This document shows positions 1 to 64,000 of a stretch of 64,000 nucleotides of DNA, one piece after another. Positions within the stretch are counted from its first letter, which is position 1; each line of letters begins with the position of its first letter. Source of the stretch: Escherichia phage vb_EcoM_bov11CS3. Both the position numbers and the translations under genes were made by a program. The stretch lies in sequence record MT884009.2; one strand, given 5' to 3'. A model generated the notes under the pieces. The model ran no database searches and was not told the origin of the DNA. It worked only from the letters and a program-made list of their open reading frames with translations.

Positions 1-4
1 CTCC

Positions 5-1987
5 TTATTTGGTGTTATTCTTTGTATCAATCAGCTCACGGTATTCAATCATAGCAGGGGTGTCCCAATATTTCAAGCCTACATGCTTCAAAAGTGGGTA
101 TTTCTTTTCCAATCTTGCAATATAGGCCTTCCCGCATTTAACTCGGTTGGCGATTAAGATTTTGGCACGATGATTTAGCTCACTGTGCTTCCACGTGGTG
201 TTACCTTCCCACTTGTGGAAATGTGGCCGATAATTTCCAAAATCTTGCATGGGAATAATTTTCCCTAATTGTCTATACAGGCTGTCATAAGAAGTCTCAT
301 TTGCTGCACGGGTCAGTAAGAATTTCCAAGCATCCTCTTTCAACAGGTGCTCCACATTCTTCTCTGTAACATACTGGCAATCAGGATCAGTCCAAAGCAG
401 ACGAGATTCAGATACCAGATACAGATCTTCACCTTCAGGAATCTGAAGTGCCGCACGTACACGGTCATAATCTTGCTGGTAGATGTTACTCATCTGCCCC
501 AGCCAACAACTTCCACGTTGGATATCACCCTCATAAGGGATGCAGTGTTTAATCTTCCGGAACTCTGCCTTAGTAATACGCTCACGGCGGAAGTAACCAT
601 CCTTCTCAAGTTTTTTAACCCAATAGCCTGGCTCATAATGAGTTTTTGTTTCACCTTTCTTCGCAGGTCGGCGAGGGAGCTCTGATAACAATTTGATCGT
701 ATCTGCAAAGAACGGGTGGTGTGCTGCCTCTTTAAACTCTTTCACCAGATCAGTGTTCCGGCAATAGAAAACGTTGCGTCCGGTGATCTCGCTTAAGTAG
801 TTACACTTATTTCGGTTATATTTGCCGTCTCCGTCGTTAAATACTAAATAAACTCCCCGTAAGAATTCTACCTTTCCGTAACAAGCGTAACCTATGCGGC
901 CTTTATTTAAGCCGCCAGCGAAGATCTCACAGTCCCCCAAATTTCCTAGGCCTGTCTCTTCCCATCGTTCCCACATAAAATTCTTACCGAAGATGTGCCC
1001 GAACACTCCACTGTTCTTCATCATCTCGCGTGCTTCTGAGGATGTTTTTGCTGTCTCCAATTCCGCAACAACTTCTGCCCCACGTAAACGGATACCCTCT
1101 TTGACAAAAGCCTCCAGGCGATCCTGGAATCCACCGTCGTCATGGCCCTCTATGGTCCATTCGCGCCCAGGGTTAATATTGCAATCCCCAATAGGAATCT
1201 CTACACAGATTGCAGGGTAGTCTGTCAATGTTTCCAGGAATTTAGATCGGTAAGGTTGGTGACCCATTACCACGCGACTCTCGTCAGAGCTGGTATAACC
1301 TTTCAGGATAGTCATTTTCCAACCATCTTTCTCGTAGCGATACTGCGCCTCAACCTTGTCACCTTCCAGCATCTTACTGGTCATAGGGTCGGTAACGGTA
1401 AACGGAAACTTTGCATAGCGTAGGCATGACGCAATAGCAGTGCGATATTTCAGAACATGCTCTTTCTTAACATGGAACTGAACTTTTACCCCGTTGTGCT
1501 CTTCAGTCTTCCGCTCGCGGATCTTGGTAACGTTTGGGATACCCTGATCCAAGAACAATAGATATGTGCTTTCAACACCGTTGTGCACACTAATCACATC
1601 GAAAGTGTCCACCATGCTGAACGGGGCCTTTGAACCTACACCTTTATTACCTACCAGAGCGTTGCTGTTGCGCTTGGTTGACTCCCCGAGGTTCATGAAA
1701 GTGTTGCGGACCATCTCTTCTGACATACCCAATCCAACGTCCTGCACAAAGAAGTATGGTTCAAGGTCTGTAGGGGAGTGAATGATGATCGGTACATCAC
1801 CCCGTCCAGACTCAACATGGGAGTCCACAGCATTGAAGATTGGTTCACGGCAGCTTGCCAGCACCTTATCTTCGTAAATCCCTTTAATGATTAGCCCAAA
1901 AGTCTCTTTGTTCAGAGAAATTGAGCCCCTGGTGACCTCCATATTCCCGGTTAGTACTGCTTTAGTTTCATTACTGTTTACAATCAT
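5..1987 (-). CDS. rIIA: rIIA-like protein with N-terminal GHKL (histidine-kinase-like) ATPase domain, 660 aa
   Basis: GHKL motifs in translation: N-box EPIFNAVDSH, G1 DVGLGMS, G2 GNKGVGSKAPF. Stop codon at 5-7, so the gene is complete. Family assignment from remembered rIIA architecture, not searched. Confidence 0.5.
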   Translation of the reverse strand: MIVNSNETKAVLTGNMEVTRGSISLNKETFGLIIKGIYEDKVLASCREPIFNAVDSHVESGRGDVPIIIHSPTDLEPYFFVQDVGLGMSEEMVRNTFMNLGESTKRNSNALVGNKGVGSKAPFSMVDTFDVISVHNGVESTYLLFLDQGIPNVTKIRERKTEEHNGVKVQFHVKKEHVLKYRTAIASCLRYAKFPFTVTDPMTSKMLEGDKVEAQYRYEKDGWKMTILKGYTSSDESRVVMGHQPYRSKFLETLTDYPAICVEIPIGDCNINPGREWTIEGHDDGGFQDRLEAFVKEGIRLRGAEVVAELETAKTSSEAREMMKNSGVFGHIFGKNFMWERWEETGLGNLGDCEIFAGGLNKGRIGYACYGKVEFLRGVYLVFNDGDGKYNRNKCNYLSEITGRNVFYCRNTDLVKEFKEAAHHPFFADTIKLLSELPRRPAKKGETKTHYEPGYWVKKLEKDGYFRRERITKAEFRKIKHCIPYEGDIQRGSCWLGQMSNIYQQDYDRVRAALQIPEGEDLYLVSESRLLWTDPDCQYVTEKNVEHLLKEDAWKFLLTRAANETSYDSLYRQLGKIIPMQDFGNYRPHFHKWEGNTTWKHSELNHRAKILIANRVKCGKAYIARLEKKYPLLKHVGLKYWDTPAMIEYRELIDTKNNTK

Positions 1988-2484
1988 TTATTGCGCTCCT
2001 TGTAGTAGATATGACTCCCGAATTGAGCTGTCCTCTGCATCTTTTTTGCCCATTTCGGTCGTACTTTGGTTGTATGGTAGTGTGTTGCTCCACCTGTTAT
2101 GTCCATAGCCATGTATGCAACATGGTTGTTATTATAGACCTTTAGAAGCATCTTTGCAAGACTTTTAGCGTGATCCCATGAATCTTTTTCTGTCACCTTA
2201 AAAGTTTTGCCGTGGTTTGTCCACGAAAACTGGTTAGGTTGGTAGACAATCTTTCTTATAGTGTCTGGGTATTTGGGGTGAGATTTCCTGTTTAGTGTGG
2301 CAAACCCTGATGCCAGCATACCCATCGTGCCATCCCCTCTAGCCTCCCTGTAGATATTGCATGCCAGAATGTTTTCCTTAGTATCTGAGGGCTTGCAAGT
2401 ATGATATACTTTTTGTTTTGGTGCTGCAACAACAGGCAGCGATAAAAATGCGCTCAAAATAATAGCAAAGATCTTAATTTTCAC
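1984..2484 (-). CDS. SleB-type cell wall hydrolase with N-terminal signal peptide, 166 aa (endolysin candidate)
   Basis: N-terminus MKIKIFAIILSAFLSLPVVAAP looks like a Sec signal. Domain pattern NIYREARGDG ... YQPNQFSW ... GGATHYH fits the SleB/Hydrolase_2 family. 4-nt overlap with the downstream gene. Confidence 0.65.
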   Translation of the reverse strand: MKIKIFAIILSAFLSLPVVAAPKQKVYHTCKPSDTKENILACNIYREARGDGTMGMLASGFATLNRKSHPKYPDTIRKIVYQPNQFSWTNHGKTFKVTEKDSWDHAKSLAKMLLKVYNNNHVAYMAMDITGGATHYHTTKVRPKWAKKMQRTAQFGSHIYYKERNK

Positions 2485-2491
2485 AATAACT

Positions 2492-2521
2492 CCAAATAGA
2501 AAATCCCCGCCGAAGCGGGGG
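2492..2521 (-). terminator. Rho-independent terminator-like hairpin
   Basis: Plus-strand CCCCGCCGAAGCGGGG (2505-2520); on the minus strand the stem is followed by ATTTTCTATTT. Lies between the 126-aa gene and the hydrolase gene. Confidence 0.5.
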
Positions 2522-2533
2522 AGGTCTTAGAAA

Positions 2534-2914
2534 TTAATCGTAGTGTGCCAAAATCTCTCCATCGTTGCAAGTTCCCTCTACAAAGTTATGAAGATTCATG
2601 CACTCATCTTGATAGAAGAATTTACCGCTTTTCAGCCGTAAGCCAAACAACTCCGCATCTCCACGATGGCAAGCCTCTACAAGTTCATAGATTTCATACG
2701 GCAACTCTCCGTCGTCATGGAAGAACCCAGCCTTATCGTTGACATAGATGAAGAAATAATCACTGCTATCGCAAGCGTCCAATATTTTAAACCAGATTTC
2801 ATCTACATCTTTTTCTCGGATATCAATCACGCAAGTGGAGCTGCATTCGTACTCCTTCTCCGGCTCCTCGGTCAATACCACCCGGTAATTTCCCCGCTTA
2901 CCTACTTTAGCCAT
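2534..2914 (-). CDS. hypothetical protein, 126 aa
   Basis: ORF track; compact spacing with neighbours; no recognisable motif. Confidence 0.5.
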   Translation of the reverse strand: MAKVGKRGNYRVVLTEEPEKEYECSSTCVIDIREKDVDEIWFKILDACDSSDYFFIYVNDKAGFFHDDGELPYEIYELVEACHRGDAELFGLRLKSGKFFYQDECMNLHNFVEGTCNDGEILAHYD

Positions 2915-2923
2915 ACAACCCCC

Positions 2924-4108
2924 TTAAGCTTTAGCTAAAATGGCGCTAAACTCTTCACCAAACTCTTTTACAATCTTCATCAGGTTTGGGTACGCTTTGA
3001 TCAGTTGAGCAACGATCTTGTCACGCCCTTTACCGATAAGCAAGGCATTTCCTAAGGCATTAGGTTTCATCATCGCCATAAAGACTGAGAATACAAAATC
3101 TCGGTTCTCGTCCTTGAAGTTTTCCCAAAGGAAATCGAGGAAGTTTGCCACGCAGCTGACAAGATCTTCATCTGAGATACTTGCATTTTCCATCATATTA
3201 CGAATAGCGATACAACCTTCAGATCCAAGAATCCACAAGATGTCTGGCTGCTTAGGACCTACGTATTCTTTGCAACCCCCTGCCATAATCCGACCGATTT
3301 CCGGTAAATTGCGTTTCTTGGTGTGGTAGGTCCAGATCTCTACCGCTGCAGTGTGACCAATAGCACCTTGCAGAAGAACACGGGCCATAGCGTCAGAAAT
3401 AATACCGCTGTCAAAATCGTGCAGGATATCAGATGCAGCAACCCAAGATCGCGGTGTGGCAAAAGATGGGCAATTAATCTCAGCCATAGCCTCATAATTA
3501 TCAATAGCTGACGGAACTCTTTTCAGATACCCAATTACAGAGGAGTGCACTCCATTAAGGAATGCGTAGTCCTCAATAAACACCTCTGCATTGCTTGTAA
3601 CTTCTACAATGATAAAACGGTTAGCCAGAGGGGCTTCAAGCGCCGAAAGAACCGCACCATCTGTAGAACGGTTACCTGCAGCTACAAAAACAGAGCCCTT
3701 AGGGAATGCATAGGTGCCGCACTTGTGGTCGAGCATAATTTGCATTGCAACCTTTTGCAGGTAATTATCTGCATGAGTAAGCTCATCCAGAAAGATAATT
3801 CCGCTCCAGTCCGGATCTGCAGGCCAGAATTCTGGAATTGCAAACACTGTACGTGTAGTTCCATCCGCTTCTACAGGGATAGGTAGCCCAGATAAGTCGG
3901 CAGGATCTTTATCTGACAGTCGCACGTCAACCAGGTTGTCATCTCGCTCACCGAACATATTATCGGCGATCTGCTTCATCACCTGGCTCTTCCCCACGCC
4001 CATTGGTCCTAAAATCAGGACAGATCGGTTATGACGTTGGGCAAACTGAATGATAGCTGGCAACTCACGGACAGTGATTTGACCACTTTCAAATACGTTT
4101 CTTGACAT
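2924..4108 (-). CDS. MoxR-like AAA+ ATPase (AAA_5/CbbQ-type), 394 aa
   Basis: Walker A ILGPMGVGKS, Walker B IIFLDELTHAD, downstream AAGNRSTDG...LANRF segment typical of MoxR-type ATPases. Confidence 0.7.
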   Translation of the reverse strand: MSRNVFESGQITVRELPAIIQFAQRHNRSVLILGPMGVGKSQVMKQIADNMFGERDDNLVDVRLSDKDPADLSGLPIPVEADGTTRTVFAIPEFWPADPDWSGIIFLDELTHADNYLQKVAMQIMLDHKCGTYAFPKGSVFVAAGNRSTDGAVLSALEAPLANRFIIVEVTSNAEVFIEDYAFLNGVHSSVIGYLKRVPSAIDNYEAMAEINCPSFATPRSWVAASDILHDFDSGIISDAMARVLLQGAIGHTAAVEIWTYHTKKRNLPEIGRIMAGGCKEYVGPKQPDILWILGSEGCIAIRNMMENASISDEDLVSCVANFLDFLWENFKDENRDFVFSVFMAMMKPNALGNALLIGKGRDKIVAQLIKAYPNLMKIVKEFGEEFSAILAKA

Positions 4109-4401
4109 TAGTAAAAGTCCTCTACTTGTGTGTAAGTGTTTTCAAAGTTTTCCAAAACAGATGCCACATCGGATCTGTCAATATCGTACACAACTTCCCA
4201 GTTGTATGCAACCCTTTCTGCTGTTGCTTCTTCAGGACTTAGCCGTCTACTGGGGTGAAAGAATGTTGGGGTACACCTTCTTAGTTGTCTTCCGGTTTTC
4301 CCATAACAATATCTGTGGATAACTTTGTCAAAATTTAACTCTTTTTCTGCACAAAGTTCGTGTTTCTGGTATAACATGTTTATTACTCTTCTAAGCGGCA
4401 T
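4108..4401 (-). CDS. hypothetical protein (start uncertain: 4416 GTG, 4401 ATG or 4377 ATG)
   Basis: ORF track; ATG at 4401 is preceded by GGTGGTGG; overlaps stop of upstream gene. Confidence 0.4.
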   Translation of the reverse strand: MPLRRVINMLYQKHELCAEKELNFDKVIHRYCYGKTGRQLRRCTPTFFHPSRRLSPEEATAERVAYNWEVVYDIDRSDVASVLENFENTYTQVEDFY

Positions 4402-4419
4402 CCCTGCCACCACCACCTG

Positions 4420-4800
4420 CTAGAATGCAGTTCGAATCCAGACAAGGTTCTTATCTGCCCAATCATAGAGGCAAGTCATTGCGCTATTGAATTGCTCACA
4501 CGGAGGATAATCTTCTTCCATCTGGCGCATAGCAGATCCTTGTGGGTAAAGCTCCCGTGCTGCAAGCCACGCATCGTAGTCATCCACGGTATCGAAGTAG
4601 TATACAACATCCTCCAACTCAGGATCGAACTTTGAATTATCAGGATCCAGTTGTTCAGGGAACTTGGAGCGTAACTTGCCAGCCACAATGCTTGCCAACT
4701 CGCTAACATGCTTATTGTCCCACTCTACTAGTTTCCCGTCTTCAGCGATGCGTCCTAACCACTGATCATGAAGGTCAACTGTTGTCTTCCACCGGGCCAT
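4420..4800 (-). CDS. hypothetical protein, 126 aa
   Basis: ORF track; acidic, Trp-rich; no recognisable motif. Confidence 0.5.
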   Translation of the reverse strand: MARWKTTVDLHDQWLGRIAEDGKLVEWDNKHVSELASIVAGKLRSKFPEQLDPDNSKFDPELEDVVYYFDTVDDYDAWLAARELYPQGSAMRQMEEDYPPCEQFNSAMTCLYDWADKNLVWIRTAF

Positions 4801-4802
4801 TA

Positions 4803-5060
4803 TCAGTCCACCTCTTCTTCTCGTTGCAGTTCAAGATACCCGTAGGTCTGGATATCTTCAAGGGTGTGGAAATCCCCATCTGCCGCTAAGGCACGAACAA
4901 CTTGGCACAAAACTTTATGAGGAACTTCATCCAGACCCAGATTCAGTGCAGGGAACACCTTATCTAAGTCAACAAAATAAACGAACTGTAGCTCACCAGC
5001 TTCAAAAGGTGTATCTTCAATAAACATCTTCTCGGCATTAGTCAAGATCTGCACTTTCAT
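4803..5060 (-). CDS. hypothetical protein, 85 aa
   Basis: ORF track; 2-nt gap to neighbour. Confidence 0.45.
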   Translation of the reverse strand: MKVQILTNAEKMFIEDTPFEAGELQFVYFVDLDKVFPALNLGLDEVPHKVLCQVVRALAADGDFHTLEDIQTYGYLELQREEEVD

Positions 5061-5437
5061 TATTCTGCCTCCTCTTCTTTTTCTTCGGCGTTAGTTTCAG
5101 TGCTACCCCACTCTGGAGTTTCCACCTCGATAGTAAACTCACGCACTACACGGTAATTGCCCATGAAGCGCTCCACCTCGTCAAGGCTTATGGCGAGGCC
5201 ATTGGCAACCAGGTCTGCAGCACCCTCTTCTACCAGATAGTCCAGATTGGCTTCCAAAGCTTCAGGCTCGAACCCTGTCAATGCAATCAGATAACCTTTC
5301 CCTTCATCAGGTAGGACAATACAGCCCAACTGATTTTCTTTAAAAAGGCAGTGACCATCATTATTGATGGGGTGTTCATTGCAGTAAATAGCTGCACGAT
5401 AAGTAGCTTTAGACATCGGTAAGGCCTCCTTAGGCAA
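5060..5437 (-). CDS. hypothetical protein, 125 aa
   Basis: ORF track; start overlaps upstream gene. Confidence 0.5.
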   Translation of the reverse strand: MPKEALPMSKATYRAAIYCNEHPINNDGHCLFKENQLGCIVLPDEGKGYLIALTGFEPEALEANLDYLVEEGAADLVANGLAISLDEVERFMGNYRVVREFTIEVETPEWGSTETNAEEKEEEAE

Positions 5438-5708
5438 TTGTCATTTTACATTCTTGAAATTTTAACACAAGACGGTGATTGTGTCTAGTGTCTAAAAAGA
5501 TTTTTTCAACCATCAGGCACACGGTATAACCGTCCATCTTGTTAACAACAAAATCTCCAAGGTGAGGGAGGATGTCCCCTGGATTGGGGAAACATAACCC
5601 GCTCAAGAAGGCATCATCGGTGGTGGACTTAATGGATTTCCACACATTGTCTGCCTGAACATTTTCACCCACATAGTATACACTACCACATGCCTTCATC
5701 ATAGTCAA
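5430..5708 (-). CDS. hypothetical protein, 92 aa
   Basis: ORF track; overlapping stop/start with neighbours. Confidence 0.45.
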   Translation of the reverse strand: MTMMKACGSVYYVGENVQADNVWKSIKSTTDDAFLSGLCFPNPGDILPHLGDFVVNKMDGYTVCLMVEKIFLDTRHNHRLVLKFQECKMTIA

Positions 5709-6604
5709 ATCTCCGCGTAAATTAAACTGGAATCAGTATACTTCTTTAACGGGTAAATATCCTGTCCATAGATGCCGTCATTAAACACCTCATCTACCCA
5801 AAGGCTACACTTATATCCCATCATTTCTAAAACGCCCATCTCTTCTTCGGTGAACTTATCACCGCTCTTGCAAGATGTCAATACCTCATTCTGTACTCTT
5901 GCTACCTCGAAGCGGTTATTGGCAATATCACTATTGGCAATCAAATACTCACCTAAAGGGTGTGCAGCATTAAAGATGCACAGTGGACGGTTGACGTAAT
6001 AGTCTCCTGGTGTATAAAAATTGTTGAGATCCTTCACCAGAACATTCTTATCAGTCACTTCATTTATAACATCATGCATATCACACATCTTTATATGTTT
6101 GAGGATTCCATCCCCCATCACAAAATAAAAACTTGCTGAGACACTCTCGGCATAGATCTTACTAGATCCGTTGTAGTTGTATTTTACGCGAATGCTTACA
6201 GGGGTTTTGCCTGTCGCGTTAGCCATCATCCAAAGGAACGGAAGTTCAAACCTCTCCTCTGAGGAAACAAAAGGTGAAGTTGCCAGAGATCGGAAACCTC
6301 CAGAAAAGTTGAAAGTTACAGAGCCGCTCCGGCGATATGATACCGCATATTCTACTTTTATATCGACATAGCCGTTGGAGTAAGTGTGGCCTCCATTATC
6401 CAGATATGTCCACTTATCAGATCCGGATACCAGCCTACGCTCAATAACCTTCATTACTATAGGAATTAGCGGGTTGGTACAAACCGATTTTGAAGTAGCT
6501 TTATCATCCAAAGCCTCATAAATTGCAGAAAGGATATCACCTGCTGAGAGATTGGTTGTGATATCTTGTTTCCACCGAGTGCTAAAGCTGTTAAGATTTG
6601 CCAT
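5705..6604 (-). CDS. hypothetical protein, 299 aa (start moved to ATG at 6604)
   Basis: ATG at 6604 is preceded by AGGAG (sense ACAGGAGCACTTAATCATG); the track start at 6646 has no such site. Confidence 0.55.
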   Translation of the reverse strand: MANLNSFSTRWKQDITTNLSAGDILSAIYEALDDKATSKSVCTNPLIPIVMKVIERRLVSGSDKWTYLDNGGHTYSNGYVDIKVEYAVSYRRSGSVTFNFSGGFRSLATSPFVSSEERFELPFLWMMANATGKTPVSIRVKYNYNGSSKIYAESVSASFYFVMGDGILKHIKMCDMHDVINEVTDKNVLVKDLNNFYTPGDYYVNRPLCIFNAAHPLGEYLIANSDIANNRFEVARVQNEVLTSCKSGDKFTEEEMGVLEMMGYKCSLWVDEVFNDGIYGQDIYPLKKYTDSSLIYAEI

Positions 6605-6644
6605 GATTAAGTGCTCCTGTGTTCGTTTTCTTTCGAATGGGTGC

Positions 6645-6673
6645 ACTATATCGTAGATTTATAGTAAAGTCAA
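6645..6673 (-). promoter_or_regulatory. sigma70-like promoter for the leftward gene block
   Basis: Minus-strand reading: TTGACT (rc of 6668-6673), 17-nt spacer, TATAGT (rc of 6645-6650). Confidence 0.45.
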
Positions 6674-6686
6674 CACGTTTTTGAGG

Positions 6687-6715
6687 TTGACATCTGTCGA
6701 GGCACTTGATAAGAT
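6687..6715 (+). promoter_or_regulatory. sigma70-like promoter for the rightward gene block
   Basis: TTGACA 6687-6692, 17-nt spacer, TAAGAT 6710-6715; about 30 nt upstream of the ATG at 6747. Confidence 0.4.
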
Positions 6716-6746
6716 TTCTTCACCTGCAGAGCACGAGAGACAACTC

Positions 6747-7724
6747 ATGAATCTTGAAAAATATTATACACCAGAAGAGTTAGAGCGCCTGCTCAAAAAA
6801 TACAGACGCAAACAAAATAATGCACGGAAACGAGATATAGAGTTCAACCTGTCATGGGAAGAATACCTCCTATTTGGTAAAAAACTTTTAGGAGAGGGGG
6901 TATGCGACTATACCCTTATACCTTTCGACATGCACACAGATGAAAACGGGCTGGGGAATCCTTTCTACCCATCTCTGGAGCGGATAGATGATGAAGGTCC
7001 TTACGCAATTGACAATTGTTGTGTGGTAGGGTTGAGGTGCAACGCTCTGAAAGACTGTCTGGTAGATAAAAAGACTGCAATATTGATAAAAGACAAAACT
7101 GATCGAAAAATTGTCCAGCAGATGATGCTTCACCTGAGCGAAGAGCGTATGGAGAAATTGAAAGGTGATTATACTTTTGAAGATTTCATCTTGCAATATG
7201 GGACAGAAGAAGATAAACTAGCACTTTTTGACGAAGAGGAAGAAGATATGTCACCAATGCAGGACTTTAAAAATTTCATGGCTGATCGTGCAGCCAACAA
7301 ACACATTTCAGACATCGTAAACGAAACTGTGACAGAAGAAATTGGAGAACAGAACTCTGAAGAGGAAAAAGAGCCTCAGGAGGTCGAAGAGGAGATTGCA
7401 GAAGAGGTTCCTGCACTGCCTGATGATGTTGAGGTTGCTAAGGCTTACACTTTCTATTGTCAAACGTTCTACGATGCAGGTATGAAAGTTGATCTGTCGT
7501 TCAGCCAATTTAAGAGTTCGTATGTTCGCAAATGCTGTGCTTTAACTGGTGAACGTCTCGGAGCTGGACTTAAGCCCCTGTTAGTGACCGACTGGAATAA
7601 AGGTTTCACCAAAGGTAACTTTATGGTAGTATCTCCAATTATGGAGAAAGCTATGACAGATCTTATGAAGACCACCCGCATGACAATGACAGAGTTGGCA
7701 GGTATTTTCAAACACGTTAAATAA
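6747..7724 (+). CDS. hypothetical protein, 325 aa, with acidic region; possible degenerate HNH/EndoVII-like segment
   Basis: Start moved from track TTG at 6681 to ATG at 6747. Segment SLERIDDEGPYAIDNCCVVGLRCNALK resembles an HNH beta-beta-alpha motif but lacks the first His. Acidic tract EEEEDMSP...EVEEEIAEEV. Confidence 0.5.
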   Translation: MNLEKYYTPEELERLLKKYRRKQNNARKRDIEFNLSWEEYLLFGKKLLGEGVCDYTLIPFDMHTDENGLGNPFYPSLERIDDEGPYAIDNCCVVGLRCNALKDCLVDKKTAILIKDKTDRKIVQQMMLHLSEERMEKLKGDYTFEDFILQYGTEEDKLALFDEEEEDMSPMQDFKNFMADRAANKHISDIVNETVTEEIGEQNSEEEKEPQEVEEEIAEEVPALPDDVEVAKAYTFYCQTFYDAGMKVDLSFSQFKSSYVRKCCALTGERLGAGLKPLLVTDWNKGFTKGNFMVVSPIMEKAMTDLMKTTRMTMTELAGIFKHVK

Positions 7725-7729
7725 TGACA

Positions 7730-7744
7730 GGGGCCATTGGCCCC
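7730..7744 (+). terminator. GC hairpin (possible terminator/attenuator) after the 325-aa gene
   Basis: GGGGCCATTGGCCCC palindromic stem directly after the stop at 7722-7724, followed by TTCTGGAGTTTT, which also contains the RBS of the next gene. Confidence 0.35.
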
Positions 7745-7757
7745 TTCTGGAGTTTTA

Positions 7758-9218
7758 ATGGATAGCAGAAGTTCAGAAATCATTGCCTCACAAAAAGATG
7801 ATGCCCTGAGAATGTTGCAGGCTGCACGTATGTATCTCCTTGAAAAGCTGCCGTTTTACGGCACACTGCTGTCAGGGTTGCAGTTCGTAGAAAACCACAC
7901 ATGGTGCTCCACCATGGCAACCGACCATAAACGCATCTACTACAGCCCCGAATTCATTATGGGATTGGCAGATGAGCGCAAAACAATTCTTAAAGCATCT
8001 CTGACTGACGAGCAGTTTGAAATGGCTGAGGTTTTCTATTCCCCTAAATCTGTGAAAGAGGTGGCCTTTCTTCTGTCACATGAGGTGGGGCATATTATCT
8101 GTGATCACCTAGTCCGTGGTAAAAGCTTTGAGCCAGAGCTGTTCAATATTGCTTGTGATCACGTTATCAACACAGGCCTTGTGGTGGACTTTAGCAAGCC
8201 TCCTTGTGTTTTCTTCCCGAAGGGGAAAAGCACTACGTTCGTAAAAGGTAAGCCTTTTGGTTTCTTAGCCAGCTGCTACTGCGACATGAGGTTTCATGGA
8301 TGGATTGCTGAGAACGTCTATGCAGTTCTTGATAAGCAAAGAGATCAGAATAACGGTAAAAGTAAGAGTGGTAAAGGTGATAACTCTCAGGGGGATAAGC
8401 GACAAACCGATGATCACATGAGTGGGAACGGTGGCACCAGTGATGATCTCGGAAAGGCTATGGGGTATGATCAGCCACAACCTGTAATCAGCCAATCTGA
8501 TAAAGATCAGGCCATGCAAGACTCTGGTGACATGCTGGAAGCAGCAATGCAAGCTTCTGGAGGTAGTTGCCCTGAGGCGGTGCGTGAGTTTGTCAAGAAC
8601 AGAGGTAAGCCTGTAATCAACTATATAGACATCATTAAGCAACGTATGTTGTCTAAACGAAAGGCTGAACTAACCTACAGAAAGCCTGGTCGCCGATCTG
8701 GATCTTTGACCAGCACAATGCGAAAAGTTGGGGCTATAAACAAGAACCAGCACGTTATTGTTCCTGGTCGTAATCCGGAAAACACTATAGATATTGTGGT
8801 GGCTTTAGACGTTTCTGGCTCGATCTCTCAAAGAACTTTAAAGAAAATGTTCAATGAGATCACCGGATTGTGCAATCTGTATAAAGAGTTTAAGGTTACG
8901 ATGTTCTGTTGGTCAACCGAGGTTGGAGAGGTCAAAGTATACACTCGCGGCAACATAGACGAGATGATCAACTATGAGGTCCACTCAACATGGGGCACAA
9001 CAGCTGCTTGCGTGTTCGAGTATCTGGATGCCAATATACCGAATGCAAAAGATGTCATCGTCCTGACCGACCTATACTTTGAGCATAACTTTGAACAAAA
9101 GGCTGTTGACAACAAGTGGAAAAAGTACGATACTTTATGGGTTCTCACCGAGGGGTATAATAAAAATTATATCCCGAGCTTTGGGAAAACTGTGGAATTA
9201 ATCGAATACGCCAAGTAA
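7758..9218 (+). CDS. vWA-domain protein with N-terminal HExxH metallopeptidase-like domain (DUF2201/CobT-like), 486 aa
   Basis: HExxH in SHEVGHIICDH; vWA MIDAS-type motif DVSGSIS plus downstream TWGTT and LTD. Start moved to ATG 7758 (GGAG 5 nt upstream). Confidence 0.7.
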   Translation: MDSRSSEIIASQKDDALRMLQAARMYLLEKLPFYGTLLSGLQFVENHTWCSTMATDHKRIYYSPEFIMGLADERKTILKASLTDEQFEMAEVFYSPKSVKEVAFLLSHEVGHIICDHLVRGKSFEPELFNIACDHVINTGLVVDFSKPPCVFFPKGKSTTFVKGKPFGFLASCYCDMRFHGWIAENVYAVLDKQRDQNNGKSKSGKGDNSQGDKRQTDDHMSGNGGTSDDLGKAMGYDQPQPVISQSDKDQAMQDSGDMLEAAMQASGGSCPEAVREFVKNRGKPVINYIDIIKQRMLSKRKAELTYRKPGRRSGSLTSTMRKVGAINKNQHVIVPGRNPENTIDIVVALDVSGSISQRTLKKMFNEITGLCNLYKEFKVTMFCWSTEVGEVKVYTRGNIDEMINYEVHSTWGTTAACVFEYLDANIPNAKDVIVLTDLYFEHNFEQKAVDNKWKKYDTLWVLTEGYNKNYIPSFGKTVELIEYAK

Positions 9219-9233
9219 GAGAGGACGTTATTT

Positions 9234-9491
9234 ATGGCAACAGAAGTAGTAATCAAATCTGAACGCCCAGTTAAAAAAGCTATCAACACGTTCCCTGTGG
9301 GAACCATTGTGAGCATGATCACAGAGTCAGGCCGTGTATCTACGCTGCTGATTGTGAAATCTGCATGTTCTTCTTGTGTGTGGGCTTACGATCTGGACGA
9401 GAAAGAACTAAAAGATTTTGTTGGGGAGCTGAAAGCAACAGAGCTCGATGCTCGTATCGAAGTATTTGGTGAAACTGTGGAGGAAGAGTAA
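9234..9491 (+). CDS. hypothetical protein, 85 aa
   Basis: ORF track; tightly packed in operon. Confidence 0.5.
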   Translation: MATEVVIKSERPVKKAINTFPVGTIVSMITESGRVSTLLIVKSACSSCVWAYDLDEKELKDFVGELKATELDARIEVFGETVEEE

Positions 9492-9754
9492 TGACCACGA
9501 AAATCACTATTGCAGAACCGAAAGCTAACACGCAACCTATCGAAAAATTTAAATGTGGTGAGGTGGTAACATTTACACCAGATAATGAGGATGCTAAGAT
9601 TTTCGCCATGGTCACAGCTGAGTGGATGTGCGACAATACCACACAGGTTCTGCGTTTTGACACCTATCTTACAGATGAAATCAGGAACGACAAGATCGTG
9701 ACTGGTGTTGATACTGAAATTGTTTTCTACAAGAGCTTTTTAGAGGGTTTCTGA
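9491..9754 (+). CDS. hypothetical protein, 87 aa
   Basis: ORF track; start overlaps previous stop. Confidence 0.5.
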   Translation: MTTKITIAEPKANTQPIEKFKCGEVVTFTPDNEDAKIFAMVTAEWMCDNTTQVLRFDTYLTDEIRNDKIVTGVDTEIVFYKSFLEGF

Positions 9755-9755
9755 T

Positions 9756-9989
9756 ATGGCAAAAATTCGTAAATTATCCAACAATCAGGTTGTGAAAGAC
9801 TTTGAATCTGGAGAGATTCTTTATGTTCGTGATGCAGATGACGAAGGTGAAGATCTTGTTATGTTGGTAGGGCACGCTGAGGACGGATGCATCCAAGCTG
9901 TTTTTCTTGAAACAGCTATGGTGCACTGGATAGAGCTGGACCTGAAAGCACGAAAACCTAAAGCAGAAATCTTGATTTACGAAGATTAA
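9756..9989 (+). CDS. hypothetical protein, 77 aa
   Basis: ORF track. Confidence 0.5.
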   Translation: MAKIRKLSNNQVVKDFESGEILYVRDADDEGEDLVMLVGHAEDGCIQAVFLETAMVHWIELDLKARKPKAEILIYED

Positions 9990-10005
9990 CAAAAAGGAGA
10001 GAGCC

Positions 10006-10455
10006 GTGTTGAGCAAACGTGAATGCGACAGCATTAGCCTAAATTCTTATAAGAAACAATGGTTTGGGGTGGAAGTTTGCCGACTGCGGCTAGGCTCCTA
10101 CCTGAACTTCGTTTATTATGAGAGCGACAGCCGTATCGTTTCTTATGAAGTGTTCTACACTAAGAACACATTCGAACTGCGCCGTAAAGCAGAGGGAGGG
10201 AGAACTACCACCCAGAATAATTGGGAAACTATTCTGCCTCCAGATGTTATAGGAAGTCCCCTGAATGTATCTGAAGATGAAAATCTTATGGTTCATGCTA
10301 TGATGGGACTTGACAGCTTAGAGCTGGCGATCTATGATATGTCCATCGAAGCAGTTAAGCTGGACTACATCGAAAACACTTTAGAGGAAGGTATCAAGAA
10401 GTTTCTCAGTGAGAAATTAAAAGATCACTTTCATAAGGAGCTATACCTGTTATGA
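10006..10455 (+). CDS. hypothetical protein, 149 aa (GTG start)
   Basis: AAGGAGA at 9994-10000, 5 nt before GTG at 10006. Confidence 0.5.
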   Translation: MLSKRECDSISLNSYKKQWFGVEVCRLRLGSYLNFVYYESDSRIVSYEVFYTKNTFELRRKAEGGRTTTQNNWETILPPDVIGSPLNVSEDENLMVHAMMGLDSLELAIYDMSIEAVKLDYIENTLEEGIKKFLSEKLKDHFHKELYLL

Positions 10456-10697
10456 AGACTCGTAAAGAACGTAACAAAATTTTACCTGGAGCTCTCGAAC
10501 ACCTGATGAAGTGCAGATCTATTTGGCACTCTGCCAAGGAAGGGCAGAAGGTGGTTGTGGTTAGTGACAATACCAACCCGTTTGGAGATTATACCACTAT
10601 GATGGCCCCATATGTCCGTGATGGCGTTGTGGAAGTGGTCCCTTACAACGGTCTGCATGAACGGCACTTTGAAAGCACTTTGCTAGTGGAGCTATAG
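10452..10697 (+). CDS. hypothetical protein, 81 aa
   Basis: ORF track; 4-nt overlap with upstream gene. Confidence 0.5.
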   Translation: MKTRKERNKILPGALEHLMKCRSIWHSAKEGQKVVVVSDNTNPFGDYTTMMAPYVRDGVVEVVPYNGLHERHFESTLLVEL

Positions 10698-10699
10698 TC

Positions 10700-11266
10700 A
10701 TGGCGGTCAATGTGGCTTACAACACAGGAAAGCTTGACAGAGACATTGGGTGTCTTGTCCTTTCAGATACAGAAGAGTATTGGGGTTATGGGTTGCTGTC
10801 AGACCCACACCCGAGCAACCTTGTATCAACAGTGCTATACCGCTACGACCCTGTGCCAACGGTACACGACAAAGACATTCACGACCTTCGGATCAAGTGT
10901 CTGGAAGATCTGCTGAACAATGGTTGCAACGATCTGCAGGTAGCCAAGGAGAAGCTTACAAACATTCACAAAGAGGAAGTGATGAGCACCCTTAGTAAAA
11001 GATCAGTGCACAAAAAGATGATGCTGAACTTTGCAATGGGTATCTACATGGACGGGTATAAGGGAGGGGATCCGATCCTCAAGCTTCGCTGCCCAACACT
11101 GTGGGAAAGAGTGGTTGACAGTAAGGACGGTACTGCCCTGCTCGAACTCCACACTGCAGGTTGGATTTGGCGGTATGTAGACGGATACCCTTTATGGGCA
11201 TGTGGGCCAGGGGAATTTGTTGACAGACCTAGCGCGGTGGTGGATTTACTATTGCAGTTTGAATAA
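10700..11266 (+). CDS. hypothetical protein, 188 aa
   Basis: ORF track. Confidence 0.5.
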   Translation: MAVNVAYNTGKLDRDIGCLVLSDTEEYWGYGLLSDPHPSNLVSTVLYRYDPVPTVHDKDIHDLRIKCLEDLLNNGCNDLQVAKEKLTNIHKEEVMSTLSKRSVHKKMMLNFAMGIYMDGYKGGDPILKLRCPTLWERVVDSKDGTALLELHTAGWIWRYVDGYPLWACGPGEFVDRPSAVVDLLLQFE

Positions 11267-11323
11267 AAAGGTGAGTTATAAGGTATTCATACACCTACCA
11301 ACAATACAACAGGGGAGACTGAC

Positions 11324-11599
11324 ATGACAAAAGAAGAGGCCGACGTATTAGATTTTGCACTAGAGGCTACGCAGGAGGCTTTGGTGTTAGCTTGGAAAAT
11401 GAACCAGCGTGCTGCAGAATGCAACCACCGCATCAATGAGATTCTGGGAATGTCTATGTATGATTTCACTATGCATGCCGGAGAGATTCCTGAATTAACT
11501 GCAGAGATGAATGATCTTGACAATAAAATTAATATCATTCTGAAGACAGCAGAAACAACTCACCAAACCGCCCGTAAATTTATCAACGAGAAGGTGTGA
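11324..11599 (+). CDS. hypothetical protein, 91 aa
   Basis: ORF track. Confidence 0.5.
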   Translation: MTKEEADVLDFALEATQEALVLAWKMNQRAAECNHRINEILGMSMYDFTMHAGEIPELTAEMNDLDNKINIILKTAETTHQTARKFINEKV

Positions 11600-11601
11600 A
11601 T

Positions 11602-12066
11602 ATGGACTACAGCTACTGCGGGGAAGAAGTTCCTTTTAACTACAGCAATCTTACCACGAGCAATCCATATGAGACTCGCCACGGCACACACATCATTGCC
11701 ATTGACTTTGATGGAACGTTTAATGCGAGCCCTTTCATCTTCTCCCGCCTGATCAGGGATCTGAAGAAGGAGGGGTGGACAGTCTACCTTGTGACTTCCA
11801 GATTCATTACTCAAGACAATGTAGACATTGAGTATTGGCGCAAGGAGCTTGATGTTGGTGTGTTTTATACTGGAGGTGTTCAGAAGGCAGCCTATCTGGC
11901 GCAGTTTGATATCTACCCAGATATCTGGATTGATGATTCTCCGGCATGTATTCCGGCTAAGAATCAGTTAGAGTTTGCAATGAAGGAGATCGAGTATAAG
12001 TCTGAGGCTAAGCGGAACGGATGGCCCTTTATTATTGAAGATTACCCAGATCCTGAACCGGAGTAA
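11602..12066 (+). CDS. HAD-superfamily phosphatase/nucleotidase-like protein, 154 aa
   Basis: HAD motif I IIAIDFDGT (DxDGT), motif II LVTSR, motif IV WIDDSP. ATG at 11602. Confidence 0.6.
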   Translation: MDYSYCGEEVPFNYSNLTTSNPYETRHGTHIIAIDFDGTFNASPFIFSRLIRDLKKEGWTVYLVTSRFITQDNVDIEYWRKELDVGVFYTGGVQKAAYLAQFDIYPDIWIDDSPACIPAKNQLEFAMKEIEYKSEAKRNGWPFIIEDYPDPEPE

Positions 12067-12071
12067 GAGCC

Positions 12072-12242
12072 ATGAGGCGAAGATATCATTACCTGATGTG
12101 GAAGTTATATCAAAATGCTGCCAAAGCCTATCATATCATGTTTGGCAATGACGATCACTACATCATGTTACATCTCACCGCTATTAAGCATCACAATGAG
12201 TGGATTCATGCAATCGTGGCAGGTGATAAAGACTTTAAGTAA
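12072..12242 (+). CDS. small ORF, 56 aa (not in ORF track)
   Basis: ATG 12072 to TAA 12240-12242, read manually; GGAG 9 nt upstream; fills an otherwise empty gap. Confidence 0.3.
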   Translation: MRRRYHYLMWKLYQNAAKAYHIMFGNDDHYIMLHLTAIKHHNEWIHAIVAGDKDFK

Positions 12243-12369
12243 GATATGCCTTAAAACGCAACAGGAGTCCCTGTAGCGCACTTAACTCACCGCAGGTATA
12301 AGATTGCATTGCTGGGTAGTTTTGTGCGTTATTTTTAGTTACATAGCTTTCTAGACGGAGACCGATTAA

Positions 12370-12750
12370 ATGTGCAAGTGCAAATCCTATAATTGGAAAG
12401 TGAAAGGTGCCAAGCATCCAAATGTTATCGTTGATGTGCCTAAAAAACTTCGAGACGGCAAAAAACGTGTGTGCCTTGATAAGTGCATGGCTAAGCCTAT
12501 CATGAGTCTATGGGCGGCAGGATTGAAAACTCTAAACTGCTGCTGTGGTCATAACAAAGATGTTCCAAGCATCATTATCCCAGAGGATGCAGACCCTAAA
12601 GCTTATGCCAAAATATTGACCCGCTACCCCAGCACCTTTCTGATCGGAAAATGGTGTCACGATGAACTTCAATGGTGGATAGCGTACGGCAGTGTAGGTG
12701 CTGCTTTTGGCTTCCCAGCTTTGTCAGAGCGCTACGTCAAAGCATCATAA
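12370..12750 (+). CDS. hypothetical Cys-rich protein, 126 aa
   Basis: ORF track; multiple Cys (CKCK, NCCCGHNKD). Confidence 0.5.
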   Translation: MCKCKSYNWKVKGAKHPNVIVDVPKKLRDGKKRVCLDKCMAKPIMSLWAAGLKTLNCCCGHNKDVPSIIIPEDADPKAYAKILTRYPSTFLIGKWCHDELQWWIAYGSVGAAFGFPALSERYVKAS

Positions 12751-12856
12751 TCTGTTTTAAGGCCTCAAACGAGGCCTGTGCCTTCAATAACTCTACCCTC
12801 CCTTGTGATTACACCCACCTTTCAAAAAACTTCCCCAAAACGCTTAAAAAATGTTG

Positions 12857-12886
12857 TTGACAGCACACACCCCAGTTTGCTATTCT
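12857..12886 (+). promoter_or_regulatory. near-consensus sigma70-like promoter
   Basis: TTGACA 12857-12862, 18-nt spacer, TATTCT 12881-12886, A-rich upstream tract; GGAG at 12907-12910 precedes ATG 12920. Confidence 0.5.
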
Positions 12887-12919
12887 CATTATCACAGATA
12901 CAGAACGGAGTAACAAAAA

Positions 12920-13249
12920 ATGGCACATGTGAATATTAAACTACATTATCATGGTAGAAAACCAAAATATCCAATGCATAAAGTATTTTGGGGGTTGCAT
13001 ATCCAAGAAAAAGAAGGTATTGGTTACTGGTTTTGTGACCACGATAGACAATGGCATACCCATGAAGAAGTGTGCACTATGATAGAGCAGGGTATTAAAT
13101 TTAATTTCTCAAACTATGATCATGGTGTTAATTGCATTCGAAAATTGAAACGATTTCTTAGAAAGAATCCTGAACTTAAAGGGCTTACATTCTTTATGTC
13201 TCATAACTACATGGGGTATAGCGCTACTGTAACTGCAAGGATTAAGTAA
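12920..13249 (+). CDS. hypothetical His/Cys-rich protein, 109 aa
   Basis: ORF track; follows promoter and RBS; low-GC segment. Confidence 0.5.
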   Translation: MAHVNIKLHYHGRKPKYPMHKVFWGLHIQEKEGIGYWFCDHDRQWHTHEEVCTMIEQGIKFNFSNYDHGVNCIRKLKRFLRKNPELKGLTFFMSHNYMGYSATVTARIK

Positions 13250-13250
13250 T

Positions 13251-13469
13251 ATGAGCAAAGTAAAATTTGTTAAATTTAAAAATCCTAACGGAATAACAGC
13301 CCTTATGATGGGTGTACACTTTACACCGGGCAAAGAGTATGAGGCAGATGTATACAATGGGATAGATGGTAAAGTTGGGATAGGTGTGTGGACAAACCGT
13401 GGAGAAAGATACTTTATCAAGGATATGGATGCTCACTGGGGTATTTGGGAAGTTGTTGGAGATCTGTGA
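13251..13469 (+). CDS. hypothetical protein, 72 aa
   Basis: ORF track; 1-nt gap to upstream gene. Confidence 0.45.
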   Translation: MSKVKFVKFKNPNGITALMMGVHFTPGKEYEADVYNGIDGKVGIGVWTNRGERYFIKDMDAHWGIWEVVGDL

Positions 13470-13538
13470 TGATGAAATGAAATACTGTTTCTTCGGCAAT
13501 ATGTAATATAGATTGGTTAAATATGGAGACTGATAGAG

Positions 13539-13739
13539 ATGGCTGATTTTTGTAAAGACTGTTCTGAAGAGTTGTTTGGTCGTGACTGCGGAGATCTGAA
13601 AGGATTGATCACGGAGAAGCAGTGGAAGGAAGGTTATGCGGCACCTGTTATCTGTGAAGGCTGTGGTTACACCTATGTCGATCATGAAGGTAAGCGTGTC
13701 CAGCCGTCTGAAGATGGGTCGTGTTGGGAATATTACTAA
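13539..13739 (+). CDS. small zinc-ribbon-like protein, 66 aa
   Basis: CxxC...CxxC pattern (CKDC ... CEGCG); GGAG before ATG. Confidence 0.45.
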   Translation: MADFCKDCSEELFGRDCGDLKGLITEKQWKEGYAAPVICEGCGYTYVDHEGKRVQPSEDGSCWEYY

Positions 13740-13743
13740 TTAT

Positions 13744-13778
13744 AAAAAGAAAGGGGCCAAACGGCCCCTTTTTATTTT
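13744..13778. terminator. bidirectional Rho-independent terminator between convergent blocks
   Basis: AAAAAGAAA-GGGGCCAAACGGCCCC-TTTTTATTTT: GC stem with A-tract on one side and T-tract on the other. Confidence 0.6.
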
Positions 13779-13785
13779 CCTCCTG

Positions 13786-16700
13786 TTAACTAGGGAAGTT
13801 TGTATAAGCTTCGAGATGGTATTGCTGGTTACCAGGTAGCATAACACCTATGCTTGCAATACCTAATGTTCTACCACCAGGGTTCCACTGAAACTTAAAT
13901 CCAATCCAACCCGAGCTTCTGGCTGCATCAATGTTGTCACTGTACCCAAAAGTGGCTAGACCATCAACACCTGCTCCGAAAAGCAGTTGTATCTGGTTCC
14001 TTGGTAGGCCAATAATTTCAGGTATGTAAGCACCAAAAAATGTAGGGTTGGTGGTTGTGGTCGGATTGTTCATTACCGGACCGGTAAAGACCCTCATATT
14101 AGACGTTCCTGCAGGTCTAGGGTAGGCCCCGTCAAGAGGATTTCCTTCCCAAATAAACCACTGAGGTGCCATCTGTTTGACAGTGAATGATGTTGAGGAC
14201 GTTTTGCGGCCTGCATCATCTGTAACTACAAACTTTATGGTGACATTCCCAGTAGCTTTAAATGTTACCAGTCCTGTGGTAGCATCCACTGTTGCAATGT
14301 TGGTATTGCTACTTTCCCAAGTCTTTCTAATCCCAGATACGTTGGAAGGGGTAATAGAAGGTTCCTGCATCTGCAGTTGACCACCCACAATCCCTATGCC
14401 GTTGCCAGGATTATACAGTGCACCAACCTCGTCTATAATGTTCCCTGCTTTGAGACTATACTTCCTTGAGAAATTGTAGGTTCCGTTATAAGTGTGTGTC
14501 CCTGAGAAGGTGACATCTGCCTTCCCGTAAGAGATGCAAACCAACGCATACTTCCTGTCAGGCAACGTTTCTCCAGTCTCTGGGTGAGTTTTACCCACCT
14601 GGAACACGCTCGGGTCAGTAGAGTCGTGACTATCGCTAATGGAGCTTGGACCGCCCATCAACTGTGACAAACAATTCCTTACCCATGTCCAGTTATTATC
14701 ACTGGAGAAGTCCACAGTCAAATCAAACACAACCCACTCATTCGGCTTCCACACAGGTGTTGCAATGGACTTGCCTACACCGCCTCCTTGGAGTGTTGCC
14801 GACTGTTCGGTGATCAGGGCCGCATAGGCCAGAGTCCCTAAACTCAGAGTCTGGCTTGCTGTCCTTACTACCTTAGAATCAGCATCTGTGAAGTTGTTGA
14901 TGATTTGGAATGTGCCATAAGTGTTTTTACAGGTAATTCTGGCGTTCAGTGTGTCAATCTTCCTCACATCTGCCATAGCAGTGTTAGACACAGAGAAGTC
15001 AGAAGCTTTAGCTGAGTTTGCCGCAACAGCAGGATCAACGTTAAGAGTTGCGTTGAACTGACAGGCAGGGGTAACCAGCAGCTTGTTATCACCTATTTGC
15101 TTCCATGAAACACTTTGAACAGGGAGATTCCATTTAATACCTGAGAAAACCTTAGCAACCCTTGGCCCCAAAGCTCCAGTCCTGTTGTCTTTACAGCACA
15201 TAGACATGGTGATCGTTGACGGAGTGGCCTGACCAAATAATTGCTGTGCTTTTGCAGAGGACATGGTGTAGAAATTGTCCTTAACAAACTCATCAGCGGC
15301 TAAAGATCCATCAGCCCTCCACCACTGGACCTGATACCCCGTTTTATCCCAACCACCGACCTGCTTCAAGTCCTCCCAGGAGATTTCCAGATCCCCAGTG
15401 GTAGGGTTGATTGCAGCAGTTCCCGGTGCTCCTGGTGACCACAATGGGATATCGAACCACGCTGGTTTAACCGACTGCACTGCATTAGGACCTATTGCAG
15501 CAGCAAGTTGTTGACCCATCAGCACGCGAGCATCTTTCACCAGGCCCCATTCTATCATAGACCCAGAGTAACCTTCTTTCTTGTAGGCAGAGGATCCGTT
15601 CAAATGGATGAGCCTGCTGCAGTCGAAGCCATACGCTCCACCACCGTTAGGATCTGCAAAGTTGGTTATGATTCTATCCCTAATATTTTTCCATGCCCTA
15701 CCTCCAATCTCGTAGTCATGGTCATAACATCTTTGCAACGTTGTCCAGCAAATGATTGCCATTCTTCTGCCACCTGTGAACCCGAAAGCGCCGTCATTCA
15801 GCTCTTTCCACAGGTAACAGTTGGTTGTCCACATAGCCCTGTGGATATTGAACCAGTTTATAGATTTAGCGGAGTTGTTCCACTGAGTTCCGGGTAATTC
15901 AGGCCACACTGCATTGACTAGCATGTCCTCTGTACCGGCATCCATTAAGAAACCTCTTACCTTCTTGCCCATACCTACCCTGTCTTTAGCAATCCAATTG
16001 CCAAACAGTCTCAGTTTTGGACCATAAACAACATCCTCTGGGTGCTCAAAAGAGACATACTTTAAATAGATTGTTGGGTCACCGTAGGTGCCATCACAAA
16101 CACTTTTGTGCATGTTTTCGCCAAGGTCTAGACGAAGCCCCGTCACTACTTTAGACGTGTCGGTGAATTTGTCTGTTAAGTCAAATTCATACCACCACCA
16201 CCCGCCACCTAGCATAAATTTCTTGCATCGCACAGCGTCTGTGTCAGATATTCTCTTATCCCCTGCAAAAGGTGAATCAGCAAACTGATAGTGCAGAGCA
16301 GTCTCAAATAGGTGGGTGGAAGTTCCGTTCTCTGCAAGAACTTGCTTACCTATCAGATCGCACTTAATGATCATCACAACACGCTTGTATCCGTTTGTTA
16401 CCGGAACTTGCATAGATATGGATGTTCCATCCATGTTCGATCTTAGATCACTCATGATGATATAGGGGTCGACAGCGTTACCTAAAGTTTCAGGCCCTGG
16501 AATTATCTTGTATTTCTTGACCTGGCCCATAAATCTGTCACTGGCGTAAGTTGCAGCCTCAAAACAAGAGCCACCACCAGGTAATTCTCCAGGTCCCCAG
16601 AAAAATGCCCCGTAGCAGTTATAGAACCACTTATTAGGATCGTATTTGTTCTTGAAGGTCTGGACCTCGTTGGCCTGTTTTGTCAAGAAAACCTGCGTAT

Positions 16701-19413
16701 CTGTAAAGATTGCAGGATTTACCCTTGCCTGACGCGGAGGGTAACCTGTAGTTTGGTTAAACCACAAATTACAAGAGTAATCCCTCATATAGTCATAATC
16801 AGAGTATTTGTTTACATCTTCGTTCCAACACATGTTTAGGTTGGTACCGCCCATGCATACAATATATTCTGCGACATACTTATCACTTCTGGTAGGAATA
16901 CCTATGAACCATCTGTTAACAGGCTCATCCCAAGCTGTGCGCTCATCTTTAACGCAGATAGCAATCCAGTCATGTGTTCCTGTTTTCTTGCACACATCGC
17001 GCTTCATACCGTAGTAGAACTCTTTAGTATTTGGCTCAGGTGCGCTTATCAGGTAGCTCCACGCCTGGTCTGCATAGGTTCCGTTGGTGCGAGGGTCATG
17101 ATCAAAGGCATACATGATGATCCTTTCCCCACCAAGATGTTCGCCAAGAGTAACTTTGACATTAACATCGCCGTAACCGTTGCGAACAACATCCATATTG
17201 TCAATAGAGATGCCTCTAGGGGTATAGGCAATCTTCAGCGAGTTATCCTCACTAGTGCCACCAAGTGTAATCCCTATGTTATTTGTTGTCCCGTCGGCAT
17301 ATCTTACTGTAGCTTCCCAGCGTATTCCGAAATATCCTACATCATGGCTGACAATTTTCAGTGTACGAGCGCCAGGGTGAGGTTTTCCAGGATCAGGCCA
17401 GGGGTCTGGGTGTTCGTGGACAGTCAACGACGTTCCGTTTTGCTCGTTAACCTGCAACATTTTACCACCTCTGCCGTTAGGGTTGAACTCCCATACGGCC
17501 TGTGTCTGCACCAAGTTGTTGTAGGTATTTCGTCTCTGATCATAAATCTCTTGGGTAACATCATAAGTGACTGATCCAGCATCCATTCTGTGGAGTCTGA
17601 CCATATACGATGTATCCCCTTCTACTGCAGGCTGAGTCCCATTCAGTCCGAAGTATACAGTATCGTTGACATGGAACTGTTTGTTTCTACCGACAGTATG
17701 CCACTTGCCGTTGGACGGATACGCAGGAACTATGGTGTTCCAGTTCAAAGTCCTTGTCGTGTAAGTTCTGCCTGTGCCATGCTTGTCATGATAGGTTATT
17801 TTTACAGAGTACAGGCCACGTCTGTTAACATTTCTGTTATACTGGGTAACAACAACTTCGTTGGCCCCGCCGTGGTTCCAGTTGGTGGAGAATTGGTAAT
17901 TTGCATCTGTAACAACCGTGCCTGCAGCATTTACCAGCTCAATCTTGTCAATAATGAACGTAGCCCCTTCTGGCTGAGGCTTCAATTTCATCTTGACCGT
18001 GTCACCAATGTAAATATTGCTAACGCTGCTAACACCGTTAACGTCGAAAATATCATCAACACCCCAACTGTCTACTGGGACATTTTTATACCAATTCTCA
18101 GGAACCTCTGTGAACCCCTGACTGTTAAGTCTGCCGCCAAACAGGTTGTTAGAGCCTGCAAAACTTCCCCTTGGGATGCCTGACCACCAAAGTTTACCAT
18201 TAACAACAGTAAAGGTCCCTAAGAAGCCTTCCCTGTGGATGCCTTGGAAATAAACACTCTCTGTCCAGCTAACTGGCAGGCGTTGCTCAACATATTTAGC
18301 TGTAGCAAGAGCTTGATAGTGGATAAAATTGGCCCTAGGGCTATTGTTTGCAGATTGTGCACCAATATCATTACACAAGTTGCGAGAGAATCCACGATAC
18401 TGCTTAGTGCCATTATTGAAGAAAATGCCACTTGTGCCGTACCCACGAGCCATTATTACCTCATGGGTGTAGGTGATATTTAAGGAACGCCATGTGTCAT
18501 CTCCCCAAACGTCTTGCCCGTAGAATACGTTAACAAGCTGCTGGTCATCGGGTCTATGCATCCTCTGTGTGGCAATTATTGCCCCGTTAGGACCACACAT
18601 AAACCCTTTCCACTCCTCATCTGCAGGAATGCCCCTCAAATCGTTACGAGTGATCTGCACAGGAGGCCAAACAAGGTCGTTTCTACTGTTATTTCTCAGA
18701 AAGTCGTATCCAGCAATCCAGAAGCCCCTAGGGCCACCGAAAATAACAGAGTTGTCATGCACCTCGCAGTTGATGCTTGGGTTTTTCCAAGGGCCTGTTT
18801 CAGGATTTTCCGATGTCTCACCGATCTTTACAGGGGTTGCATGCTGATTTTTGTCAACATGAAGAGAGCCGTAAGTATTATTGCCAGAGCCGTACAGGTG
18901 AAGCATACCATCAGCCTCTGGTGCAGCAATTACCCACACTGTATTGTTTACGCCACCCATTACTTCAACAAGTCTCTCAGGATGGGTGTCCAAATGCAAC
19001 CCTGTTACGATCTGTTCCGGCAAAGGTGTCCACTCTCTGACACAAACATCGTTTCCACCTGCTGCCTCCGATCCGATAAGACCAGCTGTGCAACCAATAT
19101 AGAAAAATTTATTATCGAATGTGCGGATTACAAATGCACGGTCAGCTCTCCAAACATGGTCTACGTTCCAAGCTGCCTCATTAGGATAGTTTATTGTATC
19201 AAGATCTCCAGTCCGACACTCTCCGAACCTATTATAGCCAGTAATATTAAGCTGACCATCATCAAAAAGTATAGCTAAGCTATTTACATAGGATACTGTG
19301 TTGCTTGTACCATCACTGTTGTCTATTGGGTATGACAGAACAGCAAGTTCCTTAATTCCACCCCTCTTATCGAGGAAATGACGACCAAGTTTTAGCAAAG
19401 GGATTGGAAGCAT
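13786..19413 (-). CDS. very large virion protein, 1875 aa, putative tail fibre/spike; N-terminal RCC1-like repeat signatures
   Basis: Last gene of the late operon; GGAG before ATG 19413; motifs such as LHLYGSGNNTYGSLHV resemble RCC1-type propeller repeats. Confidence 0.5.
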   Translation of the reverse strand: MLPIPLLKLGRHFLDKRGGIKELAVLSYPIDNSDGTSNTVSYVNSLAILFDDGQLNITGYNRFGECRTGDLDTINYPNEAAWNVDHVWRADRAFVIRTFDNKFFYIGCTAGLIGSEAAGGNDVCVREWTPLPEQIVTGLHLDTHPERLVEVMGGVNNTVWVIAAPEADGMLHLYGSGNNTYGSLHVDKNQHATPVKIGETSENPETGPWKNPSINCEVHDNSVIFGGPRGFWIAGYDFLRNNSRNDLVWPPVQITRNDLRGIPADEEWKGFMCGPNGAIIATQRMHRPDDQQLVNVFYGQDVWGDDTWRSLNITYTHEVIMARGYGTSGIFFNNGTKQYRGFSRNLCNDIGAQSANNSPRANFIHYQALATAKYVEQRLPVSWTESVYFQGIHREGFLGTFTVVNGKLWWSGIPRGSFAGSNNLFGGRLNSQGFTEVPENWYKNVPVDSWGVDDIFDVNGVSSVSNIYIGDTVKMKLKPQPEGATFIIDKIELVNAAGTVVTDANYQFSTNWNHGGANEVVVTQYNRNVNRRGLYSVKITYHDKHGTGRTYTTRTLNWNTIVPAYPSNGKWHTVGRNKQFHVNDTVYFGLNGTQPAVEGDTSYMVRLHRMDAGSVTYDVTQEIYDQRRNTYNNLVQTQAVWEFNPNGRGGKMLQVNEQNGTSLTVHEHPDPWPDPGKPHPGARTLKIVSHDVGYFGIRWEATVRYADGTTNNIGITLGGTSEDNSLKIAYTPRGISIDNMDVVRNGYGDVNVKVTLGEHLGGERIIMYAFDHDPRTNGTYADQAWSYLISAPEPNTKEFYYGMKRDVCKKTGTHDWIAICVKDERTAWDEPVNRWFIGIPTRSDKYVAEYIVCMGGTNLNMCWNEDVNKYSDYDYMRDYSCNLWFNQTTGYPPRQARVNPAIFTDTQVFLTKQANEVQTFKNKYDPNKWFYNCYGAFFWGPGELPGGGSCFEAATYASDRFMGQVKKYKIIPGPETLGNAVDPYIIMSDLRSNMDGTSISMQVPVTNGYKRVVMIIKCDLIGKQVLAENGTSTHLFETALHYQFADSPFAGDKRISDTDAVRCKKFMLGGGWWWYEFDLTDKFTDTSKVVTGLRLDLGENMHKSVCDGTYGDPTIYLKYVSFEHPEDVVYGPKLRLFGNWIAKDRVGMGKKVRGFLMDAGTEDMLVNAVWPELPGTQWNNSAKSINWFNIHRAMWTTNCYLWKELNDGAFGFTGGRRMAIICWTTLQRCYDHDYEIGGRAWKNIRDRIITNFADPNGGGAYGFDCSRLIHLNGSSAYKKEGYSGSMIEWGLVKDARVLMGQQLAAAIGPNAVQSVKPAWFDIPLWSPGAPGTAAINPTTGDLEISWEDLKQVGGWDKTGYQVQWWRADGSLAADEFVKDNFYTMSSAKAQQLFGQATPSTITMSMCCKDNRTGALGPRVAKVFSGIKWNLPVQSVSWKQIGDNKLLVTPACQFNATLNVDPAVAANSAKASDFSVSNTAMADVRKIDTLNARITCKNTYGTFQIINNFTDADSKVVRTASQTLSLGTLAYAALITEQSATLQGGGVGKSIATPVWKPNEWVVFDLTVDFSSDNNWTWVRNCLSQLMGGPSSISDSHDSTDPSVFQVGKTHPETGETLPDRKYALVCISYGKADVTFSGTHTYNGTYNFSRKYSLKAGNIIDEVGALYNPGNGIGIVGGQLQMQEPSITPSNVSGIRKTWESSNTNIATVDATTGLVTFKATGNVTIKFVVTDDAGRKTSSTSFTVKQMAPQWFIWEGNPLDGAYPRPAGTSNMRVFTGPVMNNPTTTTNPTFFGAYIPEIIGLPRNQIQLLFGAGVDGLATFGYSDNIDAARSSGWIGFKFQWNPGGRTLGIASIGVMLPGNQQYHLEAYTNFPS

Positions 19414-19432
19414 TGTGTTCTCCAGATAAGAA

Positions 19433-19454
19433 AACCGCCCCGTCAGGAGCGGTT
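19433..19454 (-). terminator. hairpin (attenuator-like) upstream of the 1875-aa gene
   Basis: AACCGC...GCGGTT stem followed on the minus strand by TTTTCTTATC. Confidence 0.35.
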
Positions 19455-19463
19455 AGATATATA

Positions 19464-21209
19464 TTAACGTTGTGCAATTACTACGTCTACGATATCACCA
19501 ACACCACAATATGTTAATTGCAGCAAGGTAACACTATTAGCCTTGTTATTAATAACAGGCGTTGCCGACAGGATAGCATACTTATCGTGCAAAGTCACGT
19601 TGTGACCTACAGCATCCTGAATGACATAGATAACCGCAGTGAATGGATAAGGTTTATCTTCCGCTGATGTACCAGGCCATTGTCCTATTGTAAAATCCCC
19701 TTTCGCGTGGACAACATACATACTGGCCTGCCCGTTAGGTGTCCATGTCCCACTGGACGCGTCAACCTCCTCTAAATCAAAATCTACCTTTCCTGCGTGG
19801 AAAGTAGGGGCAGTAATGGTTTTACCCGCCTCAATTTCTTGAGAGGTGGTTATCTTGCCACTGGAGTTAATGCCATTACAAACAAAGTTGACATTAGAGA
19901 AGTCTGGCAGCCACCCAGTCACTGTGCCGGATATTTCAAGGTTGTGAAGGTAGGTGGTGCCCGTCCCTGCTGCGTTTAAACTAACATCTCCATTTACCTG
20001 CAAGTTTCTGGTAACGTTGCAGTTTTCAGAGTTTGCAGTTGTTGCAGTTAAAGTAGTGGTTGTCAGCTCGGTAATTACACCTTTGTTGGCTGTAAGCCCT
20101 TCCCCTTCAAAAGTTGCACGCTCATTGACTCTTAGGGTATTCAGAGCTATGTTTTGGATAGAGGCTGTACCTCGAATAACTACAGATCCGCCAACTTCTA
20201 AATCACCATTTATTAATGCGTCCCCCGTGCTTTCAATATAGCTAGGGTAAATCATGGTGCCATCGACAGAGTAGGTTATCCCTGTAACAGTGCCTGTCAC
20301 CTCAAGGTTCTTAACCTTGGTGGTTCCATCTACCTGCAATGTCGGTTCGGTTGCTGCCTTCATGGCATTACCACGAATGTACACGTAGTCAAAAAAGTTA
20401 TTACCTAGACCATCAAAATGCACATCGTTATTATTAGCCACTGGTTTCCCAGAAGTTATAGTGTCAGCTATAACCCTGTGGGTGGACACTTCATGAGGTT
20501 GCAGCTCTGTGCTTCTCCAGTCTGCATGCTTAGGATCACTCCACGCAAAAGTAAGTGTAGAAGTATTTGCCGTGAGGATTAGGTTCCTGAAGCGTGCAGT
20601 AGAATCTGCTCCATTAACAGGCCCATGTAAGGTGAGTGTGCCACCAACTATAGTGTTAGCAAGTTCTGTAAGACCTTTTACCACCAAAGACCCTACAGTA
20701 ACTTTCATTCCCTCCATGGCTTCAAATATGCTATCCACATAGTCAACAACAAACTCTGTGTTTGCTATAGACTCGGATTTGTCGTCCATTGGAGGCGTAG
20801 GTACTCGCGGGTCACCTTCGAACCTCGGACTGTTAAGTTTTGCGTAGTATTTTGCCATTACTGCAGAATCGGTATATAATCTCCAGTTTGGAGATTGTGA
20901 AGGATCTGCTGGCATTCTAACCGGGTTAGATTTTGATGCTGCGGGAGCGTACCACCACTGAGGGCCTGTGTCCCCTTTAAACTCGTACAGCTGGTTAAAA
21001 ACTGTTGTGGATGCACCATACGCCCAAGGGATCGGTGGCGTTTTAAAATAAAGGGTGTCAAGCATGGCTTTTCGTACCGTAGGGATGGTGGTCCCATCCT
21101 CTACGACAACTTCATCCACAGCGTTACCGTTGACAATCAGGTGCAAACGTTCAGAATCAACAATTACTTGATCTACCGCCTGCTCAAAGCTTGTCATGTC
21201 TTGCGCCAT
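19464..21209 (-). CDS. tail fibre protein, 581 aa
   Basis: Position in fibre cluster; Thr/Gly/Asn-rich repetitive beta-type sequence. Confidence 0.55.
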   Translation of the reverse strand: MAQDMTSFEQAVDQVIVDSERLHLIVNGNAVDEVVVEDGTTIPTVRKAMLDTLYFKTPPIPWAYGASTTVFNQLYEFKGDTGPQWWYAPAASKSNPVRMPADPSQSPNWRLYTDSAVMAKYYAKLNSPRFEGDPRVPTPPMDDKSESIANTEFVVDYVDSIFEAMEGMKVTVGSLVVKGLTELANTIVGGTLTLHGPVNGADSTARFRNLILTANTSTLTFAWSDPKHADWRSTELQPHEVSTHRVIADTITSGKPVANNNDVHFDGLGNNFFDYVYIRGNAMKAATEPTLQVDGTTKVKNLEVTGTVTGITYSVDGTMIYPSYIESTGDALINGDLEVGGSVVIRGTASIQNIALNTLRVNERATFEGEGLTANKGVITELTTTTLTATTANSENCNVTRNLQVNGDVSLNAAGTGTTYLHNLEISGTVTGWLPDFSNVNFVCNGINSSGKITTSQEIEAGKTITAPTFHAGKVDFDLEEVDASSGTWTPNGQASMYVVHAKGDFTIGQWPGTSAEDKPYPFTAVIYVIQDAVGHNVTLHDKYAILSATPVINNKANSVTLLQLTYCGVGDIVDVVIAQR

Positions 21210-21218
21210 GATTTCTCC

Positions 21219-21485
21219 TTAAGCTTTTTGCTCTTCGTTTTTAACGTGGTCAGGGTGCTGGCAACCCCACCGGAGCGAGATGAATTTGCTAATAAGCTGG
21301 GGGCAAGCTACTGAAGGCGCGTATATCCACGCATACCATTCAGGAAGCGTATCATTATACCCCATATGAATAAACACCCCAGTCATCACCGCCATGCCTA
21401 TGTTCGACCATAGCTTAGATTGGGACACTTTCGTAGGGTCATCAGATGCCGCAACCAGTCCCCATAAAAACTGAGTTAGTTTCAT
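21219..21485 (-). CDS. small membrane protein, 88 aa (holin-like)
   Basis: Two or three hydrophobic segments (LTQFLWGLVAAS, IGMAVMTGVFIHMG, WYAWIYAPSVA) and a charged C-terminus. Confidence 0.35.
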   Translation of the reverse strand: MKLTQFLWGLVAASDDPTKVSQSKLWSNIGMAVMTGVFIHMGYNDTLPEWYAWIYAPSVACPQLISKFISLRWGCQHPDHVKNEEQKA

Positions 21486-21496
21486 TTACCCTCTTT

Positions 21497-22543
21497 TTAA
21501 GCATAAGATATAGTGATCCATTGACCATTTACAAGTTTTTGGATAGCACCTGTCCAGTAATCACCTTGATAAGGGTGTTTATAAGCGTAGTTACCAGAGC
21601 ACATCACATGTCCAGGGTAGACTCTTGACTCTCTGTAGGTGGTTTTAAAACGGTTTGCTATCCTTACATCATCAACCCCTCTGCTAGGCATAGGGATAGT
21701 AAGGTTACCGCTACTGTCTGCGCCGTTACCATTTACCCTGCGGACCACGTTTCTTCCACCAACTGTTGCATATTGGCCCCTGACGGTTTCATCGTTACAA
21801 TCAACTCTTCCACCTATTTGAGCGCTTCCGCAGGATTGTTGTCCATTAACAGTGGCTCTTGGTATAGTAACTGCATTGGCATTTGCAGAGGAACTTTTTG
21901 CATCGTTGCATTCAAGATTTCCTTGGATAGCCAGTCTTGCACGGTTGGCAGTTATAGCATTGAGCTTCATAGCCGAAAACACAGGCTGCCCACCAGAAGG
22001 CTGAAATCTCCAACGGAACCCGTCTATTTGGTGAGAAGGATCATCAAGGTCTGTGCCGTCAGCACCACCGATGTTGTCCATAATCCAGAAATCCATAGTC
22101 GTCTTGTCTGGCGTTATGGTGGTATATATTGCCGCACTGTCTGTTGACGCAGATGCAAACTCGATTCTTTGGAGACCTAAAGTTTGAGTCTGAGTCATTA
22201 TGTCTCCAGACTTGTCAACATATAGATCGTCCATTTCTTCAGGTGAGTATACATTGAGAACTTGACGTGCAGCAGCTTTGTCTGGAACGTCTGCTAGATT
22301 ATTAGTGACCCTTAAGAATCTATTATCCCATCCTGGGACAACATCTTCTGTTAAATGCTTTAACCACGCAGAAAGCATGTGAAGTTCAAAGTTAACAACT
22401 TCACATGCCATTCTTTGTGTCATATCCCAACCTTTCAATCTCTCTTCTTTTTTTGGTTGAGACTTATTCAACTCTCCCGTATTTTCAAGCACAACATCCT
22501 GATTGGCCCAAATATCAAGAGGGATAACTGGTTTAGTCATCAC
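21497..22543 (-). CDS. tail fibre protein, 348 aa (paralogue of 23555-24595)
   Basis: Shares PL(E/D)IWA, LNAITANRA, GNRNVVRSVNG and C-terminal QKLVNGQWIT with the 346-aa fibre. Confidence 0.6.
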   Translation of the reverse strand: MMTKPVIPLDIWANQDVVLENTGELNKSQPKKEERLKGWDMTQRMACEVVNFELHMLSAWLKHLTEDVVPGWDNRFLRVTNNLADVPDKAAARQVLNVYSPEEMDDLYVDKSGDIMTQTQTLGLQRIEFASASTDSAAIYTTITPDKTTMDFWIMDNIGGADGTDLDDPSHQIDGFRWRFQPSGGQPVFSAMKLNAITANRARLAIQGNLECNDAKSSSANANAVTIPRATVNGQQSCGSAQIGGRVDCNDETVRGQYATVGGRNVVRRVNGNGADSSGNLTIPMPSRGVDDVRIANRFKTTYRESRVYPGHVMCSGNYAYKHPYQGDYWTGAIQKLVNGQWITISYA

Positions 22544-22583
22544 GTTCTCCTGAGAAAATTCCTTAGGACTATTTTAACACTTT

Positions 22584-22619
22584 AGAGAACAAAATGCAAG
22601 AACGGAGTCCTTTCCGTTC
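22584..22619 (-). terminator. Rho-independent terminator-like hairpin
   Basis: GAACGG-AGTCCTTT-CCGTTC stem, followed on the minus strand by TTGCATTTTGTTCTC. Confidence 0.4.
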
Positions 22620-22629
22620 TGACCTTTGT

Positions 22630-22944
22630 TTACCTTTTACTATGCTCTACGAGCATGTGCAAAATCTTTTGTACATCAGCTCGGATGCCGGAGACATCTG
22701 TCCTGACATCCTGCTTAAGGTCGTTAATATCGGCCTCTAGCTTGCTTAACCGGGTCTCGATAACGGAATCAAGTCTATCTTTTGTAACCATACTGTTTTT
22801 CACTAAGATGAGGTCTTTCTCCAGCTCATCTAACCTCTTGGAAATGCCTTTCCATTTGGTGTGCCACTGGTTGAAAGCCCATACACAGATCGGGACAACG
22901 GTACCCATGCAGATACCGTATAATGCCGCCAAATCCAACTCCAC
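22630..22944 (-). CDS. membrane-anchored coiled-coil protein, 104 aa
   Basis: N-terminal hydrophobic segment LAALYGICMGTVVPICVWAF followed by charged heptad-like sequence. Confidence 0.4.
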   Translation of the reverse strand: MELDLAALYGICMGTVVPICVWAFNQWHTKWKGISKRLDELEKDLILVKNSMVTKDRLDSVIETRLSKLEADINDLKQDVRTDVSGIRADVQKILHMLVEHSKR

Positions 22945-22955
22945 AACACCTCCTC

Positions 22956-23540
22956 TTAGAGGGTAGGTCGCTCCGGGAAGAAAATGTCAGGGGCTTTAGA
23001 TGTATCTATTTCAAGAAGTTTTACCCTGTACATTTTCAAATCTCTGATGTTACGTTTCTGGTCATCAGTAAGATCATATTCAAGGTCAATCATGTCTTGA
23101 TAGGCACCAATTCTAGCAGTAGCCCAAGCAAGTTCTGTCTCTATGACACCCTCTGCCTGTTGAACAAAGAATTCATTGTCTGTGACAAATTCATCACCAA
23201 CTAAACGCAAAGCGTCGTGGTGAAGCATAATGTTTTCTGGTACCTCTTCTTTTTTGGCGATAACCACACGAAGACCTGGAGCAGGCCATAAGGCATCAGG
23301 TTCTTCTGTAGATGTCTTAAGAATTCCCTTTTCGTCAACAAGTAGGAAGATACAACCCGGATTTTCTTGTCGTAATGTTCGTGACTGCACATACCAATCG
23401 CCATCATCATTACGTAAAAAATACCCAGTGTATGCGGTGTAATCCTCAACCTCTTGAGGGGTCAGCTCTTTGGTTTCCTTGTTGGCGTGGTATTCGCCAG
23501 ATCCCGGCTGGTAAAGTTTAAACTCTTGAAGTATTTTCAT
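22956..23540 (-). CDS. tfa: tail fibre assembly protein (lambda Tfa-like), 194 aa
   Basis: C-terminal YRVKLLEIDTSKAPDIFFPERP matches the remembered lambda Tfa C-terminus (YRVLLNRVDTSTAPDIEWP); lies directly downstream of a fibre gene. Confidence 0.7.
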   Translation of the reverse strand: MKILQEFKLYQPGSGEYHANKETKELTPQEVEDYTAYTGYFLRNDDGDWYVQSRTLRQENPGCIFLLVDEKGILKTSTEEPDALWPAPGLRVVIAKKEEVPENIMLHHDALRLVGDEFVTDNEFFVQQAEGVIETELAWATARIGAYQDMIDLEYDLTDDQKRNIRDLKMYRVKLLEIDTSKAPDIFFPERPTL

Positions 23541-23554
23541 GCTAGTCCTCCGAT

Positions 23555-24595
23555 CTATGCATAATTAACAGTGATCCATTGACCGTTTACAAGTTTTTGT
23601 AAAGGTCCTGCCCAGTAAGTTGAACCACGCATCTCTTTTTTGTCACCGAAATGCCAGCCTGTGACAACGTAGCCGTTGCGGATTGGAGATTCAGAAACGC
23701 CGTCCACAAGTCTTGCACCGATTCTGATGTCTTGCACACCTGTCTGCGGGATAGTGATCGTTACATCACCGTTACCGTTAGCCGTCACTCCGTTCACAGA
23801 GCGAACCACATTTCTGTTACCGACAACACAGTGCTGGCTTCTTACAACCATACTGTCACAACTTGCACCACCATTAACATATACTGACCCAGCAGTCAAT
23901 TGACTAGCCACATTACAGTTGGTGAATGTTGCGGTATTGCTGATAGTAAGGTTATTACACCTCATGTTATCGACAACTTCAACATTGCCTACCACTTTCA
24001 ACAGCGCACGGTTAGCTGTGATCGCGTTAAGGTACATCAAAGTGAACTCTGGATTAATATCCGGCTGAGTTGGCTGGAATCTCCAACGAAACGCATCTAT
24101 TGTAGATGTGCCACCATCATCAAACGACCCAAAATTATCACTTAACCCAAAGTCGAGAGTTGTCTTATCTGGGCCAATAGTTGTCTCTATCCAAGCCTTA
24201 TCTGTCTCGGCAGCTTTAAAGTTGATACGTTGCAAACCCAATGGGCCTGTCATTGTATCACCTGTAACTTTTACATACCTGGCGTCTGCCTCTTCCTTGG
24301 TAATAATCCCAAGGTTTCTACGGGCAACAGGAATGTTCAAAAGATCACTCAAGTTATTATCACGTACCAGATAACGGCCTTCTTGAGCGGGGATCTGCTC
24401 GTCAGCAATGTATTTTGCCCAAGTTCCGAGCATATTGAAAATATAGTTAAGTTCTTCACATGAGGGCTTTTGACCAAGATCCCAACCTTTTCTCCACAAA
24501 TCATCAATCGGGCGTAGCCTGTTCTGTCTGTGGGTGTTAGGCAGAACCTGATCCTCCTCTGCCCAAATCTCTAATGGAAAACTAGGTTTTGACAT
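23555..24595 (-). CDS. tail fibre protein, 346 aa
   Basis: Paralogue of 21497-22543; followed by the Tfa-like gene. Confidence 0.6.
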   Translation of the reverse strand: MSKPSFPLEIWAEEDQVLPNTHRQNRLRPIDDLWRKGWDLGQKPSCEELNYIFNMLGTWAKYIADEQIPAQEGRYLVRDNNLSDLLNIPVARRNLGIITKEEADARYVKVTGDTMTGPLGLQRINFKAAETDKAWIETTIGPDKTTLDFGLSDNFGSFDDGGTSTIDAFRWRFQPTQPDINPEFTLMYLNAITANRALLKVVGNVEVVDNMRCNNLTISNTATFTNCNVASQLTAGSVYVNGGASCDSMVVRSQHCVVGNRNVVRSVNGVTANGNGDVTITIPQTGVQDIRIGARLVDGVSESPIRNGYVVTGWHFGDKKEMRGSTYWAGPLQKLVNGQWITVNYA

Positions 24596-24607
24596 TTTAT
24601 CTCCTGA

Positions 24608-26680
24608 TTATGAGAAGTCTGGCGGGACAACATCTTCTACATACCCTTTCAGAGCAACCTGCCCCATATGAAGCACGGTAGAATCTCTAGCGGTAACAGT
24701 GATGCTGTCAGACATTACTTGCGGGTATGCCCACACATACTGTTTTACCTCAGGGTATCTATACTCTATAGTTGCCATGTTTCCGCAAATACATCTCCAT
24801 AAAAATTCTTGGTAATTCCTAGTTGGGTCGTAGCCATATACCGGAGCAAGCTCTTTACTAGGAACGAACCCTGCAAGGTATTGTATTTCAGACGGTTGCC
24901 AACCTAACTTAACGATAGGTATGTTTACAGACTCTTTTGCCTTTTCAATACCTCCCTGCATCACCCAATCGTAGCACTCGGTGCAGAAGAAATCAAGAGC
25001 ACCTGCTTCCTTTTTATATTGGTCAGCAAGGTTCAGCTTTTGTGTAAGCTCAGTTTCCATAATGGTTGGGAAAAACAACAAAGCTGTCATCTGAGCTGAT
25101 GCAGCGTGTGCCTTTATTGCCTTTGAAATAGCCGCAATACGAGCGCCAAGCTTACCACGACAAAATGCTACATACTTGTCGTAAACACCGCCAGTTTTAG
25201 GATCGTCAATAGTCCCAATATCTAATGCATACTCACCTGTCTCATCATAAAACGCCTGTTTTGTAGGGTAATCATAAATACAAGGTCTACGAGTATCGGT
25301 ATTGTACCACCACCACGGTTCACCAACCTGCATAATCACTGGCAGGTTGTTTCTCATAGCGGCTGATGCAAAATTCTTAAATACTGCAGTAAGGAAATTC
25401 ATACCCTCTTCAATGGTTGGAGACAGGAGGTAGCTACAAGGTGTATACCCTGTTTTAGCGTAATTATCGTTCCAGTCTCTTTGGGTCCATTCCAACGGGC
25501 AGGCATCGCTGAAAAGCTCAAAACTTACAGATTGCATAACGTCGAAGTTATGTCGTTTGGCATTGTACATAAAATCATCATGCCATTTATAAGCTGCAGC
25601 GTTTAGCGCTCCTGTTCTGTTTATAGACCATTGAGTTCCTGACCATGTGTAGTCATAATAATGACTCATACCAACATAATGGTTTATGGTTCCGGTATAG
25701 CCCAGACGCTTGATATTGTTCAACACCCTTAAAGGAGATACGTTCCACATATCGTCATATGCGGTGCAGATCCCAACGTCGTGCTCTCTCACCTGAATAT
25801 TGTTAAGTTGCATCATTTTCCAGCCTGTGTCTGGCTGAAGCAGATCTAGGCGCAACTCACACTCTACGTTTTCCGTTCTCGGGTCTGTGCTGTTACTTAC
25901 CCAGTCTTTAGGCATAAGCGGTATTAAAATCCTTCTCACCTGCCGAGGATCAACACCCATCATGCTGTTGTTCTGGTCCATCCCGACGCAGTCCTCAAAA
26001 TCAATATGAATTTCTGCAACATTCTTATCCTCTGAGATGCTGACAGCATATTGAGCTAAAGGAACATAGATGATTGTGCCATCAACAAGGTCTACAGTCA
26101 TAATCATCTTTTCAGGAGTGGAGAAGTTGCTGGCGTTGGTTATTGACATTCTGAACCAAAGCTTGGTATTTCTCATCTCATAATGATCATCAAACCCAAT
26201 ACCGAAATGATCATACTTGTCAACTGTTTCCCAAATGCACCCGGCCATACCTCCATATGTTCTTGACACTAAACGGTTAATACAACAGTTATTATCTGCA
26301 ACAATACAGGTACTTTCAGTCTGCTGAGTAGTTGTAACCCAATATCTTGGGTGGAACATTCTCTCCTCAACAGTATCCCAAGATATCCTGTCAAGATTCT
26401 CATCTGAAACTATTGTACATTTCGCCCTTTGTGTTCCAATCATCACCCCTTGGGATTTTGATGAAAACTCCATAAAGAAGCTTCTTGGCAACCTATTGGG
26501 TAATTTGTCAACAATTTCCACCGGGATCTCAATACTGGTTGCCCCAATTGGGATAGTTACATCGCCCTCAACATGATTATAATCCCTACCAGGAACGGCA
26601 GTATCCTGAACTGTTCGGTAATGAAACTGTGCAGCCATTGTAGAGTAATCACGGTAAGGTTTAAAAACAGCTGTTGCCAT
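24608..26680 (-). CDS. tail fibre/tailspike-like protein, 690 aa
   Basis: Size and position between baseplate genes and fibre genes; no catalytic motif identified. Confidence 0.45.
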   Translation of the reverse strand: MATAVFKPYRDYSTMAAQFHYRTVQDTAVPGRDYNHVEGDVTIPIGATSIEIPVEIVDKLPNRLPRSFFMEFSSKSQGVMIGTQRAKCTIVSDENLDRISWDTVEERMFHPRYWVTTTQQTESTCIVADNNCCINRLVSRTYGGMAGCIWETVDKYDHFGIGFDDHYEMRNTKLWFRMSITNASNFSTPEKMIMTVDLVDGTIIYVPLAQYAVSISEDKNVAEIHIDFEDCVGMDQNNSMMGVDPRQVRRILIPLMPKDWVSNSTDPRTENVECELRLDLLQPDTGWKMMQLNNIQVREHDVGICTAYDDMWNVSPLRVLNNIKRLGYTGTINHYVGMSHYYDYTWSGTQWSINRTGALNAAAYKWHDDFMYNAKRHNFDVMQSVSFELFSDACPLEWTQRDWNDNYAKTGYTPCSYLLSPTIEEGMNFLTAVFKNFASAAMRNNLPVIMQVGEPWWWYNTDTRRPCIYDYPTKQAFYDETGEYALDIGTIDDPKTGGVYDKYVAFCRGKLGARIAAISKAIKAHAASAQMTALLFFPTIMETELTQKLNLADQYKKEAGALDFFCTECYDWVMQGGIEKAKESVNIPIVKLGWQPSEIQYLAGFVPSKELAPVYGYDPTRNYQEFLWRCICGNMATIEYRYPEVKQYVWAYPQVMSDSITVTARDSTVLHMGQVALKGYVEDVVPPDFS

Positions 26681-27366
26681 TAACCCTCCTGTCTAGTTGC
26701 GTTTACTGTAATACTTTCACAATAAATGGTTGTGGTGTCCCAATCAGGTCTTACGTCAGGAACATACAGCAAAGTAGCCAGCCCACCAACTCCGAATTGG
26801 TTTTCTTCCCACACTGATCCGAAGCCAAGAGCTGTAGAGTCCCCTTCAAAACCAAAAGCTTGCCCTTGCGATTCTGTAAGACGCAAATGACAAGGTAATG
26901 GTAGCATATCTAAGATCTGATCGATAGACTGCAATATGTCAAAGCAAGTTTTTCTAATATTTATGTCAAACCTGAAGTTGTCTCCTTTCCACGTATCGAA
27001 ATTGTCTCTTCCGAACAATTGTCGCAAGGTGGAGATGACATCTTCGCGAGTCCCGCCCCTTGATGCTGCGGCCTGCTGAATAATTAGTGTGGCACGAAAA
27101 TCAGCATCTGAAAGTCCATTCCTAAGAATACCAAGTTGATTACCAACTTCGTCAAGGTATCTTCCGCTGGCATTGTTAAGCAATCTTCCTTCAGCCAAAC
27201 CTACCAGCATCTTATCAACATCCTCCAACCTTTTAAGGTATACGGTTAAGAATGTGACTAAATTAACCTTCTCAGCCAGAAAATCTCCAGGTAGGTAGTC
27301 AAGACCTCCCTGAACAAAATCTGGCAGAGTGTGGATGTGGTTAACATCCGACTTAATCTCTGCCAT
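26680..27366 (-). CDS. baseplate protein, 228 aa
   Basis: Position; overlapping stop/start with neighbours. Confidence 0.45.
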   Translation of the reverse strand: MAEIKSDVNHIHTLPDFVQGGLDYLPGDFLAEKVNLVTFLTVYLKRLEDVDKMLVGLAEGRLLNNASGRYLDEVGNQLGILRNGLSDADFRATLIIQQAAASRGGTREDVISTLRQLFGRDNFDTWKGDNFRFDINIRKTCFDILQSIDQILDMLPLPCHLRLTESQGQAFGFEGDSTALGFGSVWEENQFGVGGLATLLYVPDVRPDWDTTTIYCESITVNATRQEG

Positions 27367-27377
27367 ATCTCGCCGCC

Positions 27378-28868
27378 TTAAATAGTTTGTTGGAAAGTTA
27401 TATTACTTTCGTCGAGGTCAAACACCTCGGTCATGTTCGCAACAATATCGTTTGTAGTGTAAGCTTCATCAGAAGCTCCTACGGATTTAACTTGAATTAC
27501 CAGTCTATTAAATCTGCCTATTGACACAGCAGCGGATGCAGCACCGACCAATTGGATATTGTATAACGTATCTGCAACATCCAGTCCGTTAACAACCTGC
27601 AAAAGAGCCTCTACAATGGCATCTTTTTCGGTTGTGGAAAGCGCAGCACCGGAGTAGGTAATTCTTACATCCAAGCGGTAGGTATTTGCCTTGGAGTAAT
27701 AAATTCTTTCAGTTTGACCGTCAGATGTAATGACATCGTAGAAAATATTACCATAAGTCCTGTTCGTACAGGCTATAGTTTGGTAAAGTGCTTGGCAAAT
27801 GTCCTCCGTTGCACCACCAAACACAACCACTTGGAACTTGTAAGGAGGTATACCTTTAGCATCAGTTTTATCAGTGTTGTTGGAGAACACTCTCACTTTC
27901 TCAACACCTTTCACCTCGCTTACAGCGCTAAGGATTGCAGGACGGGTAGCCTTCGATGTTAACTGTTTTGTGCTGGAAGCTCTTAAGCGATACTCTGAGT
28001 CTTTCTCAACATCCCTGCCCTCATTGAATCTTTCTCTGTTGGTAAGCTTGATAAATCCACTGGGAGTAGGTGACATTGTTGTCACGGTTTCTGCCTCTCT
28101 TGACAGCTCACCAGCCTCGTTAGCGATAACATCTAGGGTGATAGTTCTTTCCCCTACAATCGGAGATACTCTGAAATCTACCCTACTATTAAGTCCAACT
28201 TGATCAAGATTCGAATTGTACCCTATCCACAACGTTCCTGTCAACATATCGATCTGAATCAAATCGTCGTTCAACAGGGTTGTATTATCGACAATGAACT
28301 GCTTAATCTCTCCGTAAAAGCTTGGCAGATCAGAGGAGTCCAGAGACTTATCTGTTAAAACCAGACTTTTTGTTTTGATACTTCCATCTGTCTGGTTGGT
28401 GATTTGAAAGTTGTATTTACCAATCCTTAGGTCTGGAGCATTTATTCTGTGGGCAATAAGATTCCCTGCCACCTGCACATCATTGCTAAGAATAAAGTTG
28501 CCACTATCCAGCGTATAAGTTTTGGAATCATAAATCATATTGTACGGCACAGTTGTGTTGATTGTCAACTGGCAGGTACCTGATGATTTAGAACGGCCTC
28601 TTCGGTAAATACCCTGTCTTCCAAGAAGCTCATCTAGGTAAATACCTTCTGCCCCATACAGCGTCTGTGATGCGTATACAGATGCTGCCATAAGAATAAG
28701 TTGATACTCTCGCTCGTTGAAGATAGTGGTCAGCTTATCTGCAACGGAGTTACTCTGTACGTTGAAGTTTTCGCCAAAAGCACGGATCAGGCTTTGCTTA
28801 GTTTCAACGATTAGGTCATTTAGGGTTGGTATAACGAAACCAGCCTCTGTCAATCCATACTTAGCCAC
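27378..28868 (-). CDS. baseplate J-like protein, 496 aa
   Basis: Size and position; GGAGGAG before GTG start. Confidence 0.45.
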   Translation of the reverse strand: MAKYGLTEAGFVIPTLNDLIVETKQSLIRAFGENFNVQSNSVADKLTTIFNEREYQLILMAASVYASQTLYGAEGIYLDELLGRQGIYRRGRSKSSGTCQLTINTTVPYNMIYDSKTYTLDSGNFILSNDVQVAGNLIAHRINAPDLRIGKYNFQITNQTDGSIKTKSLVLTDKSLDSSDLPSFYGEIKQFIVDNTTLLNDDLIQIDMLTGTLWIGYNSNLDQVGLNSRVDFRVSPIVGERTITLDVIANEAGELSREAETVTTMSPTPSGFIKLTNRERFNEGRDVEKDSEYRLRASSTKQLTSKATRPAILSAVSEVKGVEKVRVFSNNTDKTDAKGIPPYKFQVVVFGGATEDICQALYQTIACTNRTYGNIFYDVITSDGQTERIYYSKANTYRLDVRITYSGAALSTTEKDAIVEALLQVVNGLDVADTLYNIQLVGAASAAVSIGRFNRLVIQVKSVGASDEAYTTNDIVANMTEVFDLDESNITFQQTI

Positions 28869-28901
28869 GTCACTCCTCCGGTATGAAAATCTCTACAAGG
28901 T

Positions 28902-28930
28902 ATTTTACCAAATTTTGTAACAATAGTCAA
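28902..28930 (-). promoter_or_regulatory. sigma70-like promoter inside the structural module
   Basis: Minus-strand TTGACT (rc 28925-28930), 17-nt spacer, TAAAAT (rc 28902-28907). Confidence 0.4.
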
Positions 28931-28937
28931 TCTGAGC

Positions 28938-28966
28938 ATAAAAATAAACCCCGCCGAAGCGGGGCT
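28938..28966 (-). terminator. Rho-independent terminator
   Basis: CCCCGC-TTCG-GCGGGG stem followed by TTTATTTTTAT on the minus strand; directly after the stop of the 1279-aa gene. Confidence 0.6.
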
Positions 28967-28973
28967 TTAAAGG

Positions 28974-31900
28974 TTAGTCGTGAGACTCGTTCCAAGGTCC
29001 CTGGAAGCTTGAGTTAGAACGACTAACGATCACAGTGGGACAGGAGATTGTGACACCTGTCACGCTAGACGTTGACCACGGTGTGTAAATCTCGATAACA
29101 ATGTCTATAGTTTGTTCACCCAGACCTGTTATCCCTACCGCACACATGCCGTTGTTGTCGTTAAAATACTTCTTGCCAGCAAGGATCTGATGACCAGCTA
29201 TCCATGCATTCAATTGGGAGCTGGCAAGAGTACCATTCAGTTTAAAGAAGAATGTTACGTTCTTACCCTGACCTGAAACGTTATCTACGTATCTCCACCT
29301 CCAACGGCAAACCCTTTGCTGGGAGTTATATACTGGAGCACAATCCCCGTAAGTCCTGTGTGCAACAATTGCACCTTCGAACTGGTTAGCGCGGATAACA
29401 GAAGCTTCTACACGACCACGGAAGGTACCTCCGGTTGCATCTATGGTGCCTCTAAAGCTACCATTATTGGCATAAACATCCCCACGGAAGGTACCGCTAG
29501 TGGCGTTAACTGCCCCTGTGAAGTTACCAGAACTGGCGTTGATGTTGCCTTTCACCCACACATCCATAAATTGGGCGTGCCCGTTCTTGTTAATATACCA
29601 ACCGTATTTATGGTACCCGTTGCCATCGTAGTTGTTTGACGAAATTTCTTGTGCGATCTTGGCAGAGGAGATCGTGCCATTCTCTATAAAAGCGTCTTTC
29701 AAGAACGCTTGGTTGTTCTTGATTGCGAAAGCAAGGGTTGCTGTTCCATTGCCAGGGTTGTATACCGCAAAATTGTTTGCGCTAACCATGAAGTAGGATT
29801 GAACTTGGCCTCCAGACCCTTCCATCCCCAACTGAATACCTGCAACATATTTATTCCCTGCGGAGTCTACCTGTATTTTTGTGCCCCATTGAGCATTTAC
29901 TTTACCCTCTAAGTCGGTTACAGCCTTAGATGTTGTAGCTACTGCAGCCCTGATCTCAGACACATCCCCAACATCATCAATGATCTCCTGCTTAGCAACA
30001 GCAAGTTCTTGACGAATAGCTGACGCTGTGCCGTTGATAAGGTCCACAGTGGCTTTGTTGGTATCGGAAATTGTAGCATCCAGCGCTGTTTTTGTGGAGG
30101 TCAGTTTTCCATCCAAAGCATCAATCGCTTGCTTGTTGGTAGAAATCTCCCCACGTGCAGAAGTTATCTGCTCTGACAGTGCAGATGTTTTCTGATTCAG
30201 CAAGTCAGTTGTGGCCTTGTTGGTATTGGCAATCAAGGTGTTGAGGTCAGTTTTTGCGGTAGTTATCTTGCCGTCAAGGGTGGTATAGTTTTTAGATACC
30301 GTCGCGTTTGTCTGACTAATCTTTTGATCCAGAGTTTCAGATGTCCTGTTCAAAAGATCTACAGTGGCTCGGTTAGTGCTCAAGATGCTTGCGTCAAGTT
30401 CTGTTCTCTGAGTATTGATCTTACCATCCAGAGTTTTATCTCCGGCTAAATACCCGCTCTCAACTCCCTCTATCTGCTCTACCAGCTCACCTTTGGCGGC
30501 AACCAATTTCTCATCTAAAGCCTCTGTCTTTTTGTTCAGAAGATCAGTAGTTGCTTTATTGGTTGTCTCAATCAGGGATGCCAATCTTCCACTTTCAGTG
30601 TTCAGATCGTTGGTGAACTTGTTCTGTGCAGCAACAAGTTTCCTATCCAGCGCTGTGATATTGCCATTGACATCCTCAAACTTCTGAGTTGTCTCTGTAA
30701 CTACCGCACCTATTCTGTCTCCAAGTTGCTGGAATGCCTCATCTACCCTACCATCCATGTACCTGTTAAGTTCTGTGACCCTATTTTCAACCTCTTCAAT
30801 AGATGAATCTAAAGTGCTCATCAACTCTTTATAAGTTTCTGTCTTTTTAAATTCAGCATCTATCTGAGGCATCAAATCCTCAATAGAGGTGTAGCAGCGT
30901 GCAGCGCATTCTACAAACTGAGAACTACCAAAAGCGTTTGTGGTTCGAATATACCAATAATAAACCTTATCGTTCTGCAGACCTTCAGATGTCCAAGTTG
31001 AACCAACACCCATACGGGTGGCGTTTGAAGTAACGGTTGCATCACTGGTGTCGGGCAACCTTGTCATACCGGATGTCCAAAAGTCATACTGGGTGCTAAC
31101 ACTTGCTAAATCCCTACTATGCGGAATCAAGGTGATAGCAAAGTATCCTTGCTTAACCTCTACAGAAACCGGAGCTTCAGGTGCCTGAATGTTAAACTCA
31201 CAATACGCTTCTGGAGATACACCACCTTTATAAGATGTTGCAACCACGGTTGCTGTGTATGACCCTTTTGTCAAACCTTCTACTCTGACAAACTGCTCAA
31301 CTGTCTGTGCTGTCCAAACAATCTCTCCGTTCTTTCTTACCTGCACAATGTTTTGAGCATAAGTCCCAACGTTGTCCCAAGCCAAAACACCGTGAGTTAC
31401 TTCCCCAGCTTGGAGAACGGAGTATCTGAAGTTTTGCGGCTGAGCTACACCGGACGGGGATATCGGAATATCTACATCGCCGGAATCCGGAAGTTGCCCT
31501 GTGGCATCATTCCACTCTTTAGCATCTTGACGAAGTTTTACCTTGACACCGCCCTTTTTGGTGAACTCCCATTCAAGAACCCTCATTTCTTGGCCCACTA
31601 TACCAATACTTGGAAGATCCATTGTGACGTAACGACCAGGCTTAAATTTAAAACCTCGCATATTGCAGGTGACTTCAATAATCCTGCCAGCTCTGGCACG
31701 TCTTAAGAATATTGCAGAAACACGCTGAGCTTGATAAGGGCTGGTAACAAAGCGATAGTCTATATCGATTATCTTTCTTTCTCCATCCTTCTCTATCCAC
31801 TCTGGGACAAACACTGATGGAAAATCTGTTTCAGAATACCCTTTGGTCGGACTAGTGAATCTGCCAGTTATTGTGTTAGATCTTTTGTCAAATGAGGCTT

Positions 31901-32813
31901 CAGGATAGATCTTAACCTCACCGCAGACACAATCCTCACTTAGTGTCATTGTTGCCGGGCCATAGTATGCACCTACCAGCAGTCCATACTTACCAGCTAC
32001 ATAGCTGAGATCTGCACCACAAGCTTTCAGCATTTCTGCCATAATACTTGCTGGAGCCTCATCCATGTCGAACTCACCGTTAATGGTGTAACGGCGCTCA
32101 CTGGTTCCGTCCGCGTTTTTTACCGCCTCGTCGCATATGTTGGCAGCCTCCTTGAAGGACTCCCAGTTGATGGTTTCGTCAGGACATTTAAGGTACGTTC
32201 TTAAATAGTCTAGGATCACCAAGGCCGCGTTATTGGTATACACCTCTTTACTGATACGAGGATCATAGCATTTTTTACCAACCTTGACGAGTGTAACGTT
32301 TGGCAACCCAAAAGGGAACTTGTTAGGGTCAAACCTGAAGCTGGCACGTAGCCAACTGATCCCTCTACCTATCATGTCTGGTGACCACGATGGGCAGTGT
32401 GTACCCATGAAAGGATCCGATGTTTTTCTGTCGTTATGTAGCTCCCACGATACCAAATCCCCATACGAGGAAATAGGATTACCGTCGATGAGTATATCTT
32501 CTATACCTTCCAGAGGGTGATTGGCAAGAACAATAGCACAATGGAGGGTTCTGTCGCTATCCTGCTCCAAAAACGCAAGCAATCCAGATGTGCGTGTCTT
32601 CCCATACACTACAGAGCAAGGTGCAGCAGAAGATCTGAGAAGCTTTTGTCTATCTTGCTGACTTCTGTAAGATTTGTTGCCCTCAAAAATCTTATCCAAA
32701 GTTCTGGTGGTCACAGTGTTCAGGCTGTCAGCCAGAGCTGCCTTGGATGCGTTCCAGTCATAACTTGAAGATCTTGCAGAAGCAACGATGTTATCAATCA
32801 TTGCAATTGGCAT
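28974..32813 (-). CDS. large tail fibre/host-specificity-like protein, 1279 aa, with internal tandem repeats
   Basis: Central repeats of the type TNKATTDLLNKKTEALDEKL / TNRATVDLLNRTSETLDQKI / TNKATTDLLNQKTSALSEQI / TNKATVDLINGTASAIRQEL. Confidence 0.55.
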   Translation of the reverse strand: MPIAMIDNIVASARSSSYDWNASKAALADSLNTVTTRTLDKIFEGNKSYRSQQDRQKLLRSSAAPCSVVYGKTRTSGLLAFLEQDSDRTLHCAIVLANHPLEGIEDILIDGNPISSYGDLVSWELHNDRKTSDPFMGTHCPSWSPDMIGRGISWLRASFRFDPNKFPFGLPNVTLVKVGKKCYDPRISKEVYTNNAALVILDYLRTYLKCPDETINWESFKEAANICDEAVKNADGTSERRYTINGEFDMDEAPASIMAEMLKACGADLSYVAGKYGLLVGAYYGPATMTLSEDCVCGEVKIYPEASFDKRSNTITGRFTSPTKGYSETDFPSVFVPEWIEKDGERKIIDIDYRFVTSPYQAQRVSAIFLRRARAGRIIEVTCNMRGFKFKPGRYVTMDLPSIGIVGQEMRVLEWEFTKKGGVKVKLRQDAKEWNDATGQLPDSGDVDIPISPSGVAQPQNFRYSVLQAGEVTHGVLAWDNVGTYAQNIVQVRKNGEIVWTAQTVEQFVRVEGLTKGSYTATVVATSYKGGVSPEAYCEFNIQAPEAPVSVEVKQGYFAITLIPHSRDLASVSTQYDFWTSGMTRLPDTSDATVTSNATRMGVGSTWTSEGLQNDKVYYWYIRTTNAFGSSQFVECAARCYTSIEDLMPQIDAEFKKTETYKELMSTLDSSIEEVENRVTELNRYMDGRVDEAFQQLGDRIGAVVTETTQKFEDVNGNITALDRKLVAAQNKFTNDLNTESGRLASLIETTNKATTDLLNKKTEALDEKLVAAKGELVEQIEGVESGYLAGDKTLDGKINTQRTELDASILSTNRATVDLLNRTSETLDQKISQTNATVSKNYTTLDGKITTAKTDLNTLIANTNKATTDLLNQKTSALSEQITSARGEISTNKQAIDALDGKLTSTKTALDATISDTNKATVDLINGTASAIRQELAVAKQEIIDDVGDVSEIRAAVATTSKAVTDLEGKVNAQWGTKIQVDSAGNKYVAGIQLGMEGSGGQVQSYFMVSANNFAVYNPGNGTATLAFAIKNNQAFLKDAFIENGTISSAKIAQEISSNNYDGNGYHKYGWYINKNGHAQFMDVWVKGNINASSGNFTGAVNATSGTFRGDVYANNGSFRGTIDATGGTFRGRVEASVIRANQFEGAIVAHRTYGDCAPVYNSQQRVCRWRWRYVDNVSGQGKNVTFFFKLNGTLASSQLNAWIAGHQILAGKKYFNDNNGMCAVGITGLGEQTIDIVIEIYTPWSTSSVTGVTISCPTVIVSRSNSSFQGPWNESHD
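30040..30620 (-). repeat. about four imperfect in-frame tandem repeats (150-185 bp period) inside the 1279-aa gene
   Basis: Recurring plus-strand units at about 30049, 30212, 30365 and 30550 (e.g. CAGTGGCTTTGTTGGTATCGG / GTTGTGGCCTTGTTGGTATTGG). Confidence 0.5.
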
Positions 32814-33250
32814 TAATACCTCCAGACATCAACAACGATAGAATCTTTCATGTCGAACATAAAGACCCCTTTATCACCTTTCGCCCAAATCTGGTTGTTC
32901 CAGAACACACCAGCGGTGAGCCCGTTCAGACCTTCGAAAATGACAATATCTCCACGCTGAACCTGTTTAGGAGTATCCAGCCGAGTCATAAAGAGATCAA
33001 AAATAGTAGGCAGGTGTGTGGTTTTGAAACGAAGCATGCACCATCTTTTGCTTTCCAACTCTGTTTTATACGTTCCTTCGAAGTTAGAAAGAAAATCTGT
33101 TCCGTATTGGGCATCAACACACTTAGCTGCAAAGGTGCAACAATCGTGGAATCCCCATTCAAAAGGTATGGTGGCCTCTTCGTCAAACACTTTCCACAAT
33201 CTTTCTTGCCAATCCACTAAACGAGGGTGTGTGCTCATTAAACCTCCCAA
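32813..33250 (-). CDS. hypothetical tail-module protein, 145 aa
   Basis: ORF track; contains FHDCC and later His residues (weak peptidase-like hint only). Confidence 0.45.
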   Translation of the reverse strand: MGGLMSTHPRLVDWQERLWKVFDEEATIPFEWGFHDCCTFAAKCVDAQYGTDFLSNFEGTYKTELESKRWCMLRFKTTHLPTIFDLFMTRLDTPKQVQRGDIVIFEGLNGLTAGVFWNNQIWAKGDKGVFMFDMKDSIVVDVWRY

Positions 33251-33804
33251 ATGATCGGGCGGCTCGCCACCTGATCCACATATTTAAAAAATCTGTCATT
33301 ATCGTTTCTTGAGCTGTGGCTTTCCTCCGTGTACCGATAAGGAAAACCTCTTAACCAACTGTTGAAGATGGAAGAGATGGATATGGACAAAGCACTATTC
33401 TCCCCTGTCTGAATAGCCATATCTGTTATAAGGCCGTCAAACAAGCCATTAGTTGTGACAGGCAGACCATTCTCCATAGCGGTAATGTACAACGTGGCAC
33501 GACAACCGGAATACTCCGTCTTCAGAAGATCACCCACATACTTAGGATCAAACCCGTTCAATGTCGCTACCACAGATCCGAAGTTGGTGGCATCTTTCTC
33601 AGACACAGCAGTTAACGTTGCTGATCCACCTATCCCTATAAAATGTTGCCCCTCAATTACTACCACACCAGTGCCTGAGCACACCCTGACAGTTCCTGTC
33701 GGTAGCTCTAGCTTTGCAGCAATTAAAATCTCAACACCATCAAGCTCCAGCTTTTCAAGAAATAAATTATCTAATGGCGCTCTGATCATCTTAGAAATCC
33801 TCAA
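33238..33804 (-). CDS. tail/baseplate protein, 188 aa
   Basis: ORF track; overlapping neighbours. Confidence 0.45.
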   Translation of the reverse strand: MRISKMIRAPLDNLFLEKLELDGVEILIAAKLELPTGTVRVCSGTGVVVIEGQHFIGIGGSATLTAVSEKDATNFGSVVATLNGFDPKYVGDLLKTEYSGCRATLYITAMENGLPVTTNGLFDGLITDMAIQTGENSALSISISSIFNSWLRGFPYRYTEESHSSRNDNDRFFKYVDQVASRPIIWEV

Positions 33805-34381
33805 AGAAGTTGATAACTATATTATCACCTTTTTGCATAGCATCGACTTTTTGCTTAATTTTATGAATATCTCTGATATGAAACCTACCCTTCGGGGATT
33901 GAGTTATTATCTTCATAGTGTCCCCTGCGGCAATAGGTTTTCTAAGTCTTGGAGATATGCTTATAACAGCAGCCCCAACACCATCACTGCGCACTGGAGC
34001 TGTTACCACTTTCAACTCATCATTGACAGATATTTTATCGCCAGCTCTAGCTATGTCTCTGTTTGGCTCCCACCCAACCGTCTTCAAAAAATCGTCGTTA
34101 CCAGTAGGCCCCAGGGCGATTGGCTCATTAGCTGTTACTGAGTGACCGTAAGTTTTAATAAGAAAGATGTTTCCATCTTTATACACCTGATCAACAAAGC
34201 TCTTAAGCTCTAACAACTGTGACTCGCTGATATTAGAGACCGTCAAAGTGCCTTTCCAATTAGGTGTGGCATAGGTTACTTTTTGCGTTTTACCTGTAAA
34301 CGGACTTTTAAACGTAACAATATCTGCCAGCAGCTCCAATCTAATATCTGGAAGGTATCTAGGCCTTTCCCATAAAAACAT
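33791..34381 (-). CDS. tail/baseplate protein, 196 aa
   Basis: GGAGG before ATG 34381. Confidence 0.45.
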   Translation of the reverse strand: MFLWERPRYLPDIRLELLADIVTFKSPFTGKTQKVTYATPNWKGTLTVSNISESQLLELKSFVDQVYKDGNIFLIKTYGHSVTANEPIALGPTGNDDFLKTVGWEPNRDIARAGDKISVNDELKVVTAPVRSDGVGAAVISISPRLRKPIAAGDTMKIITQSPKGRFHIRDIHKIKQKVDAMQKGDNIVINFFEDF

Positions 34382-34412
34382 TGTGCCTCCGGGTTAAACA
34401 ATCATGATAGTT

Positions 34413-34441
34413 ATTTTACCAGATTTTGAGTTAATACGCAA
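34413..34441 (-). promoter_or_regulatory. possible sigma70-like promoter
   Basis: Minus-strand TTGCGT, 17-nt spacer, TAAAAT; weak -35. Confidence 0.3.
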
Positions 34442-34442
34442 T

Positions 34443-34474
34443 ACAAACAAAAAGCCCCCGCCGAAGCGAGGGCA
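34443..34474 (-). terminator. Rho-independent terminator
   Basis: GCCCTCGC-TTCG-GCGGGGGC stem followed by TTTTTGTTTGTAT on the minus strand, directly after the 1270-aa gene. Confidence 0.55.
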
Positions 34475-34480
34475 AAACAG

Positions 34481-37400
34481 TTACTTCAATTTCTCTTGCA
34501 ACCCAGTAACAACCTCTGTCAATTTTTTAACCTGCTCCTCAAGGGCGGTTATTTTATCATCCTGTTCCCTGCAAACCTGGACAAGCAAGCCTGTTACAGC
34601 TGCGTAATCCACGCTGTAGAATCTTTCCTCTGTTATCAAAGGAGTTCCATCTTGATCAGGGTTTGGGATTTCCTTTCTTTGCACGAAAGAGCTAACCGCT
34701 TCCGGCAGAGCTTCAAGCACTTCTTGTGCTATAACACCTGCATAAGGCATACCGTTCTCTTTAAGAGTGTAAGTATAACCCTTCATCTTCCGGATAGCTT
34801 CTAACGCATCAGGAATAACAGCTATGTTATCTTTCAGGTCTCTGTCAGAACTCTGATTGACAGATGTGCAATTCACAGCGCCGTTTACAGAAAGATATCT
34901 TGATTTATCCGGCAAGGTACCGCAATGCCATACCCAATTTGATTGAGACTCGTCAAGAACCTTAAACTCTAACACGTTTGGACGATCTCCTGTGCTGCCG
35001 TTACCCCAATAATACATATGGGCGGCATTAGCAGGCATGTTGCCACCGTTATTAGTAACATGGCTTCCAGAAATATACACCTTTAACTCTGGGGTTGGTA
35101 TTTCCCCTTCTGGGGTTGTTCCTCCATACCTGAAGCTAACACCATTACCACCTGTTTGGGTCCACGGGCCCCAAGTGAAGACCTGTTTCACCATATTCCC
35201 ATAACGTGTGAATCTATCGCCATGGTAGGTAATATACTCTTGAACACACCCATTACCGTCATTGGCGTTATTTTGCAACACAATAAGTGTTCCGGCCTCA
35301 TTTACGGGATAATGACGATCATATGTTGCATCATTATTTGCAGGCTGATGGTAAATACCTTCCCACAATCCGTGATAGGTGTTAAGGTCTGAAGAACCAA
35401 GACCTTGACCCCTGTGTTGCATGGCCTTATTCCAGGGATGGTGATTACCACCTTCTATAGACCTGGTGTATAAGTTACTTTGTCTGCCAGCAATCTGGAA
35501 AGCGTAGTTTCCCGAGAATCCTACAGATAACCCGCCTACAACCATGGTATCCTGTGGGCCGTTAACATTACCAGCTATTATTTTTGACGGGTTGTTAGGC
35601 CCAAACTGGTTGTTCCAGTCTGCACCCGTGTGGCATACAAAACCGCCCGGAGCTGAGAAAGTGCCATCTTTGTTGAAGTTGTAGAATCTATGAGCTGTGC
35701 CTACAACATCACGAACAATAACTTGAGCAGCTTCTGGAGTAGACCTGAACTCTGCTTGACCTTTAAGGCCAGCACCATTACCGCATTTAGAGGTAAACGT
35801 GCCGTTAGTTAGATCCTCTGTTCCATCTGATGCACACTGGAATCCTGCGTTAGAGAATAGCGCCTTTCTAGGACCACTGTAGCACAAATAGTCAAAACCG
35901 TCAGCCCATAGCTCTACTTTAGGCATGTTCATTTTGCTCATTATCGCATAGCGTTCAGCAGTGCCTATATAGTGCCACTGTGTGCCGCCGCCAGTGTAGA
36001 ACCCAGAGGTACCTTTGAAGTCAACAATAGGTCTGGTGTTGGTATTGTTATCTCCGAGAACAGCCAGATTTAAATCTGCTGACTGGAGAGGTGCAACGAA
36101 CTTAACACCGTCCTGATTGTCTGTTACAGAGCCAACCTGGTAATCTTGCTCCCTGGTAAACACCTCGACAACATTTCTACTTGCGTATATGCTGACAGGG
36201 AAAGCACGCGCCTCTGCATAGAAAGCAACATATTCTTGTTTACCCCTTGTTGGAGCAACCATCCCAAGAAGTGCTTTTTCATTCTGGTAGAAATTTACTA
36301 CCCCGTAGAAAGAGTCTCCTCTGTCTGTCCAACCACCAGTTCTATAGTGACACTGTAAGGTAGCACAGTTCATAGGGTCATTTCCAGATGACGATCTGGT
36401 AACTATGGTAATATCAGTACCAGTTGCTGGAGCATAGTACGGATCTGTTCTAACGATGATCGGGTAGTATTTCCCATCTTCCATCCCTGCGGTTCTTGGC
36501 AGTGTTAAGAAGTCTTTCACACCTGCTGCTATAGGAACTTTGAACAGATTCTGAGCATCTGCTAGAGTTGTAGCCCCGGTGCCACCTGCGGCTTGAGGTA
36601 GAGGTTCCCACTTGGCCTTCCGGTTGTTATAAACACCCCATTCCAGAGTGCCGTTACCGGATTCGTCCATCCCGCCATCCCAGATAACCATCTTGGCGGC
36701 TTTCTTAGATCCCCAGAAGCCTCTTTCTGCTCCTGAACTACGTATCCACTCTCCAAGTCCCCAGTTTGTCAGCTGACCAGTAAGATCCCCAACCTGCATG
36801 TATTTAGGGCAGTCTAATACACCGTCTTCGCGGAAACCCAAATATCTATGAGTTTCAGATCCTTTTGCACCTTTGTGGAGGTGGATTGTCAACCAAGCCT
36901 TATTGTCGTTTCTTACCTCAGAGTAGATCCTATATCCATGCTCAAGGACACCGTCAGCGCTGTATTTGTCCCCGTTAACAATACCGGATGCTGACTTAAC
37001 ATCAGCAGAACTTTGAGACAGGTAAAGGTGCCCGAAGGTAGGAGAATTTCTAGACCCGAGACCGATGTGCGATCTAAAGGTATCATCGTTACGAGGTCTA
37101 ACCATCGGCTGCCATGCAGTCCACTGATTTGTGTTGGCCTGATAGGTTCTCAAATACCAAACATCTACGTTAGAGAATGGGTAGTATTCCTGACGACAAC
37201 CTGTACCGCCGTTAGCATTGTTCTGCCAAACAATCAAGTGACCAGCACCAGAACCTGCAGGGTAACCATTTGCCTCAGTTGCATAAGCAGTCATCGGCTG
37301 GTAGTATACACCATCCTGATTACCAGTCAAGTTATTGATATTGAAATTTGGCTCAAGGGCTGCACGTTGCTTATAGAAAGCACCGATATTGATACGGACT

Positions 37401-38293
37401 CCAGCGGCATCTCTAGCCCCTGTGCCGCCTTGCTCTATAGCAAGAGGTTGCCACGAAGCTGTTTGTTGGTTCCACATACCCCAACGGCCTGTTGCATCAA
37501 GCTGCAAGTACCCTGCCGTATTTAAATCATCTCCAGCACGGATAACTGTTCTTGTTGGGTTGTTTGCCTCTAGGCGTTTAAATTCATCACGAAGTGCTAT
37601 TCTTTTCGTTGTTGCTACACCGTTGGTTACTGCAATGGTGTACATGGCTCCGGTGGTAGCGCCACGGAAAATACCATCAACAGTTGTAGTATCACGGCGA
37701 GATACCACACCGTTCAGAAATTTTTCACCAGCTGCTACAGAAGGGTAGTTGGTGGTTCTTCCCTCTTCAATAACTGCAGGGCCAACAAAGTTATCAAGGT
37801 GAATAACATCGCCTACGGTGTGCACTGTACCAAAATCTACACGCTGTGCAAGTGCTTTAGCATCGTTAGCTGTCTGAACAGTAACATCCATTACATCCTG
37901 GACAGACTGCCCTTCGGCTGTCATGATCATAGATGCGCCAATGGTAGATTCCAGCTCCTCCCTTAAGGACGGGTCAGTATATACCATCCATGCAGCGTCA
38001 GTAATCCCACCATCAGCGTACGGTGAAGACAGTGCAGGAACAGTGTGCGGAAATTCGCCTTTCCAACGCAGGTAGAGGTCTTCCTCTTCGAAGTAGGCAA
38101 AATCCATTGGGCCGTTTAACTTACCACCTTCCTTAAAGGAGATTACATGAGAAACAGTCCCATCCACATGGACAACATCGCCAATTTTTACACGACGGGT
38201 CAGGTCTGGTTGCTGAACAACCAGGTAATCATCCTCTGTCACTGCGGTAGTGGCAGGAAGAGATTCAATTCTGACAACTTTAATATCAGCCAT
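34481..38293 (-). CDS. tail fibre/tailspike protein, 1270 aa, with N-terminal anchor module and C-terminal intramolecular-chaperone-like domain
   Basis: N-terminus shares DD(F/Y)LVV.Q.D.TR..KI.DVV and FAY motifs with the 222-aa protein; C-terminus (SSDRDLKDNIAVIPDALEAIRKMKGYTYTL ... coiled tail) resembles self-cleaving fibre chaperone domains. Confidence 0.55.
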   Translation of the reverse strand: MADIKVVRIESLPATTAVTEDDYLVVQQPDLTRRVKIGDVVHVDGTVSHVISFKEGGKLNGPMDFAYFEEEDLYLRWKGEFPHTVPALSSPYADGGITDAAWMVYTDPSLREELESTIGASMIMTAEGQSVQDVMDVTVQTANDAKALAQRVDFGTVHTVGDVIHLDNFVGPAVIEEGRTTNYPSVAAGEKFLNGVVSRRDTTTVDGIFRGATTGAMYTIAVTNGVATTKRIALRDEFKRLEANNPTRTVIRAGDDLNTAGYLQLDATGRWGMWNQQTASWQPLAIEQGGTGARDAAGVRINIGAFYKQRAALEPNFNINNLTGNQDGVYYQPMTAYATEANGYPAGSGAGHLIVWQNNANGGTGCRQEYYPFSNVDVWYLRTYQANTNQWTAWQPMVRPRNDDTFRSHIGLGSRNSPTFGHLYLSQSSADVKSASGIVNGDKYSADGVLEHGYRIYSEVRNDNKAWLTIHLHKGAKGSETHRYLGFREDGVLDCPKYMQVGDLTGQLTNWGLGEWIRSSGAERGFWGSKKAAKMVIWDGGMDESGNGTLEWGVYNNRKAKWEPLPQAAGGTGATTLADAQNLFKVPIAAGVKDFLTLPRTAGMEDGKYYPIIVRTDPYYAPATGTDITIVTRSSSGNDPMNCATLQCHYRTGGWTDRGDSFYGVVNFYQNEKALLGMVAPTRGKQEYVAFYAEARAFPVSIYASRNVVEVFTREQDYQVGSVTDNQDGVKFVAPLQSADLNLAVLGDNNTNTRPIVDFKGTSGFYTGGGTQWHYIGTAERYAIMSKMNMPKVELWADGFDYLCYSGPRKALFSNAGFQCASDGTEDLTNGTFTSKCGNGAGLKGQAEFRSTPEAAQVIVRDVVGTAHRFYNFNKDGTFSAPGGFVCHTGADWNNQFGPNNPSKIIAGNVNGPQDTMVVGGLSVGFSGNYAFQIAGRQSNLYTRSIEGGNHHPWNKAMQHRGQGLGSSDLNTYHGLWEGIYHQPANNDATYDRHYPVNEAGTLIVLQNNANDGNGCVQEYITYHGDRFTRYGNMVKQVFTWGPWTQTGGNGVSFRYGGTTPEGEIPTPELKVYISGSHVTNNGGNMPANAAHMYYWGNGSTGDRPNVLEFKVLDESQSNWVWHCGTLPDKSRYLSVNGAVNCTSVNQSSDRDLKDNIAVIPDALEAIRKMKGYTYTLKENGMPYAGVIAQEVLEALPEAVSSFVQRKEIPNPDQDGTPLITEERFYSVDYAAVTGLLVQVCREQDDKITALEEQVKKLTEVVTGLQEKLK

Positions 38294-38307
38294 TCTTTCT
38301 CCTGAAA

Positions 38308-38324
38308 GGGGGCAAACAGCCCCC
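38308..38324 (-). terminator. GC hairpin between 865-aa and 1270-aa genes
   Basis: GGGGGC-TGTTT-GCCCCC on the minus strand, followed by TTTCAGGAGAAAGA-ATG. Confidence 0.35.
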
Positions 38325-38328
38325 TATG

Positions 38329-40926
38329 TTAAAGGTACAATCCACGGTATTGAGCATAAAGGCCCAGACCGCGAAGGATTTCGCCAGAGTGATAGCCAAC
38401 CGGATCAGAAACTGCCCAGCAGCCGTTTAAAATATTATCCCCATTAATGAAGTGGTGCTTTTGCAGTAGCTTCACACAGGCTTCTACAACAATATCTATT
38501 TGAGGTATTGTCTCTGAATACCCGCACAGACCTAGCCAGCAGCAACCTGCAAGCCATTCACCTACCACCCACATCCTGTCTCCTCTGTCCTGATAAGAAT
38601 ATCCCCCAGAGGTGTTAAAGTCTGTAGGCAGATTTCCTGAATGAGATGACTGGAATCTGTTGAGGAACCATGCCCATTTCTGGCAGAACAGGAATAGTCT
38701 TTCATCAACAGGTTCTTTATGTTTCTTGAGCTCATATATTGTGCGGCACGCAGCAACAAAAGATCTTGACTGGAGCTTAGAGTTATCTACCATCTCCCAC
38801 CAACCAGTCAACCCTTCATTACCTCTTTGCCATACATAACGTGAGGCAACTGGACCCTCTGTCTTAAATGTATTATTATACCAGACTTGAGCGTCATACA
38901 GAAAGCCTATTGTATTTGACAATCTATGGCGATCTATGTTTTCTGCACCCATGCAGTAGACTGCTGGGTATTGCATGCCAGGGTAGGGCCAATTTGGCTT
39001 TTCCTCTAAGAGATAGTTTTCCTTATCTATCACCTTTCCGGCAGGGAACACACCCGGTGTGTGCCTGTATGCACCTTGCTTGTAGTTTCTGACATAGCAA
39101 TCTCCAACCTTAGCGGTTGATTCTGTCTTGCTTGCCATCCATACACTAAACCAGATTAGATAAGCATCCCTATCTGCAATATAGAATTGCGGCAGCGTGT
39201 TGACGCAATATAGATCAAACAAGCCATTACCTATCTGCCTGTCGCTTAGGCTGAAATCCACAGAGGTGAGCCCCTTAGGATTAGCAAAGAAAGGTTTAAT
39301 CTCTTCTTCGGTGTGATGAGGTTGTGTCGGATCTAGTTTGAAATCTCCTAGAGTAAGAGTTTCTGTTATCCATTGTCCATTAGTGGCATATAGATCAGCA
39401 TACCATAACCACCTGTCTTTGTCAAGAAATTTGACCCTTACCATCTCATCATCTGATCGATAAGTTACTGAGTTTAAAGAAATCTCTCTTCCAAAATTGA
39501 AAGTTACTTTACCTCTTGCTATATTACAACGGGTGAAGTTGTCAGAGTGGTTGTAAATGTCGGTATCATACTGCATACTGACACTAGCGCCACCGCTCAC
39601 GGCAATGTTTTCCTCTTTAGGTAAGAGATACGGATTACCGTCTTTACCAACCACCTCTACGAAATCGGTAACCTTGGCAACTATTTCTGTTACCTCTGCC
39701 CCTCCAAAAGGAACCCCTATCCTGTACTGTTTTTTGTTATTGTTGCCATCATTAAGGATGAAATGTGGCTGGAACAGAACCCCTTCTCCTCCGAAATTCA
39801 TAACAATTTCAGCATCTCTGCCTATTTTGTATGTAGTCCCTTTTTGGATTATTTCGCAAGGCTGGCGTGCGTTCATTCTAAAATTGATATACCCGTCACT
39901 GTCCCTGCTCATGACAGGAACTGTTCCTGCAACAAGACAAGTACCATCTGTAAACGGTGCCTTAATCAACGTGGTCTTTCTAAACAGTTTGTCGTAGGCG
40001 TTTATATCACTGAAATTAAGCAACTTGTTGTAAGACTGTTCAAACGCGGTGTAATACTTTTCCTCACCTGTTAAGGTGTAGAGTTGATAACAAGCGTCAC
40101 ACCACATCTCTTCCCCGTCCAACTCTGGGGCTTGATTATCTGCAACCACGTTTATAGGATTTACAATTACAGGCGATCCTGCAGGTATCACCGATCCACC
40201 CTGCTCTTGGGGTAATCTTACACAATAGGTCACCTTGTGGCTGCCTGTAACACCCTTATCTTGTAATTGGATTGTGCCGAACTCTACAGACGTATGACCA
40301 CTGTCGGCTATGCTACCGTTAGCCCAATAGCGGTTACCATCCCATGCTATATACCACTCAACCCACCAACTTAATCCAGATGTTGTCCAATCTGGGTTAG
40401 CATCTGTGCCGCCGTAAACATCAGCGTCTACAGTGTTTCTTCCTAACACACCGTTATATGCTTGGAAGGCCTTGTCCAGGTATTCTCCCCATGTCGGAGA
40501 TCCAGCTGGGATTTTTCCTCTACCGTTAGTAAAAGACACCACCACATCTTTAAACCCACCATGTGATGGGACCCCGTCTGTGGATAGAGGGTAGTGGGAC
40601 AATCTTTGCATTTTACTTTCTACAGCATATGCGCCCAGAAGATGACTATTGTAAGCTTCCCAAGCATCTTTTGCCCTATCCAGATAGAAATCGCTTTTCG
40701 ATGCCCTGTATGCTTCAATGTATCCCAGAATCAACACAGCTTGGGACTCATGCATTGCCCAATCATTATTTATCTTATTACCTGCCCACCCTGCAGCTAT
40801 AAGACCATCAGGGTTTACTAGCTTATTTTGTGTAGGGGTGTTGGTAATACCTGTGTTGTTATCGAGGCACTTCCTGTGCCCCTCAATCATCTGAAATACG
40901 TTATCAATGTTGTGTTGAATACGCAT
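38329..40926 (-). CDS. putative tailspike/depolymerase-like protein, 865 aa
   Basis: Large Trp/Tyr/Gly-rich protein without the N-terminal anchor module, located directly downstream of the 222-aa adaptor-like gene. Confidence 0.4.
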   Translation of the reverse strand: MRIQHNIDNVFQMIEGHRKCLDNNTGITNTPTQNKLVNPDGLIAAGWAGNKINNDWAMHESQAVLILGYIEAYRASKSDFYLDRAKDAWEAYNSHLLGAYAVESKMQRLSHYPLSTDGVPSHGGFKDVVVSFTNGRGKIPAGSPTWGEYLDKAFQAYNGVLGRNTVDADVYGGTDANPDWTTSGLSWWVEWYIAWDGNRYWANGSIADSGHTSVEFGTIQLQDKGVTGSHKVTYCVRLPQEQGGSVIPAGSPVIVNPINVVADNQAPELDGEEMWCDACYQLYTLTGEEKYYTAFEQSYNKLLNFSDINAYDKLFRKTTLIKAPFTDGTCLVAGTVPVMSRDSDGYINFRMNARQPCEIIQKGTTYKIGRDAEIVMNFGGEGVLFQPHFILNDGNNNKKQYRIGVPFGGAEVTEIVAKVTDFVEVVGKDGNPYLLPKEENIAVSGGASVSMQYDTDIYNHSDNFTRCNIARGKVTFNFGREISLNSVTYRSDDEMVRVKFLDKDRWLWYADLYATNGQWITETLTLGDFKLDPTQPHHTEEEIKPFFANPKGLTSVDFSLSDRQIGNGLFDLYCVNTLPQFYIADRDAYLIWFSVWMASKTESTAKVGDCYVRNYKQGAYRHTPGVFPAGKVIDKENYLLEEKPNWPYPGMQYPAVYCMGAENIDRHRLSNTIGFLYDAQVWYNNTFKTEGPVASRYVWQRGNEGLTGWWEMVDNSKLQSRSFVAACRTIYELKKHKEPVDERLFLFCQKWAWFLNRFQSSHSGNLPTDFNTSGGYSYQDRGDRMWVVGEWLAGCCWLGLCGYSETIPQIDIVVEACVKLLQKHHFINGDNILNGCWAVSDPVGYHSGEILRGLGLYAQYRGLYL

Positions 40927-40927
40927 C

Positions 40928-41596
40928 TTAGATAGCTCCTGCGATAATCAGTGCCCCGTACCAAGTTAACCCGTTGTCGTAGGTTTCCAACTTGAAAATA
41001 TCTGTTGCACCAGCTGTAAATGTTAGGATAGGATCTCTTCCGTAGGACCATTTAACATTACCAGGCCAATATACTTTGTTGCCGCCAGAGGTCTGAGTAA
41101 TGCATACGGTTATAGTTCTCGCCACTCCTTCAAGACCTTCTGTTTGATTTTCAAAAGAGATTGTGGTATTTGAAGTTAGTCGAACCTTAAAGGTATCCGC
41201 AACTTCAAGATCCATATCAAGCTGACCACCGATAGATCCGTAATCAACTATTCTGCCAGAAGAAGTTGCAGCAAGCTCACCAAAAACAGACCAGGCATTT
41301 GCAGACACACCCCCAGCACCCTCTACAGTGGAGTCTGGGAGGATTATTTTAGGATAATCCCCGTTCCACGTGTAGTAGCGCTTAGTTTCTGGGTCATAAG
41401 CAAAGTCCTTCTTGCTCTTAAGATAACCACCCTCTGTGAAATAGACTATCTTAGTAATGCTAAGATCGTTGACAACATCGTCAATCTTAGCCTTTCTTGT
41501 CCCATCAGTCTGGTTGACAACCAAGAAGTCATCACTCAAGACTGTTTCTGCATCTTCAAGATCTGGAATTGGTATTGTAGGATAAGCTACAGCCAT
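40928..41596 (-). CDS. tail fibre adaptor-like protein, 222 aa
   Basis: N-terminus IPIPDLEDAETVLSDDFLVVNQTDGTRKAKIDDVV parallels the N-terminus of the 1270-aa fibre. Confidence 0.45.
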   Translation of the reverse strand: MAVAYPTIPIPDLEDAETVLSDDFLVVNQTDGTRKAKIDDVVNDLSITKIVYFTEGGYLKSKKDFAYDPETKRYYTWNGDYPKIILPDSTVEGAGGVSANAWSVFGELAATSSGRIVDYGSIGGQLDMDLEVADTFKVRLTSNTTISFENQTEGLEGVARTITVCITQTSGGNKVYWPGNVKWSYGRDPILTFTAGATDIFKLETYDNGLTWYGALIIAGAI

Positions 41597-41605
41597 GATT
41601 TCTCC

Positions 41606-42322
41606 TTAGTTAACATCAATAGCACGACCAGACTGGTTGGCAATAGCCTCATCATTGGAGGTAGCAATAACACCAGAGTATTCGCGCTCATCTGGAGCAA
41701 GCGTCCAGGTATTGCGGTTAATGGTTTGTTCTGCCTCAGTCATCAGCAGATCTTTATCCTGAGTCAACAGAGAGCCTACAGGGATCGGGTTTTCCATCTC
41801 AGGGCCAGCATACTGGTTCCACCATGTGGCATCTCCTGTTCTAGGCAATCTGAAGTTGATCAGATAGTACAGTTTATTAGCCCACTTAATCCAACCCTCA
41901 TCATCACAGAGAGAGGTTGTCCCAGAATCAGGCTGTGGGTAGGTGAACTGATCAAGACCTACGAAAGCCAGCCTTACAATCTCGTTCTCTTTGGTAACAA
42001 CCTCGAAGAACGCTTGGTATGTTCTCGATCTTCGGTCCATGGTAGACTGGAAGTTTATGATGTTTAGCACATCCGGCTCTTGTCTTGCCACTTCCATGAT
42101 CTTGTTATCAAGAACAGTCTTCATGACCTTCTTGCTGAGAAAGTCCATATAAGGGAAGCCAAACAGCTCGTCAAAGTACCAGCTCCCCTTCCACGTATTA
42201 AACCTCATCCACAAGCGCTGGCGCAGACTTACCCGGTTTGAATCTATCAACTCAAGACCTTTGTCTATCGCCAAATCGCCTGTCTGCGGGTCCATCAATA
42301 TATCACTATAAAGCGTAGCCAT
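41606..42322 (-). CDS. baseplate protein, 238 aa
   Basis: Position next to the spike gene. Confidence 0.4.
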   Translation of the reverse strand: MATLYSDILMDPQTGDLAIDKGLELIDSNRVSLRQRLWMRFNTWKGSWYFDELFGFPYMDFLSKKVMKTVLDNKIMEVARQEPDVLNIINFQSTMDRRSRTYQAFFEVVTKENEIVRLAFVGLDQFTYPQPDSGTTSLCDDEGWIKWANKLYYLINFRLPRTGDATWWNQYAGPEMENPIPVGSLLTQDKDLLMTEAEQTINRNTWTLAPDEREYSGVIATSNDEAIANQSGRAIDVN

Positions 42323-42334
42323 GAAAGCCCTCTA

Positions 42335-43012
42335 TTAGTGCGGTCCACTTGTCTCGCCATCAGGGCAAGAGTGGGTATGACCTTTATATTCTGCATAGAA
42401 TGAATCCAAATCCACACCTGCAGCAGTTATAATTCTACCAGATGGGTCTATTGTAGCACCATTCATTCTGATATTCCCATCCACAGCAGCTCGCAAATTG
42501 GCAGCCCCGTTAGTGAAAGAAAACTCCCCGCTGCTGTCGCACCGTAATGTCCCACCAGGTGTTTGAAGCTCAAAATCGCCAGAAGGTGTCAGTTTAAAAT
42601 AAACTCTATCATTCCATAACTCTACGTTATCAGGATCGATCTGTAAGGCGTTTGAGTCTGAATGAACAGAGGTGATTGCCCACCCTGGAAACAGGCCGTG
42701 AGTTTGTTGATCGTCGTTATTGTTTTCATTTCTCTCTGAAAACTGCAATCCTACAACATCTCCAGCCTTAATAGGGAGTGTTAACCTTGCCTTTCCGCTG
42801 TTTGCAGACATCACCTGAATTGGAACGTCATAGATAAGAGGGTATCTCTCCACATCTCCGTCATCAAACGTAGTTTCAGCTATTGGCTGCACGGCTGCAG
42901 AAGGTATACTGTAGTCTACACTGACAACTCTGGCCCTGATACTGGTGTGGTAGTCCCTCATTATTTTTTCTATAAAAGATCTTACAGCAGCATCTTTCCT
43001 ATTTATTGCCAT
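42335..43012 (-). CDS. baseplate central spike protein (gpV-like), 225 aa
   Basis: C-terminal GHTHSCPDG (HxH-type tip motif) and position in the baseplate block. Confidence 0.5.
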   Translation of the reverse strand: MAINRKDAAVRSFIEKIMRDYHTSIRARVVSVDYSIPSAAVQPIAETTFDDGDVERYPLIYDVPIQVMSANSGKARLTLPIKAGDVVGLQFSERNENNNDDQQTHGLFPGWAITSVHSDSNALQIDPDNVELWNDRVYFKLTPSGDFELQTPGGTLRCDSSGEFSFTNGAANLRAAVDGNIRMNGATIDPSGRIITAAGVDLDSFYAEYKGHTHSCPDGETSGPH

Positions 43013-44016
43013 TATACCTCCTCAGTTTTGTCAACAACTCCACCCACTGTTTCCCCAAGGCCAAGCTCTGTAGTGTAATCACCTCCTTCTATGGTGCCCT
43101 TATGATGCACCGTGATCACCTTATAGAATCCTGTATATTGCTTGCTTTTAAGATAAATAGTGGACTCTGGGAGGATAGCTCCGTTAAGGCAGGTGGTTAC
43201 AGTAAGGCCAACATCCTCTCTCGGGTTTTTCTTTTTCTTTTTAGATGTCGAACCACCTTTGGCAGCAGCTTTAGCTTTTCGTTTTTTAGCAGGTTCTGGG
43301 TTTTTAGGGGTAGGCGATCCGTGCATCCCAGACTCTGCACTTATTTCAAACACAGAGTCTTTGAACCTTTTTCCAACCTTGGTCCAATACAAAGCTCCAT
43401 CCTGAACGCTAAATGTGGAGTTGGTCAGCCTTGCAAACCTGCGGAGGTTCTCTGCAGTGTTTCCAGAGAAAGCCATAGAGTATTGCAAAGTCTGGTTTCC
43501 AAAACCAACAACCCTACCTTTTGGCAAGTTCATATCCTTCAGTAGGTCATTAAGCACAGAGTTCAGAGGTGTGCCTTTCTGATAAGATCTTGTGCTTTGG
43601 CACTTAATGATGTTCTCAGTACCATCCCCGAAGATGAACTTAGTTTTTCTGGTCGGACCTTCCCATCTGTCTTCAACAAACTCTACAGTTCCGGAGAATA
43701 TCAACTGGTTCTCATCATCATAGCCAGCTTCAAACATAACTGCAAGGGCATCAGCCTGATGCATATCCAGATAGTTAACTGTATCGTCAGACAGGTTGTA
43801 AACTGTCACATAACCTTTGTTTGGCTCTTTGGTATTGTCCTTTTGTATGTCAAACTCTATATTGGCGGCACCAGTGTCTGAGCTAACTTCATAAACTCCG
43901 GAATCACTCTCCCCTTTCTTTTCAACAGATTTTGGGATATTGGTTTTTGATTTACCGCCATGCTCTACCGGACGACCAAACAATAATCGCCATGTTCTAC
44001 GTCTGTACTCTGCCAT
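43012..44016 (-). CDS. baseplate hub/tail protein, 334 aa
   Basis: Position; Lys-rich tract KKRKAKAAAKGGSTSKKKKK. Confidence 0.4.
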   Translation of the reverse strand: MAEYRRRTWRLLFGRPVEHGGKSKTNIPKSVEKKGESDSGVYEVSSDTGAANIEFDIQKDNTKEPNKGYVTVYNLSDDTVNYLDMHQADALAVMFEAGYDDENQLIFSGTVEFVEDRWEGPTRKTKFIFGDGTENIIKCQSTRSYQKGTPLNSVLNDLLKDMNLPKGRVVGFGNQTLQYSMAFSGNTAENLRRFARLTNSTFSVQDGALYWTKVGKRFKDSVFEISAESGMHGSPTPKNPEPAKKRKAKAAAKGGSTSKKKKKNPREDVGLTVTTCLNGAILPESTIYLKSKQYTGFYKVITVHHKGTIEGGDYTTELGLGETVGGVVDKTEEV

Positions 44017-44396
44017 TATTCTAACCCTTGCTGTTCCTTGTAAAGATCAACCGGGGTGCCGTATACAAGTTGTAGCTCAGATCTCGCCCCAAGGTTATAT
44101 CTTCCAACCCTACCCCAATATTGATCGTCTTTAAACGACAGCGCCATCAGTCTACCTTTCGGTAAATCATCTCTGTAATGCAGTCCGTCTAAAATATCTT
44201 GACAAGCTGTTACTTTTCTGGTTACTAAAGGGCTGTCACCTACTGGACCAAGAGATAACCACCAGGACTCATCCCTCTCATTCCATTGCATACGCATTTC
44301 ATACGTTTCATTGTCTAAAACAACACGCATGGTTTGATCAGGAAAGCCGTCAATGTCCCACACAAAGGTAATTATGCACCAATCTTTAAGCTCCAT
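44016..44396 (-). CDS. tail protein, 126 aa
   Basis: ORF track; overlapping stop/start. Confidence 0.45.
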   Translation of the reverse strand: MELKDWCIITFVWDIDGFPDQTMRVVLDNETYEMRMQWNERDESWWLSLGPVGDSPLVTRKVTACQDILDGLHYRDDLPKGRLMALSFKDDQYWGRVGRYNLGARSELQLVYGTPVDLYKEQQGLE

Positions 44397-44408
44397 TATA
44401 CGCTCTCC

Positions 44409-45293
44409 TTATTTCCCGTTAACTTTGTTGTAGTTTCCCTGCTCAGAGGGGACTATGGTAGAAGGTCTTCCATATTCCTGATAATACCAATCCGCAGCCG
44501 ATTGGGTAACACCGTTTTCATCTGTCCACATCATAGATTTGTATGGCTGCCACTCCTCTGCAGCGTTTGTGGATGCAGTGTCTGCGAATGCTCCTGTGTC
44601 CCTCTTGTTACCCACGTTACTGCCATTCTTACAGTCGTTGACAGCACCTTTTTGCTGGGTTTTGCCTACTTTCTTAGGATTGCTGTATACAGTTGCATTA
44701 ACAACCTTATTCAAGTAGAATGTGCGGAACTCTGTAAGCTCTACATCAAACACCATTGCAGCGCCTTCACCAACAGACTTGTTGGCAGAAAGACTGGTTA
44801 TGATGTAGTTCTCAAGAAGTCTCTCCTCGGTAACCAAAGAAACCAACTGTCGCTTATTGATAATCTCAGTCAAAGCCTCCAATGCAGCGCCTGGTCGCAT
44901 AGATGCTGCAGGGTTTTTAGAGTCAGTATTCCTATCAATGTAGTTTTGCTCATAAATTATGTGTGGGGATGTATTTACCCTACCAGTAAAAGAAAATACA
45001 CCATCTTTAATTACAGCGTGGTCTGACAGGGTAGATTTATCTTCCACCGCAAACCCAGTCTTATCAACAGAATGTTTGAAAGAGTAATTCTCAACCTGAT
45101 CGAAGATAATGGCAAGATCGTTAGTAAAGTTTTTACCCTTCATCTCCGTATTGCGACCGCCATAGTTAAGACCGCTGACAAACATAGTGTACTTTACATC
45201 GCTTTCAGTTTGCTGCTCTGCCTTTTCAGCCTTTGGAGATTTAACCTCTTGAGGCTTGTACAGGTCTTTTTCATCAACTATATTGCTTGGCAT
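44409..45293 (-). CDS. tail protein, 294 aa (start moved to ATG 45293)
   Basis: GGAGAGG lies 3 nt upstream of ATG 45293; the track start at 45320 has no RBS. Confidence 0.5.
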   Translation of the reverse strand: MPSNIVDEKDLYKPQEVKSPKAEKAEQQTESDVKYTMFVSGLNYGGRNTEMKGKNFTNDLAIIFDQVENYSFKHSVDKTGFAVEDKSTLSDHAVIKDGVFSFTGRVNTSPHIIYEQNYIDRNTDSKNPAASMRPGAALEALTEIINKRQLVSLVTEERLLENYIITSLSANKSVGEGAAMVFDVELTEFRTFYLNKVVNATVYSNPKKVGKTQQKGAVNDCKNGSNVGNKRDTGAFADTASTNAAEEWQPYKSMMWTDENGVTQSAADWYYQEYGRPSTIVPSEQGNYNKVNGK

Positions 45294-45326
45294 AACCTCT
45301 CCAGGACACTCCGATACCATCTAGAT

Positions 45327-45355
45327 ATTGTATCATAAAATAGCCGTTTTTACAA
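45327..45355 (-). promoter_or_regulatory. sigma70-like promoter with extended -10
   Basis: Minus-strand TTGTAA (rc 45350-45355), 17-nt spacer, TGATACAAT (rc 45327-45335). Confidence 0.4.
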
Positions 45356-45357
45356 CA

Positions 45358-45387
45358 CCGATAAAATAAAGGGGGCCGGAGCCCCCC
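45358..45387 (-). terminator. Rho-independent terminator after the tape measure gene
   Basis: Long GC stem (plus strand GGGGGCCGGAGCCCCCC, 45371-45387) followed on the minus strand by TTTATTTTAT. Confidence 0.55.
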
Positions 45388-45398
45388 TGCACAGTTTA

Positions 45399-47735
45399 TT
45401 ACCAAAGGTCGGTAGACATGAAGTTGATATCTTTATTGTTCTCCCACTCAAGTTTTGCATCAAATATTTTGTTAAACTCACCCTCATCTATTGAAATCGT
45501 GATTTTCCCATCACTGATCTCTAAAGGTAGCATTTCCATAGTTCTTAATTGAGAAGCAAAACCAGGGCCACCCGGCAACGGAAGAGTCCCGCCCGGTAAG
45601 GTGTCCAAAGGATTAACAAACCCGTTACCTCCCGATATGATATCTTTGCGAATCATATCGCTGATAGTATCCAGCTGCTGATTTCTTTCACTTAGTGGGT
45701 TGTAACGGTCATTAAATAATTCCCCGGCGCTTAGTATTGTACCGATAATGCCCAGCTTACCGAGCAGACCAACTTTGCCACCAGGTGTCTTGAGGCCACC
45801 TCCACCTTTTCCTGCCGGAGCTCCACCACCAGATCCTTCTGTAGTAGCGGCACCCGCTGCTCCAGCTGCACCCCTTAGAGAGTTAAGGAATTTAAAGGTT
45901 TTTACAAGCATAGATGCCATGACAAAACCTTTTGTTAGGGCGTTGACGACCAGCATGATGGCAGCAGCAAACCCTGCCCATTTAGCATAGCTAAAGGTGT
46001 CATGAAGCTCTTCAGAATATTCCTTCGTCTTGGCTGTTATGAACCCCCATTTAATCCCCCACTCAAGGAAAAACATGCGGATCTTGACTATAGTGTTGTT
46101 TAGTTCACCAACTACCCAGTTAAGGCCTCTCACAAACCCGCTAACAAAATCACCAGAGGCATCCCACACAAATTGCAGAGTCTCACCAGTGCGGATTAGT
46201 GTATAATAGAACTCTGTTAGTTCGTCAGACCAACGGGTGAACAGTTTCTGACGAGTCAGTTCGATAAAGGTTTTCAGTCTGTTTTCTGCCAGCACGTTAG
46301 ACTTCTGCATTCTTTCATAACCAGCTGCAGATGCCTCGTTCATGTACTTAGCCACATACTTCATGATCTTGGCTGTTTTAACCTCGCCTTTCTTCATCAT
46401 ATCCATGAACTGATCCATGGAGAGTTCAGAAAGACCAAAAGCCTCTTTGGTGGCCTTGATAAAAGGTTCGTATGCACCAGGCAATGCTTCAGCAAGCTGT
46501 TGCTTCAGTTCCTCGGACATTACTTGTCCCTTGCCAAGCATCTGTTGGATTGCCATAATACCGCGCTGGTATTTTACCTCATCGGCACCATAAGCAGCAG
46601 CATACTGGGAGTATGCAGAAAACAGCTCATGCACTTCCTGATTTGTCATCTGGTTTTTGGCGTTTACCGACATCTGGGCGTAACCTTGAAGACCAGATTT
46701 GAGATCAAAACCAAGACGCATAGCCTCTTGCTGGACAAACGCAACCTCACTGTTGGCTTTGTTTGGATCTCCAGTAACAGCAGTAAGAGCAGCACTTGCC
46801 CCCTCCATCATGTGACCGGATCTGTTAACCGCAGCAAATCCAGAAAAAGCTGTATACGCAGCTGTTGCATTAATAACAGATCTACGTAAGTCTCTCATGG
46901 CATCGCCTAGTGTAAGCGTTTGACTGGTGGCGCTTTTAAACCCAGACTGCAGCGCTGACAGGTGGGCGTTAAAGGTTGACTTCTTCATCTCCCCGCGAGC
47001 AAACCTGGACTCTAACTCTGAGTATCCTGGCAAGCTTCCACGGAATCCGGCCCCATACTTGGCAGAAAGTCTTATCGCGGAGTTGTAGAGGTGGGTTCTC
47101 CTTGCCTCACGATCCGACATAAGCCTATTATCCATACCAGCTTTACTGTCTCTTCTTAGCTGTCTATGATAACGATTCATAGCGGCTGTCTGAGCTTTCA
47201 CAAGGTTAGGGTCGGAAGCCACACCACCCATATTAGGGTTACCGGGGATATATTTGAAAGATTTGGCATTAGCCAAAACTCTTGCCTTAGGTGCCTTATA
47301 ACCACCGTAAGACACTGGTGCAGATTTGGCAGCCTTTTTGGCCTCTTTAGCTTGCTGCTGGTAGAACTTACGCATCCTAGCCATTTCTGGATTTTTAGCG
47401 GTAAGATTACCTACAGCTTGTTTACGTCTCGCATTCTCCCTACGTTCTATTGCAGCCCTTACTGCAGCCTCTTTCTTGGCCTGTGCTACGCTCTCTCTGT
47501 GCAGTTTAGCATTTGCCTGAGATTGCTGTCTGGCAACCCTCTGCATTGTCTGCTGGGTTTTAACAGCTACCGCCTGCCATCTACTCATGGGGTTGGCTGA
47601 GTTAAAATCCTCGCCCAGTTTCCTGAACTCCCTCCCAATACTGCGAATTTTCTCTACAGCTTTTTTGTAGGAGGAGTTCTCTATCTCAAAGCCAATCTTG
47701 TTGACTGTTGTGGCAACTATTTTGTTTGTAGCCAT
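45399..47735 (-). CDS. tail tape measure protein, 778 aa
   Basis: Ala/Gln-rich helical sequence, Gly-rich C-terminal region, located directly downstream of the chaperone frameshift pair. Confidence 0.7.
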   Translation of the reverse strand: MATNKIVATTVNKIGFEIENSSYKKAVEKIRSIGREFRKLGEDFNSANPMSRWQAVAVKTQQTMQRVARQQSQANAKLHRESVAQAKKEAAVRAAIERRENARRKQAVGNLTAKNPEMARMRKFYQQQAKEAKKAAKSAPVSYGGYKAPKARVLANAKSFKYIPGNPNMGGVASDPNLVKAQTAAMNRYHRQLRRDSKAGMDNRLMSDREARRTHLYNSAIRLSAKYGAGFRGSLPGYSELESRFARGEMKKSTFNAHLSALQSGFKSATSQTLTLGDAMRDLRRSVINATAAYTAFSGFAAVNRSGHMMEGASAALTAVTGDPNKANSEVAFVQQEAMRLGFDLKSGLQGYAQMSVNAKNQMTNQEVHELFSAYSQYAAAYGADEVKYQRGIMAIQQMLGKGQVMSEELKQQLAEALPGAYEPFIKATKEAFGLSELSMDQFMDMMKKGEVKTAKIMKYVAKYMNEASAAGYERMQKSNVLAENRLKTFIELTRQKLFTRWSDELTEFYYTLIRTGETLQFVWDASGDFVSGFVRGLNWVVGELNNTIVKIRMFFLEWGIKWGFITAKTKEYSEELHDTFSYAKWAGFAAAIMLVVNALTKGFVMASMLVKTFKFLNSLRGAAGAAGAATTEGSGGGAPAGKGGGGLKTPGGKVGLLGKLGIIGTILSAGELFNDRYNPLSERNQQLDTISDMIRKDIISGGNGFVNPLDTLPGGTLPLPGGPGFASQLRTMEMLPLEISDGKITISIDEGEFNKIFDAKLEWENNKDINFMSTDLW

Positions 47736-47789
47736 GGTTTCCTCATAATAAAAAGGGCCAGATCCCAGAAAAGGAATCCGGCCCTTAGA

Positions 47790-48155
47790 TTATCCTCTCC
47801 TGCGCTTAGCTTTCGCAGCAGCTGCGGCAGCCTTCTGCTCCCGCTCCATTTCCCTGTTTTGGACGGTATCTAGGAATTCTTCGATATCAAGATACTCACA
47901 GAGCTTCAGGAAATACGCCATATCTGCAAGATTTAGCGATTCAAAATTTTCCCCTTTGAAATTCTTGAGCACCCTGCACCAAAGAAAGTCGAACCAGTTG
48001 AGTGAACTGTTCTTGGCTGCCCACTCACTGGCCCTCACAACAACCTTGCTTATTCCTGCTCTTCCGGAGTCTGATCCAGGTTGTTCACCTGCTGAATCAT
48101 ACCCATCTGCTGTAACATCTCCAGAAGGCTTCCTAAACCGTCTTGTGTGAAAAAA
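47790..48155 (-). CDS. -1 frame extension of the tail assembly chaperone (frameshift product C-terminal part)
   Basis: The -1 frame is open from 48164 to the stop at 47790 and overlaps the last ~37 codons of the 157-aa gene; slippery heptamer at 48149-48155. Confidence 0.55.
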   Translation of the reverse strand, partial: FFHTRRFRKPSGDVTADGYDSAGEQPGSDSGRAGISKVVVRASEWAAKNSSLNWFDFLWCRVLKNFKGENFESLNLADMAYFLKLCEYLDIEEFLDTVQNREMEREQKAAAAAAKAKRRRG

Positions 48156-48523
48156 CAGCCGTAGTTAACCTCCAGAACCTTACCTGCCAGCTTAATCATC
48201 TCCAGCAGATGCCCCGCAAACACAACATCCGGGTTAAGCTTATCCACACCATCTACGGTAATATCTTCGAACAAGATTTTAAATAGCTCTTCAATAGAGT
48301 TATCATCAAGTTCTTGGAACAGGTAAGCCAGAGCAGTAGGAAGGACCTCTGCCATGTTCTGACCGCCTGAGATAATAGATCCACCGATAGCACCTAGCGG
48401 GACAGCCACAATCTTACCGATTTTAGGCATGTTTTTCATTGCTTTCATCGGTCCCCAATGGGTGATCACAAAGTTGTGCCCTGCTAAATCAACCTCTGTT
48501 GTAGGTCTAAAGTTTATAGCCAT
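48050..48523 (-). CDS. tail assembly chaperone, 157 aa (short form)
   Basis: Position between tube and tape measure genes; AAGGA before ATG 48523. Confidence 0.6.
   Translation of the reverse strand: MAINFRPTTEVDLAGHNFVITHWGPMKAMKNMPKIGKIVAVPLGAIGGSIISGGQNMAEVLPTALAYLFQELDDNSIEELFKILFEDITVDGVDKLNPDVVFAGHLLEMIKLAGKVLEVNYGCFFTQDGLGSLLEMLQQMGMIQQVNNLDQTPEEQE
48149..48155 (-). other. programmed -1 ribosomal frameshift slippery site T_TTT_TTC
   Basis: Sense GGC TGT TTT TTC ACA in the zero frame (YGCFFTQ); heptamer sits 9 nt after the -1 frame opens. Confidence 0.6.
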
Positions 48524-48566
48524 TTTATAGCATCCTTATTAGTCATGTTGTGCACCATATTTGTGT

Positions 48567-48595
48567 ATTTTACCATGATTATGGTGCATTGTCAA
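48567..48595 (-). promoter_or_regulatory. sigma70-like promoter overlapped by an inverted repeat
   Basis: Minus-strand TTGACA (rc 48590-48595), 17-nt spacer, TAAAAT (rc 48567-48572); TGCACCAT (48551-48558) and ATGGTGCA (48581-48588) form an 8-bp inverted repeat across the promoter. Confidence 0.45.
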
Positions 48596-48630
48596 TTTAA
48601 CCTTTCAAGCAATTCAAGAACGTGTGTCAA

Positions 48631-48667
48631 AACCATAAAAGCAAAAAGCCCCACCCGAAGGTGAGGC
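48631..48667 (-). terminator. Rho-independent terminator after the tail tube gene
   Basis: GCCTCACC-TTCG-GGTGGGGC stem (one G-U pair) followed by TTTTTGCTTTTAT on the minus strand. Confidence 0.55.
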
Positions 48668-48685
48668 TTATGCTAAAGTGTGCCC

Positions 48686-49159
48686 TTAGATAATACCTGC
48701 AAGACCTGCGAGGCCAGTAAGAGCACCAGTGATGTTATCACGGTTGAGCCATGCATCCAGAATACCGATATCCCAGTCCAGCTGACCTACTTCGGTTCCG
48801 TAAGTCAGGTCAGGCTGTTTCTGGATCCAACCAATTGTGGAAATACCAGGACCCTGGCTACCTTCCAGCAGAACCGGGAAGAATACCAGGCCAGTAATCG
48901 ATGCCTGTTTCTGCCAGTCAGAAAGGTAAGCGTTCCATACAGAAGTGTTCTGCAAAGATACAGTCATAACACCAGATTGGTTACGAGACAGGGCAGCAGA
49001 CATTTCGCCATCAACACCAACATGAGGGTAGATGTTGTCTTCGTTTCTTGAAACAACGATCTTGGTGTCAGCAGCGAAGCCAGTGACACGCTGCTGCATC
49101 AGGTACAGTTTGACCTTTTTAGGGTCATACGCATAAGGAGTTAAAATTTGAGTTTCCAT
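48686..49159 (-). CDS. tail tube protein, 157 aa
   Basis: Directly downstream of the sheath gene; size typical. Confidence 0.6.
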   Translation of the reverse strand: METQILTPYAYDPKKVKLYLMQQRVTGFAADTKIVVSRNEDNIYPHVGVDGEMSAALSRNQSGVMTVSLQNTSVWNAYLSDWQKQASITGLVFFPVLLEGSQGPGISTIGWIQKQPDLTYGTEVGQLDWDIGILDAWLNRDNITGALTGLAGLAGII

Positions 49160-49169
49160 CTAGTCTTCC

Positions 49170-50546
49170 TTATTCAGTCATTGCAACAGCATTGGTGGAT
49201 TTAGAACCAACTTTGTCCAGAAGGACGTTGATCCGGATACGAACGAAGTGCAGGGCGTTGTTATACACCAGTTCTACTTTCACACCTTCCAGAACACGAG
49301 CAGCCAACTGATTGGTTGGGATTTCTGCACGTTTAGGAACTGTGATGATCGGGTCGTAGAATACATTATTGTCTTCGTCAAAACCTGTCAGAATCGCACC
49401 ATTCTTAATGCCAGTATTGATCGGGTTGTTCATCAGAACAGACTTGATAACCGGAAGATCATCATCAGACATCTTCATGCTTAAACCCATATTGGAGCGG
49501 CGATGCATGTATCCGAACATGGATTCTTCAGATCTGAACTTGATCCAGTGTGCAAAACGAATAGCGTCTGCATACTGACCTGAAGCACACTTACCTTCCC
49601 AGAAAGCGCCAACACCGTTAATCATTCTGTAGAAGTTAACGTGGTTTTCCCAAATAGCCATACGCTGAGTTAAAGTCAGAGACGGTGCAATCACACCTGG
49701 CATCTGTTTTAAGTGCAAGCTGTCGCCGTAAGACGGATCGTTGGATGCCATAGCACCTATGATACCACCCTCCGGGAAGTCCTTATCTGCACGAGGATCG
49801 TACATGCCGACACTGTCATATTGTGCAGCTTTCAGTTTGGTGGCGATGTTATTATCTTTACCAGTCACATCTTCTGCAGTAGAGTAGACATGCAGCTTGT
49901 AGTTAGCCTGAGCCCACTTAGCACATGCTTCAATGTCGGTGTGGTCTTCATGGCACAGGAAGTACCAATTGTCACGCTCAGCATTGATCTTATCAACTAC
50001 TGTAGAAGGTTTTTCAGCATTGGCGATATTTTTGATTGTATAGTTACCAGTATGGTAACCAACAGTACAGTCACCAGTGATGGTGATAACACCATCAGCA
50101 GCCTCTACAGTGATATCGTCCAAGTTATCATCTGCTTCGATTTTAGTCTTCATTGACTCTGCAATCTGAGTTGCAGCTGTTCCACCAGAGATAGGGACTA
50201 TCAAAGAGGTATTGTAGCTACCTTTTGCAATAGTCATTACGACATCGGTATCAGCTGCGGCAGCAATACCTTTAAAATCTACAGTGGTCTTTTCTTTGGC
50301 CTGTCTGCCGATCATAACGTATTGTGGAGGGAATACACCACCAAAAGCTTTTGCTGCAAACTCATACGCTGCAGAGCCTTGTGCGAAACCATCTTCCACC
50401 ATCTGATCCAGCTCTGCATATACGCGAGCTCGCTCAGTAAAGTTGTTGTGGATAGCGATGAACAGGGGAGTTTCGAAACCTACAGTGTCAATAGGCTGGG
50501 TTCCGAGGTTAACTGTAACATCTACCACTTTATCTAAATATGGCAT
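49170..50546 (-). CDS. tail sheath protein, 458 aa
   Basis: Size, position before the tube gene, sheath-like composition. Confidence 0.7.
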   Translation of the reverse strand: MPYLDKVVDVTVNLGTQPIDTVGFETPLFIAIHNNFTERARVYAELDQMVEDGFAQGSAAYEFAAKAFGGVFPPQYVMIGRQAKEKTTVDFKGIAAAADTDVVMTIAKGSYNTSLIVPISGGTAATQIAESMKTKIEADDNLDDITVEAADGVITITGDCTVGYHTGNYTIKNIANAEKPSTVVDKINAERDNWYFLCHEDHTDIEACAKWAQANYKLHVYSTAEDVTGKDNNIATKLKAAQYDSVGMYDPRADKDFPEGGIIGAMASNDPSYGDSLHLKQMPGVIAPSLTLTQRMAIWENHVNFYRMINGVGAFWEGKCASGQYADAIRFAHWIKFRSEESMFGYMHRRSNMGLSMKMSDDDLPVIKSVLMNNPINTGIKNGAILTGFDEDNNVFYDPIITVPKRAEIPTNQLAARVLEGVKVELVYNNALHFVRIRINVLLDKVGSKSTNAVAMTE

Positions 50547-50586
50547 TTGTTTCCTCTTAATATCTGTGCACGGATATCAAACACGC

Positions 50587-50614
50587 AGTGTAATCATTAC
50601 ACTACACAATTATA
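50587..50614 (-). promoter_or_regulatory. TATAAT element plus perfect 17-bp palindrome upstream of the sheath gene
   Basis: Minus-strand TATAAT (rc 50609-50614) followed by palindrome AGTGTAAT-C-ATTACACT (50587-50603); no good -35. Confidence 0.4.
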
Positions 50615-50618
50615 ACGA

Positions 50619-51170
50619 TTACTGACCACTGTCTGTAACCGCTTTACCAGAATTGGGTGAAGGGAAGTGTGTGGTTATTTCAGCCTTAATTCCCTGAAGA
50701 TCCTCAAAAGCCCCAATGTCTGTTTCAACAAACCTTACGTTAAATGTCAGCATCACAGTGGCTCTATTTTCATACGTCTGCTTATTCAACGGCACTCTTT
50801 GAGGTGAGATTGTTGAATTGTTAGAGTAGGCAAAGCACGATCCCAGAGGGAAATACTTGTCATAAAACATTGGAAGGTTTATTGCTTGCAATACTCTGCT
50901 AAGTGCAGCATATGCCCTGCCACGATAAGCTGTTAACAGATAAGTAACAGTGTAGCTGTGGGTGACGTAAGCATTACCCTCCGCATCTTGAAACTCATTA
51001 TCTTCCCAAGTGGTGGGATTGATCGCCAAGGTTTGTAAAAGCACAAACTCACCTTCCGGCTTCGGTATGGTAGAGCTTTCTGCCAAAACTACAGTTCTTC
51101 CTGTGGCAACCTTGACAAGCTTAGCAATGGTTGTTTCAAGATCAGAAAAAACTTTTTCGAAAGCTTCCAT
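50619..51170 (-). CDS. tail completion/neck protein, 183 aa
   Basis: Position between head and sheath genes. Confidence 0.4.
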   Translation of the reverse strand: MEAFEKVFSDLETTIAKLVKVATGRTVVLAESSTIPKPEGEFVLLQTLAINPTTWEDNEFQDAEGNAYVTHSYTVTYLLTAYRGRAYAALSRVLQAINLPMFYDKYFPLGSCFAYSNNSTISPQRVPLNKQTYENRATVMLTFNVRFVETDIGAFEDLQGIKAEITTHFPSPNSGKAVTDSGQ

Positions 51171-51595
51171 CAGTCTTCTCCTTCAGGCTCTTCTACCACA
51201 AAAAATCTATATCTCCCACCACCAGAGGTAACATATGCATCGCATTTTAAAACGGTAAACCATTTCAAGTCACCACGGATGTCAGGCAGCTGAATTTGAT
51301 CAGCCATTGCATATGTTCCTTCATCTGGACTATACAACTTGGTTGAGGAGTAGACTGTAAAAGCCTCGTACTGTCTGTCACCTTCTGGATTTATTTGAGA
51401 GGAGTAATCTTTAGCTGCCCTTCCTGTCAACGGCTGCACAACACACTCTAAGACATCAAACTCTTCATACTCAAATTCTAACCCCTCGTTAGCAAAAGGA
51501 CCACCAACTGTTTTGTTATACACTCTGTGGCGACCTTTGAATGTTTTACGGGGTATTAGCCTGTTCTTTCCTATCAGCTTATAACCTGCTGCCAC
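51170..51595 (-). CDS. head-tail joining protein, 141 aa
   Basis: Position; overlapping stop/start. Confidence 0.4.
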   Translation of the reverse strand: MAAGYKLIGKNRLIPRKTFKGRHRVYNKTVGGPFANEGLEFEYEEFDVLECVVQPLTGRAAKDYSSQINPEGDRQYEAFTVYSSTKLYSPDEGTYAMADQIQLPDIRGDLKWFTVLKCDAYVTSGGGRYRFFVVEEPEGED

Positions 51596-51604
51596 TCAAC
51601 CCCC

Positions 51605-52081
51605 TTATTTTTGCTGTCCAATTTTAAAGGTTGCAGATTCCAGCAGCACATCGTAATGCCGCATAGCCTCGTTGAAGCCCTTCTCTTGTGCCCACTGCTC
51701 ACTAACAGTAGGGTTACTAAACTGACCAGCCTCAATAACAAACTGGATAGCTTTGGCCCCTGTGTCCCCCATCTGCTTAAGAATAGCCTCTGCACTTGAT
51801 CCTCTAGCCATAGCTCTCAACAATTTTTCTGTCAAGGTCTGTAGTTGAGTGCTGTGAAATGCAAAAGCTGTCTCCATGAAATTGCGAACAGGCAGCCCGT
51901 TCCAACCGAAGTTGTGAATGGCTGCCAATGTTGCCATATTTAAGCCTGACGGGTGAGGTTCGTCATAAAAGCCGTAGGTTATTGTTTTACTTTCAAGTCT
52001 CACAAGTTCTTTGTAGAAGCGATCTAAACGCTTTAGGTTGAACCTTGTTTGACATTTAACCTTTAGCATTATATCCCTCAC
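51605..52081 (-). CDS. head-tail connector/virion protein, 158 aa
   Basis: Position. Confidence 0.4.
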   Translation of the reverse strand: MRDIMLKVKCQTRFNLKRLDRFYKELVRLESKTITYGFYDEPHPSGLNMATLAAIHNFGWNGLPVRNFMETAFAFHSTQLQTLTEKLLRAMARGSSAEAILKQMGDTGAKAIQFVIEAGQFSNPTVSEQWAQEKGFNEAMRHYDVLLESATFKIGQQK

Positions 52082-52122
52082 TAATGTATTTTACCACAAA
52101 GATACATCAAAAGCAACAATTT

Positions 52123-52743
52123 TTAAAAACTGCGTTTGCGTCTTGGGTGGCGAGGAGGTTGGTTATTTAGACCGCTGATAGGTGTAATCCCCTGGACATC
52201 GAACGGTCCGTTGCTGTTTTCATTAAATTTAACCCGAATTCCTTCGTCTACACGAACACCACCAATGATAATCATTCTGCTGTAAGCATCTAGCTCAGAA
52301 TCTACATAGTCTGGGTGTGCCAGCAGCCAATCAAGGAAATCCTTCCATTGGGCGTAGGAAGATCCACCACGAATCTCTATGGTCTCATCACCTATTTTTT
52401 CCAGACGGGAAGTTATACTTGCATTACCGCTGGACACTTCCTGCATCATCAGCCACCGCACCAGCTGCACAAGCACATTGTACTTAAGTAGAGGTAGCTT
52501 ATCAGGATCTGCCGGATAATTTAGTTTCAACTTCTCCATGTCAAGGAATGTTTTAATTACCTCATCAGGGAGGGTTTCCTCATCAACATTGCCAAGCAAC
52601 AACCTCATAATATTAATAAGAGGTTGGTCTGGATCAGGTTCCGGAGGTACAGGATCTTCTTTTGGTGGTTCTTCTGGGGTATCGACTACACCATCATGGT
52701 TAGGCGGTGACGGGATAATCTCTTCATCTTCATACCATGCCAT
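52123..52743 (-). CDS. virion protein with Pro/Glu-rich N-terminal region, 206 aa (start moved to ATG 52743)
   Basis: GAGGT 10 nt upstream of ATG 52743; a terminator hairpin occupies the track-extended N-terminus. Confidence 0.45.
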   Translation of the reverse strand: MAWYEDEEIIPSPPNHDGVVDTPEEPPKEDPVPPEPDPDQPLINIMRLLLGNVDEETLPDEVIKTFLDMEKLKLNYPADPDKLPLLKYNVLVQLVRWLMMQEVSSGNASITSRLEKIGDETIEIRGGSSYAQWKDFLDWLLAHPDYVDSELDAYSRMIIIGGVRVDEGIRVKFNENSNGPFDVQGITPISGLNNQPPRHPRRKRSF

Positions 52744-52755
52744 TTGAAAATACCT

Positions 52756-52792
52756 CGTAAAAATAAAGCCCCATTCCTGATTTGGAAGGGGC
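52756..52792 (-). terminator. Rho-independent terminator-like hairpin
   Basis: GCCCCTTCC...GGAATGGGGC stem followed by TTTATTTTTACG on the minus strand. Confidence 0.45.
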
Positions 52793-52802
52793 CTTAACAA
52801 AA

Positions 52803-53648
52803 TTATGCCAGTGCAGCCTCAAAATCTTTCATCATATTTTGGAAAGTTTTTGCCTTACTTAAGATAACACCGTGCTCTTTGGCGAAGGTTTGGAGTGCAT
52901 CTTTTGAACCACTTTTGTCATCTTCGTTGTTAAGAGCTGCGGCCTGCTGCAGTATGGCATCAACATCACTGCGAGAAGATCTTGATTCTTGTGCCTGTTC
53001 AGGATCCTGCTCAGTGCCTCCCGGTGCAGCCGGATCTGGGGATTCTTCACCGCCACCACCTGGTTCAGTAGGACCTACAGGTGGCTCCGGCTCTGGTTCA
53101 GGCAGTGGAGCTACCGTAGAAACCAGCCCAAGATTTACAACCTGAGAACGTTTCTTAGGCCACTCGATGGTGAAAGTTTGGGTATCTTCTTCATAAACAA
53201 TGTTGCATTGCTCATCGTTTATGGTCACTTTTTTAGGCATACCTTCAGGGTCCCACAGATGGCCCTCTGCCACGGAAACTTTGAAAGCAGCATCTACCTC
53301 TTTAAACACTGACGGAGTGAGTGTAATATTAACATCCCCGCTTTGCAGTGTTAAAGTGCTTTCATCAAGGTTCTCTGTGAAGAACAGAAGAATAACACCC
53401 ATACGGATAGTTGAAATACCAGTATCAATTGGCAGGCCTGTGTGTTTTGCAATCTTCTCGAAGAAGTCTACAATCGTTCTGCATGGATAGTGAACACTGC
53501 CAATAACGAACTCTGTTGGTGGCAGCAGGGCTGATAAACCAACATTGATTTCTGGATTATATTGTGCTAAAAATTGATAAAAACTTAACTGATTGTTGAA
53601 AACTCTTAATAGAGGATCATACTCAACTGGATATACGGCTCTCTTCAC
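52803..53648 (-). CDS. virion protein with Pro/Glu/Gly-rich linker, 281 aa
   Basis: Linker PLPEPEPEPPVGPTEPGGGGEESPDPAAPGG between two domains; immediately downstream of the capsid gene. Confidence 0.45.
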   Translation of the reverse strand: MKRAVYPVEYDPLLRVFNNQLSFYQFLAQYNPEINVGLSALLPPTEFVIGSVHYPCRTIVDFFEKIAKHTGLPIDTGISTIRMGVILLFFTENLDESTLTLQSGDVNITLTPSVFKEVDAAFKVSVAEGHLWDPEGMPKKVTINDEQCNIVYEEDTQTFTIEWPKKRSQVVNLGLVSTVAPLPEPEPEPPVGPTEPGGGGEESPDPAAPGGTEQDPEQAQESRSSRSDVDAILQQAAALNNEDDKSGSKDALQTFAKEHGVILSKAKTFQNMMKDFEAALA

Positions 53649-53667
53649 GGGACACTCCTGTTAAACC

Positions 53668-53705
53668 CTAATAAATAAAAAGGGGAGGGGGAGAACCCCC
53701 TCCCC
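53668..53705 (-). terminator. strong Rho-independent terminator after the major capsid gene
   Basis: 10-bp GC stem GGGGAGGGGG-TTCT-CCCCCTCCCC followed by TTTTTATTTATT on the minus strand. Confidence 0.65.
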
Positions 53706-53729
53706 ATATGGGATGAATCACCTTAGTGA

Positions 53730-54737
53730 TTATTCACCTTTCAGAGTTGCTTTAACAACCAGCTCTGGACGGGTGTTAACTGCCAGCATGGAAGTTTCAG
53801 ATTCAATCTTCTCTTCACGCAGGTATGCAGAGTGTTTATACCACATGTACAGTTCCTGTGCTGGAGTGTTTGCTTCGTTAACATCGTCTGCCGGAGCAAA
53901 GTGCAGCTGGAACATCTGATCAATACCCATCGGCAGAATGCGAGCTTCTTTCTTAGGAATATTGCCAGAGATATCTTCGATAAAGGTGATACCTTTATGC
54001 TCAAACACACGGTATACGCTGTCTTGACCGCCAGCACCCAGACGGCGACGCAGAGGTTCCTGAGCAGAGCCGTAATAGGTGTATGCCAGTTCTACCAGCG
54101 GGTGATGAGTAACAGCACTGAAGAACTCCGGTGAGCACAGAGCTACAATGCGATAGCCAGCTGCGTTATCACCAGCTTGCAGTGCGATGTGCAGACGAGC
54201 TTCTTCCAGAACCTCCATAGGATCCTGATCTGCTTTTGCAGGGTCGATCTCAACAGACTTCTGAGACACACCCCACAGAGTGTAGTAATCATACTGACAG
54301 GTGGTGTCACCAGGTGCATAGGATTTACCCAGAATAGCCTGGAACAGCGCTTTCTCACGCAGTGCTTCATGAGAAACACGGATACGGCGAACAACGCGGG
54401 TTACTACGTCCTGAACAGTTTTCGGAGCATCAGGAGTGAAGTAACGACGGAAGTTCTGAACATCTGCGGCAGTGATGCCTTTGTCCAGAGGGAAGAACGG
54501 GATGTTCAGGTTTTTAACCTGAGCACGTTCACTACCAACGTAGTTACGCTCACCACCACGACGGCGTGCCGGAATGTCGGTTACAACTTCATCAACACGC
54601 TCAATCTGAGCAATTGTTGAGGTGCCGAGACGGGTTTCGAACAGATCCATACCAGTAATCAGGCGGAATTGACGTGGAACAAGGTCCAGAGTAGCACCTA
54701 AATCAACAATGCCAAATTCATCTTTACGAGTAATCAT
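53730..54737 (-). CDS. major capsid protein, 335 aa
   Basis: Position after scaffold and small decoration-like gene, size about 36 kDa, strong terminator downstream, GGAG before ATG 54737. Confidence 0.65.
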   Translation of the reverse strand: MITRKDEFGIVDLGATLDLVPRQFRLITGMDLFETRLGTSTIAQIERVDEVVTDIPARRRGGERNYVGSERAQVKNLNIPFFPLDKGITAADVQNFRRYFTPDAPKTVQDVVTRVVRRIRVSHEALREKALFQAILGKSYAPGDTTCQYDYYTLWGVSQKSVEIDPAKADQDPMEVLEEARLHIALQAGDNAAGYRIVALCSPEFFSAVTHHPLVELAYTYYGSAQEPLRRRLGAGGQDSVYRVFEHKGITFIEDISGNIPKKEARILPMGIDQMFQLHFAPADDVNEANTPAQELYMWYKHSAYLREEKIESETSMLAVNTRPELVVKATLKGE

Positions 54738-54785
54738 TTATTTCTCCAAAGTAAAACTTAAATATTTTCCCGAACAATTTAGGAC

Positions 54786-55175
54786 TTACTCTTCACCAAG
54801 AGTCTGGACGTGAACTTTGTTACCCAGAGCTTCCAGCTTTTCAAGAACAGCCTGCTTAGCTGCTTCACCGTTAGACCCCAGCAGCTTATCTTTTGCAAAG
54901 GTAACACCGTGAACTGCAACAACTAGTTTATATTTCTGACCTGTTTGCAGAGGCTCAGCAAGATGAACTTTTCCTGCATCTTTTACCAAAGCTCGGTCTA
55001 CAAGAACACCATAAACGTCTGAGCCATCATCGTTAGCGATAGTGCCAGTTTTTGTTACAACAGTACCCGCATGGTGGTGCTCTGTCAGTGTAATTTCCAT
55101 CTCTTTAAAATTGTAGCCAGCATCGCTAGAATCAACTTTGCCGAGCACGATATCAGAATATTGAGCGGTAATCAT
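54786..55175 (-). CDS. head decoration-like/small head protein, 129 aa
   Basis: Position between scaffold and capsid genes. Confidence 0.4.
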   Translation of the reverse strand: MITAQYSDIVLGKVDSSDAGYNFKEMEITLTEHHHAGTVVTKTGTIANDDGSDVYGVLVDRALVKDAGKVHLAEPLQTGQKYKLVVAVHGVTFAKDKLLGSNGEAAKQAVLEKLEALGNKVHVQTLGEE

Positions 55176-55195
55176 TTATTTCCCCCGTTAATGTC

Positions 55196-56173
55196 TTATT
55201 TGTTAGATTCTGCACGTGCACGAGCAAGTGCTTTTGCAACGTTTTCAGCAAGAATTTCTTCTGCGGATTTCGCAATATCATCCACAACAGGTTCGCCATC
55301 ATTACCATGTTCAGTGGTGGCAAACTCTTCTTTAGTTTTATGCACCTCTGCTTCCAGCTCTTCAATTTTTGCTTGAGCTTTCTCCAGCATAGCTACGATA
55401 GGTTCGTTAGCTTTTTCCAGCATGAAGTCAACCAGGGTTGCGTGATCTTCTTCACCAACAAAGCTTAAAGCTTGAGCCTTAGTCAGCATTTTAGCTTTTT
55501 CAACTTCAACCTGGGCCTTGATGATTTCTTCAGCTTTACTCTGGGTTGCTTTCAGCTCTTCTACTTGCTTCAGCAGATCCAGATACTCTTTAGTTTTGGT
55601 TACGTCCACCGGATTCTCCTCGGTATTTGCGGATTTTGCAACATCATCCACCTCGGTAGTTTTATCCACCTCAGCAGGTTCCTGTACCGCCTTGATCAGG
55701 TTCCCTTCTTTATCGAAGAGATCAGCGGTTACTTGTTCAAAAATCTGTTGTGTTTTTAACAGGCTGTACTGATCTACCACACTAAGCTGCTTGCCTTCTT
55801 TTGCAGCCTTATGAATGGTCACGTTATCACAACGCTCTTCCAGCCATGCAATACAAGACTCTGCGTCAGCTTGCGCCCATTCCCAATCAGGATGCTCTTT
55901 AGCCCAAGCCTCCTCTTCAATCTCAAAACCAAGCATGTGTGCAAGTGCTTTAGCATCATCATACCACATATCGAAGAAACGACGCAGGTATTCTTCAAAG
56001 CTAAGCTCCACAGTAACTTGGCGAAGTGCCTTAACAATATCGTCTGTTAACTGCTCAGGCTTAAGATCACTCTTCATCAAAAGAGATACAGGTCTGTTGT
56101 TAGCGCTATAGCCTTGCGCCTTATGGCACAGGGCAATCCCCTTCTCTTTAATAGTAATCGTTTTTTCAGACAT
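55196..56173 (-). CDS. scaffolding protein, 325 aa
   Basis: Highly acidic, helical, Glu/Lys/Ala-rich (KAQVEVEKAKMLTKAQ, KIEELEAEVHKTKEE); position after portal. Confidence 0.6.
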   Translation of the reverse strand: MSEKTITIKEKGIALCHKAQGYSANNRPVSLLMKSDLKPEQLTDDIVKALRQVTVELSFEEYLRRFFDMWYDDAKALAHMLGFEIEEEAWAKEHPDWEWAQADAESCIAWLEERCDNVTIHKAAKEGKQLSVVDQYSLLKTQQIFEQVTADLFDKEGNLIKAVQEPAEVDKTTEVDDVAKSANTEENPVDVTKTKEYLDLLKQVEELKATQSKAEEIIKAQVEVEKAKMLTKAQALSFVGEEDHATLVDFMLEKANEPIVAMLEKAQAKIEELEAEVHKTKEEFATTEHGNDGEPVVDDIAKSAEEILAENVAKALARARAESNK

Positions 56174-56592
56174 TATTCATTGCCCTCTTCTACAACACTG
56201 ATCCCGAAGTTTACGTTGGTAATTTCACCAGTTTCTTCATCAACATTACCTGTTGCCTGAATGCTTAGGCCACCAACAATGCCAGCCTTCTTAGCTTCCC
56301 ATAATTCAGGATTATTGTATTTAACTTTAGCAACCCAAGAGCCAGCCTTGATGACCTGCTCAGTGCCAATTACTACAACATCAAACTCTTCTTGAATCCA
56401 CGTCTTTTCAATAGTGAAAGCATCTGTAGAGGTCAAGTGGAAAAGGTTTTCAGAAACTAGGCCTGCAGCGTATGCTGCGTCCCAGTTATCTTTAGCCTTT
56501 TTGATGGTGTCTTTACTCATCCACTCACCGTGAGCATCTTTAGTGTCAGGCTCGTAGATGATTTCGTAGGAAATCATTTCTTCCTGTGGCAT
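56173..56592 (-). CDS. head morphogenesis protein (possible prohead protease position), about 139 aa, start uncertain
   Basis: Track ORF 56173-56748 overlaps the portal 3' end by about 90 nt; internal ATGs at 56604 and 56592. Confidence 0.35.
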   Translation of the reverse strand: MPQEEMISYEIIYEPDTKDAHGEWMSKDTIKKAKDNWDAAYAAGLVSENLFHLTSTDAFTIEKTWIQEEFDVVVIGTEQVIKAGSWVAKVKYNNPELWEAKKAGIVGGLSIQATGNVDEETGEITNVNFGISVVEEGNE

Positions 56593-56659
56593 CTTATTCC
56601 CCATGTGGATTATTTTATCACGCCAAAGGAGGTTTTGCAACCCCCTGTGTTGATAATTT

Positions 56660-58216
56660 TTAATTTTCCATGTTGGATATGGAATTATCTCTGGTTGATG
56701 ATATCTTAGAAGTGCCGTTGCCAGTGGATCCTGCAGCCATTCCATCACCAGCTCTACTGATGTCCTGGCCCAAGAGCTTCATCAGCTCTTCCTGATCCAT
56801 GTCCTCGTCAAATCTTTCATCAAACCCGCCTACTTCAAGAATCTTATTAATTACTGCAGGAGTTTTTGGCAAGTAACCTACAGCACCGATCCTCTGGACA
56901 AACTTGGAGAAGCTCTCCATATCCACTTCTTCAATCAGACCAGGTTTCAGTTTAGGCATATCATCATCTTCAAGGATGATACCATTCAATGCCAGAAGCT
57001 GTGGAATAAGATCCTTATTGAAGGCTTCAGTGATAATATCTATATCACGCTGAACAAAATGACCATGGATAGACTGTTTTGACTCAGACAGAGAGAAGGA
57101 TCCAACGTTATCGTTACCGAGGTTAATAAAGCCAGCACCGAAACGGTCAAGAATCGCCTTCTTACGGGCATCAATCAAATCTTTAGTGGAATACTGCTTA
57201 CCCATACCGTCAACCCCCTTCAGGGTCATGGAGTAAAGCTCTTTACCAGACTTATCTCTATCAGACGGAAGTATAAAGAAACTTTGCTCACCACTATGGG
57301 CGTTTGCTGCGTCAAGCATAAGATCTGCAACCATTCTCCCTTCCATTGAATTCGGGTCAATGCTGGCCTTGTTCAAAATATTGGAAGGAATTTTCAGCTC
57401 AAGCACACCACCAAGGTCTTTGGAACAGCCAACAACCTCAAGGTTTTCAATCAGAACTTTCTCACGGAAAGATCTGTAGCAACCTATCATCGGTGACACA
57501 CCTGCAGGGTTAGATTCTGTTCCTGACAGGGTCATGAGCATAAGCTTTTTAGCAGGGATGAAAATTTCAGGCTCATTAAAGCTTTTTGAAGGCATTGCAG
57601 CAAGAGGTCCAGCCCAGCGTGCATTCTGAGTGTTTAGAAATGCATTAGGTGACTGATAAATACCTGTCAGTGTTCTACTATTCTTGTCAAAAACAAACGG
57701 CTCTGATCTGGACAGGCTGGCCTGAGGTCGGAATGCAATTTTATCAATAAGAAGCATCCCGGCATATTTACCTTCTTTCTCTCTGCGGTATACTTTCTCA
57801 AACAGTGAAAAACCATACTCGTTAAAGGTAGCTGCGCTTCTTGCAATATCTCGAAGAGTTTGTTGGTTTGCCAAATTACGCAAAGAATACTCTATAAGCT
57901 CGGCAGCTTTCTTAGAGTCTTCACTTTTAACATTATAAAGGATCTTAAAATCATTGAATGCTTTCGTGATGAAAACATATTTTGTATCTAAGGCAGTAGC
58001 AACTGTGGAATCACATTTCATAGTCTCCACTGTGGCAATCAGCTGAGGCCAACGCAATTCCTCAACCATCATAGATTGCGATTCTGCCATAATTTGGGAA
58101 AGTGCGCCAGAACCGATCTCACTCATACGAACATTATGAGTTGGTGCGCCTGCGTTCCCAGATTTATTCACAGTTTTGGCTGTGGCGTTGTGTTTCCTGC
58201 GGTTCTTTTTGGACAC
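56660..58216 (-). CDS. portal protein, 518 aa
   Basis: Size and position directly downstream of the large terminase gene. Confidence 0.6.
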   Translation of the reverse strand: MSKKNRRKHNATAKTVNKSGNAGAPTHNVRMSEIGSGALSQIMAESQSMMVEELRWPQLIATVETMKCDSTVATALDTKYVFITKAFNDFKILYNVKSEDSKKAAELIEYSLRNLANQQTLRDIARSAATFNEYGFSLFEKVYRREKEGKYAGMLLIDKIAFRPQASLSRSEPFVFDKNSRTLTGIYQSPNAFLNTQNARWAGPLAAMPSKSFNEPEIFIPAKKLMLMTLSGTESNPAGVSPMIGCYRSFREKVLIENLEVVGCSKDLGGVLELKIPSNILNKASIDPNSMEGRMVADLMLDAANAHSGEQSFFILPSDRDKSGKELYSMTLKGVDGMGKQYSTKDLIDARKKAILDRFGAGFINLGNDNVGSFSLSESKQSIHGHFVQRDIDIITEAFNKDLIPQLLALNGIILEDDDMPKLKPGLIEEVDMESFSKFVQRIGAVGYLPKTPAVINKILEVGGFDERFDEDMDQEELMKLLGQDISRAGDGMAAGSTGNGTSKISSTRDNSISNMEN

Positions 58217-58230
58217 AAGCTTTACCCCTC

Positions 58231-58266
58231 AAAACAGTATAACAAAATAGCCCTCGTCAGAGGGCT
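58231..58266 (-). terminator. hairpin (partial terminator-like) between terminase and portal genes
   Basis: AGCCCTC-TGAC-GAGGGCT stem followed by ATTTTGTTATACTGTTTT on the minus strand. Confidence 0.35.
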
Positions 58267-58316
58267 AGTATCTCCAATTACTTTATTGTACCACATCTAA
58301 TTAAGATTGGCAACAC

Positions 58317-59864
58317 TTAGATAAAACGCTTGAACATAGAAGGTGATGAGATTGATGGAATCACACAAGGAAGTGCTACCTCCTCTTTCTCCAGGAAATT
58401 AATCGCAGAAGCTACACAGTCTGCCCAGTCGTCTTTTCTGTTAAATGTTGATCTTTCCCCGTTGAATTTTTCAAGTTCAGTCAGAAATGCTTCCAGAGTA
58501 TCAGGATGGAAACTGGATTTTACAATCCTCACCATTCCTTGTTGTGCAAGATTGGCAAAAGGTGAGAACCTTGTCAGTTTAGATTTGTTGGAAGGCATTG
58601 GGTCTTCTTCAACCCTGAACCCTTCGGCGAGCAAGGATCTGGATGAGGTTAAGAACTCACTCTTACCTGCCTGACCTGGGTCCACAGAGAAGACGATTAT
58701 GCAATCATCACCATCGAACTGCGCCTGTTTCCTGATGATCACATCTCGTTCACCAGCCTTTTTACAGAACTTGCCTTCCAGACCTGTGGAATACCTCCCG
58801 TCATCCACGTTCTCAGGACAATAATCACCGGACAGGTAATAAAAGCCGTCGCTATCTTTACTTACCTTAATACTGGCAGTAAAGTCAGGAAATTTATTAC
58901 CGGAAGTTCTCTCGGTTCCTGCCTTATCCCATGCCCTGCAAGATACTGACCCAAGAGGTACTCTATCGGCATCACGAAGGAAAGATCTTTGAAAATAGTT
59001 TGCACCCTCAGGCTTTGCAAACCAGTTACCATGGAGAAGCTGAGCTTTTTCCAGCTCTGGTAGACCTTCGAGGAAAGCAAGGTATTCTGGGTTGTCTCTC
59101 AAACAGACAGGATTATCGAATATTGTTGCGCCTATGAACGAGAATGACAACGGTCTTGGCTTGATCTCTACGCCAAGTCCGTTAACCGTGGTGTATTTCT
59201 CTATCAACTCTTCTTTAGAATCTCCCCAGATAAATTCCCCGTCGCGTCGGATAAAATATCTTTTCTTACCGCATTTCTCCGGATCTGGATACCCTTCATC
59301 GTCCAACCACCATCTAACCAGTTTGGCAAGCATGTGTTCTGAATCGGGGTTACAGCTGATAACCATTCTTGATGGATACTTTGACTGAGATCGCAGACGA
59401 GACATCAGGTAGTCTATCTGCTCCCATTCGAACTGCGTGCCCTCATCGAAGCAAACCATGGTGTACTCAAGCCCCTGATGGTTAAGCTTATCTTGTACAT
59501 ACTCCATATGGCAGTATTTTACAACAGCTCCCTTTTTGCTTCTATCCCACTTGCCAGTGTTCGGATCAAACCGTGGAAAAATGAACTTATGATCCTTCTC
59601 TCTGAACTTTGGCTTAATGTTTTCAGGCAGATCACTATAAATAGCTACCGCTTTAGGCCATAGTCCACCCTCACCTTCCAACTGCGGGGTTGTTCTTCGG
59701 AACATAACCACAGAGCTGTGGGGGTCATCAATAATTTTAAGTGGCATCAATTGCAAGAGGAACGACTTGCCAGACCCTGCGGCACCGCCGATTACCAAAA
59801 TATCTGCATCGTTTTCGAGGATCATCTTCTGCTTTTCAGAACACGGTCCGTAAATCTTAGACAT
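58317..59864 (-). CDS. terL: terminase large subunit, 515 aa
   Basis: Walker A ADILVIGGAAGSGKS, Walker B-like MVCFDEGTQ, C-terminal nuclease-like region. Confidence 0.75.
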   Translation of the reverse strand: MSKIYGPCSEKQKMILENDADILVIGGAAGSGKSFLLQLMPLKIIDDPHSSVVMFRRTTPQLEGEGGLWPKAVAIYSDLPENIKPKFREKDHKFIFPRFDPNTGKWDRSKKGAVVKYCHMEYVQDKLNHQGLEYTMVCFDEGTQFEWEQIDYLMSRLRSQSKYPSRMVISCNPDSEHMLAKLVRWWLDDEGYPDPEKCGKKRYFIRRDGEFIWGDSKEELIEKYTTVNGLGVEIKPRPLSFSFIGATIFDNPVCLRDNPEYLAFLEGLPELEKAQLLHGNWFAKPEGANYFQRSFLRDADRVPLGSVSCRAWDKAGTERTSGNKFPDFTASIKVSKDSDGFYYLSGDYCPENVDDGRYSTGLEGKFCKKAGERDVIIRKQAQFDGDDCIIVFSVDPGQAGKSEFLTSSRSLLAEGFRVEEDPMPSNKSKLTRFSPFANLAQQGMVRIVKSSFHPDTLEAFLTELEKFNGERSTFNRKDDWADCVASAINFLEKEEVALPCVIPSISSPSMFKRFI

Positions 59865-60151
59865 TAACCGCTCTCCTTTGGAAACAGTGTTCTAATATAG
59901 TCTTGCAAAATGATCAATTTAGCTCTATCATTGCTACAAGACAGATTATTATCCCTCATAATGCCAGAATTCACTGCATCTGGCGCACCTTTCTTCAAAG
60001 GCATAGCTTTAGCAGGTGGTTTCATGGCACCTTCCGGGGGTTTAACAATCAACCTTCCTACATCCGGAGGGTCAATCTTGTATTCTCTCTCAACGTTGGT
60101 TGCACACCCACATAATAACAAGCACACAATAAACAGTGTAGCAACTCTCAT
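59864..60151 (-). CDS. o-spanin (Rz1-like outer-membrane lipoprotein), 95 aa
   Basis: Signal peptide with lipobox LLLCGC, Pro-rich mature part; AGGAGG before ATG 60151; ATGA overlap with the upstream i-spanin. Confidence 0.6.
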   Translation of the reverse strand: MRVATLFIVCLLLCGCATNVEREYKIDPPDVGRLIVKPPEGAMKPPAKAMPLKKGAPDAVNSGIMRDNNLSCSNDRAKLIILQDYIRTLFPKESG

Positions 60152-60546
60152 CGATCCTCCTGATTGATACTCTCATTATAAATATCTATAAGCTGATCAG
60201 GGAGTGTTGACTTCTTGCCTTCAGGTGACTGGAGGTAGATAATCTGCTTTTCTTTACCTGCCTTCTCAGCCATATTTAATTTATCCTGCAGATCAGAAAG
60301 GGATTTTTCAAGGTTTTTAACCTCCTCTGCGTGGCCCATTTTAATTTTGTCGGCCTGCTTTTGTTGCTGATCAAGGATCCGTTCCCACTTTAACTCTGTT
60401 GCTGACACACCCTCTTGGTAGGCTTCATTAAGCTTAGAGTTAAACCAATACACGGCCCCAAGATAAGCTGTACCTATAGCCGCTGCAAAAACTAAACCTT
60501 TTATGATCCCTCTATACCTACTCAGCCATGTTAAACCTGAAATCAT
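60148..60546 (-). CDS. i-spanin (Rz-like), 132 aa
   Basis: N-terminal transmembrane anchor GIIKGLVFAAAIGTAYLGAVYWF followed by charged coiled-coil region; GGAG before ATG. Confidence 0.6.
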   Translation of the reverse strand: MISGLTWLSRYRGIIKGLVFAAAIGTAYLGAVYWFNSKLNEAYQEGVSATELKWERILDQQQKQADKIKMGHAEEVKNLEKSLSDLQDKLNMAEKAGKEKQIIYLQSPEGKKSTLPDQLIDIYNESINQEDR

Positions 60547-60564
60547 TTTAAGGCTCCAGAAACG

Positions 60565-60595
60565 AAAAAACCCCGCAGCTATACAGCTAACGGGG
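60565..60595 (-). terminator. Rho-independent terminator
   Basis: CCCCG...CGGGG stem followed by TTTTTTCGTTTC on the minus strand. Confidence 0.55.
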
Positions 60596-60651
60596 CGGGT
60601 TAAAATTGAGTAACCTAAATAGATCGAAACTAACTAAAAGGAGACTAATAC

Positions 60652-60921
60652 TTATCGAGGCACTCGGTGGATGATTCTAACAGTAACTGCATTTTCATTC
60701 ATCAAGTATGCATCTACATCTCTGTAAATATAAAACTTCTGCTCACTATCAACAACACAAGCTACTGCCCCTTCAGAGTTGTCTTCAAAAAAGACCACCA
60801 CTGCATCGCAGCTGAGTTCATGATATGACTCTCGAAGATTTACAGCCAGAGGATTGAAATCGTCACGAAAATCTACGGTATGGGTTGGATTTACACGCTC
60901 TACAATTTTAAGTGTATACAT
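60652..60921 (-). CDS. hypothetical protein, 89 aa (start moved to ATG 60921)
   Basis: The track start at 61011 would run into tRNA-Pro; ATG 60921 is preceded by AAGGA. Confidence 0.45.
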   Translation of the reverse strand: MYTLKIVERVNPTHTVDFRDDFNPLAVNLRESYHELSCDAVVVFFEDNSEGAVACVVDSEQKFYIYRDVDAYLMNENAVTVRIIHRVPR

Positions 60922-60967
60922 TTTAAAGGTTCCTTTTGTTTGTATATGTTTAAAGTATAACTGAAAG

Positions 60968-61044
60968 TGGTCTCCACGGAGTGATTCGAACACTCGACCT
61001 CCTGATCCCAAATCAGGCGCTCTACCAAGCTGAGCTACGCGGAG
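60968..61044 (-). tRNA. tRNA-Pro (anticodon TGG), 77 nt, CCA encoded
   Basis: Hand-folded: acceptor CTCCGCG/CGTGGAG, anticodon stem CCTGA/TCAGG with loop TTTGGGA, T-arm GAGTG-TTCGAAT-CACTC. Confidence 0.8.
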
Positions 61045-61055
61045 TATTTATTATT

Positions 61056-61130
61056 TGGTGGCCCTGGGTGGAATTGAACCACCGTCTGGCGATTATGAGT
61101 CGCTTGCTTGAACCTTCCAGCTACAGGGCC
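61056..61130 (-). tRNA. tRNA-Met (anticodon CAT), 75 nt, CCA encoded
   Basis: Acceptor GGCCCTG/CAGGGCC, anticodon loop CTCATAA, T-arm GGTGG-TTCAATT-CCACC; Met versus lysidine-Ile not distinguishable by eye. Confidence 0.7.
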
Positions 61131-61131
61131 T

Positions 61132-61207
61132 TGGTGCTGATGGCAGGACTTGAACCTACAACCTATTGATTACAAATCAATTGCACTACCGATTGTGCTA
61201 CATCAGC
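61132..61207 (-). tRNA. tRNA-Thr (anticodon TGT), 76 nt, CCA encoded
   Basis: Acceptor GCTGATG/CATCAGC, D-arm GCAC-AATCGGTA-GTGC, anticodon stem ATTGA/TCAAT with loop TTTGTAA, T-loop TTCAAGT. Confidence 0.8.
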
Positions 61208-61212
61208 AAAAA

Positions 61213-61311
61213 GGTGCTAGGTGATGGAATCGAACCACCTATGTATTCAACGACTACCTCGTCTATTTTCAGGATTAAAAATCCTCGCCCTTGCCAAAGG
61301 GCTTACCTAGC
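61213..61311 (-). tRNA. atypical tRNA-like gene, 99 nt, anticodon loop TTTTTAA (Lys-TTT-like), about 30-nt variable region
   Basis: Perfect 7-bp acceptor GCTAGGT/ACCTAGC, D-arm GCCC-TTTGGCAA-GGGC, T-arm GGTGG-TTCGATT-CCATC, but only a 4-bp anticodon stem (AGGA/TCCT) and an oversized variable region with internal hairpin ACGA-GGTAG-TCGT; 3' end CC-T, not CCA. Confidence 0.35.
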
Positions 61312-61409
61312 TCAGTATGTTGACCATGTTGCTAGTCGGCGATGACGACTGTAACATTTGATAATCCGGTTCTGCTTCCGGCTTTCGCTTAATTACAAGG
61401 TCAACAATG

Positions 61410-61500
61410 TGGCGGAGAGTAATGGAATCGAACCATCATCGAGTCATCCTCAACGGGACGGTTTTCAAGACCGCTTGAGCACCATTGCTCCCTACCCTCC
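61410..61500 (-). tRNA. tRNA-Ser (anticodon TGA), 91 nt, long variable arm, CCA encoded
   Basis: Acceptor GGAGGGT/ACTCTCC, anticodon arm GCGGT-CTTGAAA-ACCGT, T-loop TTCGATT. Confidence 0.75.
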
Positions 61501-61614
61501 TTTATAAATTATACTGATAATGACACTGATTTTCGAGCAGTTAGTGACTAGTATAAACGACGATAAATATCAATGCCATTATCTGCATTATTTATGCATC
61601 TAAAAATATAAATT

Positions 61615-61701
61615 TGGTGGGGAGTGGTGGAGTCGAACCACCCGAGTCGCAATGACAATAGATTTACAGTCTACACCGCTACCTCTACGGGATAACTCCC
61701 C
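61615..61701 (-). tRNA. tRNA-Tyr (anticodon GTA), 87 nt, long variable arm, CCA encoded
   Basis: Acceptor GGGGAGT/ACTCCCC, anticodon region GACTGTAAATCT, T-arm GGTGG-TTCGACT-CCACC. Confidence 0.75.
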
Positions 61702-61705
61702 AATT

Positions 61706-61780
61706 TGGCACCCCGTACTGGACTCGAACCAGTGTCAACGGCTTAGAAGGCCGCTGCTTTATCCACTAAGCTAACAGGGC
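61706..61780 (-). tRNA. tRNA-Arg (anticodon TCT), 75 nt, CCA encoded
   Basis: Acceptor GCCCTGT/ACGGGGT (two G-U pairs), D-arm GCTT-AGTGGATA-AAGC, anticodon arm GCGGC-CTTCTAA-GCCGT, T-arm ACTGG-TTCGAGT-CCAGT. Confidence 0.7.
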
Positions 61781-61838
61781 ACTGGGTGGCTTTCTTTTAC
61801 ACCTTAGCCGCCAGAAAAGGTGGGAGACCATGTTTACA

Positions 61839-61867
61839 ATATTACACTGTTAAGCAAAGTTTGTCAA
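61839..61867 (-). promoter_or_regulatory. sigma70-like promoter upstream of the tRNA cluster
   Basis: Minus-strand TTGACA (rc 61862-61867), 17-nt spacer, TAATAT (rc 61839-61844); about 50 nt upstream of tRNA-Arg. Confidence 0.45.
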
Positions 61868-61876
61868 GAAAATATT

Positions 61877-62215
61877 TTAACTATTGCCAACAGGCTGTAT
61901 TTCTGTGGTGAATGGCATAAAAGGTGCTGGTTTTTCAGCCTCTTCTACTACCACCTCTTCCTCTTCACCAAACATCTCATCATATTCTTCCTGCATTCGG
62001 TCTGCCTTATCAAGAACATACTCTGCAATGCTTTGACGAATATTTTGTTTGGTTTTCGGGTCCAACATCAGCTCTCTTAAAACTTTGTGAGCTTCTGGAA
62101 CCATCGCTATAAAAGATTCCTTCATATCAAGGATGTTCTTCTCTAGCTGAATGGCGTTGGACTCCTCTTTCAGAGGTCTGCCTCTACGGCGACGCTTTTT
62201 AGTTGTATCCGCCAT
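61877..62215 (-). CDS. small basic/acidic DNA-binding-like protein, 112 aa (terminase small subunit candidate)
   Basis: Start moved to ATG 62215, preceded by GGAGG; N-terminus MADTTKKRRRRGRPLKEE is AT-hook-like; acidic C-terminal tail. TerS assignment is an inference. Confidence 0.35.
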   Translation of the reverse strand: MADTTKKRRRRGRPLKEESNAIQLEKNILDMKESFIAMVPEAHKVLRELMLDPKTKQNIRQSIAEYVLDKADRMQEEYDEMFGEEEEVVVEEAEKPAPFMPFTTEIQPVGNS

Positions 62216-62226
62216 GTTTCCTCCAT

Positions 62227-62238
62227 TATCACGTGATA
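62227..62238 (-). promoter_or_regulatory. perfect 12-bp palindrome TATCACGTGATA abutting the RBS of the 112-aa gene
   Basis: Palindrome lies 2 nt upstream of the Shine-Dalgarno ATGGAGGAAAC. Confidence 0.35.
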
Positions 62239-62563
62239 GGTGGATTTTATCATAGCAAATACTGATTGTCAAGTTCGCCGCAGGGTGGTGTTCCCTGCGA
62301 CTTGTCCAGCGTCCTGGACCAGCAAGACCCAACAAGTGGGTTTTCCAGCTATACCCATTACCGCGCACAGGCTCGACCTTATTACAGGTTGGCTGGGGTC
62401 ACATCGTCATGTGCTGGCTGCCCCTACCATTTTAAGTGTGGTGCACTATCAAGCCCTCTAAGGGGAACTCAGCTTTCTCCGAACCCTGTTTCAAAGCATC
62501 CGGAGATAAAGCCATCAAATTCATCTTTAAATTGGATATTCATCATGATACACGAAAACAACC

Positions 62564-62806
62564 TCATTGTAAAGCACAAATAAATAAAACATACTTGATT
62601 TGTTTGTTATCGGGCTCAGGGTAGAAGTAGAAGATCTTGCTATCACCGATCTGAACACCACCATCCCAACAGCATAGCCCATAACCCGTATTCATACAAG
62701 CTAAGTCGTTGGCAAAATCTATTGCATCATCCAGTGCACGAAATTCACCTTCATCTTCTAAATAATCCTCATTCATGGAACGAAAAACGAGCTTAACCTT
62801 AAACAT
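62564..62806 (-). CDS. hypothetical protein, 80 aa
   Basis: ORF track. Confidence 0.4.
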   Translation of the reverse strand: MFKVKLVFRSMNEDYLEDEGEFRALDDAIDFANDLACMNTGYGLCCWDGGVQIGDSKIFYFYPEPDNKQIKYVLFICALQ

Positions 62807-62882
62807 AGCATTACCTGTAGACCTCGTAAGTTAAAATTGTATCACATCATATTGCAGATCTTATCAGGTAACATTATTTTTG

Positions 62883-63092
62883 TCAACAGATTCCGGCCTT
62901 ATCCCTCCTGTCTGCGTATTCTTTAATCGCAACCTCATCTGCATTGGTGACTAAATCTTCAAAGTAACTCTCAAGCTCCTCGTCAATGTCAGGAAACCAA
63001 CTCTTTTTCCTGTCAGTGTGAATCGCAGACTTGTTGAATTTATTACAGTTCTTTGCTACCGGGTTGTTCATTAAGCGCTCCTCAGCGTTCAT
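62883..63092 (-). CDS. hypothetical protein, 69 aa
   Basis: ORF track; overlaps upstream gene by 11 nt. Confidence 0.4.
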   Translation of the reverse strand: MNAEERLMNNPVAKNCNKFNKSAIHTDRKKSWFPDIDEELESYFEDLVTNADEVAIKEYADRRDKAGIC

Positions 63093-63660
63093 AGTAAATT
63101 TTATTTAACATTACCTCATCTTTTGCAGAAAGAATACCGAGATATGCATCACCGAATCTACCTGCAACAACCTCTGCATGATACATCACTTCGTTAATAT
63201 CGTCAAGAGTGATAACTGGATGACCGTATCTCTCTGAGTATTGTCTCAGAGTGCGATGTAGAGAGTCATCATCATAGGCAGACTTTTTAATATCACAAAC
63301 ACGACGAATAGCCTTGATGTCGAAAAAACCTGTGCGATACCACCCAAGAAAAAGGTTTCGTGCAGTGTCAACATCTACATTGATACCATCAAGAACCTTA
63401 TCTACAAGATAGCTGTCATCCTTTGGACCAGCGTCCTTAGTGCGAATGTAGTTGCCATCTTTTCCAGGCGACATCTCCTTCTCATCCCCAACCTGCATGC
63501 CATCATTTGGCGGTGTTAGCCACTTATCCGGATGCTTACGATCACGAGCGTTAGAATGATTACGCTGGAAACCGGGCTTCCACTTGAAAGTTTTCTCCAT
63601 CTGTTCTTCATTCTGATAACGTTTTGCAATCTTTTCACGGTCATCTTTGCGTGAACCCAT
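63082..63660 (-). CDS. hypothetical protein, 192 aa
   Basis: ORF track; charged N-terminal region. Confidence 0.45.
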   Translation of the reverse strand: MGSRKDDREKIAKRYQNEEQMEKTFKWKPGFQRNHSNARDRKHPDKWLTPPNDGMQVGDEKEMSPGKDGNYIRTKDAGPKDDSYLVDKVLDGINVDVDTARNLFLGWYRTGFFDIKAIRRVCDIKKSAYDDDSLHRTLRQYSERYGHPVITLDDINEVMYHAEVVAGRFGDAYLGILSAKDEVMLNKIYYER

Positions 63661-64000
63661 AGCTGCCTCCTCTTCAAGTTATAGAAAAACTCACTGTATC
63701 GCTTTGTAACGAGCTTTTCTATCAAACTGGTGCGATTGCATTACCTGGTATAGTTTATATAGCTGTGGAGCGATTTAGGGGCCTTCTTGTCAGTTTCCAC
63801 ACATAAACTTCATCCAAGCTCGCGCGGGAGACTCTCAACCGACTCCTTACGGCGCTGGCAAGCTTTCGTCGGTGGTCCACATCAGTGCTCGGCCTTTGGC
63901 CTGCGCTATCGCTTCGCTCCCACACATGTTAACAGACCTGCATGTATGCACTTCTGTTATTGTGTGCACCAGGGAGGCCCGGCATCTCGCCCCTCGTAGG

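Follow-up and report, generated by a model that had tools for sequence, protein, structure and literature searches.

A SleB/CwlJ-type cell wall hydrolase with a predicted Sec signal, encoded apart from the lysozyme and spanin genes of an rV5-like coliphage

Introduction

The closest described relatives of the gene considered here are those encoding gp2 of coliphage rV5 and its orthologues in the Vequintavirinae (CB7_83, CR3_087 and SSE121 gp087), which are likewise located 5′ of rIIA or of a helicase gene. In rV5 Table S3, gene 2 is listed as a “cell wall hydrolase” of 166 aa. A signal peptide was reported for the CB7 homologue (CB7_83), whose expression in E. coli was also described as toxic (from data that the study does not show), and an involvement in host lysis has been stated for the CR3 homologue (PMC7344957). 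The papers on rV5, LL12 and CB7 already describe dispersed lysis genes, a holin that was not identified and SleB-like homologues bearing a signal peptide.

Small Hydrolase_2 proteins with an N-terminal export signal are also encoded in the early or replication regions of more distant phages, i.e. T5.083, the DT57C and AKFV33 ORF81 equivalents, PAK_P3 gp151, PaP1 g029 and the Phapecoctavirus “cell wall hydrolase”. The T5-like, PaP1 and Phapecoctavirus genomes are reported to encode, in addition, a separate endolysin that is either characterised or canonical. A different arrangement is found in Pseudomonas phage PAJU2 (D3-like), which also infects a Gram-negative host: its gp74 shares the Hydrolase_2 domain but has no signal peptide, and the gene, 3′ of a Q-like antiterminator, has a holin candidate with several TMDs on one side and spanin-like genes on the other.

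Lys44 of Oenococcus phage fOg44 is a Sec-exported, holin-independent endolysin, and Lyz of P1 and R of phage 21 are SAR endolysins; all three are sole, essential endolysins encoded in or near lysis cassettes. The hydrolase described below resembles them in its predicted N-terminal signal for export by Sec, for which no holin pore would be needed, and its activity may possibly be restrained until depolarisation. It differs from them in coexisting with a canonical endolysin and in having a signal that looks cleavable and not SAR-like.

The DNA analyzed was a stretch of 64,000 nucleotides (referred to as the window) from Escherichia phage vb_EcoM_bov11CS3 (record MT884009.2). The phage is an rV5-like Vequintavirus, and the complete genome examined was that of bov22_2 (record MT884010.2).

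Results

The hydrolase gene and its product

The gene and the codon of its putative catalytic residue are located as follows:

1984..2484, minus strand: SleB/CwlJ-type (Hydrolase_2) cell wall hydrolase gene; 166 aa, GTG start, orthologue of rV5 gene 2
2344..2346, minus strand: codon of Glu47, putative catalytic general acid in a Y-x-E-A-R-G motif, aligned with the Glu of “YGESRGE” in 4f55/4fet

The ORF was confirmed, and the GTG read from the sequence at 2484–2482 is the sole plausible start codon, since the next in-frame Met (M54) is encoded 3′ of the catalytic Glu codon. The gene corresponds to “gene 2”, as annotated previously in rV5-like coliphages. It is 98.4% identical at the nucleotide level to its counterpart in phage V5, the rV5-type orthologues have the same size of 166 aa, and nothing substantive distinguishes it from the rV5 gp2 group.

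Residues 51–161 of the protein match positions 2–100 of the 100-position Pfam profile Hydrolase_2 (PF07486) above the gathering threshold (E=2.1e-19; 70.4 bits, cutoff 27), and the protein also matches phrog_938, labelled “endolysin” (E=1.7e-27). Its sequence matches in the PDB are the SleB catalytic domains 4f55 and 4fet. These were also the only significant Foldseek matches of its AF2 model (pLDDT 94.7), with target-normalised TM scores of 0.74–0.79. The proposal of a sequence-only reading of the window, that this ORF encodes a SleB-type hydrolase carrying a Sec-type signal (see below), was supported, and its observation of a 4-nt overlap with a rIIA-like gene was confirmed.

E47 is invariant in 83 of the 83 aligned homologues; Y45 and R66 are also invariant. 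The catalytic Glu of SleB is essential (PMC12331253), and the catalytic role assigned to E47 rests on that study together with the alignment. The score against the SleB equivalog profile TIGR02869 (spore_SleB; NCBIfam) was 48.3 bits, far below the cutoff of 236.5, and the match was confined to profile positions 83–201. The phage protein shares with the Bacillus enzymes the catalytic fold and the Glu within a Y-x-E-x-R-G-E motif, and its layout resembles that of the single-domain CwlJ. Unlike SleB, to which it is ~24% identical, it has no N-terminal peptidoglycan-binding domain: Pfam detected no PG_binding domain, and residues 1–30 comprise the signal peptide and a short linker. Further differences from SleB and CwlJ are a Gram-negative Sec signal, a clade-specific pair of Cys residues and a host that has no cortex. 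Bacillus SleB requires muramic-δ-lactam, which is absent from E. coli murein, so activity of the phage enzyme on E. coli peptidoglycan is an assumption.

Cys30 and Cys42 occur together in all 22 clade sequences (22/22), never singly at position 30, as a periplasmic disulfide would predict. The protein is at least 95% identical in 113 phage records, which places the gene far beyond chance, and in all 113 the gene itself is at least 95% identical at the nucleotide level. Across these records it is more tightly conserved than the neighbouring rIIA, which indicates functional constraint. We conclude that the gene is real and that its product is a putative secreted, cell-wall-cutting enzyme. In the GenBank record of bov22_2 it is labelled merely “hypothetical protein”, while “endolysin” is the label of the family in PHROGs, RefSeq and several GenBank records.

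The predicted N-terminal signal

2425..2484, minus strand: predicted cleavable Sec (SPase I) signal peptide, codons 1–20, MKIKIFAIILSAFLSLPVVA, with the predicted cut before A21

By heuristic features, the N-terminus (MKIKIFAIILSAFLSLPVVA followed by AP) consists of a basic n-region and an 18-residue hydrophobic core, with Pro at −5 and V-x-A at −3/−1. These are all the hallmarks of a cleavable Sec signal, and cleavage is predicted. The core contains 56% L/I/F/V/M and 33% G/A/S/T. The SAR domains of P1 and phage 21 contain 55–65% G/A/S/T over 20–23 residues, and in composition the hydrolase signal is like those of PhoA and Bla and unlike these SAR domains. By these features the protein appears to lack the uncleaved, Gly/Ala/Ser-rich TMD able to exit the membrane that defines SAR endolysins; its signal-like N-terminus also sets it apart from canonical holin-dependent endolysins, which have no export signal.

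A word-indexed homologue search returned only 10 matches, and an exhaustive representative search was used instead. An N-terminal hydrophobic signal was present in 142 of the 160 family members, the property being kept while the sequences have diverged. In every close homologue the helix breaker is followed by a small-x-small motif (SFA↓A, VLA↓K, ALA↓K and SQA↓S).

Genetic organization of the locus

5..1987, minus strand: rIIA gene (phrog_612 RIIA, E=8e-124; Pfam HATPase_c_3)
2490..2493, minus strand: Shine-Dalgarno sequence GGAG, 5 nt 5′ of the hydrolase GTG, read from the sequence
2494..2520, minus strand: intrinsic-terminator-like hairpin CCCCGC-UUCG-GCGGGG with AUUUUCUAUUU on its 3′ side, separating gene 3 from the hydrolase gene (“t003” of rV5)
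2534..2914, minus strand: 126-aa gene, orthologue of rV5 gene 3 and the last before the terminator (phrog_12370, unknown function; no TMD)

The rIIA ATG overlaps the hydrolase stop codon by 4 nt (ATGA), which suggests translational coupling, and in the genome record rIIB comes after rIIA. With rIIA on one side and the soluble 126-aa protein gene on the other, the hydrolase gene has no adjacent gene for a TMD protein and does not form part of a lysis cassette. No small membrane-protein ORF comparable to CR8_089 or to that of SSE121 was found beside or inside the junction of the SleB-like gene and rIIA in bov22_2, in contrast to the Certrevirus and Seunavirus relatives, in which such an ORF is directly downstream: CR8 encodes a 62-aa protein with two TMDs that overlaps the stop codon of the SleB-like gene, and SSE121 has an adjacent, unannotated ORF with one TMD.

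The hairpin was detected by a terminator scan (fold energy −20.9 kcal/mol, z=−2.3) and is listed as terminator t003 in rV5 Table S4. In SSE121 and CR8 a hairpin, a T-tract and GGAG likewise precede the gene, with a different sequence; the position of the hairpin ahead of the SleB-like gene is thus conserved across three genera. A promoter search directly 5′ of the hydrolase gene gave one weak match overlapping the start codon, which is not meaningful, and promoter-like sites around the gene were no commoner than in shuffled sequences. In rV5, the leftward replication/rII unit has mapped promoters of the σ70 type, among them P010, and the hydrolase gene is a member of this σ70-driven transcription unit. 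Read-through of the terminator is proposed only because no promoter was predicted for the gene. Its placement behind the terminator, together with the GTG start, argues for a low dose of the product. GTG or TTG starts were found in four of the eight homologues examined, and the muut homologue is preceded by a σ70-like promoter with an extended −10 element.

rV5 Table S3 names rV5 gene 3 as a homologue of T5.083, and the 126-aa product was therefore considered as a possible partner of T5-like SleB homologues. This was rejected: the upstream genes in DT57C are unrelated, T5.083 is there the SleB homologue itself, and the 126-aa protein showed no similarity to the product of the gene upstream of the T5-like SleB homologue.

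Lysozyme, spanins and holin candidates

In the complete genome a λ-R-type lysozyme is encoded at 102586–103056 (MT884010.2), ~6.6 kb beyond the right end of the window. Its residues 4–154 match PDB 1am7 (E=5.8e-57), it belongs to phrog_90 “endolysin” (E=5e-56), and a hydropathy scan detected no TMD, i.e. no export signal. From these matches it is the predicted canonical cytoplasmic endolysin, the counterpart of the rV5 gp89-type lysin. The authors of the rV5 and LL12 papers also assigned the lysin to the λ-R-type lysozyme gene. It has the same length (156 aa) as LysECP26 of phage ECP26, an enzyme that shares 98% identity with the rV5 lysin and causes lysis of Gram-negative cells in vitro (PMC9728275). 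The lysozyme is present across the genus in a full or divergent form. Vequintaviruses with a poor lysozyme match were considered as possibly endolysin-less; this was discarded, since ECML-10 has at the same locus a divergent, unannotated lysozyme of the same type (165 aa).

The remaining candidate lysis genes in the window are the following:

22630..22944, minus strand: 104-aa protein of the tail-fibre module with one N-terminal TMD (residues 5–23) and a coiled coil (phrog_5345, unknown function)
59864..60151, minus strand: o-spanin, 95 aa, with lipoprotein signal ...LLLCGC (lipobox LLCGC) (phrog_1267 Rz-like spanin, E=2e-22)
60148..60546, minus strand: i-spanin, 132 aa, with N-terminal TMD (residues 14–32) and a coiled coil (phrog_4297 Rz-like spanin, E=6e-49)

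The i-spanin stop overlaps the o-spanin start by 4 nt, and the pair adjoins the TerL gene. With its TMD, lipobox-like LLCGC and family matches, the 59864–60546 region has the features of a two-component spanin, and spanins have already been published for rV5 and LL12. The sequence-only reading had placed this pair far from the hydrolase gene, and the distance is indeed ~57.4 kb. It had further proposed that the lysis genes may be dispersed, which agrees with the separate loci of lysozyme, spanins and hydrolase, and that the hydrolase is the only recognisable peptidoglycan hydrolase of the window. The latter holds as far as tested, no peptidoglycan-hydrolase domain having been found in ten large structural (tail/baseplate) proteins of the window. 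Access to the periplasm without a holin is likewise in keeping with the predicted Sec-type signal. The designation of the hydrolase as “the” endolysin was not supported, given the lysozyme gene beyond the window. The holin-like candidate that this reading had noted in the fibre module, presumably 22630..22944, was not supported as a holin, as it matched no holin family in Pfam, PHROGs or NCBIfam. Of a holin-endolysin cassette elsewhere in the genome, which would have spoken against the initial idea, the canonical endolysin was found, but no recognisable cassette surrounds the lysozyme gene in the complete genome.

Small TMD proteins collected genome-wide by a hydropathy scan matched no holin family in Pfam, PHROGs or NCBIfam. 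The authors of the rV5 paper proposed as holin the two-TMD protein gp129, encoded ~22 kb from the lysin gene, and those of the LL12 paper could not identify a holin in LL12. The best candidate is the rV5 gp129-like protein (75 aa, two TMDs), encoded outside the window.

Related genes in other large phages

Replication or nucleic-acid modules harbour the SleB-like genes of SSE121, CR8, RP14, Cr30 and a Vibrio phage. That of the T5-like DT57C lies in a tRNA-rich early region, and those of muut and ESCO37 are flanked by hypothetical genes only. According to the records and literature checked, the SleB-like gene is accompanied by a different, canonical endolysin in CB7 and PVP-SE1-type phages, Phapecoctavirus, T5-like phages and PaP1. 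Compared with the group of T5.083, PAK_P3 gp151 and PaP1 g029, the hydrolase of the window shows 30–40% identity and has different neighbours, no rII genes being found in those phages. PAK_P3 gp151 is distant (~33% identity), with an N-terminus more like a signal anchor. Its transcription was equal at 3.5 and 13 min, and the authors of the PAK_P3 study proposed it as an AMG accounting for the build-up of cell-wall precursors. The hydrolase of the window also differs from PAJU2 gp74, having a signal peptide and a location in the replication unit.

Discussion

The hydrolase is probably a small secreted enzyme of the lytic-transglycosylase type that is accessory to lysis and not the main endolysin, because the ordinary lysis enzyme of the phage is encoded just outside the window. 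From the early or middle phase of infection on, read-through of the terminator would yield small amounts of the precursor, to be exported by SecYEG and cut by signal peptidase I after VVA20. The mature protein (146 aa, basic, pI ~10) would fold in the periplasm, stabilised by a Cys30–Cys42 disulfide, and could nick the glycan strands of the sacculus with no need of a holin. Its natural dose would not lyse the cell, the wall being instead remodelled or pre-weakened, and the damage may grow once a holin collapses the membrane potential. The timing and the bulk of wall destruction would be left to the cytoplasmic λ-R-type lysozyme released by the holin, followed by the spanins. Three points count against this model: (i) an active muramidase exported early might be expected to cause premature lysis, (ii) Bacillus SleB needs muramic-δ-lactam, as noted above, and (iii) the family bears “endolysin” labels in PHROGs and GenBank, with the CR3 homologue implicated in host lysis.

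A role apart from release, namely peptidoglycan turnover or remodelling (an auxiliary metabolic function), a block of division with cell enlargement, or an envelope change directed against superinfection, appears rather unlikely. It is suggested by the recurrence of signal-bearing homologues in large virulent phages that are unrelated to one another, where replication or early modules encode them and several groups have a documented separate endolysin, by the AMG proposal for PAK_P3 gp151 (transcribed from 3.5 min onward), and by the physical coupling of the gene to rIIA/rIIB, which encode membrane-associated early proteins. However, these arguments are purely correlative, a contribution to lysis through wall weakening would account for them too, and the PAK_P3 homologue is remote and more anchor-like at its N-terminus.

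It is improbable that lysis is driven by the hydrolase as the principal endolysin of the phage, reaching the periplasm through Sec without the aid of a holin and being followed by the spanins. The PHROG and RefSeq labels point in this direction, Hydrolase_2 enzymes are genuine endolysins in some phages (e.g. PAJU2 gp74 within a Q-holin-endolysin-spanin cassette), the gene is conserved across the Vequintavirinae, with a toxic homologue in CB7 and the CR3 homologue linked to host lysis (PMC7344957), and rV5-like phages have no positively identified holin. But this genome also encodes a second, canonical endolysin, found in full or divergent form across the genus and of a type shown to be active in LysECP26 (PMC9728275), which argues against the hydrolase being solely responsible for lysis. 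Moreover, the cassette-borne PAJU2 gp74 has no signal peptide, while the signal-bearing forms are found outside lysis cassettes, mostly in replication or early modules, and the upstream terminator and GTG start point to a low dose.

Even less credible is a SAR or signal-anchored endolysin kept inactive in the inner membrane until depolarisation by a pinholin. The N-terminal hydrophobic segment, the lack of an adjacent canonical holin, the small membrane proteins encoded beside the CR8 and SSE121 homologues and the Cys pair near the catalytic helix would fit such an enzyme, but the core is short (18 residues), rich in Ile/Leu/Phe and poor in Gly/Ala/Ser/Thr, and it is followed by a canonical Pro(−5)/V-x-A cleavage motif conserved in kind among the homologues. 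In addition, bov22_2 has no adjoining gene for a small membrane protein, and the catalytic residue is a Glu and not a caged Cys. A virion-associated lysin breaching the wall at DNA injection is hardly conceivable: it would account for an entry lysin otherwise missing from the ten large tail/baseplate proteins, but a cleavable Sec signal would direct the protein to the periplasm, away from virion assembly in the cytoplasm, rV5 Table S3, in which structural proteins detected by MS are marked, leaves gene 2 unmarked, and the gene belongs to a replication and not a structural unit.

Beyond the accessory role proposed here for the hydrolase of the window, it is conceivable, though we offer this only tentatively, that SleB/CwlJ-type hydrolases with a signal peptide constitute a hitherto unrecognised class of periplasmic effectors, conserved and expressed early or midway in infection, which several mutually unrelated lineages of large virulent phages infecting Gram-negative hosts have in common, their task being a dose-limited remodelling of the sacculus and not release. 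The lineages concerned are the Vequintavirinae, Stephanstirmvirinae, T5-like Demerecviridae, Nankokuvirus and Pakpunavirus, and Cr30. Most of their genes reside in replication or early modules, and for several lineages a canonical endolysin has been documented in addition. In such a class, an upstream terminator and weak start codons would keep expression low, and the possible roles include release of precursors, loosening of the wall so that the cell can enlarge, preparation for sudden lysis and envelope changes directed against competitors.

With its small size, its basic character and its probable toxicity to E. coli when acting in the periplasm, the mature hydrolase is a candidate enzybiotic scaffold. 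For the biology of these viruses, the finding means that a tightly conserved, putatively secreted SleB-like enzyme is encoded in the replication modules of many large lytic phages of Gram-negative bacteria, and that those checked also have an ordinary endolysin.

The SleB-like hydrolase and its signal-like N-terminus

The gene under study and the features adjoining it are located as follows:

1984–2484, minus strand: SleB-like hydrolase gene, 166-aa ORF with a GTG start
5–1987, minus strand: rIIA (phrog_612, E = 8e-124), followed by rIIB
2494–2520, minus strand: terminator-like hairpin CCCCGC-UUCG-GCGGGG with a U-rich tail, the same as rV5 t003

The GTG of the SleB-like gene is preceded at a distance of 5 nt by GGAG, while its stop codon shares the ATGA with the ATG of ORF 5–1987, which is the 4-nt overlap with an rIIA-like start described in the sequence-only reading. 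By score, catalytic residue and fold, the encoded protein belongs to the Hydrolase_2 family. It matches the Pfam domain (E = 2.1e-19; 70 bits, cutoff 27), phrog_938 (“endolysin”) and the Bacillus SleB catalytic domains 4f55 and 4fet. Residues Y45, E47 and R66 are invariant in an 83-sequence alignment of the family, and E47 is aligned with the catalytic glutamate on which the activity of SleB depends (PMC12331253). A confident AlphaFold model (pLDDT 94.7) has SleB catalytic domains as its only significant PDB neighbours. Pfam, PHROG and PDB matches, fold and the invariant E47 thus agree with the domain initially assigned to this ORF. SleB proper was ruled out by the TIGR02869 score (48 bits versus a cutoff of 236.5) and by the absence of a peptidoglycan-binding domain from the protein; the name “SleB-type” is acceptable for the catalytic domain only.

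The N-terminus (MKIKIFAIILSAFLSLPVVA, followed after the predicted cleavage point by AP) comprises a basic n-region, an 18-residue core rich in Ile, Leu and Phe, Pro at −5 and V-x-A at −3/−1. It resembles classical E. coli signals and, judged from the sequence, the putative Sec-type signal proposed earlier has all the classical features. The predicted mature protein has 146 aa and a pI of ~9.95. SAR domains, in contrast, are longer and Gly/Ala-rich, and identity as a SAR endolysin was rejected on the composition and length of the hydrophobic segment. The N-termini of close homologues are unrelated in sequence, but alike in properties, with small-x-small motifs; an N-terminal hydrophobic signal is present in 142 of the 160 family members (lipoprotein-like in 14 of the 142).

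Cys30 and Cys42 occur together in all 22 sequences of the query's clade and are replaced by Cys39 in the other main clade, which is consistent with disulfide-bonded periplasmic proteins. In the alignment of SleB-like homologues (A1; numbering of the window protein) the two patterns are mutually exclusive (C30+C42 in 22 sequences, query included; C39 in 46), suggesting that a periplasmic disulfide close to the catalytic helix can be formed in alternative ways. The consensus suggests that the partner of C39 may be the Cys of a “TIC.VVYQ” motif. A few CxxC variants were also observed.

A canonical lysozyme, spanins and holin candidates

Two further loci are relevant to lysis:

59864–60151 and 60148–60546, minus strand: spanin pair, adjoining TerL
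102586–103056 of the complete bov22_2 genome (MT884010.2; “record”): “lysozyme R”, 156 aa, ~6.6 kb past the window end

On a screen of ten large structural proteins of the window, which gave no muralytic domain, the SleB-like protein remains, as had been stated, the only recognisable peptidoglycan hydrolase there, and the spanin pair is indeed far from its gene. However, the complete genome also carries the lysozyme R gene, whose product matches lambda lysozyme 1am7 (E = 6e-57) and phrog_90, and in which a hydropathy scan detected no hydrophobic segment. The dispersal of the lysis genes stands, but given this lambda-R-type lysozyme the SleB-like protein fails as the sole endolysin candidate. 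The observation made in the sequence-only reading is confirmed and its interpretation partly supported. As a canonical endolysin the SleB-like protein was rejected, because it carries a signal and no holin is adjacent.

The rV5 paper terms gp89 “an obvious lysin” and enters gene 2 in Table S3 as “cell wall hydrolase, PF07486”. Purified LysECP26 (156 aa, 98% identity to the rV5 lysin) was tried on 29 Gram-negative strains and lysed every one (PMC9728275). The LL12 announcement names gp90 as endolysin and gp65/66 as spanins, with no holin identifiable there. According to the CB7 paper, every Vequintavirinae genus has SleB-like homologues, the homologue has a signal peptide and is toxic on expression in E. 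coli, and the spanins adjoin the terminase outside any cassette. In view of these papers, dispersed lysis genes and a SleB-like protein with an export signal were already known; the gene itself is annotated in sister genomes, and the finding as written is therefore of modest interest.

A 47-aa ORF (L003, the record beyond the window, 3120–3263; record 103120–103263) lies 64 nt 3′ of the lysozyme gene. Its product, hydrophobic and possibly lipoprotein-like at the N-terminus (MKDFLLAILFMAACLACGVVFAGE...), matches phrog_4641 (no function assigned) and could be a lysis accessory protein. A 75-aa protein (L003 24937–25164; record 124937–125164, outside the window), which has two TMDs and ends in a charged C-terminus, is the counterpart of rV5 gp129, a published putative holin; it matched no holin family, only phrog_10061 (no function assigned).

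Transcription context

In rV5, a leftward unit starting at a near-consensus sigma-70 promoter (P010) comprises genes 10 to 1, then rIIB, helicases, primase and polymerase. Its sole terminator, t003, occupies the very gap that separates gene 3 from the hydrolase gene. The window hairpin lies 20 nt 5′ of the GTG, and no credible promoter was found between them. A GC-rich hairpin, T-tract and GGAG also directly precede the orthologues of SSE121 (Seunavirus; L004 ~3975–3995) and CR8 (Certrevirus; L005 ~3915–3940). This arrangement is thus shared by three Vequintavirinae genera with entirely different stem sequences: structure and position are conserved, sequence is not. In phage muut (L006), a sigma-70-like extended −10 promoter (TTGCAA-17-TGTTACAAT) takes the hairpin's place. 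GTG or TTG starts were found in four of the eight homologues examined. The P010/t003 unit, the hairpin, the lack of a credible promoter and the weak starts suggest (early or middle) transcription by host polymerase and deliberately low expression.

Conservation and comparison with bov22_2

The first 6 kb of the window are 100% identical to record positions 32001–38000 of bov22_2 (Vequintavirus, rV5-like) and share 96–99.7% identity with over 100 rV5-like phages. The whole window differs from MT884010.2 by one SNP (26747; the window has G, the record A) and one homopolymer (~32115–32121, within 28974–32813, minus strand; T6 versus T7 in GenBank), so that later window coordinates are offset by 1. 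T6 joins two CDSs of the record (238-aa “tail fiber protein” and 1030-aa J-like tail-tip protein) into a single ORF of 1279 aa. Behind this lies either a frameshift site or a homopolymer discrepancy that arose in sequencing or between versions. In the match tables for the SleB-like gene, neighbouring genes and lysozyme locus, 16 or 17 GenBank “Campylobacter phage” records (host C. jejuni, 75–146 kb) show 95–99% identity to rV5-like or other coliphages, and their host or label attribution looks doubtful.

Nucleotide identity of the SleB-like gene is at least 95% in all 113 records having it (at least 99% in 45), versus 90–95% for rIIA (5–1983) in 88 of 117 records; the former is the better conserved of these adjoining genes. 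The lysozyme locus is mosaic among Vequintaviruses. ECML-10 (L013 2501–2998) encodes a divergent, unannotated 165-aa lambda-type lysozyme, whose gene has in common with that of bov22_2 just the first 42 nt and the C-terminal end, and an extra 253-aa HNH-like ORF lies 3′ of it. That the canonical endolysin varies while the SleB-like gene is tightly conserved is consistent with a function that is accessory yet under selection.

SleB-like genes in other phages

SSE121 retains the order SleB-like gene, rIIA, rIIB, helicase; in CR8 the SleB-like gene is followed by genes for a 62-aa two-TMD protein and a 61-aa protein, then the helicase. The former, CR8_089 (L005 4477–4665), overlaps the hydrolase stop by 4 nt, and an unannotated ~42-aa one-TMD ORF (MILSITQWMFWEQVSGAYLLGLLAGIYIVRKARKRNPINNCK) lies immediately 3′ of the SSE121 gene (L004 4532–4721). 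Neither small ORF is present beside the SleB-like gene of bov22_2, where the overlap is with rIIA.

Signal-bearing homologues are located among hypothetical genes (muut, ESCO37), in the tRNA-rich early region of T5-like DT57C (a T5.083 homologue), between ligase and helicase (Nankokuvirus RP14) and between exonucleases (a Vibrio phage); Caulobacter phage Cr30 also has one. According to the literature, T5-like, PaP1, PVP-SE1-like, CB7 and Phapecoctavirus phages each have another endolysin besides the SleB-like gene. PAK_P3 gp151 is transcribed as strongly at 3.5 min as at 13 min (log2FC 0.62, not significant), and the authors of that study proposed that it is an auxiliary gene behind the accumulation of wall precursors. 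In contrast to the window gene, PAJU2 gp74 is a Hydrolase_2 enzyme without a signal peptide in a classical Q-holin-endolysin-spanin cassette. The domain thus has two uses: in cassette endolysins that lack a signal, and in enzymes that bear one and whose genes lie apart from lysis cassettes, for the most part in replication or early modules. The window gene belongs to the latter kind.

Proposed role

The SleB-like precursor would be made at low level from early or mid-infection and exported by Sec, with signal cleavage and disulfide formation. The mature protein may then act on E. coli murein as a periplasmic lytic transglycosylase, via Glu47, remodelling or pre-weakening the sacculus. Final lysis would be timed by a holin letting out the lambda-R-type lysozyme, followed by the action of the spanins. 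Such an enzyme, predicted to be secreted, is retained beside a normal endolysin by many large virulent phages.

Follow-up and report, generated by a model that had tools for sequence, protein, structure and literature searches.

A MoxR-type AAA+ ATPase and a zincin-like/vWA protein, very likely subunits of one conserved phage module, are encoded on opposite strands in an rV5-like phage

Do a MoxR-type AAA+ ATPase and a vWA protein that are encoded on opposite strands, several kilobases apart, still belong together, and what might they do in a phage? The question was raised by a window of 64,000 nucleotides from Escherichia phage vb_EcoM_bov11CS3 (MT884009.2), which belongs to Vequintavirus (rV5-like) and shows 100% identity to phage vb_EcoM_bov22_2. 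The genome carrying both ORFs is that of a 136-kb, non-jumbo myovirus. An earlier note on this DNA had placed the ATPase at 2924-4108 on the minus strand and the vWA protein at 7758-9218 on the plus strand; both ORFs are present at these coordinates, and both carry gene annotation in the 100%-identical and related GenBank records. The ATPase (394 aa) corresponds to rV5 gp4 and is a homologue of N4 gp24, and the zincin-like (HExxH) plus vWA/MIDAS protein (486 aa) corresponds to rV5 gp12(+gp13) and is a homologue of N4 gp25. The vWA gene of the rV5 reference is frameshifted, and the intact version is found in two rV5-derived genomes, so that the frameshift by itself does not mark the protein as dispensable. 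In the window, its start is the ATG at 7758, with GGAG 5 nt upstream, and the mechanical ORF opens with TTG at 7737. From start codon to start codon the two genes lie 3,649 bp (~3.65 kb) apart and flank a strand switch in a 142-bp intergenic region (6605-6746), in keeping with the ~3.6 kb and the intervening divergent promoter region of the earlier note. Both genes are neighboured by rIIA/B and by a gene for an Srd-like anti-sigma protein, and the region is non-structural.

We examined whether the ATPase is of the MoxR type, as had been claimed. The catalytic set of an AAA+ ATPase was complete, and its residues were conserved in 125 or 126 of 126 distinct viral homologues (median identity 29-30%). 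All motifs are given on the minus strand. The Walker A motif GPMGVGKS (residues 34-41; 3986-4009), checked by translation, contains the invariant K40 and S41, and the Walker B residues D108-E109 (3782-3787) were found in 125/126 and 126/126 homologues, respectively. Within the stretch 3449-3673 there are three further invariant residues, N146 (3671-3673), R164 of an ANRF motif (3617-3619) and R220 (3449-3451), which by their position in the AAA+ fold are the putative sensor 1, arginine finger and sensor 2. The AF2 model (pLDDT 84) showed strands 75-81 and 84-90, forming a beta-hairpin (75-90) that follows the helix at 69-73; a second, short hairpin (129-134) lies ahead of strand 138-145 on the sensor 1 side. 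These predicted hairpins match the helix-2-insert and pre-sensor-1 topology of the MoxR/dynein/MCM clade, which is absent from ClpB-type ATPases. The closest solved structures were CbbQ and NorQ, both of them MoxR ATPases.

Profile searches were less uniform. The window ATPase scored 16.7 bits with Pfam AAA_5 (PF07728), against a cutoff of 22, and gave no match to AAA_3 (PF07726), and the MoxR assignment therefore leans on family-profile and structural evidence. Among 43 ATPase family members, 19 matched both AAA_3 and AAA_5 (best 2.4e-9 and 3.1e-8) and six matched bpMoxR, and the family profile matched midasin at 3.9e-10. The same profile gave no sequence-level match in the PDB to CbbQ, NorQ or RavA, and a single-sequence PDB search returned only P-loop matches to Clp ATPases. 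NCBIfam held nothing specific for either protein; in the PADLOC-DB v2 defence models the vWA protein was without a match and the ATPase had P-loop-level matches only (E>=5.6e-4). Thus, of the profile check that the earlier note had proposed, the DUF2201 part held for the vWA protein (below) and the window ATPase itself fell short of the AAA_5 cutoff, while the family profile and the predicted fold support the placement of the ATPase in the MoxR/dynein/midasin (helix-2-insert) clade.

The second protein was found to combine the two predicted halves, an N-terminal HExxH domain and a C-terminal vWA domain. Pfam DUF2201_N, covering the N-terminal part, and DUF2201 both matched above the gathering score, at 97.7 bits against a cutoff of 23.2 and at 44 bits against a cutoff of 26.4, respectively. 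The zinc-site motif HEVGHIICDH (8079-8108, plus strand; translation checked) provides H108, E109, H112 and H117, and NIACDHVIN downstream of it (8145-8171) provides N130, A132, D134 and N138; none of these eight residues varied among 119 distinct viral homologues (median identity 29%). The HExxH residues H108-E109-x-x-H112 lie on a predicted helix (99-118) that follows a sheet of three strands, and H117 and D134, both invariant, are the candidates for the third zinc ligand. Against the PDB, profile and Foldseek searches gave no solved match to the N-terminal domain, the best being M48/BepA at E ~1-2; the vWA half alone was matched, and a single-sequence search with the protein returned none. 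These features make the N-terminal domain a candidate zincin-like peptidase. The vWA half adopts a Rossmann-like vWA fold with a complete MIDAS, DxSxS...T...D, formed by D351-x-S353-x-S355 (8808-8822), T414 (8997-8999) and D438 (9069-9071), which were invariant in 118-119 of the 119 homologues. Between the halves lies a basic linker, LTYRKPGRRSGS (8670-8705, plus strand; low model confidence), in which R312 hardly varies and 109/119 homologues have R or K at position 309; one might speculate that it engages the pore or is a site of processing. The label 'HNH endonuclease', attached to this family in phrog_1314, NC_008720 gp25 and NC_011041 gp12, was rejected, as Pfam at E<=0.01 shows DUF2201_N and DUF2201 only. 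The DUF2201_N/DUF2201 family (COG 'predicted metal-dependent peptidase') comprises 27,977 representatives at 50% identity (E<=1e-3), that is, ~28,000 clusters from genomes and metagenomes. With little or no variation in the catalytic, zinc-site and MIDAS residues among the ~120 diverged homologues compared for each protein, the pair appears to be an active ATP-driven machine under strong selection.

To investigate the partnership, we surveyed both genes across phages. Both were present in 142 of ~144 viral contigs with enough flanking DNA; the ATPase gene lay within 10 kb in 75/76 evaluable vWA loci, and the vWA gene was downstream in 70/71 evaluable ATPase loci. There were 818 phage records for the ATPase and 723 for the vWA protein, and the leading organism groups were largely shared. 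Outside rV5-like phages the order was nearly always ATPase followed by vWA on one strand, with a spacing usually below 800 bp. Thus, co-occurrence is near-obligate, and the expectation that MoxR and vWA proteins act as a pair and are usually adjacent was borne out in almost all other lineages. The two ORFs are almost certainly two subunits of one conserved phage module. This module ranks among the most widely conserved phage gene pairs of its sort, being found in the N4-like core, in rV5-like phages and in several jumbo phages. In a 578-kb megaphage it sits in a proteostasis setting, between ClpX/Hsp20/ClpS and ClpP, and a 1.25-Mb cellular contig carries the same two-gene cassette.

The arrangement in the window is shared by its relatives. 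In 17 rV5-like loci the genes were on opposite strands with a spacing of 3.4-5.1 kb. Since Certrevirus (CR3), of the same subfamily (Vequintavirinae), keeps the pair adjacent on the rightward arm, as do all outgroups, the split is very probably a derived, lineage-specific rearrangement of a well-populated and already annotated module: the ATPase gene is now on the leftward arm, and the vWA gene stayed on the rightward arm. Such a rearrangement could have uncoupled the two proteins, with the ATPase adopting another partner, for example the product of an overlapping small ORF, and the vWA protein acting alone or with the Srd-like protein. The stop codon of a 100-aa ORF upstream of the ATPase gene does overlap the ATPase start (TAATG), the Srd-like gene is directly upstream of the vWA gene in every rV5-like locus, and in one rV5-like contig (L010) the 10-kb flanks of the vWA gene contain no ATPase gene. 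However, both genes are kept in 17 of 18 rV5-like loci, without loss of any catalytic or MIDAS residue, and both window genes are still 1-2.5 kb from a shared promoter region. The small ORF is not conserved beside the ATPase gene in L009 and L011, the further loci of the split clade that were tested, for which reason it was also rejected as a third subunit. Uncoupling is therefore highly improbable. The split further indicates that co-translation of the two genes is unnecessary, so that a deletion or mutation could be made in either gene while the other is left undisturbed.

We next considered how the separated genes might be expressed. The strand switch contains back-to-back sigma70-like sites by position and consensus, TTGACT-17-TATAGT reading leftward (6673 to 6645, minus strand) and TTGACA-17-(TG)TAAGAT reading rightward (6687-6715, plus strand), the latter coinciding with promoter P11 annotated in rV5. 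Bidirectional promoters have been described between rV5 genes 10 and 11 (PMC3606486). Promoter-like matches showed no enrichment over shuffled sequence (17 vs 13.6±3.5; 44 vs 36.1±6.7), and the promoter reading accordingly rests on position and the published rV5 annotation. On the left, a terminator-like hairpin, CCCCGCTTCGGCGGGG with a T-rich tail (2505-2520, minus strand; a consensus match only), would end a leftward unit of gp10, gp9, gp8, gp7, gp6, gp5, the ATPase gene and gp3. On the right, a bidirectional terminator-like hairpin (13748-13773) ends the rightward unit that opens with the Srd-like and vWA genes; it agrees with a GC-skew switch near 14 kb and with the published position of a bidirectional terminator, between genes 26 and 27 of rV5 (PMC3606486). 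An extra promoter, P4, is annotated in rV5 just upstream of the ATPase gene. Expression of the two genes would be early, and their coordinated early expression is plausible, a reading qualified by P4 and by the N4 homologues being middle genes.

Neither the ATPase nor the pairing is new. The MoxR label was given to rV5 gp4 in 2013, and a MoxR AAA+ ATPase paired with a metallopeptidase-vWA protein was described in group 2.2 jumbo phages by Iyer, Anantharaman, Krishnan, Burroughs and Aravind (2021, Viruses 13:63; PMC7824862). The jumbo-phage and window pairs are alike in that a MoxR ATPase is teamed with a vWA protein whose N-terminal part is a metallopeptidase domain, and tblastn found homologues of both window proteins in the gammaproteobacterial jumbo phages K64-1, slurp01, Serratia BF and Yersinia fHe-Yen9-04; from the shared architecture and these matches, we infer that the two families are the same. 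The pair is adjacent in slurp01 and BF, the jumbo phages checked for order, whereas the window genome is that of a non-jumbo myovirus with the genes 3.65 kb apart on opposite strands. N4 gp24 (ATPase) and gp25 (vWFA) of the Schitoviridae are direct homologues (hhalign 1.7e-35 and 1.5e-43). Both count among the 14 genes of the N4-like core, and N4 RNAPII transcribes them as middle genes (PMC4193335). The N4 and window pairs have in common the motifs HExxHxxxxH and DxSGS, a location in the non-structural part of the genome and nearby rIIA/rIIB, but the N4 genes are neighbours on the same strand with 167 bp between them, and they encode shorter proteins (352 and 380 aa). What the window holds is thus an ordinary annotated module in a rearranged order, and the result corrects the propagated endonuclease misannotation.

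Solved MoxR/vWA systems, NorQ-NorD and CbbQ-CbbO among them, suggest how the module might work. The ATPase would form a hexameric ring onto which the vWA domain docks, its MIDAS ion binding an acidic residue of the target protein. ATP hydrolysis would then pull or twist the adaptor-target complex, and the tethered zinc peptidase would cleave the remodelled target or the adaptor itself. The result would be an ATP-dependent protease split across two polypeptides, in which the MIDAS site chooses the targets. By analogy, a generic remodeller-plus-protease mechanism of this kind is somewhat favoured. FtsH-type zinc proteases offer a functional analogy only, in that an AAA+ ring together with an HExxH peptidase gives ATP-dependent proteolysis; unlike the window pair, FtsH is a single polypeptide with a classical AAA-clade ATPase and an M41 peptidase and is without vWA/MIDAS, and no homology is claimed or was found.

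Characterized MoxR/vWA systems, which mostly carry out metal insertion or enzyme activation and not protein degradation, count against this mechanism. The pair could instead be a cofactor- or metal-insertion activase like NorQ/NorD, CbbQ/CbbO, CobS/CobT or the BchI/BchD chelatases, remodelling a metalloenzyme of the phage or the host so that a metal or an inhibitor is loaded or released, with the HExxH as a metal-handling site instead of a protease. CbbQ and NorQ being the closest solved structures would fit such a role, which is also the best-documented activity of MoxR/vWA pairs (PMC13036017, PMC9976466), and rV5 encodes several metalloenzymes (PMC3606486), its ribonucleotide reductases being one candidate client. 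The CbbQ/GvpN/NorQ subfamily differs from the window pair in that its vWA partners are without a peptidase domain, its clients are metalloenzymes (cNOR, Rubisco), and its ATPases do not have the extra helical C-terminal region of ~110 residues of the window ATPase. Against an activase, the invariant HExxH glutamate and the conserved NxAxDxxxN are typical of a hydrolytic zincin and not of a metal chaperone. In addition, no conserved candidate client gene was linked to the pair in rV5-like, N4-like, jumbo-phage or cellular loci. We consider an activase unlikely, and the remodeller with a tethered zinc protease remains the preferred mechanism.

The target of such a protease was considered from gene context. 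One candidate is a virion protein. In the literature the phage pair has a single proposed role, virion assembly: Iyer et al. advanced it for jumbo phages by analogy with p618 (MoxR) and p892 (vWA) of Acidianus two-tailed virus (PMC7824862), a precedent also cited in PMC7159879. The pair would then be an assembly chaperone and maturation protease that folds or assembles structural proteins, for example the many tail fibres of rV5-like phages, which the peptidase processes. p618/p892 is likewise a virus-encoded MoxR-vWA chaperone pair, likened to the window pair by description alone, but it belongs to an archaeal virus, its vWA protein is without a peptidase domain, and its setting is extracellular tail growth. 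MoxR proteins are assembly chaperones in general, and in roseobacter N4-like phages the gp24/25 homologues adjoin a 'second structural module' and are expressed in mid-infection (PMC4193335). In rV5, however, gp4 and gp12 belong to units 10-1 and 11-26, with rIIA/B and the Srd-like gene, separate from the late structural unit 27-81 (PMC3606486), and in the part of rV5 Table S3 covering genes 1-88 neither has the 'MS evidence' mark of a virion protein. In N4 the pair has RNAPII on one side and the genes for dCTP deaminase, helicase and polymerase on the other. Moreover, no common virion substrate is evident, because the pair spans podoviruses, myoviruses and a cellular chromosome without structural genes nearby. 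A role in virion assembly is thus a minority possibility.

The window genes sit in a non-structural region beside rIIA/B and the Srd-like gene, and in N4 their homologues are expressed as middle genes, surrounded by genes for replication and transcription. We therefore prefer, over a virion protein, a target in the cytoplasm, whether a host protein or one that serves the phage in replication or takeover, at roughly even probability; this is the weakest step of the explanation. The explanation as a whole, a conserved module with a derived split, acting as a remodeller with a tethered zinc protease on a non-virion target, appears moderately probable. The searchable literature, including searches for DUF2201, rV5 MoxR and N4-like ATPase/vWA, yielded no experiment on any phage family member; a term search of the CRISPRi-ART paper returned nothing on gp24, gp25, MoxR, vWA, rV5 or Schitoviridae, and a host-factor screen with LL12 gave LPS genes only. 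A narrower proposal, that the module is a MIDAS-targeted ATP-dependent protease used early or in the middle of infection against a host defence, stress-response or transcription/replication factor, is tentative. If true, it would explain why an N4-like core pair is kept catalytically intact in podoviruses, myoviruses and jumbo phages, and why, in rV5-like phages, the Srd-like anti-sigma gene is immediately followed by the vWA gene.

Both open reading frames of the proposed pair were found where the earlier note had placed them, at 2924-4108 on the minus strand (gp4, the ATPase) and at 7758-9218 on the plus strand (gp12, the vWA protein). Gene names follow Table S3 of the rV5 paper (PMC3606486) and GenBank annotations, and the rV5 reference was approximately colinear with the window, its coordinates being offset by +2 to +4 bases. 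According to these sources, the minus strand carries rIIA (5-1987), a SleB-type cell wall hydrolase (1984-2484), gp3 (2534-2914), gp4, entered as 'MoxR - ATPase', and gp5-gp10 (4108-6604), six genes that are small or of unknown function; on the gene map, an intergenic strand switch (6605-6746) is followed on the plus strand by the Srd-like gp11 (6747-7724) and gp12. In a DNA comparison, a 6.3-kb stretch of the window matched Escherichia phage vb_EcoM_bov22_2 at 100% identity, and more than 100 rV5-like phages (Vequintavirus, Vequintavirinae) matched it at 95-99%. This E. coli rV5-like phage was also matched by sixteen unannotated 'Campylobacter phage' records (MG0656xx, e.g. MG065644 and MG065661; host C. 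jejuni), with 95.6% DNA and 98.6-99.7% protein identity in those checked; the sixteen records likely reflect contamination or a mis-assigned host.

Searched alone, gp4 produced P-loop-only matches in the PDB and a sub-threshold Pfam AAA match (AAA_5, 16.7 bits; cutoff, 22). Among its relatives at 31-35% identity there were matches to AAA_5, to AAA_3, which is the MoxR model, and in some cases to bpMoxR, and a 43-sequence gp4-family profile matched the AAA modules of midasin (3.9e-10). The AF2 model of gp4 (pLDDT 84) contained a helix-2 beta-hairpin insert and a pre-sensor-1 hairpin, which are typical of the MoxR/dynein/MCM clade. Relatives, family profile and model topology support the MoxR-type assignment. 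The neighboring gp5, a 100-aa open reading frame (4106-4410, minus strand) whose stop codon overlaps the ATPase start codon (TAATG), is called 'ATPase' by PHROG and RefSeq without domain support, and it was not kept beside the ATPase gene in the other split-clade loci compared (L009 and L011). The label 'putative alpha 1-3 fucosyltransferase' given to gp10 (5705-6604, minus strand) in several records goes back to an old and weak BLAST match; gp10 had no match in Pfam, NCBIfam or PADLOC.

We examined the coupling of the two genes in 80 viral contigs fetched for a vWA-protein relative and, reciprocally, in 80 contigs that encode a relative of the ATPase. An ATPase was also encoded within 10 kb upstream in 75/80 contigs of the first set, and in four of the five exceptions the vWA gene lay at the contig end, with no upstream DNA. 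A vWA gene was found downstream in 70 of the 80 reciprocal contigs; in nine of the ten others the ATPase gene lay less than 200 bp from the contig end, and contig L120 had no vWA gene in the 1,067 bp beyond its ATPase gene. Both genes were present in ~142 of 144 evaluable loci (sets pooled, three common contigs allowed for; contigs not all independent), in agreement with the earlier claim that MoxR ATPases and vWA proteins normally act as a pair. The gp4 and gp12 families are partners. In a curated phage collection, the two proteins were found in 818 and 723 records, with leading groups largely common to both: rV5-like phages, N4-like Schitoviridae, gammaproteobacterial jumbo phages and Aeromonas phages. 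Bacillus AR9 was among the vWA matches and Thermus phiYS40 among the ATPase matches. The zincin-vWA family comprised 27,977 cluster representatives (E<=1e-3), and an AAA_3/AAA_5 gene followed by a DUF2201 gene also occurred on a 1.25-Mb cellular contig. One rV5-like 136-kb contig with Srd-like and vWA genes (L010; IMGVR_UViG_3300045988_163358) yielded no ATPase homologue in the 10 kb to each side of the vWA gene, even at E<=1; its ATPase gene either lies further off or has been lost.

Such pairs had been said to be usually adjacent, and this was borne out: the ATPase gene preceded the vWA gene on one strand in all non-rV5-type loci (58/58 in the first set, 68/68 in the second), with a gap of at most 800 bp in 48/58 and at most 517 bp in 68/68. 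The other 10 of the 58 loci contained at least one inserted gene, with gaps of up to 8.5 kb. In the 17 rV5-like loci the pair was split between the two strands, at distances of 3.4-5.1 kb. In Certrevirus, of the same subfamily, the pair is adjacent in the rightward arm; in CR3 the ATPase (CR3_112) and vWA (CR3_113) genes are 67 bp apart, and the divergent switch is at ~69.0-69.1 kb. Given the same-strand order in other loci and the adjacent pair in Certrevirus, the split in rV5-like phages is derived, the ATPase gene having moved to the leftward arm on the branch that led to Vequintavirus and its close relatives.

We surveyed catalytic residues in distinct homologues taken from viral contigs, 126 of the ATPase and 119 of the vWA protein, whose median identity to the window proteins was 29-30%. 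ATPase residues K40/S41 (Walker A), D108/E109 (Walker B), N146 (sensor-1), R164 and R220 were kept in 125-126 of 126 sequences, and vWA-protein residues H108, E109, H112, H117, N130, A132, D134, N138 and P336 plus the five MIDAS residues in 118-119 of 119. This near-invariance indicates, at the level of sequence, that selection keeps a predicted working ATPase, a zinc site that is intact and includes its catalytic glutamate, and a metal-dependent adhesion site. In solved MoxR/vWA systems such as NorQ-NorD, the vWA partner docks on the MoxR hexamer and a finger of the partner enters the central pore; ATP hydrolysis then remodels the partner, which passes the change on to the client (PMC13036017). 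By analogy, gp4 would form a ring, gp12 would bind this ring and grasp an acidic residue of the client through its MIDAS ion, and the remodelled client would be cut by the tethered gp12 peptidase domain; the pair probably works in this way. Supporting context came from the proteostasis-themed neighborhood on a 578-kb, megaphage-sized contig (L085; JGI 3300046660, 62-10591), where the pair lies between ClpX/Hsp20/ClpS and ClpP, with a ribosomal protein S21 gene among them. The same kind of analogy, with NorQD or CbbQO, would make the pair a cofactor-insertion machine, which we consider improbable.

As for the client, the sole published idea, put forward for jumbo phages, casts the pair as a chaperone for virion assembly coupled to proteolytic processing (PMC7824862). 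This appears unlikely for the rV5 pair: in rV5 both genes fall in the rIIA/B and Srd-like region, outside structural unit 27-81, and Table S3, for genes 1-88, gives no virion MS evidence for gp4 or gp12. Moreover, N4 gp24 and gp25, clear homologues of gp4 and gp12 (hhalign 1.7e-35 and 1.5e-43), are middle genes amid transcription and replication genes; they are 2 of 14 core genes in N4-like phages and belong to middle transcripts (PMC4193335). We therefore lean weakly toward a non-structural target, host or phage. A bacterial DUF2201 protein (L170; GCA_045600625.1, JAZRYF010000023.1) has a 378-aa gene without a Pfam match directly upstream, and its neighbors, an SNF2-like helicase, an M50-like protein, a Ser/Thr kinase, PP2C, a second vWA protein and a JAB domain protein, may form a conflict or defence island.

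Parts of this module have been named before. The label MoxR for rV5 gp4 and the DUF2201_N domain of gp12 both date from 2013 (PMC3606486, Table S3), and several GenBank records call the proteins 'MoxR ATPase' and 'putative metallopeptidase'; N4 gp24/gp25 have been listed as core genes since 2014 (PMC4193335), and the MoxR plus peptidase-vWA architecture was described in jumbo phages in 2021 (PMC7824862). Added here are the explicit linking of rV5 gp4 and gp12 as one module, the quantification of their near-obligate coupling, the polarity of the rearrangement and the finding that all catalytic residues of the pair are invariant or nearly so. The rearranged rV5 pair is a reasonable entry point to a widespread phage function rather than a surprising discovery.

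The switch region (6605-6746), near both genes, carries back-to-back sigma70-like sites, one of which is promoter P11 annotated in rV5, and bidirectional promoters were reported at this intergenic region (PMC3606486). Terminator-like hairpins would bound the leftward unit (2505-2520, minus strand) and the rightward unit (13748-13773). Because promoter-like matches were not enriched over shuffled sequence, we treat the transcription map of the two units as inferred. The Srd-like gene is separated from the vWA gene by 33 nt, in which a perfect 7-bp GC-rich hairpin (7729-7745, AGGGGCC-ATT-GGCCCCT) lies just upstream of the vWA ribosome-binding site. This hairpin, without a good T-tract on the plus strand, might serve as an attenuator, as a processing site or in stabilising the RNA.

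The Srd-like protein (6747-7724, plus strand; 325 aa) matched PHROG families of T4 Srd anti-sigma and 'sigma70 decoy' proteins (1.4e-9 to 3.1e-12) and also endonuclease VII-like PHROG families, with no Pfam match. In the rV5-like contigs L009, L010 and L011 its gene precedes the vWA gene (gap of ~1 kb in the latter two), and a 22-kb region of CR3 that was examined gave no homologue. RefSeq and PHROG (phrog_1314, phrog_3118) apply the label 'HNH endonuclease' to zincin-vWA and Srd-like proteins, including those at 7758-9218 and 6747-7724 of the window, N4 gp25 (NC_008720) and rV5 gp11/gp12 (NC_011041); Pfam detected no HNH domain in either protein, and the label looks like a propagated misannotation. 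The rV5 reference (L171; NC_011041, 7756-9217) has one extra T relative to window ~9006 (gene position 1249, residue 417). Through this T the vWA gene is broken between MIDAS residues T414 and D438 and reads as gp12 (441 aa) and gp13 (81 aa). The rV5-derived genomes rV5_ev168 and rV5_ev147 have an intact 1,461-nt vWA gene. The extra T stems either from a sequencing error or from a mutation in the lab stock; in the second case the vWA gene would be dispensable in culture.

Follow-up and report, generated by a model that had tools for sequence, protein, structure and literature searches.

The 64-kb window analysed here (the whole 64,000-nucleotide stretch of Escherichia phage vb_EcoM_bov11CS3, MT884009.2) derives from a Vequintavirus, an rV5-like myovirus of Escherichia coli, and its matching relatives are all Vequintavirus. 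Between a predicted promoter and a predicted intrinsic terminator it carries three small genes, ORFs A, B and C (Table 1), each with a GGAG or AGGA ribosome-binding site approximately 9-10 nt upstream of its start. The three genes that a sequence-only reading had proposed for this cassette are present, each with its Shine-Dalgarno site, with the qualification that the middle one is what remains of a 125-135-aa gene. A longer co-directional block, which opens with an Srd-like anti-sigma gene, has the cassette as its distal end. Across a gap of 46 nt from ORF C, the cassette faces a converging minus-strand tail-fibre gene (13786-19413, 1875 aa). Positions 12700-13800 are matched by 111 phage records and are 100% identical to phage vb_EcoM_bov22_2 (MT884010.2); Bas54 (MaxBurger) carries the allele of the window, with 97.9% identity over the cassette region. 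Two minus-strand ORFs (13242-13685 and 13109-13420), which overlap the conserved plus-strand genes, were treated as spurious.

Table 1. Features of the promoter-to-terminator unit and its upstream border, numbered from the first nucleotide of the window.
Feature	Position	Strand	Description
Conserved hairpin	12760-12777	+	AGGCCTC-AAAC-GAGGCCT, directly 3' of the stop codon of the 126-aa gene
Divergent exchanged block	12786-13538	+	Promoter region, ORF A, ORF B and remnant
Sigma-70-type promoter (predicted)	12857-12886	+	-35 TTGACA (12857-12862), 18-nt spacer, -10 TATTCT (12881-12886)
ORF A	12920-13249	+	109 aa, 13.2 kDa, pI 9.6, 10 His, 3 Cys; phrog_12630
ORF B	13251-13469	+	72 aa; N-terminal part of the 125-135-aa protein phrog_15992 (rV5 gene 25)
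Non-coding remnant of the 3' end of gene B	13470-13538	+	30% GC; aligns with the 3' end of the 135-aa gene
ORF C	13539-13739	+	66 aa, pI 4.4, 6 Cys; phrog_2210, orthologue of rV5 gene 26
Bidirectional intrinsic terminator (predicted)	13741-13782	both	Stem 13748-13773 (GGGGCC/GGCCCC) with A and T runs, loop AAAC

Both signals that frame the cassette in the sequence-only reading, a near-consensus promoter and a bidirectional terminator, were recovered. The promoter hexamers score 10/12 and are accompanied by an extended -10 TG (12878-12879, one base ahead of TATTCT). The pattern TTGACA-N16-18-TAnnnT is enriched in the window (11 occurrences versus 2.7 +/- 1.7 in shuffles); a generic promoter scan of the neighbourhood returned 28 sites versus 22 +/- 5 expected, no better than chance. 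The terminator was called on both strands (-18.8 and -17.7 kcal/mol) as a GC-rich stem-loop between converging genes, with an A-run before the stem and a T-run after it, and by its position it is common to the plus-strand early unit and the converging tail-fibre gene. Its stem is identical in eight phages, in which the loop is AAAC, GTTT or GTCT. An Rfam scan of positions 12300-14000 gave sub-threshold matches only, all of them on the terminator. A literature search found no transcript mapping for any Vequintavirus, and the use of the promoter, its early timing and the termination are all predicted.

The hairpin upstream of the promoter (-13.1 kcal/mol, z = -3.3) forms the left edge of a high-identity flank, and its stem, too, is identical in eight phages, with TTTT as the loop in FV3. 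Lacking a proper T-tract, it could serve at best as a weak terminator or as an RNA-end hairpin. For the same reason the cassette is also the distal end of the transcription unit that corresponds to genes 11-26 of rV5, and read-through into it from upstream is likely.

The anatomy of this frame was already predicted in 2013 for the type phage rV5. The rV5 genome paper (Kropinski et al. 2013, PMC3606486) proposed four transcription units, one of which comprises genes 11-26, separated genes 26 and 27 by a bidirectional terminator, and listed in Table S4, at the place homologous to the cassette, the promoter P025 (TTGACA...) and the terminators t026/t027 (GGGGCC....GGCCCC). The promoter of the window corresponds in position to P025 and its terminator to t026/t027; TTGAC of the -35 hexamer is kept in 8/8 aligned phages, with spacers that differ. 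Genes 25-26 of rV5 thus resemble the cassette in their location at the end of unit 11-26, where they face the Ig-like tail-fibre gene 27, and in the -35 position, the terminator stem and the orthologous 66-aa gene. They differ in that the place of ORF A and the 72-aa stump is occupied in rV5 by one gene of 135 aa, gene 25; the N-terminal domain of gene 25 is only approximately 50% identical to ORF B, and the promoter region approximately 67%.

Comparison of the approximately 113 Vequintavirus records indicates that all of them possess the promoter-to-terminator unit, but that its interior is polymorphic. Three alleles were distinguished: an rV5-type allele (86 records), consisting of the 135-aa gene followed by the 66-aa gene; an FV3-type allele (three records: FV3 twice, and HMD-6), consisting of an 85-aa gene, ORF A, an intact 125-aa gene B and ORF C; and the window-type allele (24 records). 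A divergent allele with ORF A is therefore carried by 27 of the approximately 113 records. In pairwise and three-way alignments with AlexBoehm (Bas56, rV5-type), the promoter region of the divergent block matches at approximately 67 of every 100 columns and the rest of the block at 16-64 per 100, whereas its flanks are 93-100% identical between alleles. In all of these records, homology across the alleles extends to the position of the promoter, to ORF C and to the terminator. Because TTGAC of the -35 hexamer and the terminator stem are kept from allele to allele, the frame is fixed and the interior alone has been exchanged: the promoter, the 66-aa gene and the terminator constitute a genus-wide frame around a hotspot of recombination, for which at least three alleles exist. 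No donor lineage of the divergent block was found.

The history of the window allele can be read from FV3, whose locus (FV3_00023 to FV3_00026) has the same promoter hexamers, ORF A (95%), the same allele of the N-terminal domain of ORF B, ORF C and the terminator, but retains the 85-aa gene and the intact 125-aa gene B. Relative to FV3, the 85-aa gene is missing from the window exactly between the near-identical strings AAAATGTCAC and AAAATGGCAC. ORF B has lost a C-terminal domain of approximately 45 aa (phrog_3955-like), and alignment of the remnant that follows it shows a deletion of approximately 90 nt relative to the 135-aa gene. The alignments show both the junction of the deletion and the shortened gene B, and the window allele is a reduced derivative of an FV3-like arrangement, a case of reductive evolution. 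In the sequence of events that these alignments suggest, the divergent version of the locus would have gained a two-gene module (the 85-aa gene and ORF A) known also from RB49-like phages; the 85-aa gene would then have been precisely deleted between two AAAATG(T/G)CAC microhomologies, placing ORF A directly behind a strong ribosome-binding site, and approximately 90 nt would have been lost from the 3' part of gene B as well. MaxBurger has in addition a TGG-to-TGA nonsense change at codon 63 of ORF B, and ORF B is probably a decaying stump without present function. The remnant still provides the GGAG ribosome-binding site of ORF C; its predicted RNA fold (13470-13538) is not significant (z = -0.15).

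Base composition is uneven across the cassette. Positions 12857-13778 have 38.4% GC versus 44.4 +/- 1.9% for stretches of equal size in the window; only 0.3% of such stretches are as GC-poor, and the minimum of the window (922 bp) begins at position 12831. The AT-rich character noted in the sequence-only reading is nevertheless not a property of the whole cassette. ORF A is lowest among 69 ORFs in both GC (34.5%) and GC3 (30%), and the low GC of the cassette traces to ORF A, ORF B (39.7%) and the 70-nt remnant, whereas ORF C (46%) is normal.

ORF C is the conserved core of the unit. Its dN/dS of approximately 0.09 shows strong purifying selection, and it is found by tblastn in 833 phage records, among them Vequintavirus, Felixounavirus, T5-like phages and phages of Pseudomonas and Stenotrophomonas. 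The earlier description of the 66-aa product as zinc-ribbon-like stands: in its CxxC (5, 8) ... CxxC (39, 42) arrangement, C5, C39 and C42 do not vary among 39 diverse family members, and more than 90% of these keep C8. In an AlphaFold2 model (pLDDT 87), C39-x2-C42 lies at the hairpin turn between strands 35-39 and 43-47, and C5/C8 start helix 6-13. Sequence and model thus agree with a zinc ribbon or zinc knuckle, from which zinc binding itself is predicted. The fold matches of this model are uncharacterised phage proteins only; no neighbour of solved structure was found, and the hits to S27e and XPA in the PDB were non-significant. A profile search extended the family to at least 362 clusters, none of them named or with a Pfam domain. 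The homologue of T5-like phages lies inside a tRNA cluster, and because the neighbours of ORF C vary between phages, gene context yields no functional lead. The best guess is that ORF C encodes an acidic zinc-binding adaptor.

ORF A, the second member of the Cys/His-rich pair pointed out earlier, has a much narrower distribution. It has relatives in only two coliphage groups, Vequintavirus (27 records, at least 95% identity) and the RB49-like Krischvirus (59 records, full length at 57-69% identity). When 1.84 billion representative proteins were searched with its profile, only its own cluster and three fragments came up, and no distant relatives. The gene is intact and free of frameshifts in 86/86 records, and its dN/dS is approximately 0.17-0.21 (approximately 0.17 against Krischvirus, at saturated dS), from which it follows that ORF A encodes a real, constrained protein under purifying selection. 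Nine His/Cys positions are invariant in the family, and C39-x-H41, H46, N62/N65 and H68-x3-C72 are conserved. It matches no Pfam family at E <= 1, sequence and profile searches of the PDB gave no significant hit, and the AlphaFold2 model (pLDDT 57) is too poor for a fold search. The best guess is that ORF A encodes a basic, His-rich and probably metal-binding protein.

In Krischvirus genomes and in metagenomic contigs the ORF A homologue always lies between the baseplate genes gp8 and gp9, in the order terminator, promoter (TTGACA-17-TATAAT), 85-aa ORF, ORF A, methyltransferase (279 aa, MTS/Eco57I-like), terminator. This gp8-gp9 cassette (RB49, Phi1, GEC-3S) is similar to that of the window in its full-length ORF A homologue, its consensus sigma-70 promoter, its closing terminator and its low GC (approximately 34% for ORF A in both contexts). 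It differs in the 85-aa gene before ORF A and the DNA methyltransferase gene after it, in its location within a late structural cluster, and in having neither ORF B nor ORF C. The 85-aa protein of FV3 is 70% identical to its Phi1 counterpart, and its gene overlaps ORF A by 13 nt in both FV3 and Krischvirus. Because the same pair with the same overlap is present in both, the module of the 85-aa gene and ORF A has moved between unrelated virulent phages; divergence of ORF A in step with the genomes is impossible to reconcile with the fact that Vequintavirus and Krischvirus share no other DNA.

Taken together, the cassette is best explained as the final part of the non-essential early gene block, the counterpart of rV5 genes 25-26 in unit 11-26; we put the probability of this explanation as a whole at about 0.75. 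It is a moron-like, ordinary phage accessory region, in that its gene content varies, in three alleles, between conserved flanking genes of close relatives. The accessory regions described by Silas et al. 2023 (bioRxiv 10.1101/2023.04.06.535777) are comparable in their variable small genes between conserved flanks, their sharing between unrelated phages, their atypical composition and their own transcription signals. If the predicted signals operate as proposed, the sigma-70 RNA polymerase of the host would start at the internal promoter, with some read-through from upstream, and the transcript would encode three small cytoplasmic proteins and end at the intrinsic terminator, which would also end the converging late transcript of the tail-fibre gene.

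All three genes are accessory, and none is essential on K-12 or laboratory E. coli. Their Bas54 counterparts (bas54_0044 for ORF A, bas54_0043 for ORF B and bas54_0042 for ORF C) are covered by the HIDEN-SEQ transposon study of that phage (bioRxiv 10.1101/2025.11.20.689424, Extended Data Table 8), in which bas54_0042 (insertions at 9/9 TA sites) and bas54_0044 (29/31 TA sites) were called non-essential; bas54_0043 (15/19 TA sites) was called 'reduced fitness', yet has the top read counts among bas54_0041-0045. When K-12 was compared with a clinical isolate in the same study, bas54_0042-0044 were not depleted (log2FC +0.12 to +0.47, adjusted p = 1), a result that stands for one clinical-isolate comparison, sheets S6 and S7 being numerically identical where compared and the first naming the 311 file under the 303 label. 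The adjacent tail-fibre gene was depleted in this comparison, as were two validated anti-defence genes. The anti-defence genes that the transposon screen identified in Bas54 are bas54_0063 and bas54_0140, both outside the cassette (bioRxiv 10.1101/2025.11.20.689424); as they were found elsewhere, and none in the cassette, the conjecture of counter-defence is weakened for the hosts tested.

The layout of the cassette had also been likened to host-takeover or anti-defence cassettes, of which no sign was found. Pfam, NCBIfam and PADLOC scans of the three ORFs and their relatives returned nothing at E <= 0.1 to 1 (PADLOC models the proteins of defence systems, not anti-defence proteins), sequence and profile searches of the PDB returned nothing significant for the cassette proteins, and the Bas54 orthologues tolerate insertions. 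The cassette proteins are likewise absent from the text supplements of the screen by Silas et al. 2023 (bioRxiv 10.1101/2023.04.06.535777), and they are not known to counter defences or to trigger cell death. A role of the cassette proteins in host interaction or counter-defence is plausible, at slightly less than even odds; ORF A and ORF C would then act on factors of hosts or competitors that are met only in some natural hosts. The anti-defence part of this is a guess, against which there is one weak negative result. Less probably, the proteins would assist in DNA or RNA transactions of the phage.

A more specific proposal is that ORF A, its 85-aa partner and the methyltransferase of RB49-like phages might form a mobile module directed against restriction or DNA-sensing defence, and that ORF C might be the founding member of a zinc-binding family targeting a factor conserved across Gammaproteobacteria. 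This is an unlikely combination. The ORF C family (at least 362 clusters, 833 phage genomes) spans T5-like, Felix O1-like and rV5-like phages, among others. A related reading is a mobile counter-restriction or epigenetic module in which ORF A would have the methyltransferase as its partner in RB49-like phages and, in the phage of the window, would serve one of the other methyltransferases of that phage or act alone. The Krischvirus unit is tightly built, the starts and stops of the 85-aa ORF, ORF A and the 279-aa methyltransferase gene overlapping or abutting between one promoter and one terminator; Bas54 has methyltransferases elsewhere (bas54_0070 and bas54_0074), and the basic ORF A product is rich in conserved His and Cys. 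In Vequintavirus, however, the ORF A module travels without the methyltransferase, gene neighbourhood is the sole link, and mutants of bas54_0044 were not depleted in the one clinical isolate, all of which makes this module doubtful.

Similarly doubtful is the view that the block's interior has no present function and is decaying, ORF B being a pseudogene stump and ORF A a hitch-hiker. The truncation of ORF B, its further nonsense mutation in MaxBurger, the loss of the 85-aa partner and the tolerance of all three genes to insertions point in that direction, but the description probably fits ORF B alone: ORF A has remained full length in every record under the selection described above and apparently gained a strong ribosome-binding site after the deletion, and ORF C is under strong purifying selection.

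Morons are autonomous inserted transcription units of temperate phages, expressed from the prophage to the benefit of the lysogen; variable small genes, horizontal sharing, atypical composition and own transcription signals are found in morons and also in the plastic periphery of T4-like genomes. The resemblance to a moron that the sequence-only reading had seen extends to the layout, with a predicted promoter and terminator of its own where two converging gene blocks meet, to the atypical GC of ORF A and ORF B (34.5% and 39.7% versus 44.4%), and to the sharing with Krischvirus, where gp8 and gp9 flank a unit of this kind that contains the relative of ORF A. That the cassette is a classical moron, a whole promoter-genes-terminator unit inserted in one piece between two older genes, is nevertheless improbable. 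The unit as a whole is not cleanly absent from close relatives, which vary only in ORF A, in the 85-aa gene and in the allele of gene B; the composition of ORF C does not deviate; and the promoter and terminator, being homologous throughout the genus, were not imported with the genes. The cassette, described earlier as self-contained, has its own signals but is also the distal end of unit 11-26. From a lambdoid moron it differs in that its transcription signals lie outside the mobile piece and in that this phage is virulent, so that no lysogen exists to express a moron. Vequintaviruses being described as lytic (PMC3606486), the lysogen-benefit feature of morons probably does not apply to them.

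A small selfish nuclease of the HNH/His-Me finger type, whose homing would explain the patchy distribution of ORF A, would suit its many histidines, the conserved His, Cys and Asn positions listed above and its location between conserved structural genes of T4-like phages, like that of free-standing homing endonucleases, but is very improbable for a protein of only 109 aa that matches no HNH, GIY-YIG or other Pfam family at E <= 1 and no PDB entry significantly and whose low-confidence model has no clear beta-beta-alpha metal finger.

The cassette matters little alone, but the phage genus has uses in therapy and biocontrol, and gene flux is documented here for one of its hotspots: insertion, precise microhomology deletion, truncation and nonsense mutation can all be seen at this one locus. 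It also draws attention to two protein families, one narrow and His-rich (rV5-like and RB49-like coliphages only), the other broad, with a CxxC...CxxC signature and no Pfam entry. The transposon library of Bas54 is saturated, and the BASEL collection includes natural allele variants of the locus (Bas52 and Bas54 versus Bas56 and Bas58), so that the function of the cassette is cheaply testable.

The C-terminal domain that is missing from ORF B (phrog_3955, phrog_11192 and phrog_36005), which AlexBoehm retains as the last 45 residues of its 135-aa version, is a small shuffled domain, with matches of 40-55% identity in many unrelated enterobacterial siphophages and podophages, where its relatives are sometimes annotated as "putative fusion protein". 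In the RB49-like phages, the interval between the baseplate genes gp8 and gp9 holds a self-contained cassette, ordered as a terminator, a consensus sigma-70 promoter, an 85-aa ORF, a 109-aa homolog of ORF A, a DNA methyltransferase and a second terminator. The 85-aa gene may be disrupted in RB49, where the annotation splits it into a pair of short ORFs (51 and 32 aa).

The bidirectional terminator has a 4-nt loop whose sequence differs between phages. The window shares AAAC with FV3, rV5_ev158 and HeinrichReichert; MaxBurger, RudolfGeigy, phiWec193 and rV5 carry its reverse complement, GTTT, and AlexBoehm carries GTCT. The loop variant does not track the cassette allele, and its variation looks like inversion of a hairpin loop within a perfect palindrome.

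The orthologs of the early gene block in MaxBurger (bas54_0042 to bas54_0056) were every one called non-essential, with bas54_0043, the ortholog of ORF B, tagged "reduced fitness" (bioRxiv 10.1101/2025.11.20.689424). Among the genes of the block are one for an Srd-like anti-sigma protein and one for a putative metallopeptidase; the ortholog of the latter (bas54_0055) showed depletion in a clinical isolate, with a log2FC of -2.20 (adjusted p = 0.009; bioRxiv 10.1101/2025.11.20.689424). The 156-aa ORF at window 11596-12066 has only weak, HAD-phosphatase-like matches (E about 0.02). On the converging side, the ortholog of the tail-fibre gene (bas54_0041) was non-essential on K-12, with insertions at 281 of its 336 TA sites, but showed depletion in the clinical isolate, with a log2FC of -2.23 (adjusted p = 0; bioRxiv 10.1101/2025.11.20.689424).

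Coordinates of the cassette's neighbours, its terminator loop and related loci in other phages
Feature	Location	Strand	Remarks
Early gene block	window 6681-13739	+	
156-aa ORF	window 11596-12066		"polynucleotide kinase" in the rV5_ev158 annotation
Terminator loop	window 13758-13761		
Lateral tail fibre	window 13786-19413	-	1875 aa, Ig/intimin-like domains
Last 45 residues encoded by the 135-aa gene	AlexBoehm, locus extract L003 2485-2619		absent from the window
RB49-like cassette	GEC-3S (NC_025425.1), locus extract L012 1162-2693		
RB49-like cassette	Phi1, locus extract L011 1256-2672		
RB49-like cassette	RB49, locus extract L005 2267-3669		

Among the deposited records, about 15 GenBank entries named "Campylobacter phage" (MG0656xx), which give C. 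jejuni as the host, match E. coli vequintaviruses with 96-99% identity across the cassette locus, and are probably mislabelled or contaminant assemblies. In Extended Data Table 8 of the transposon study (sheets S6 and S7; bioRxiv 10.1101/2025.11.20.689424), the sheet with the label K-12 versus CFE303 bears a console line with a 311 data file name, and the sheet that follows it has rows with the same figures; therefore, one of the two clinical-isolate comparisons seems to be missing or duplicated.
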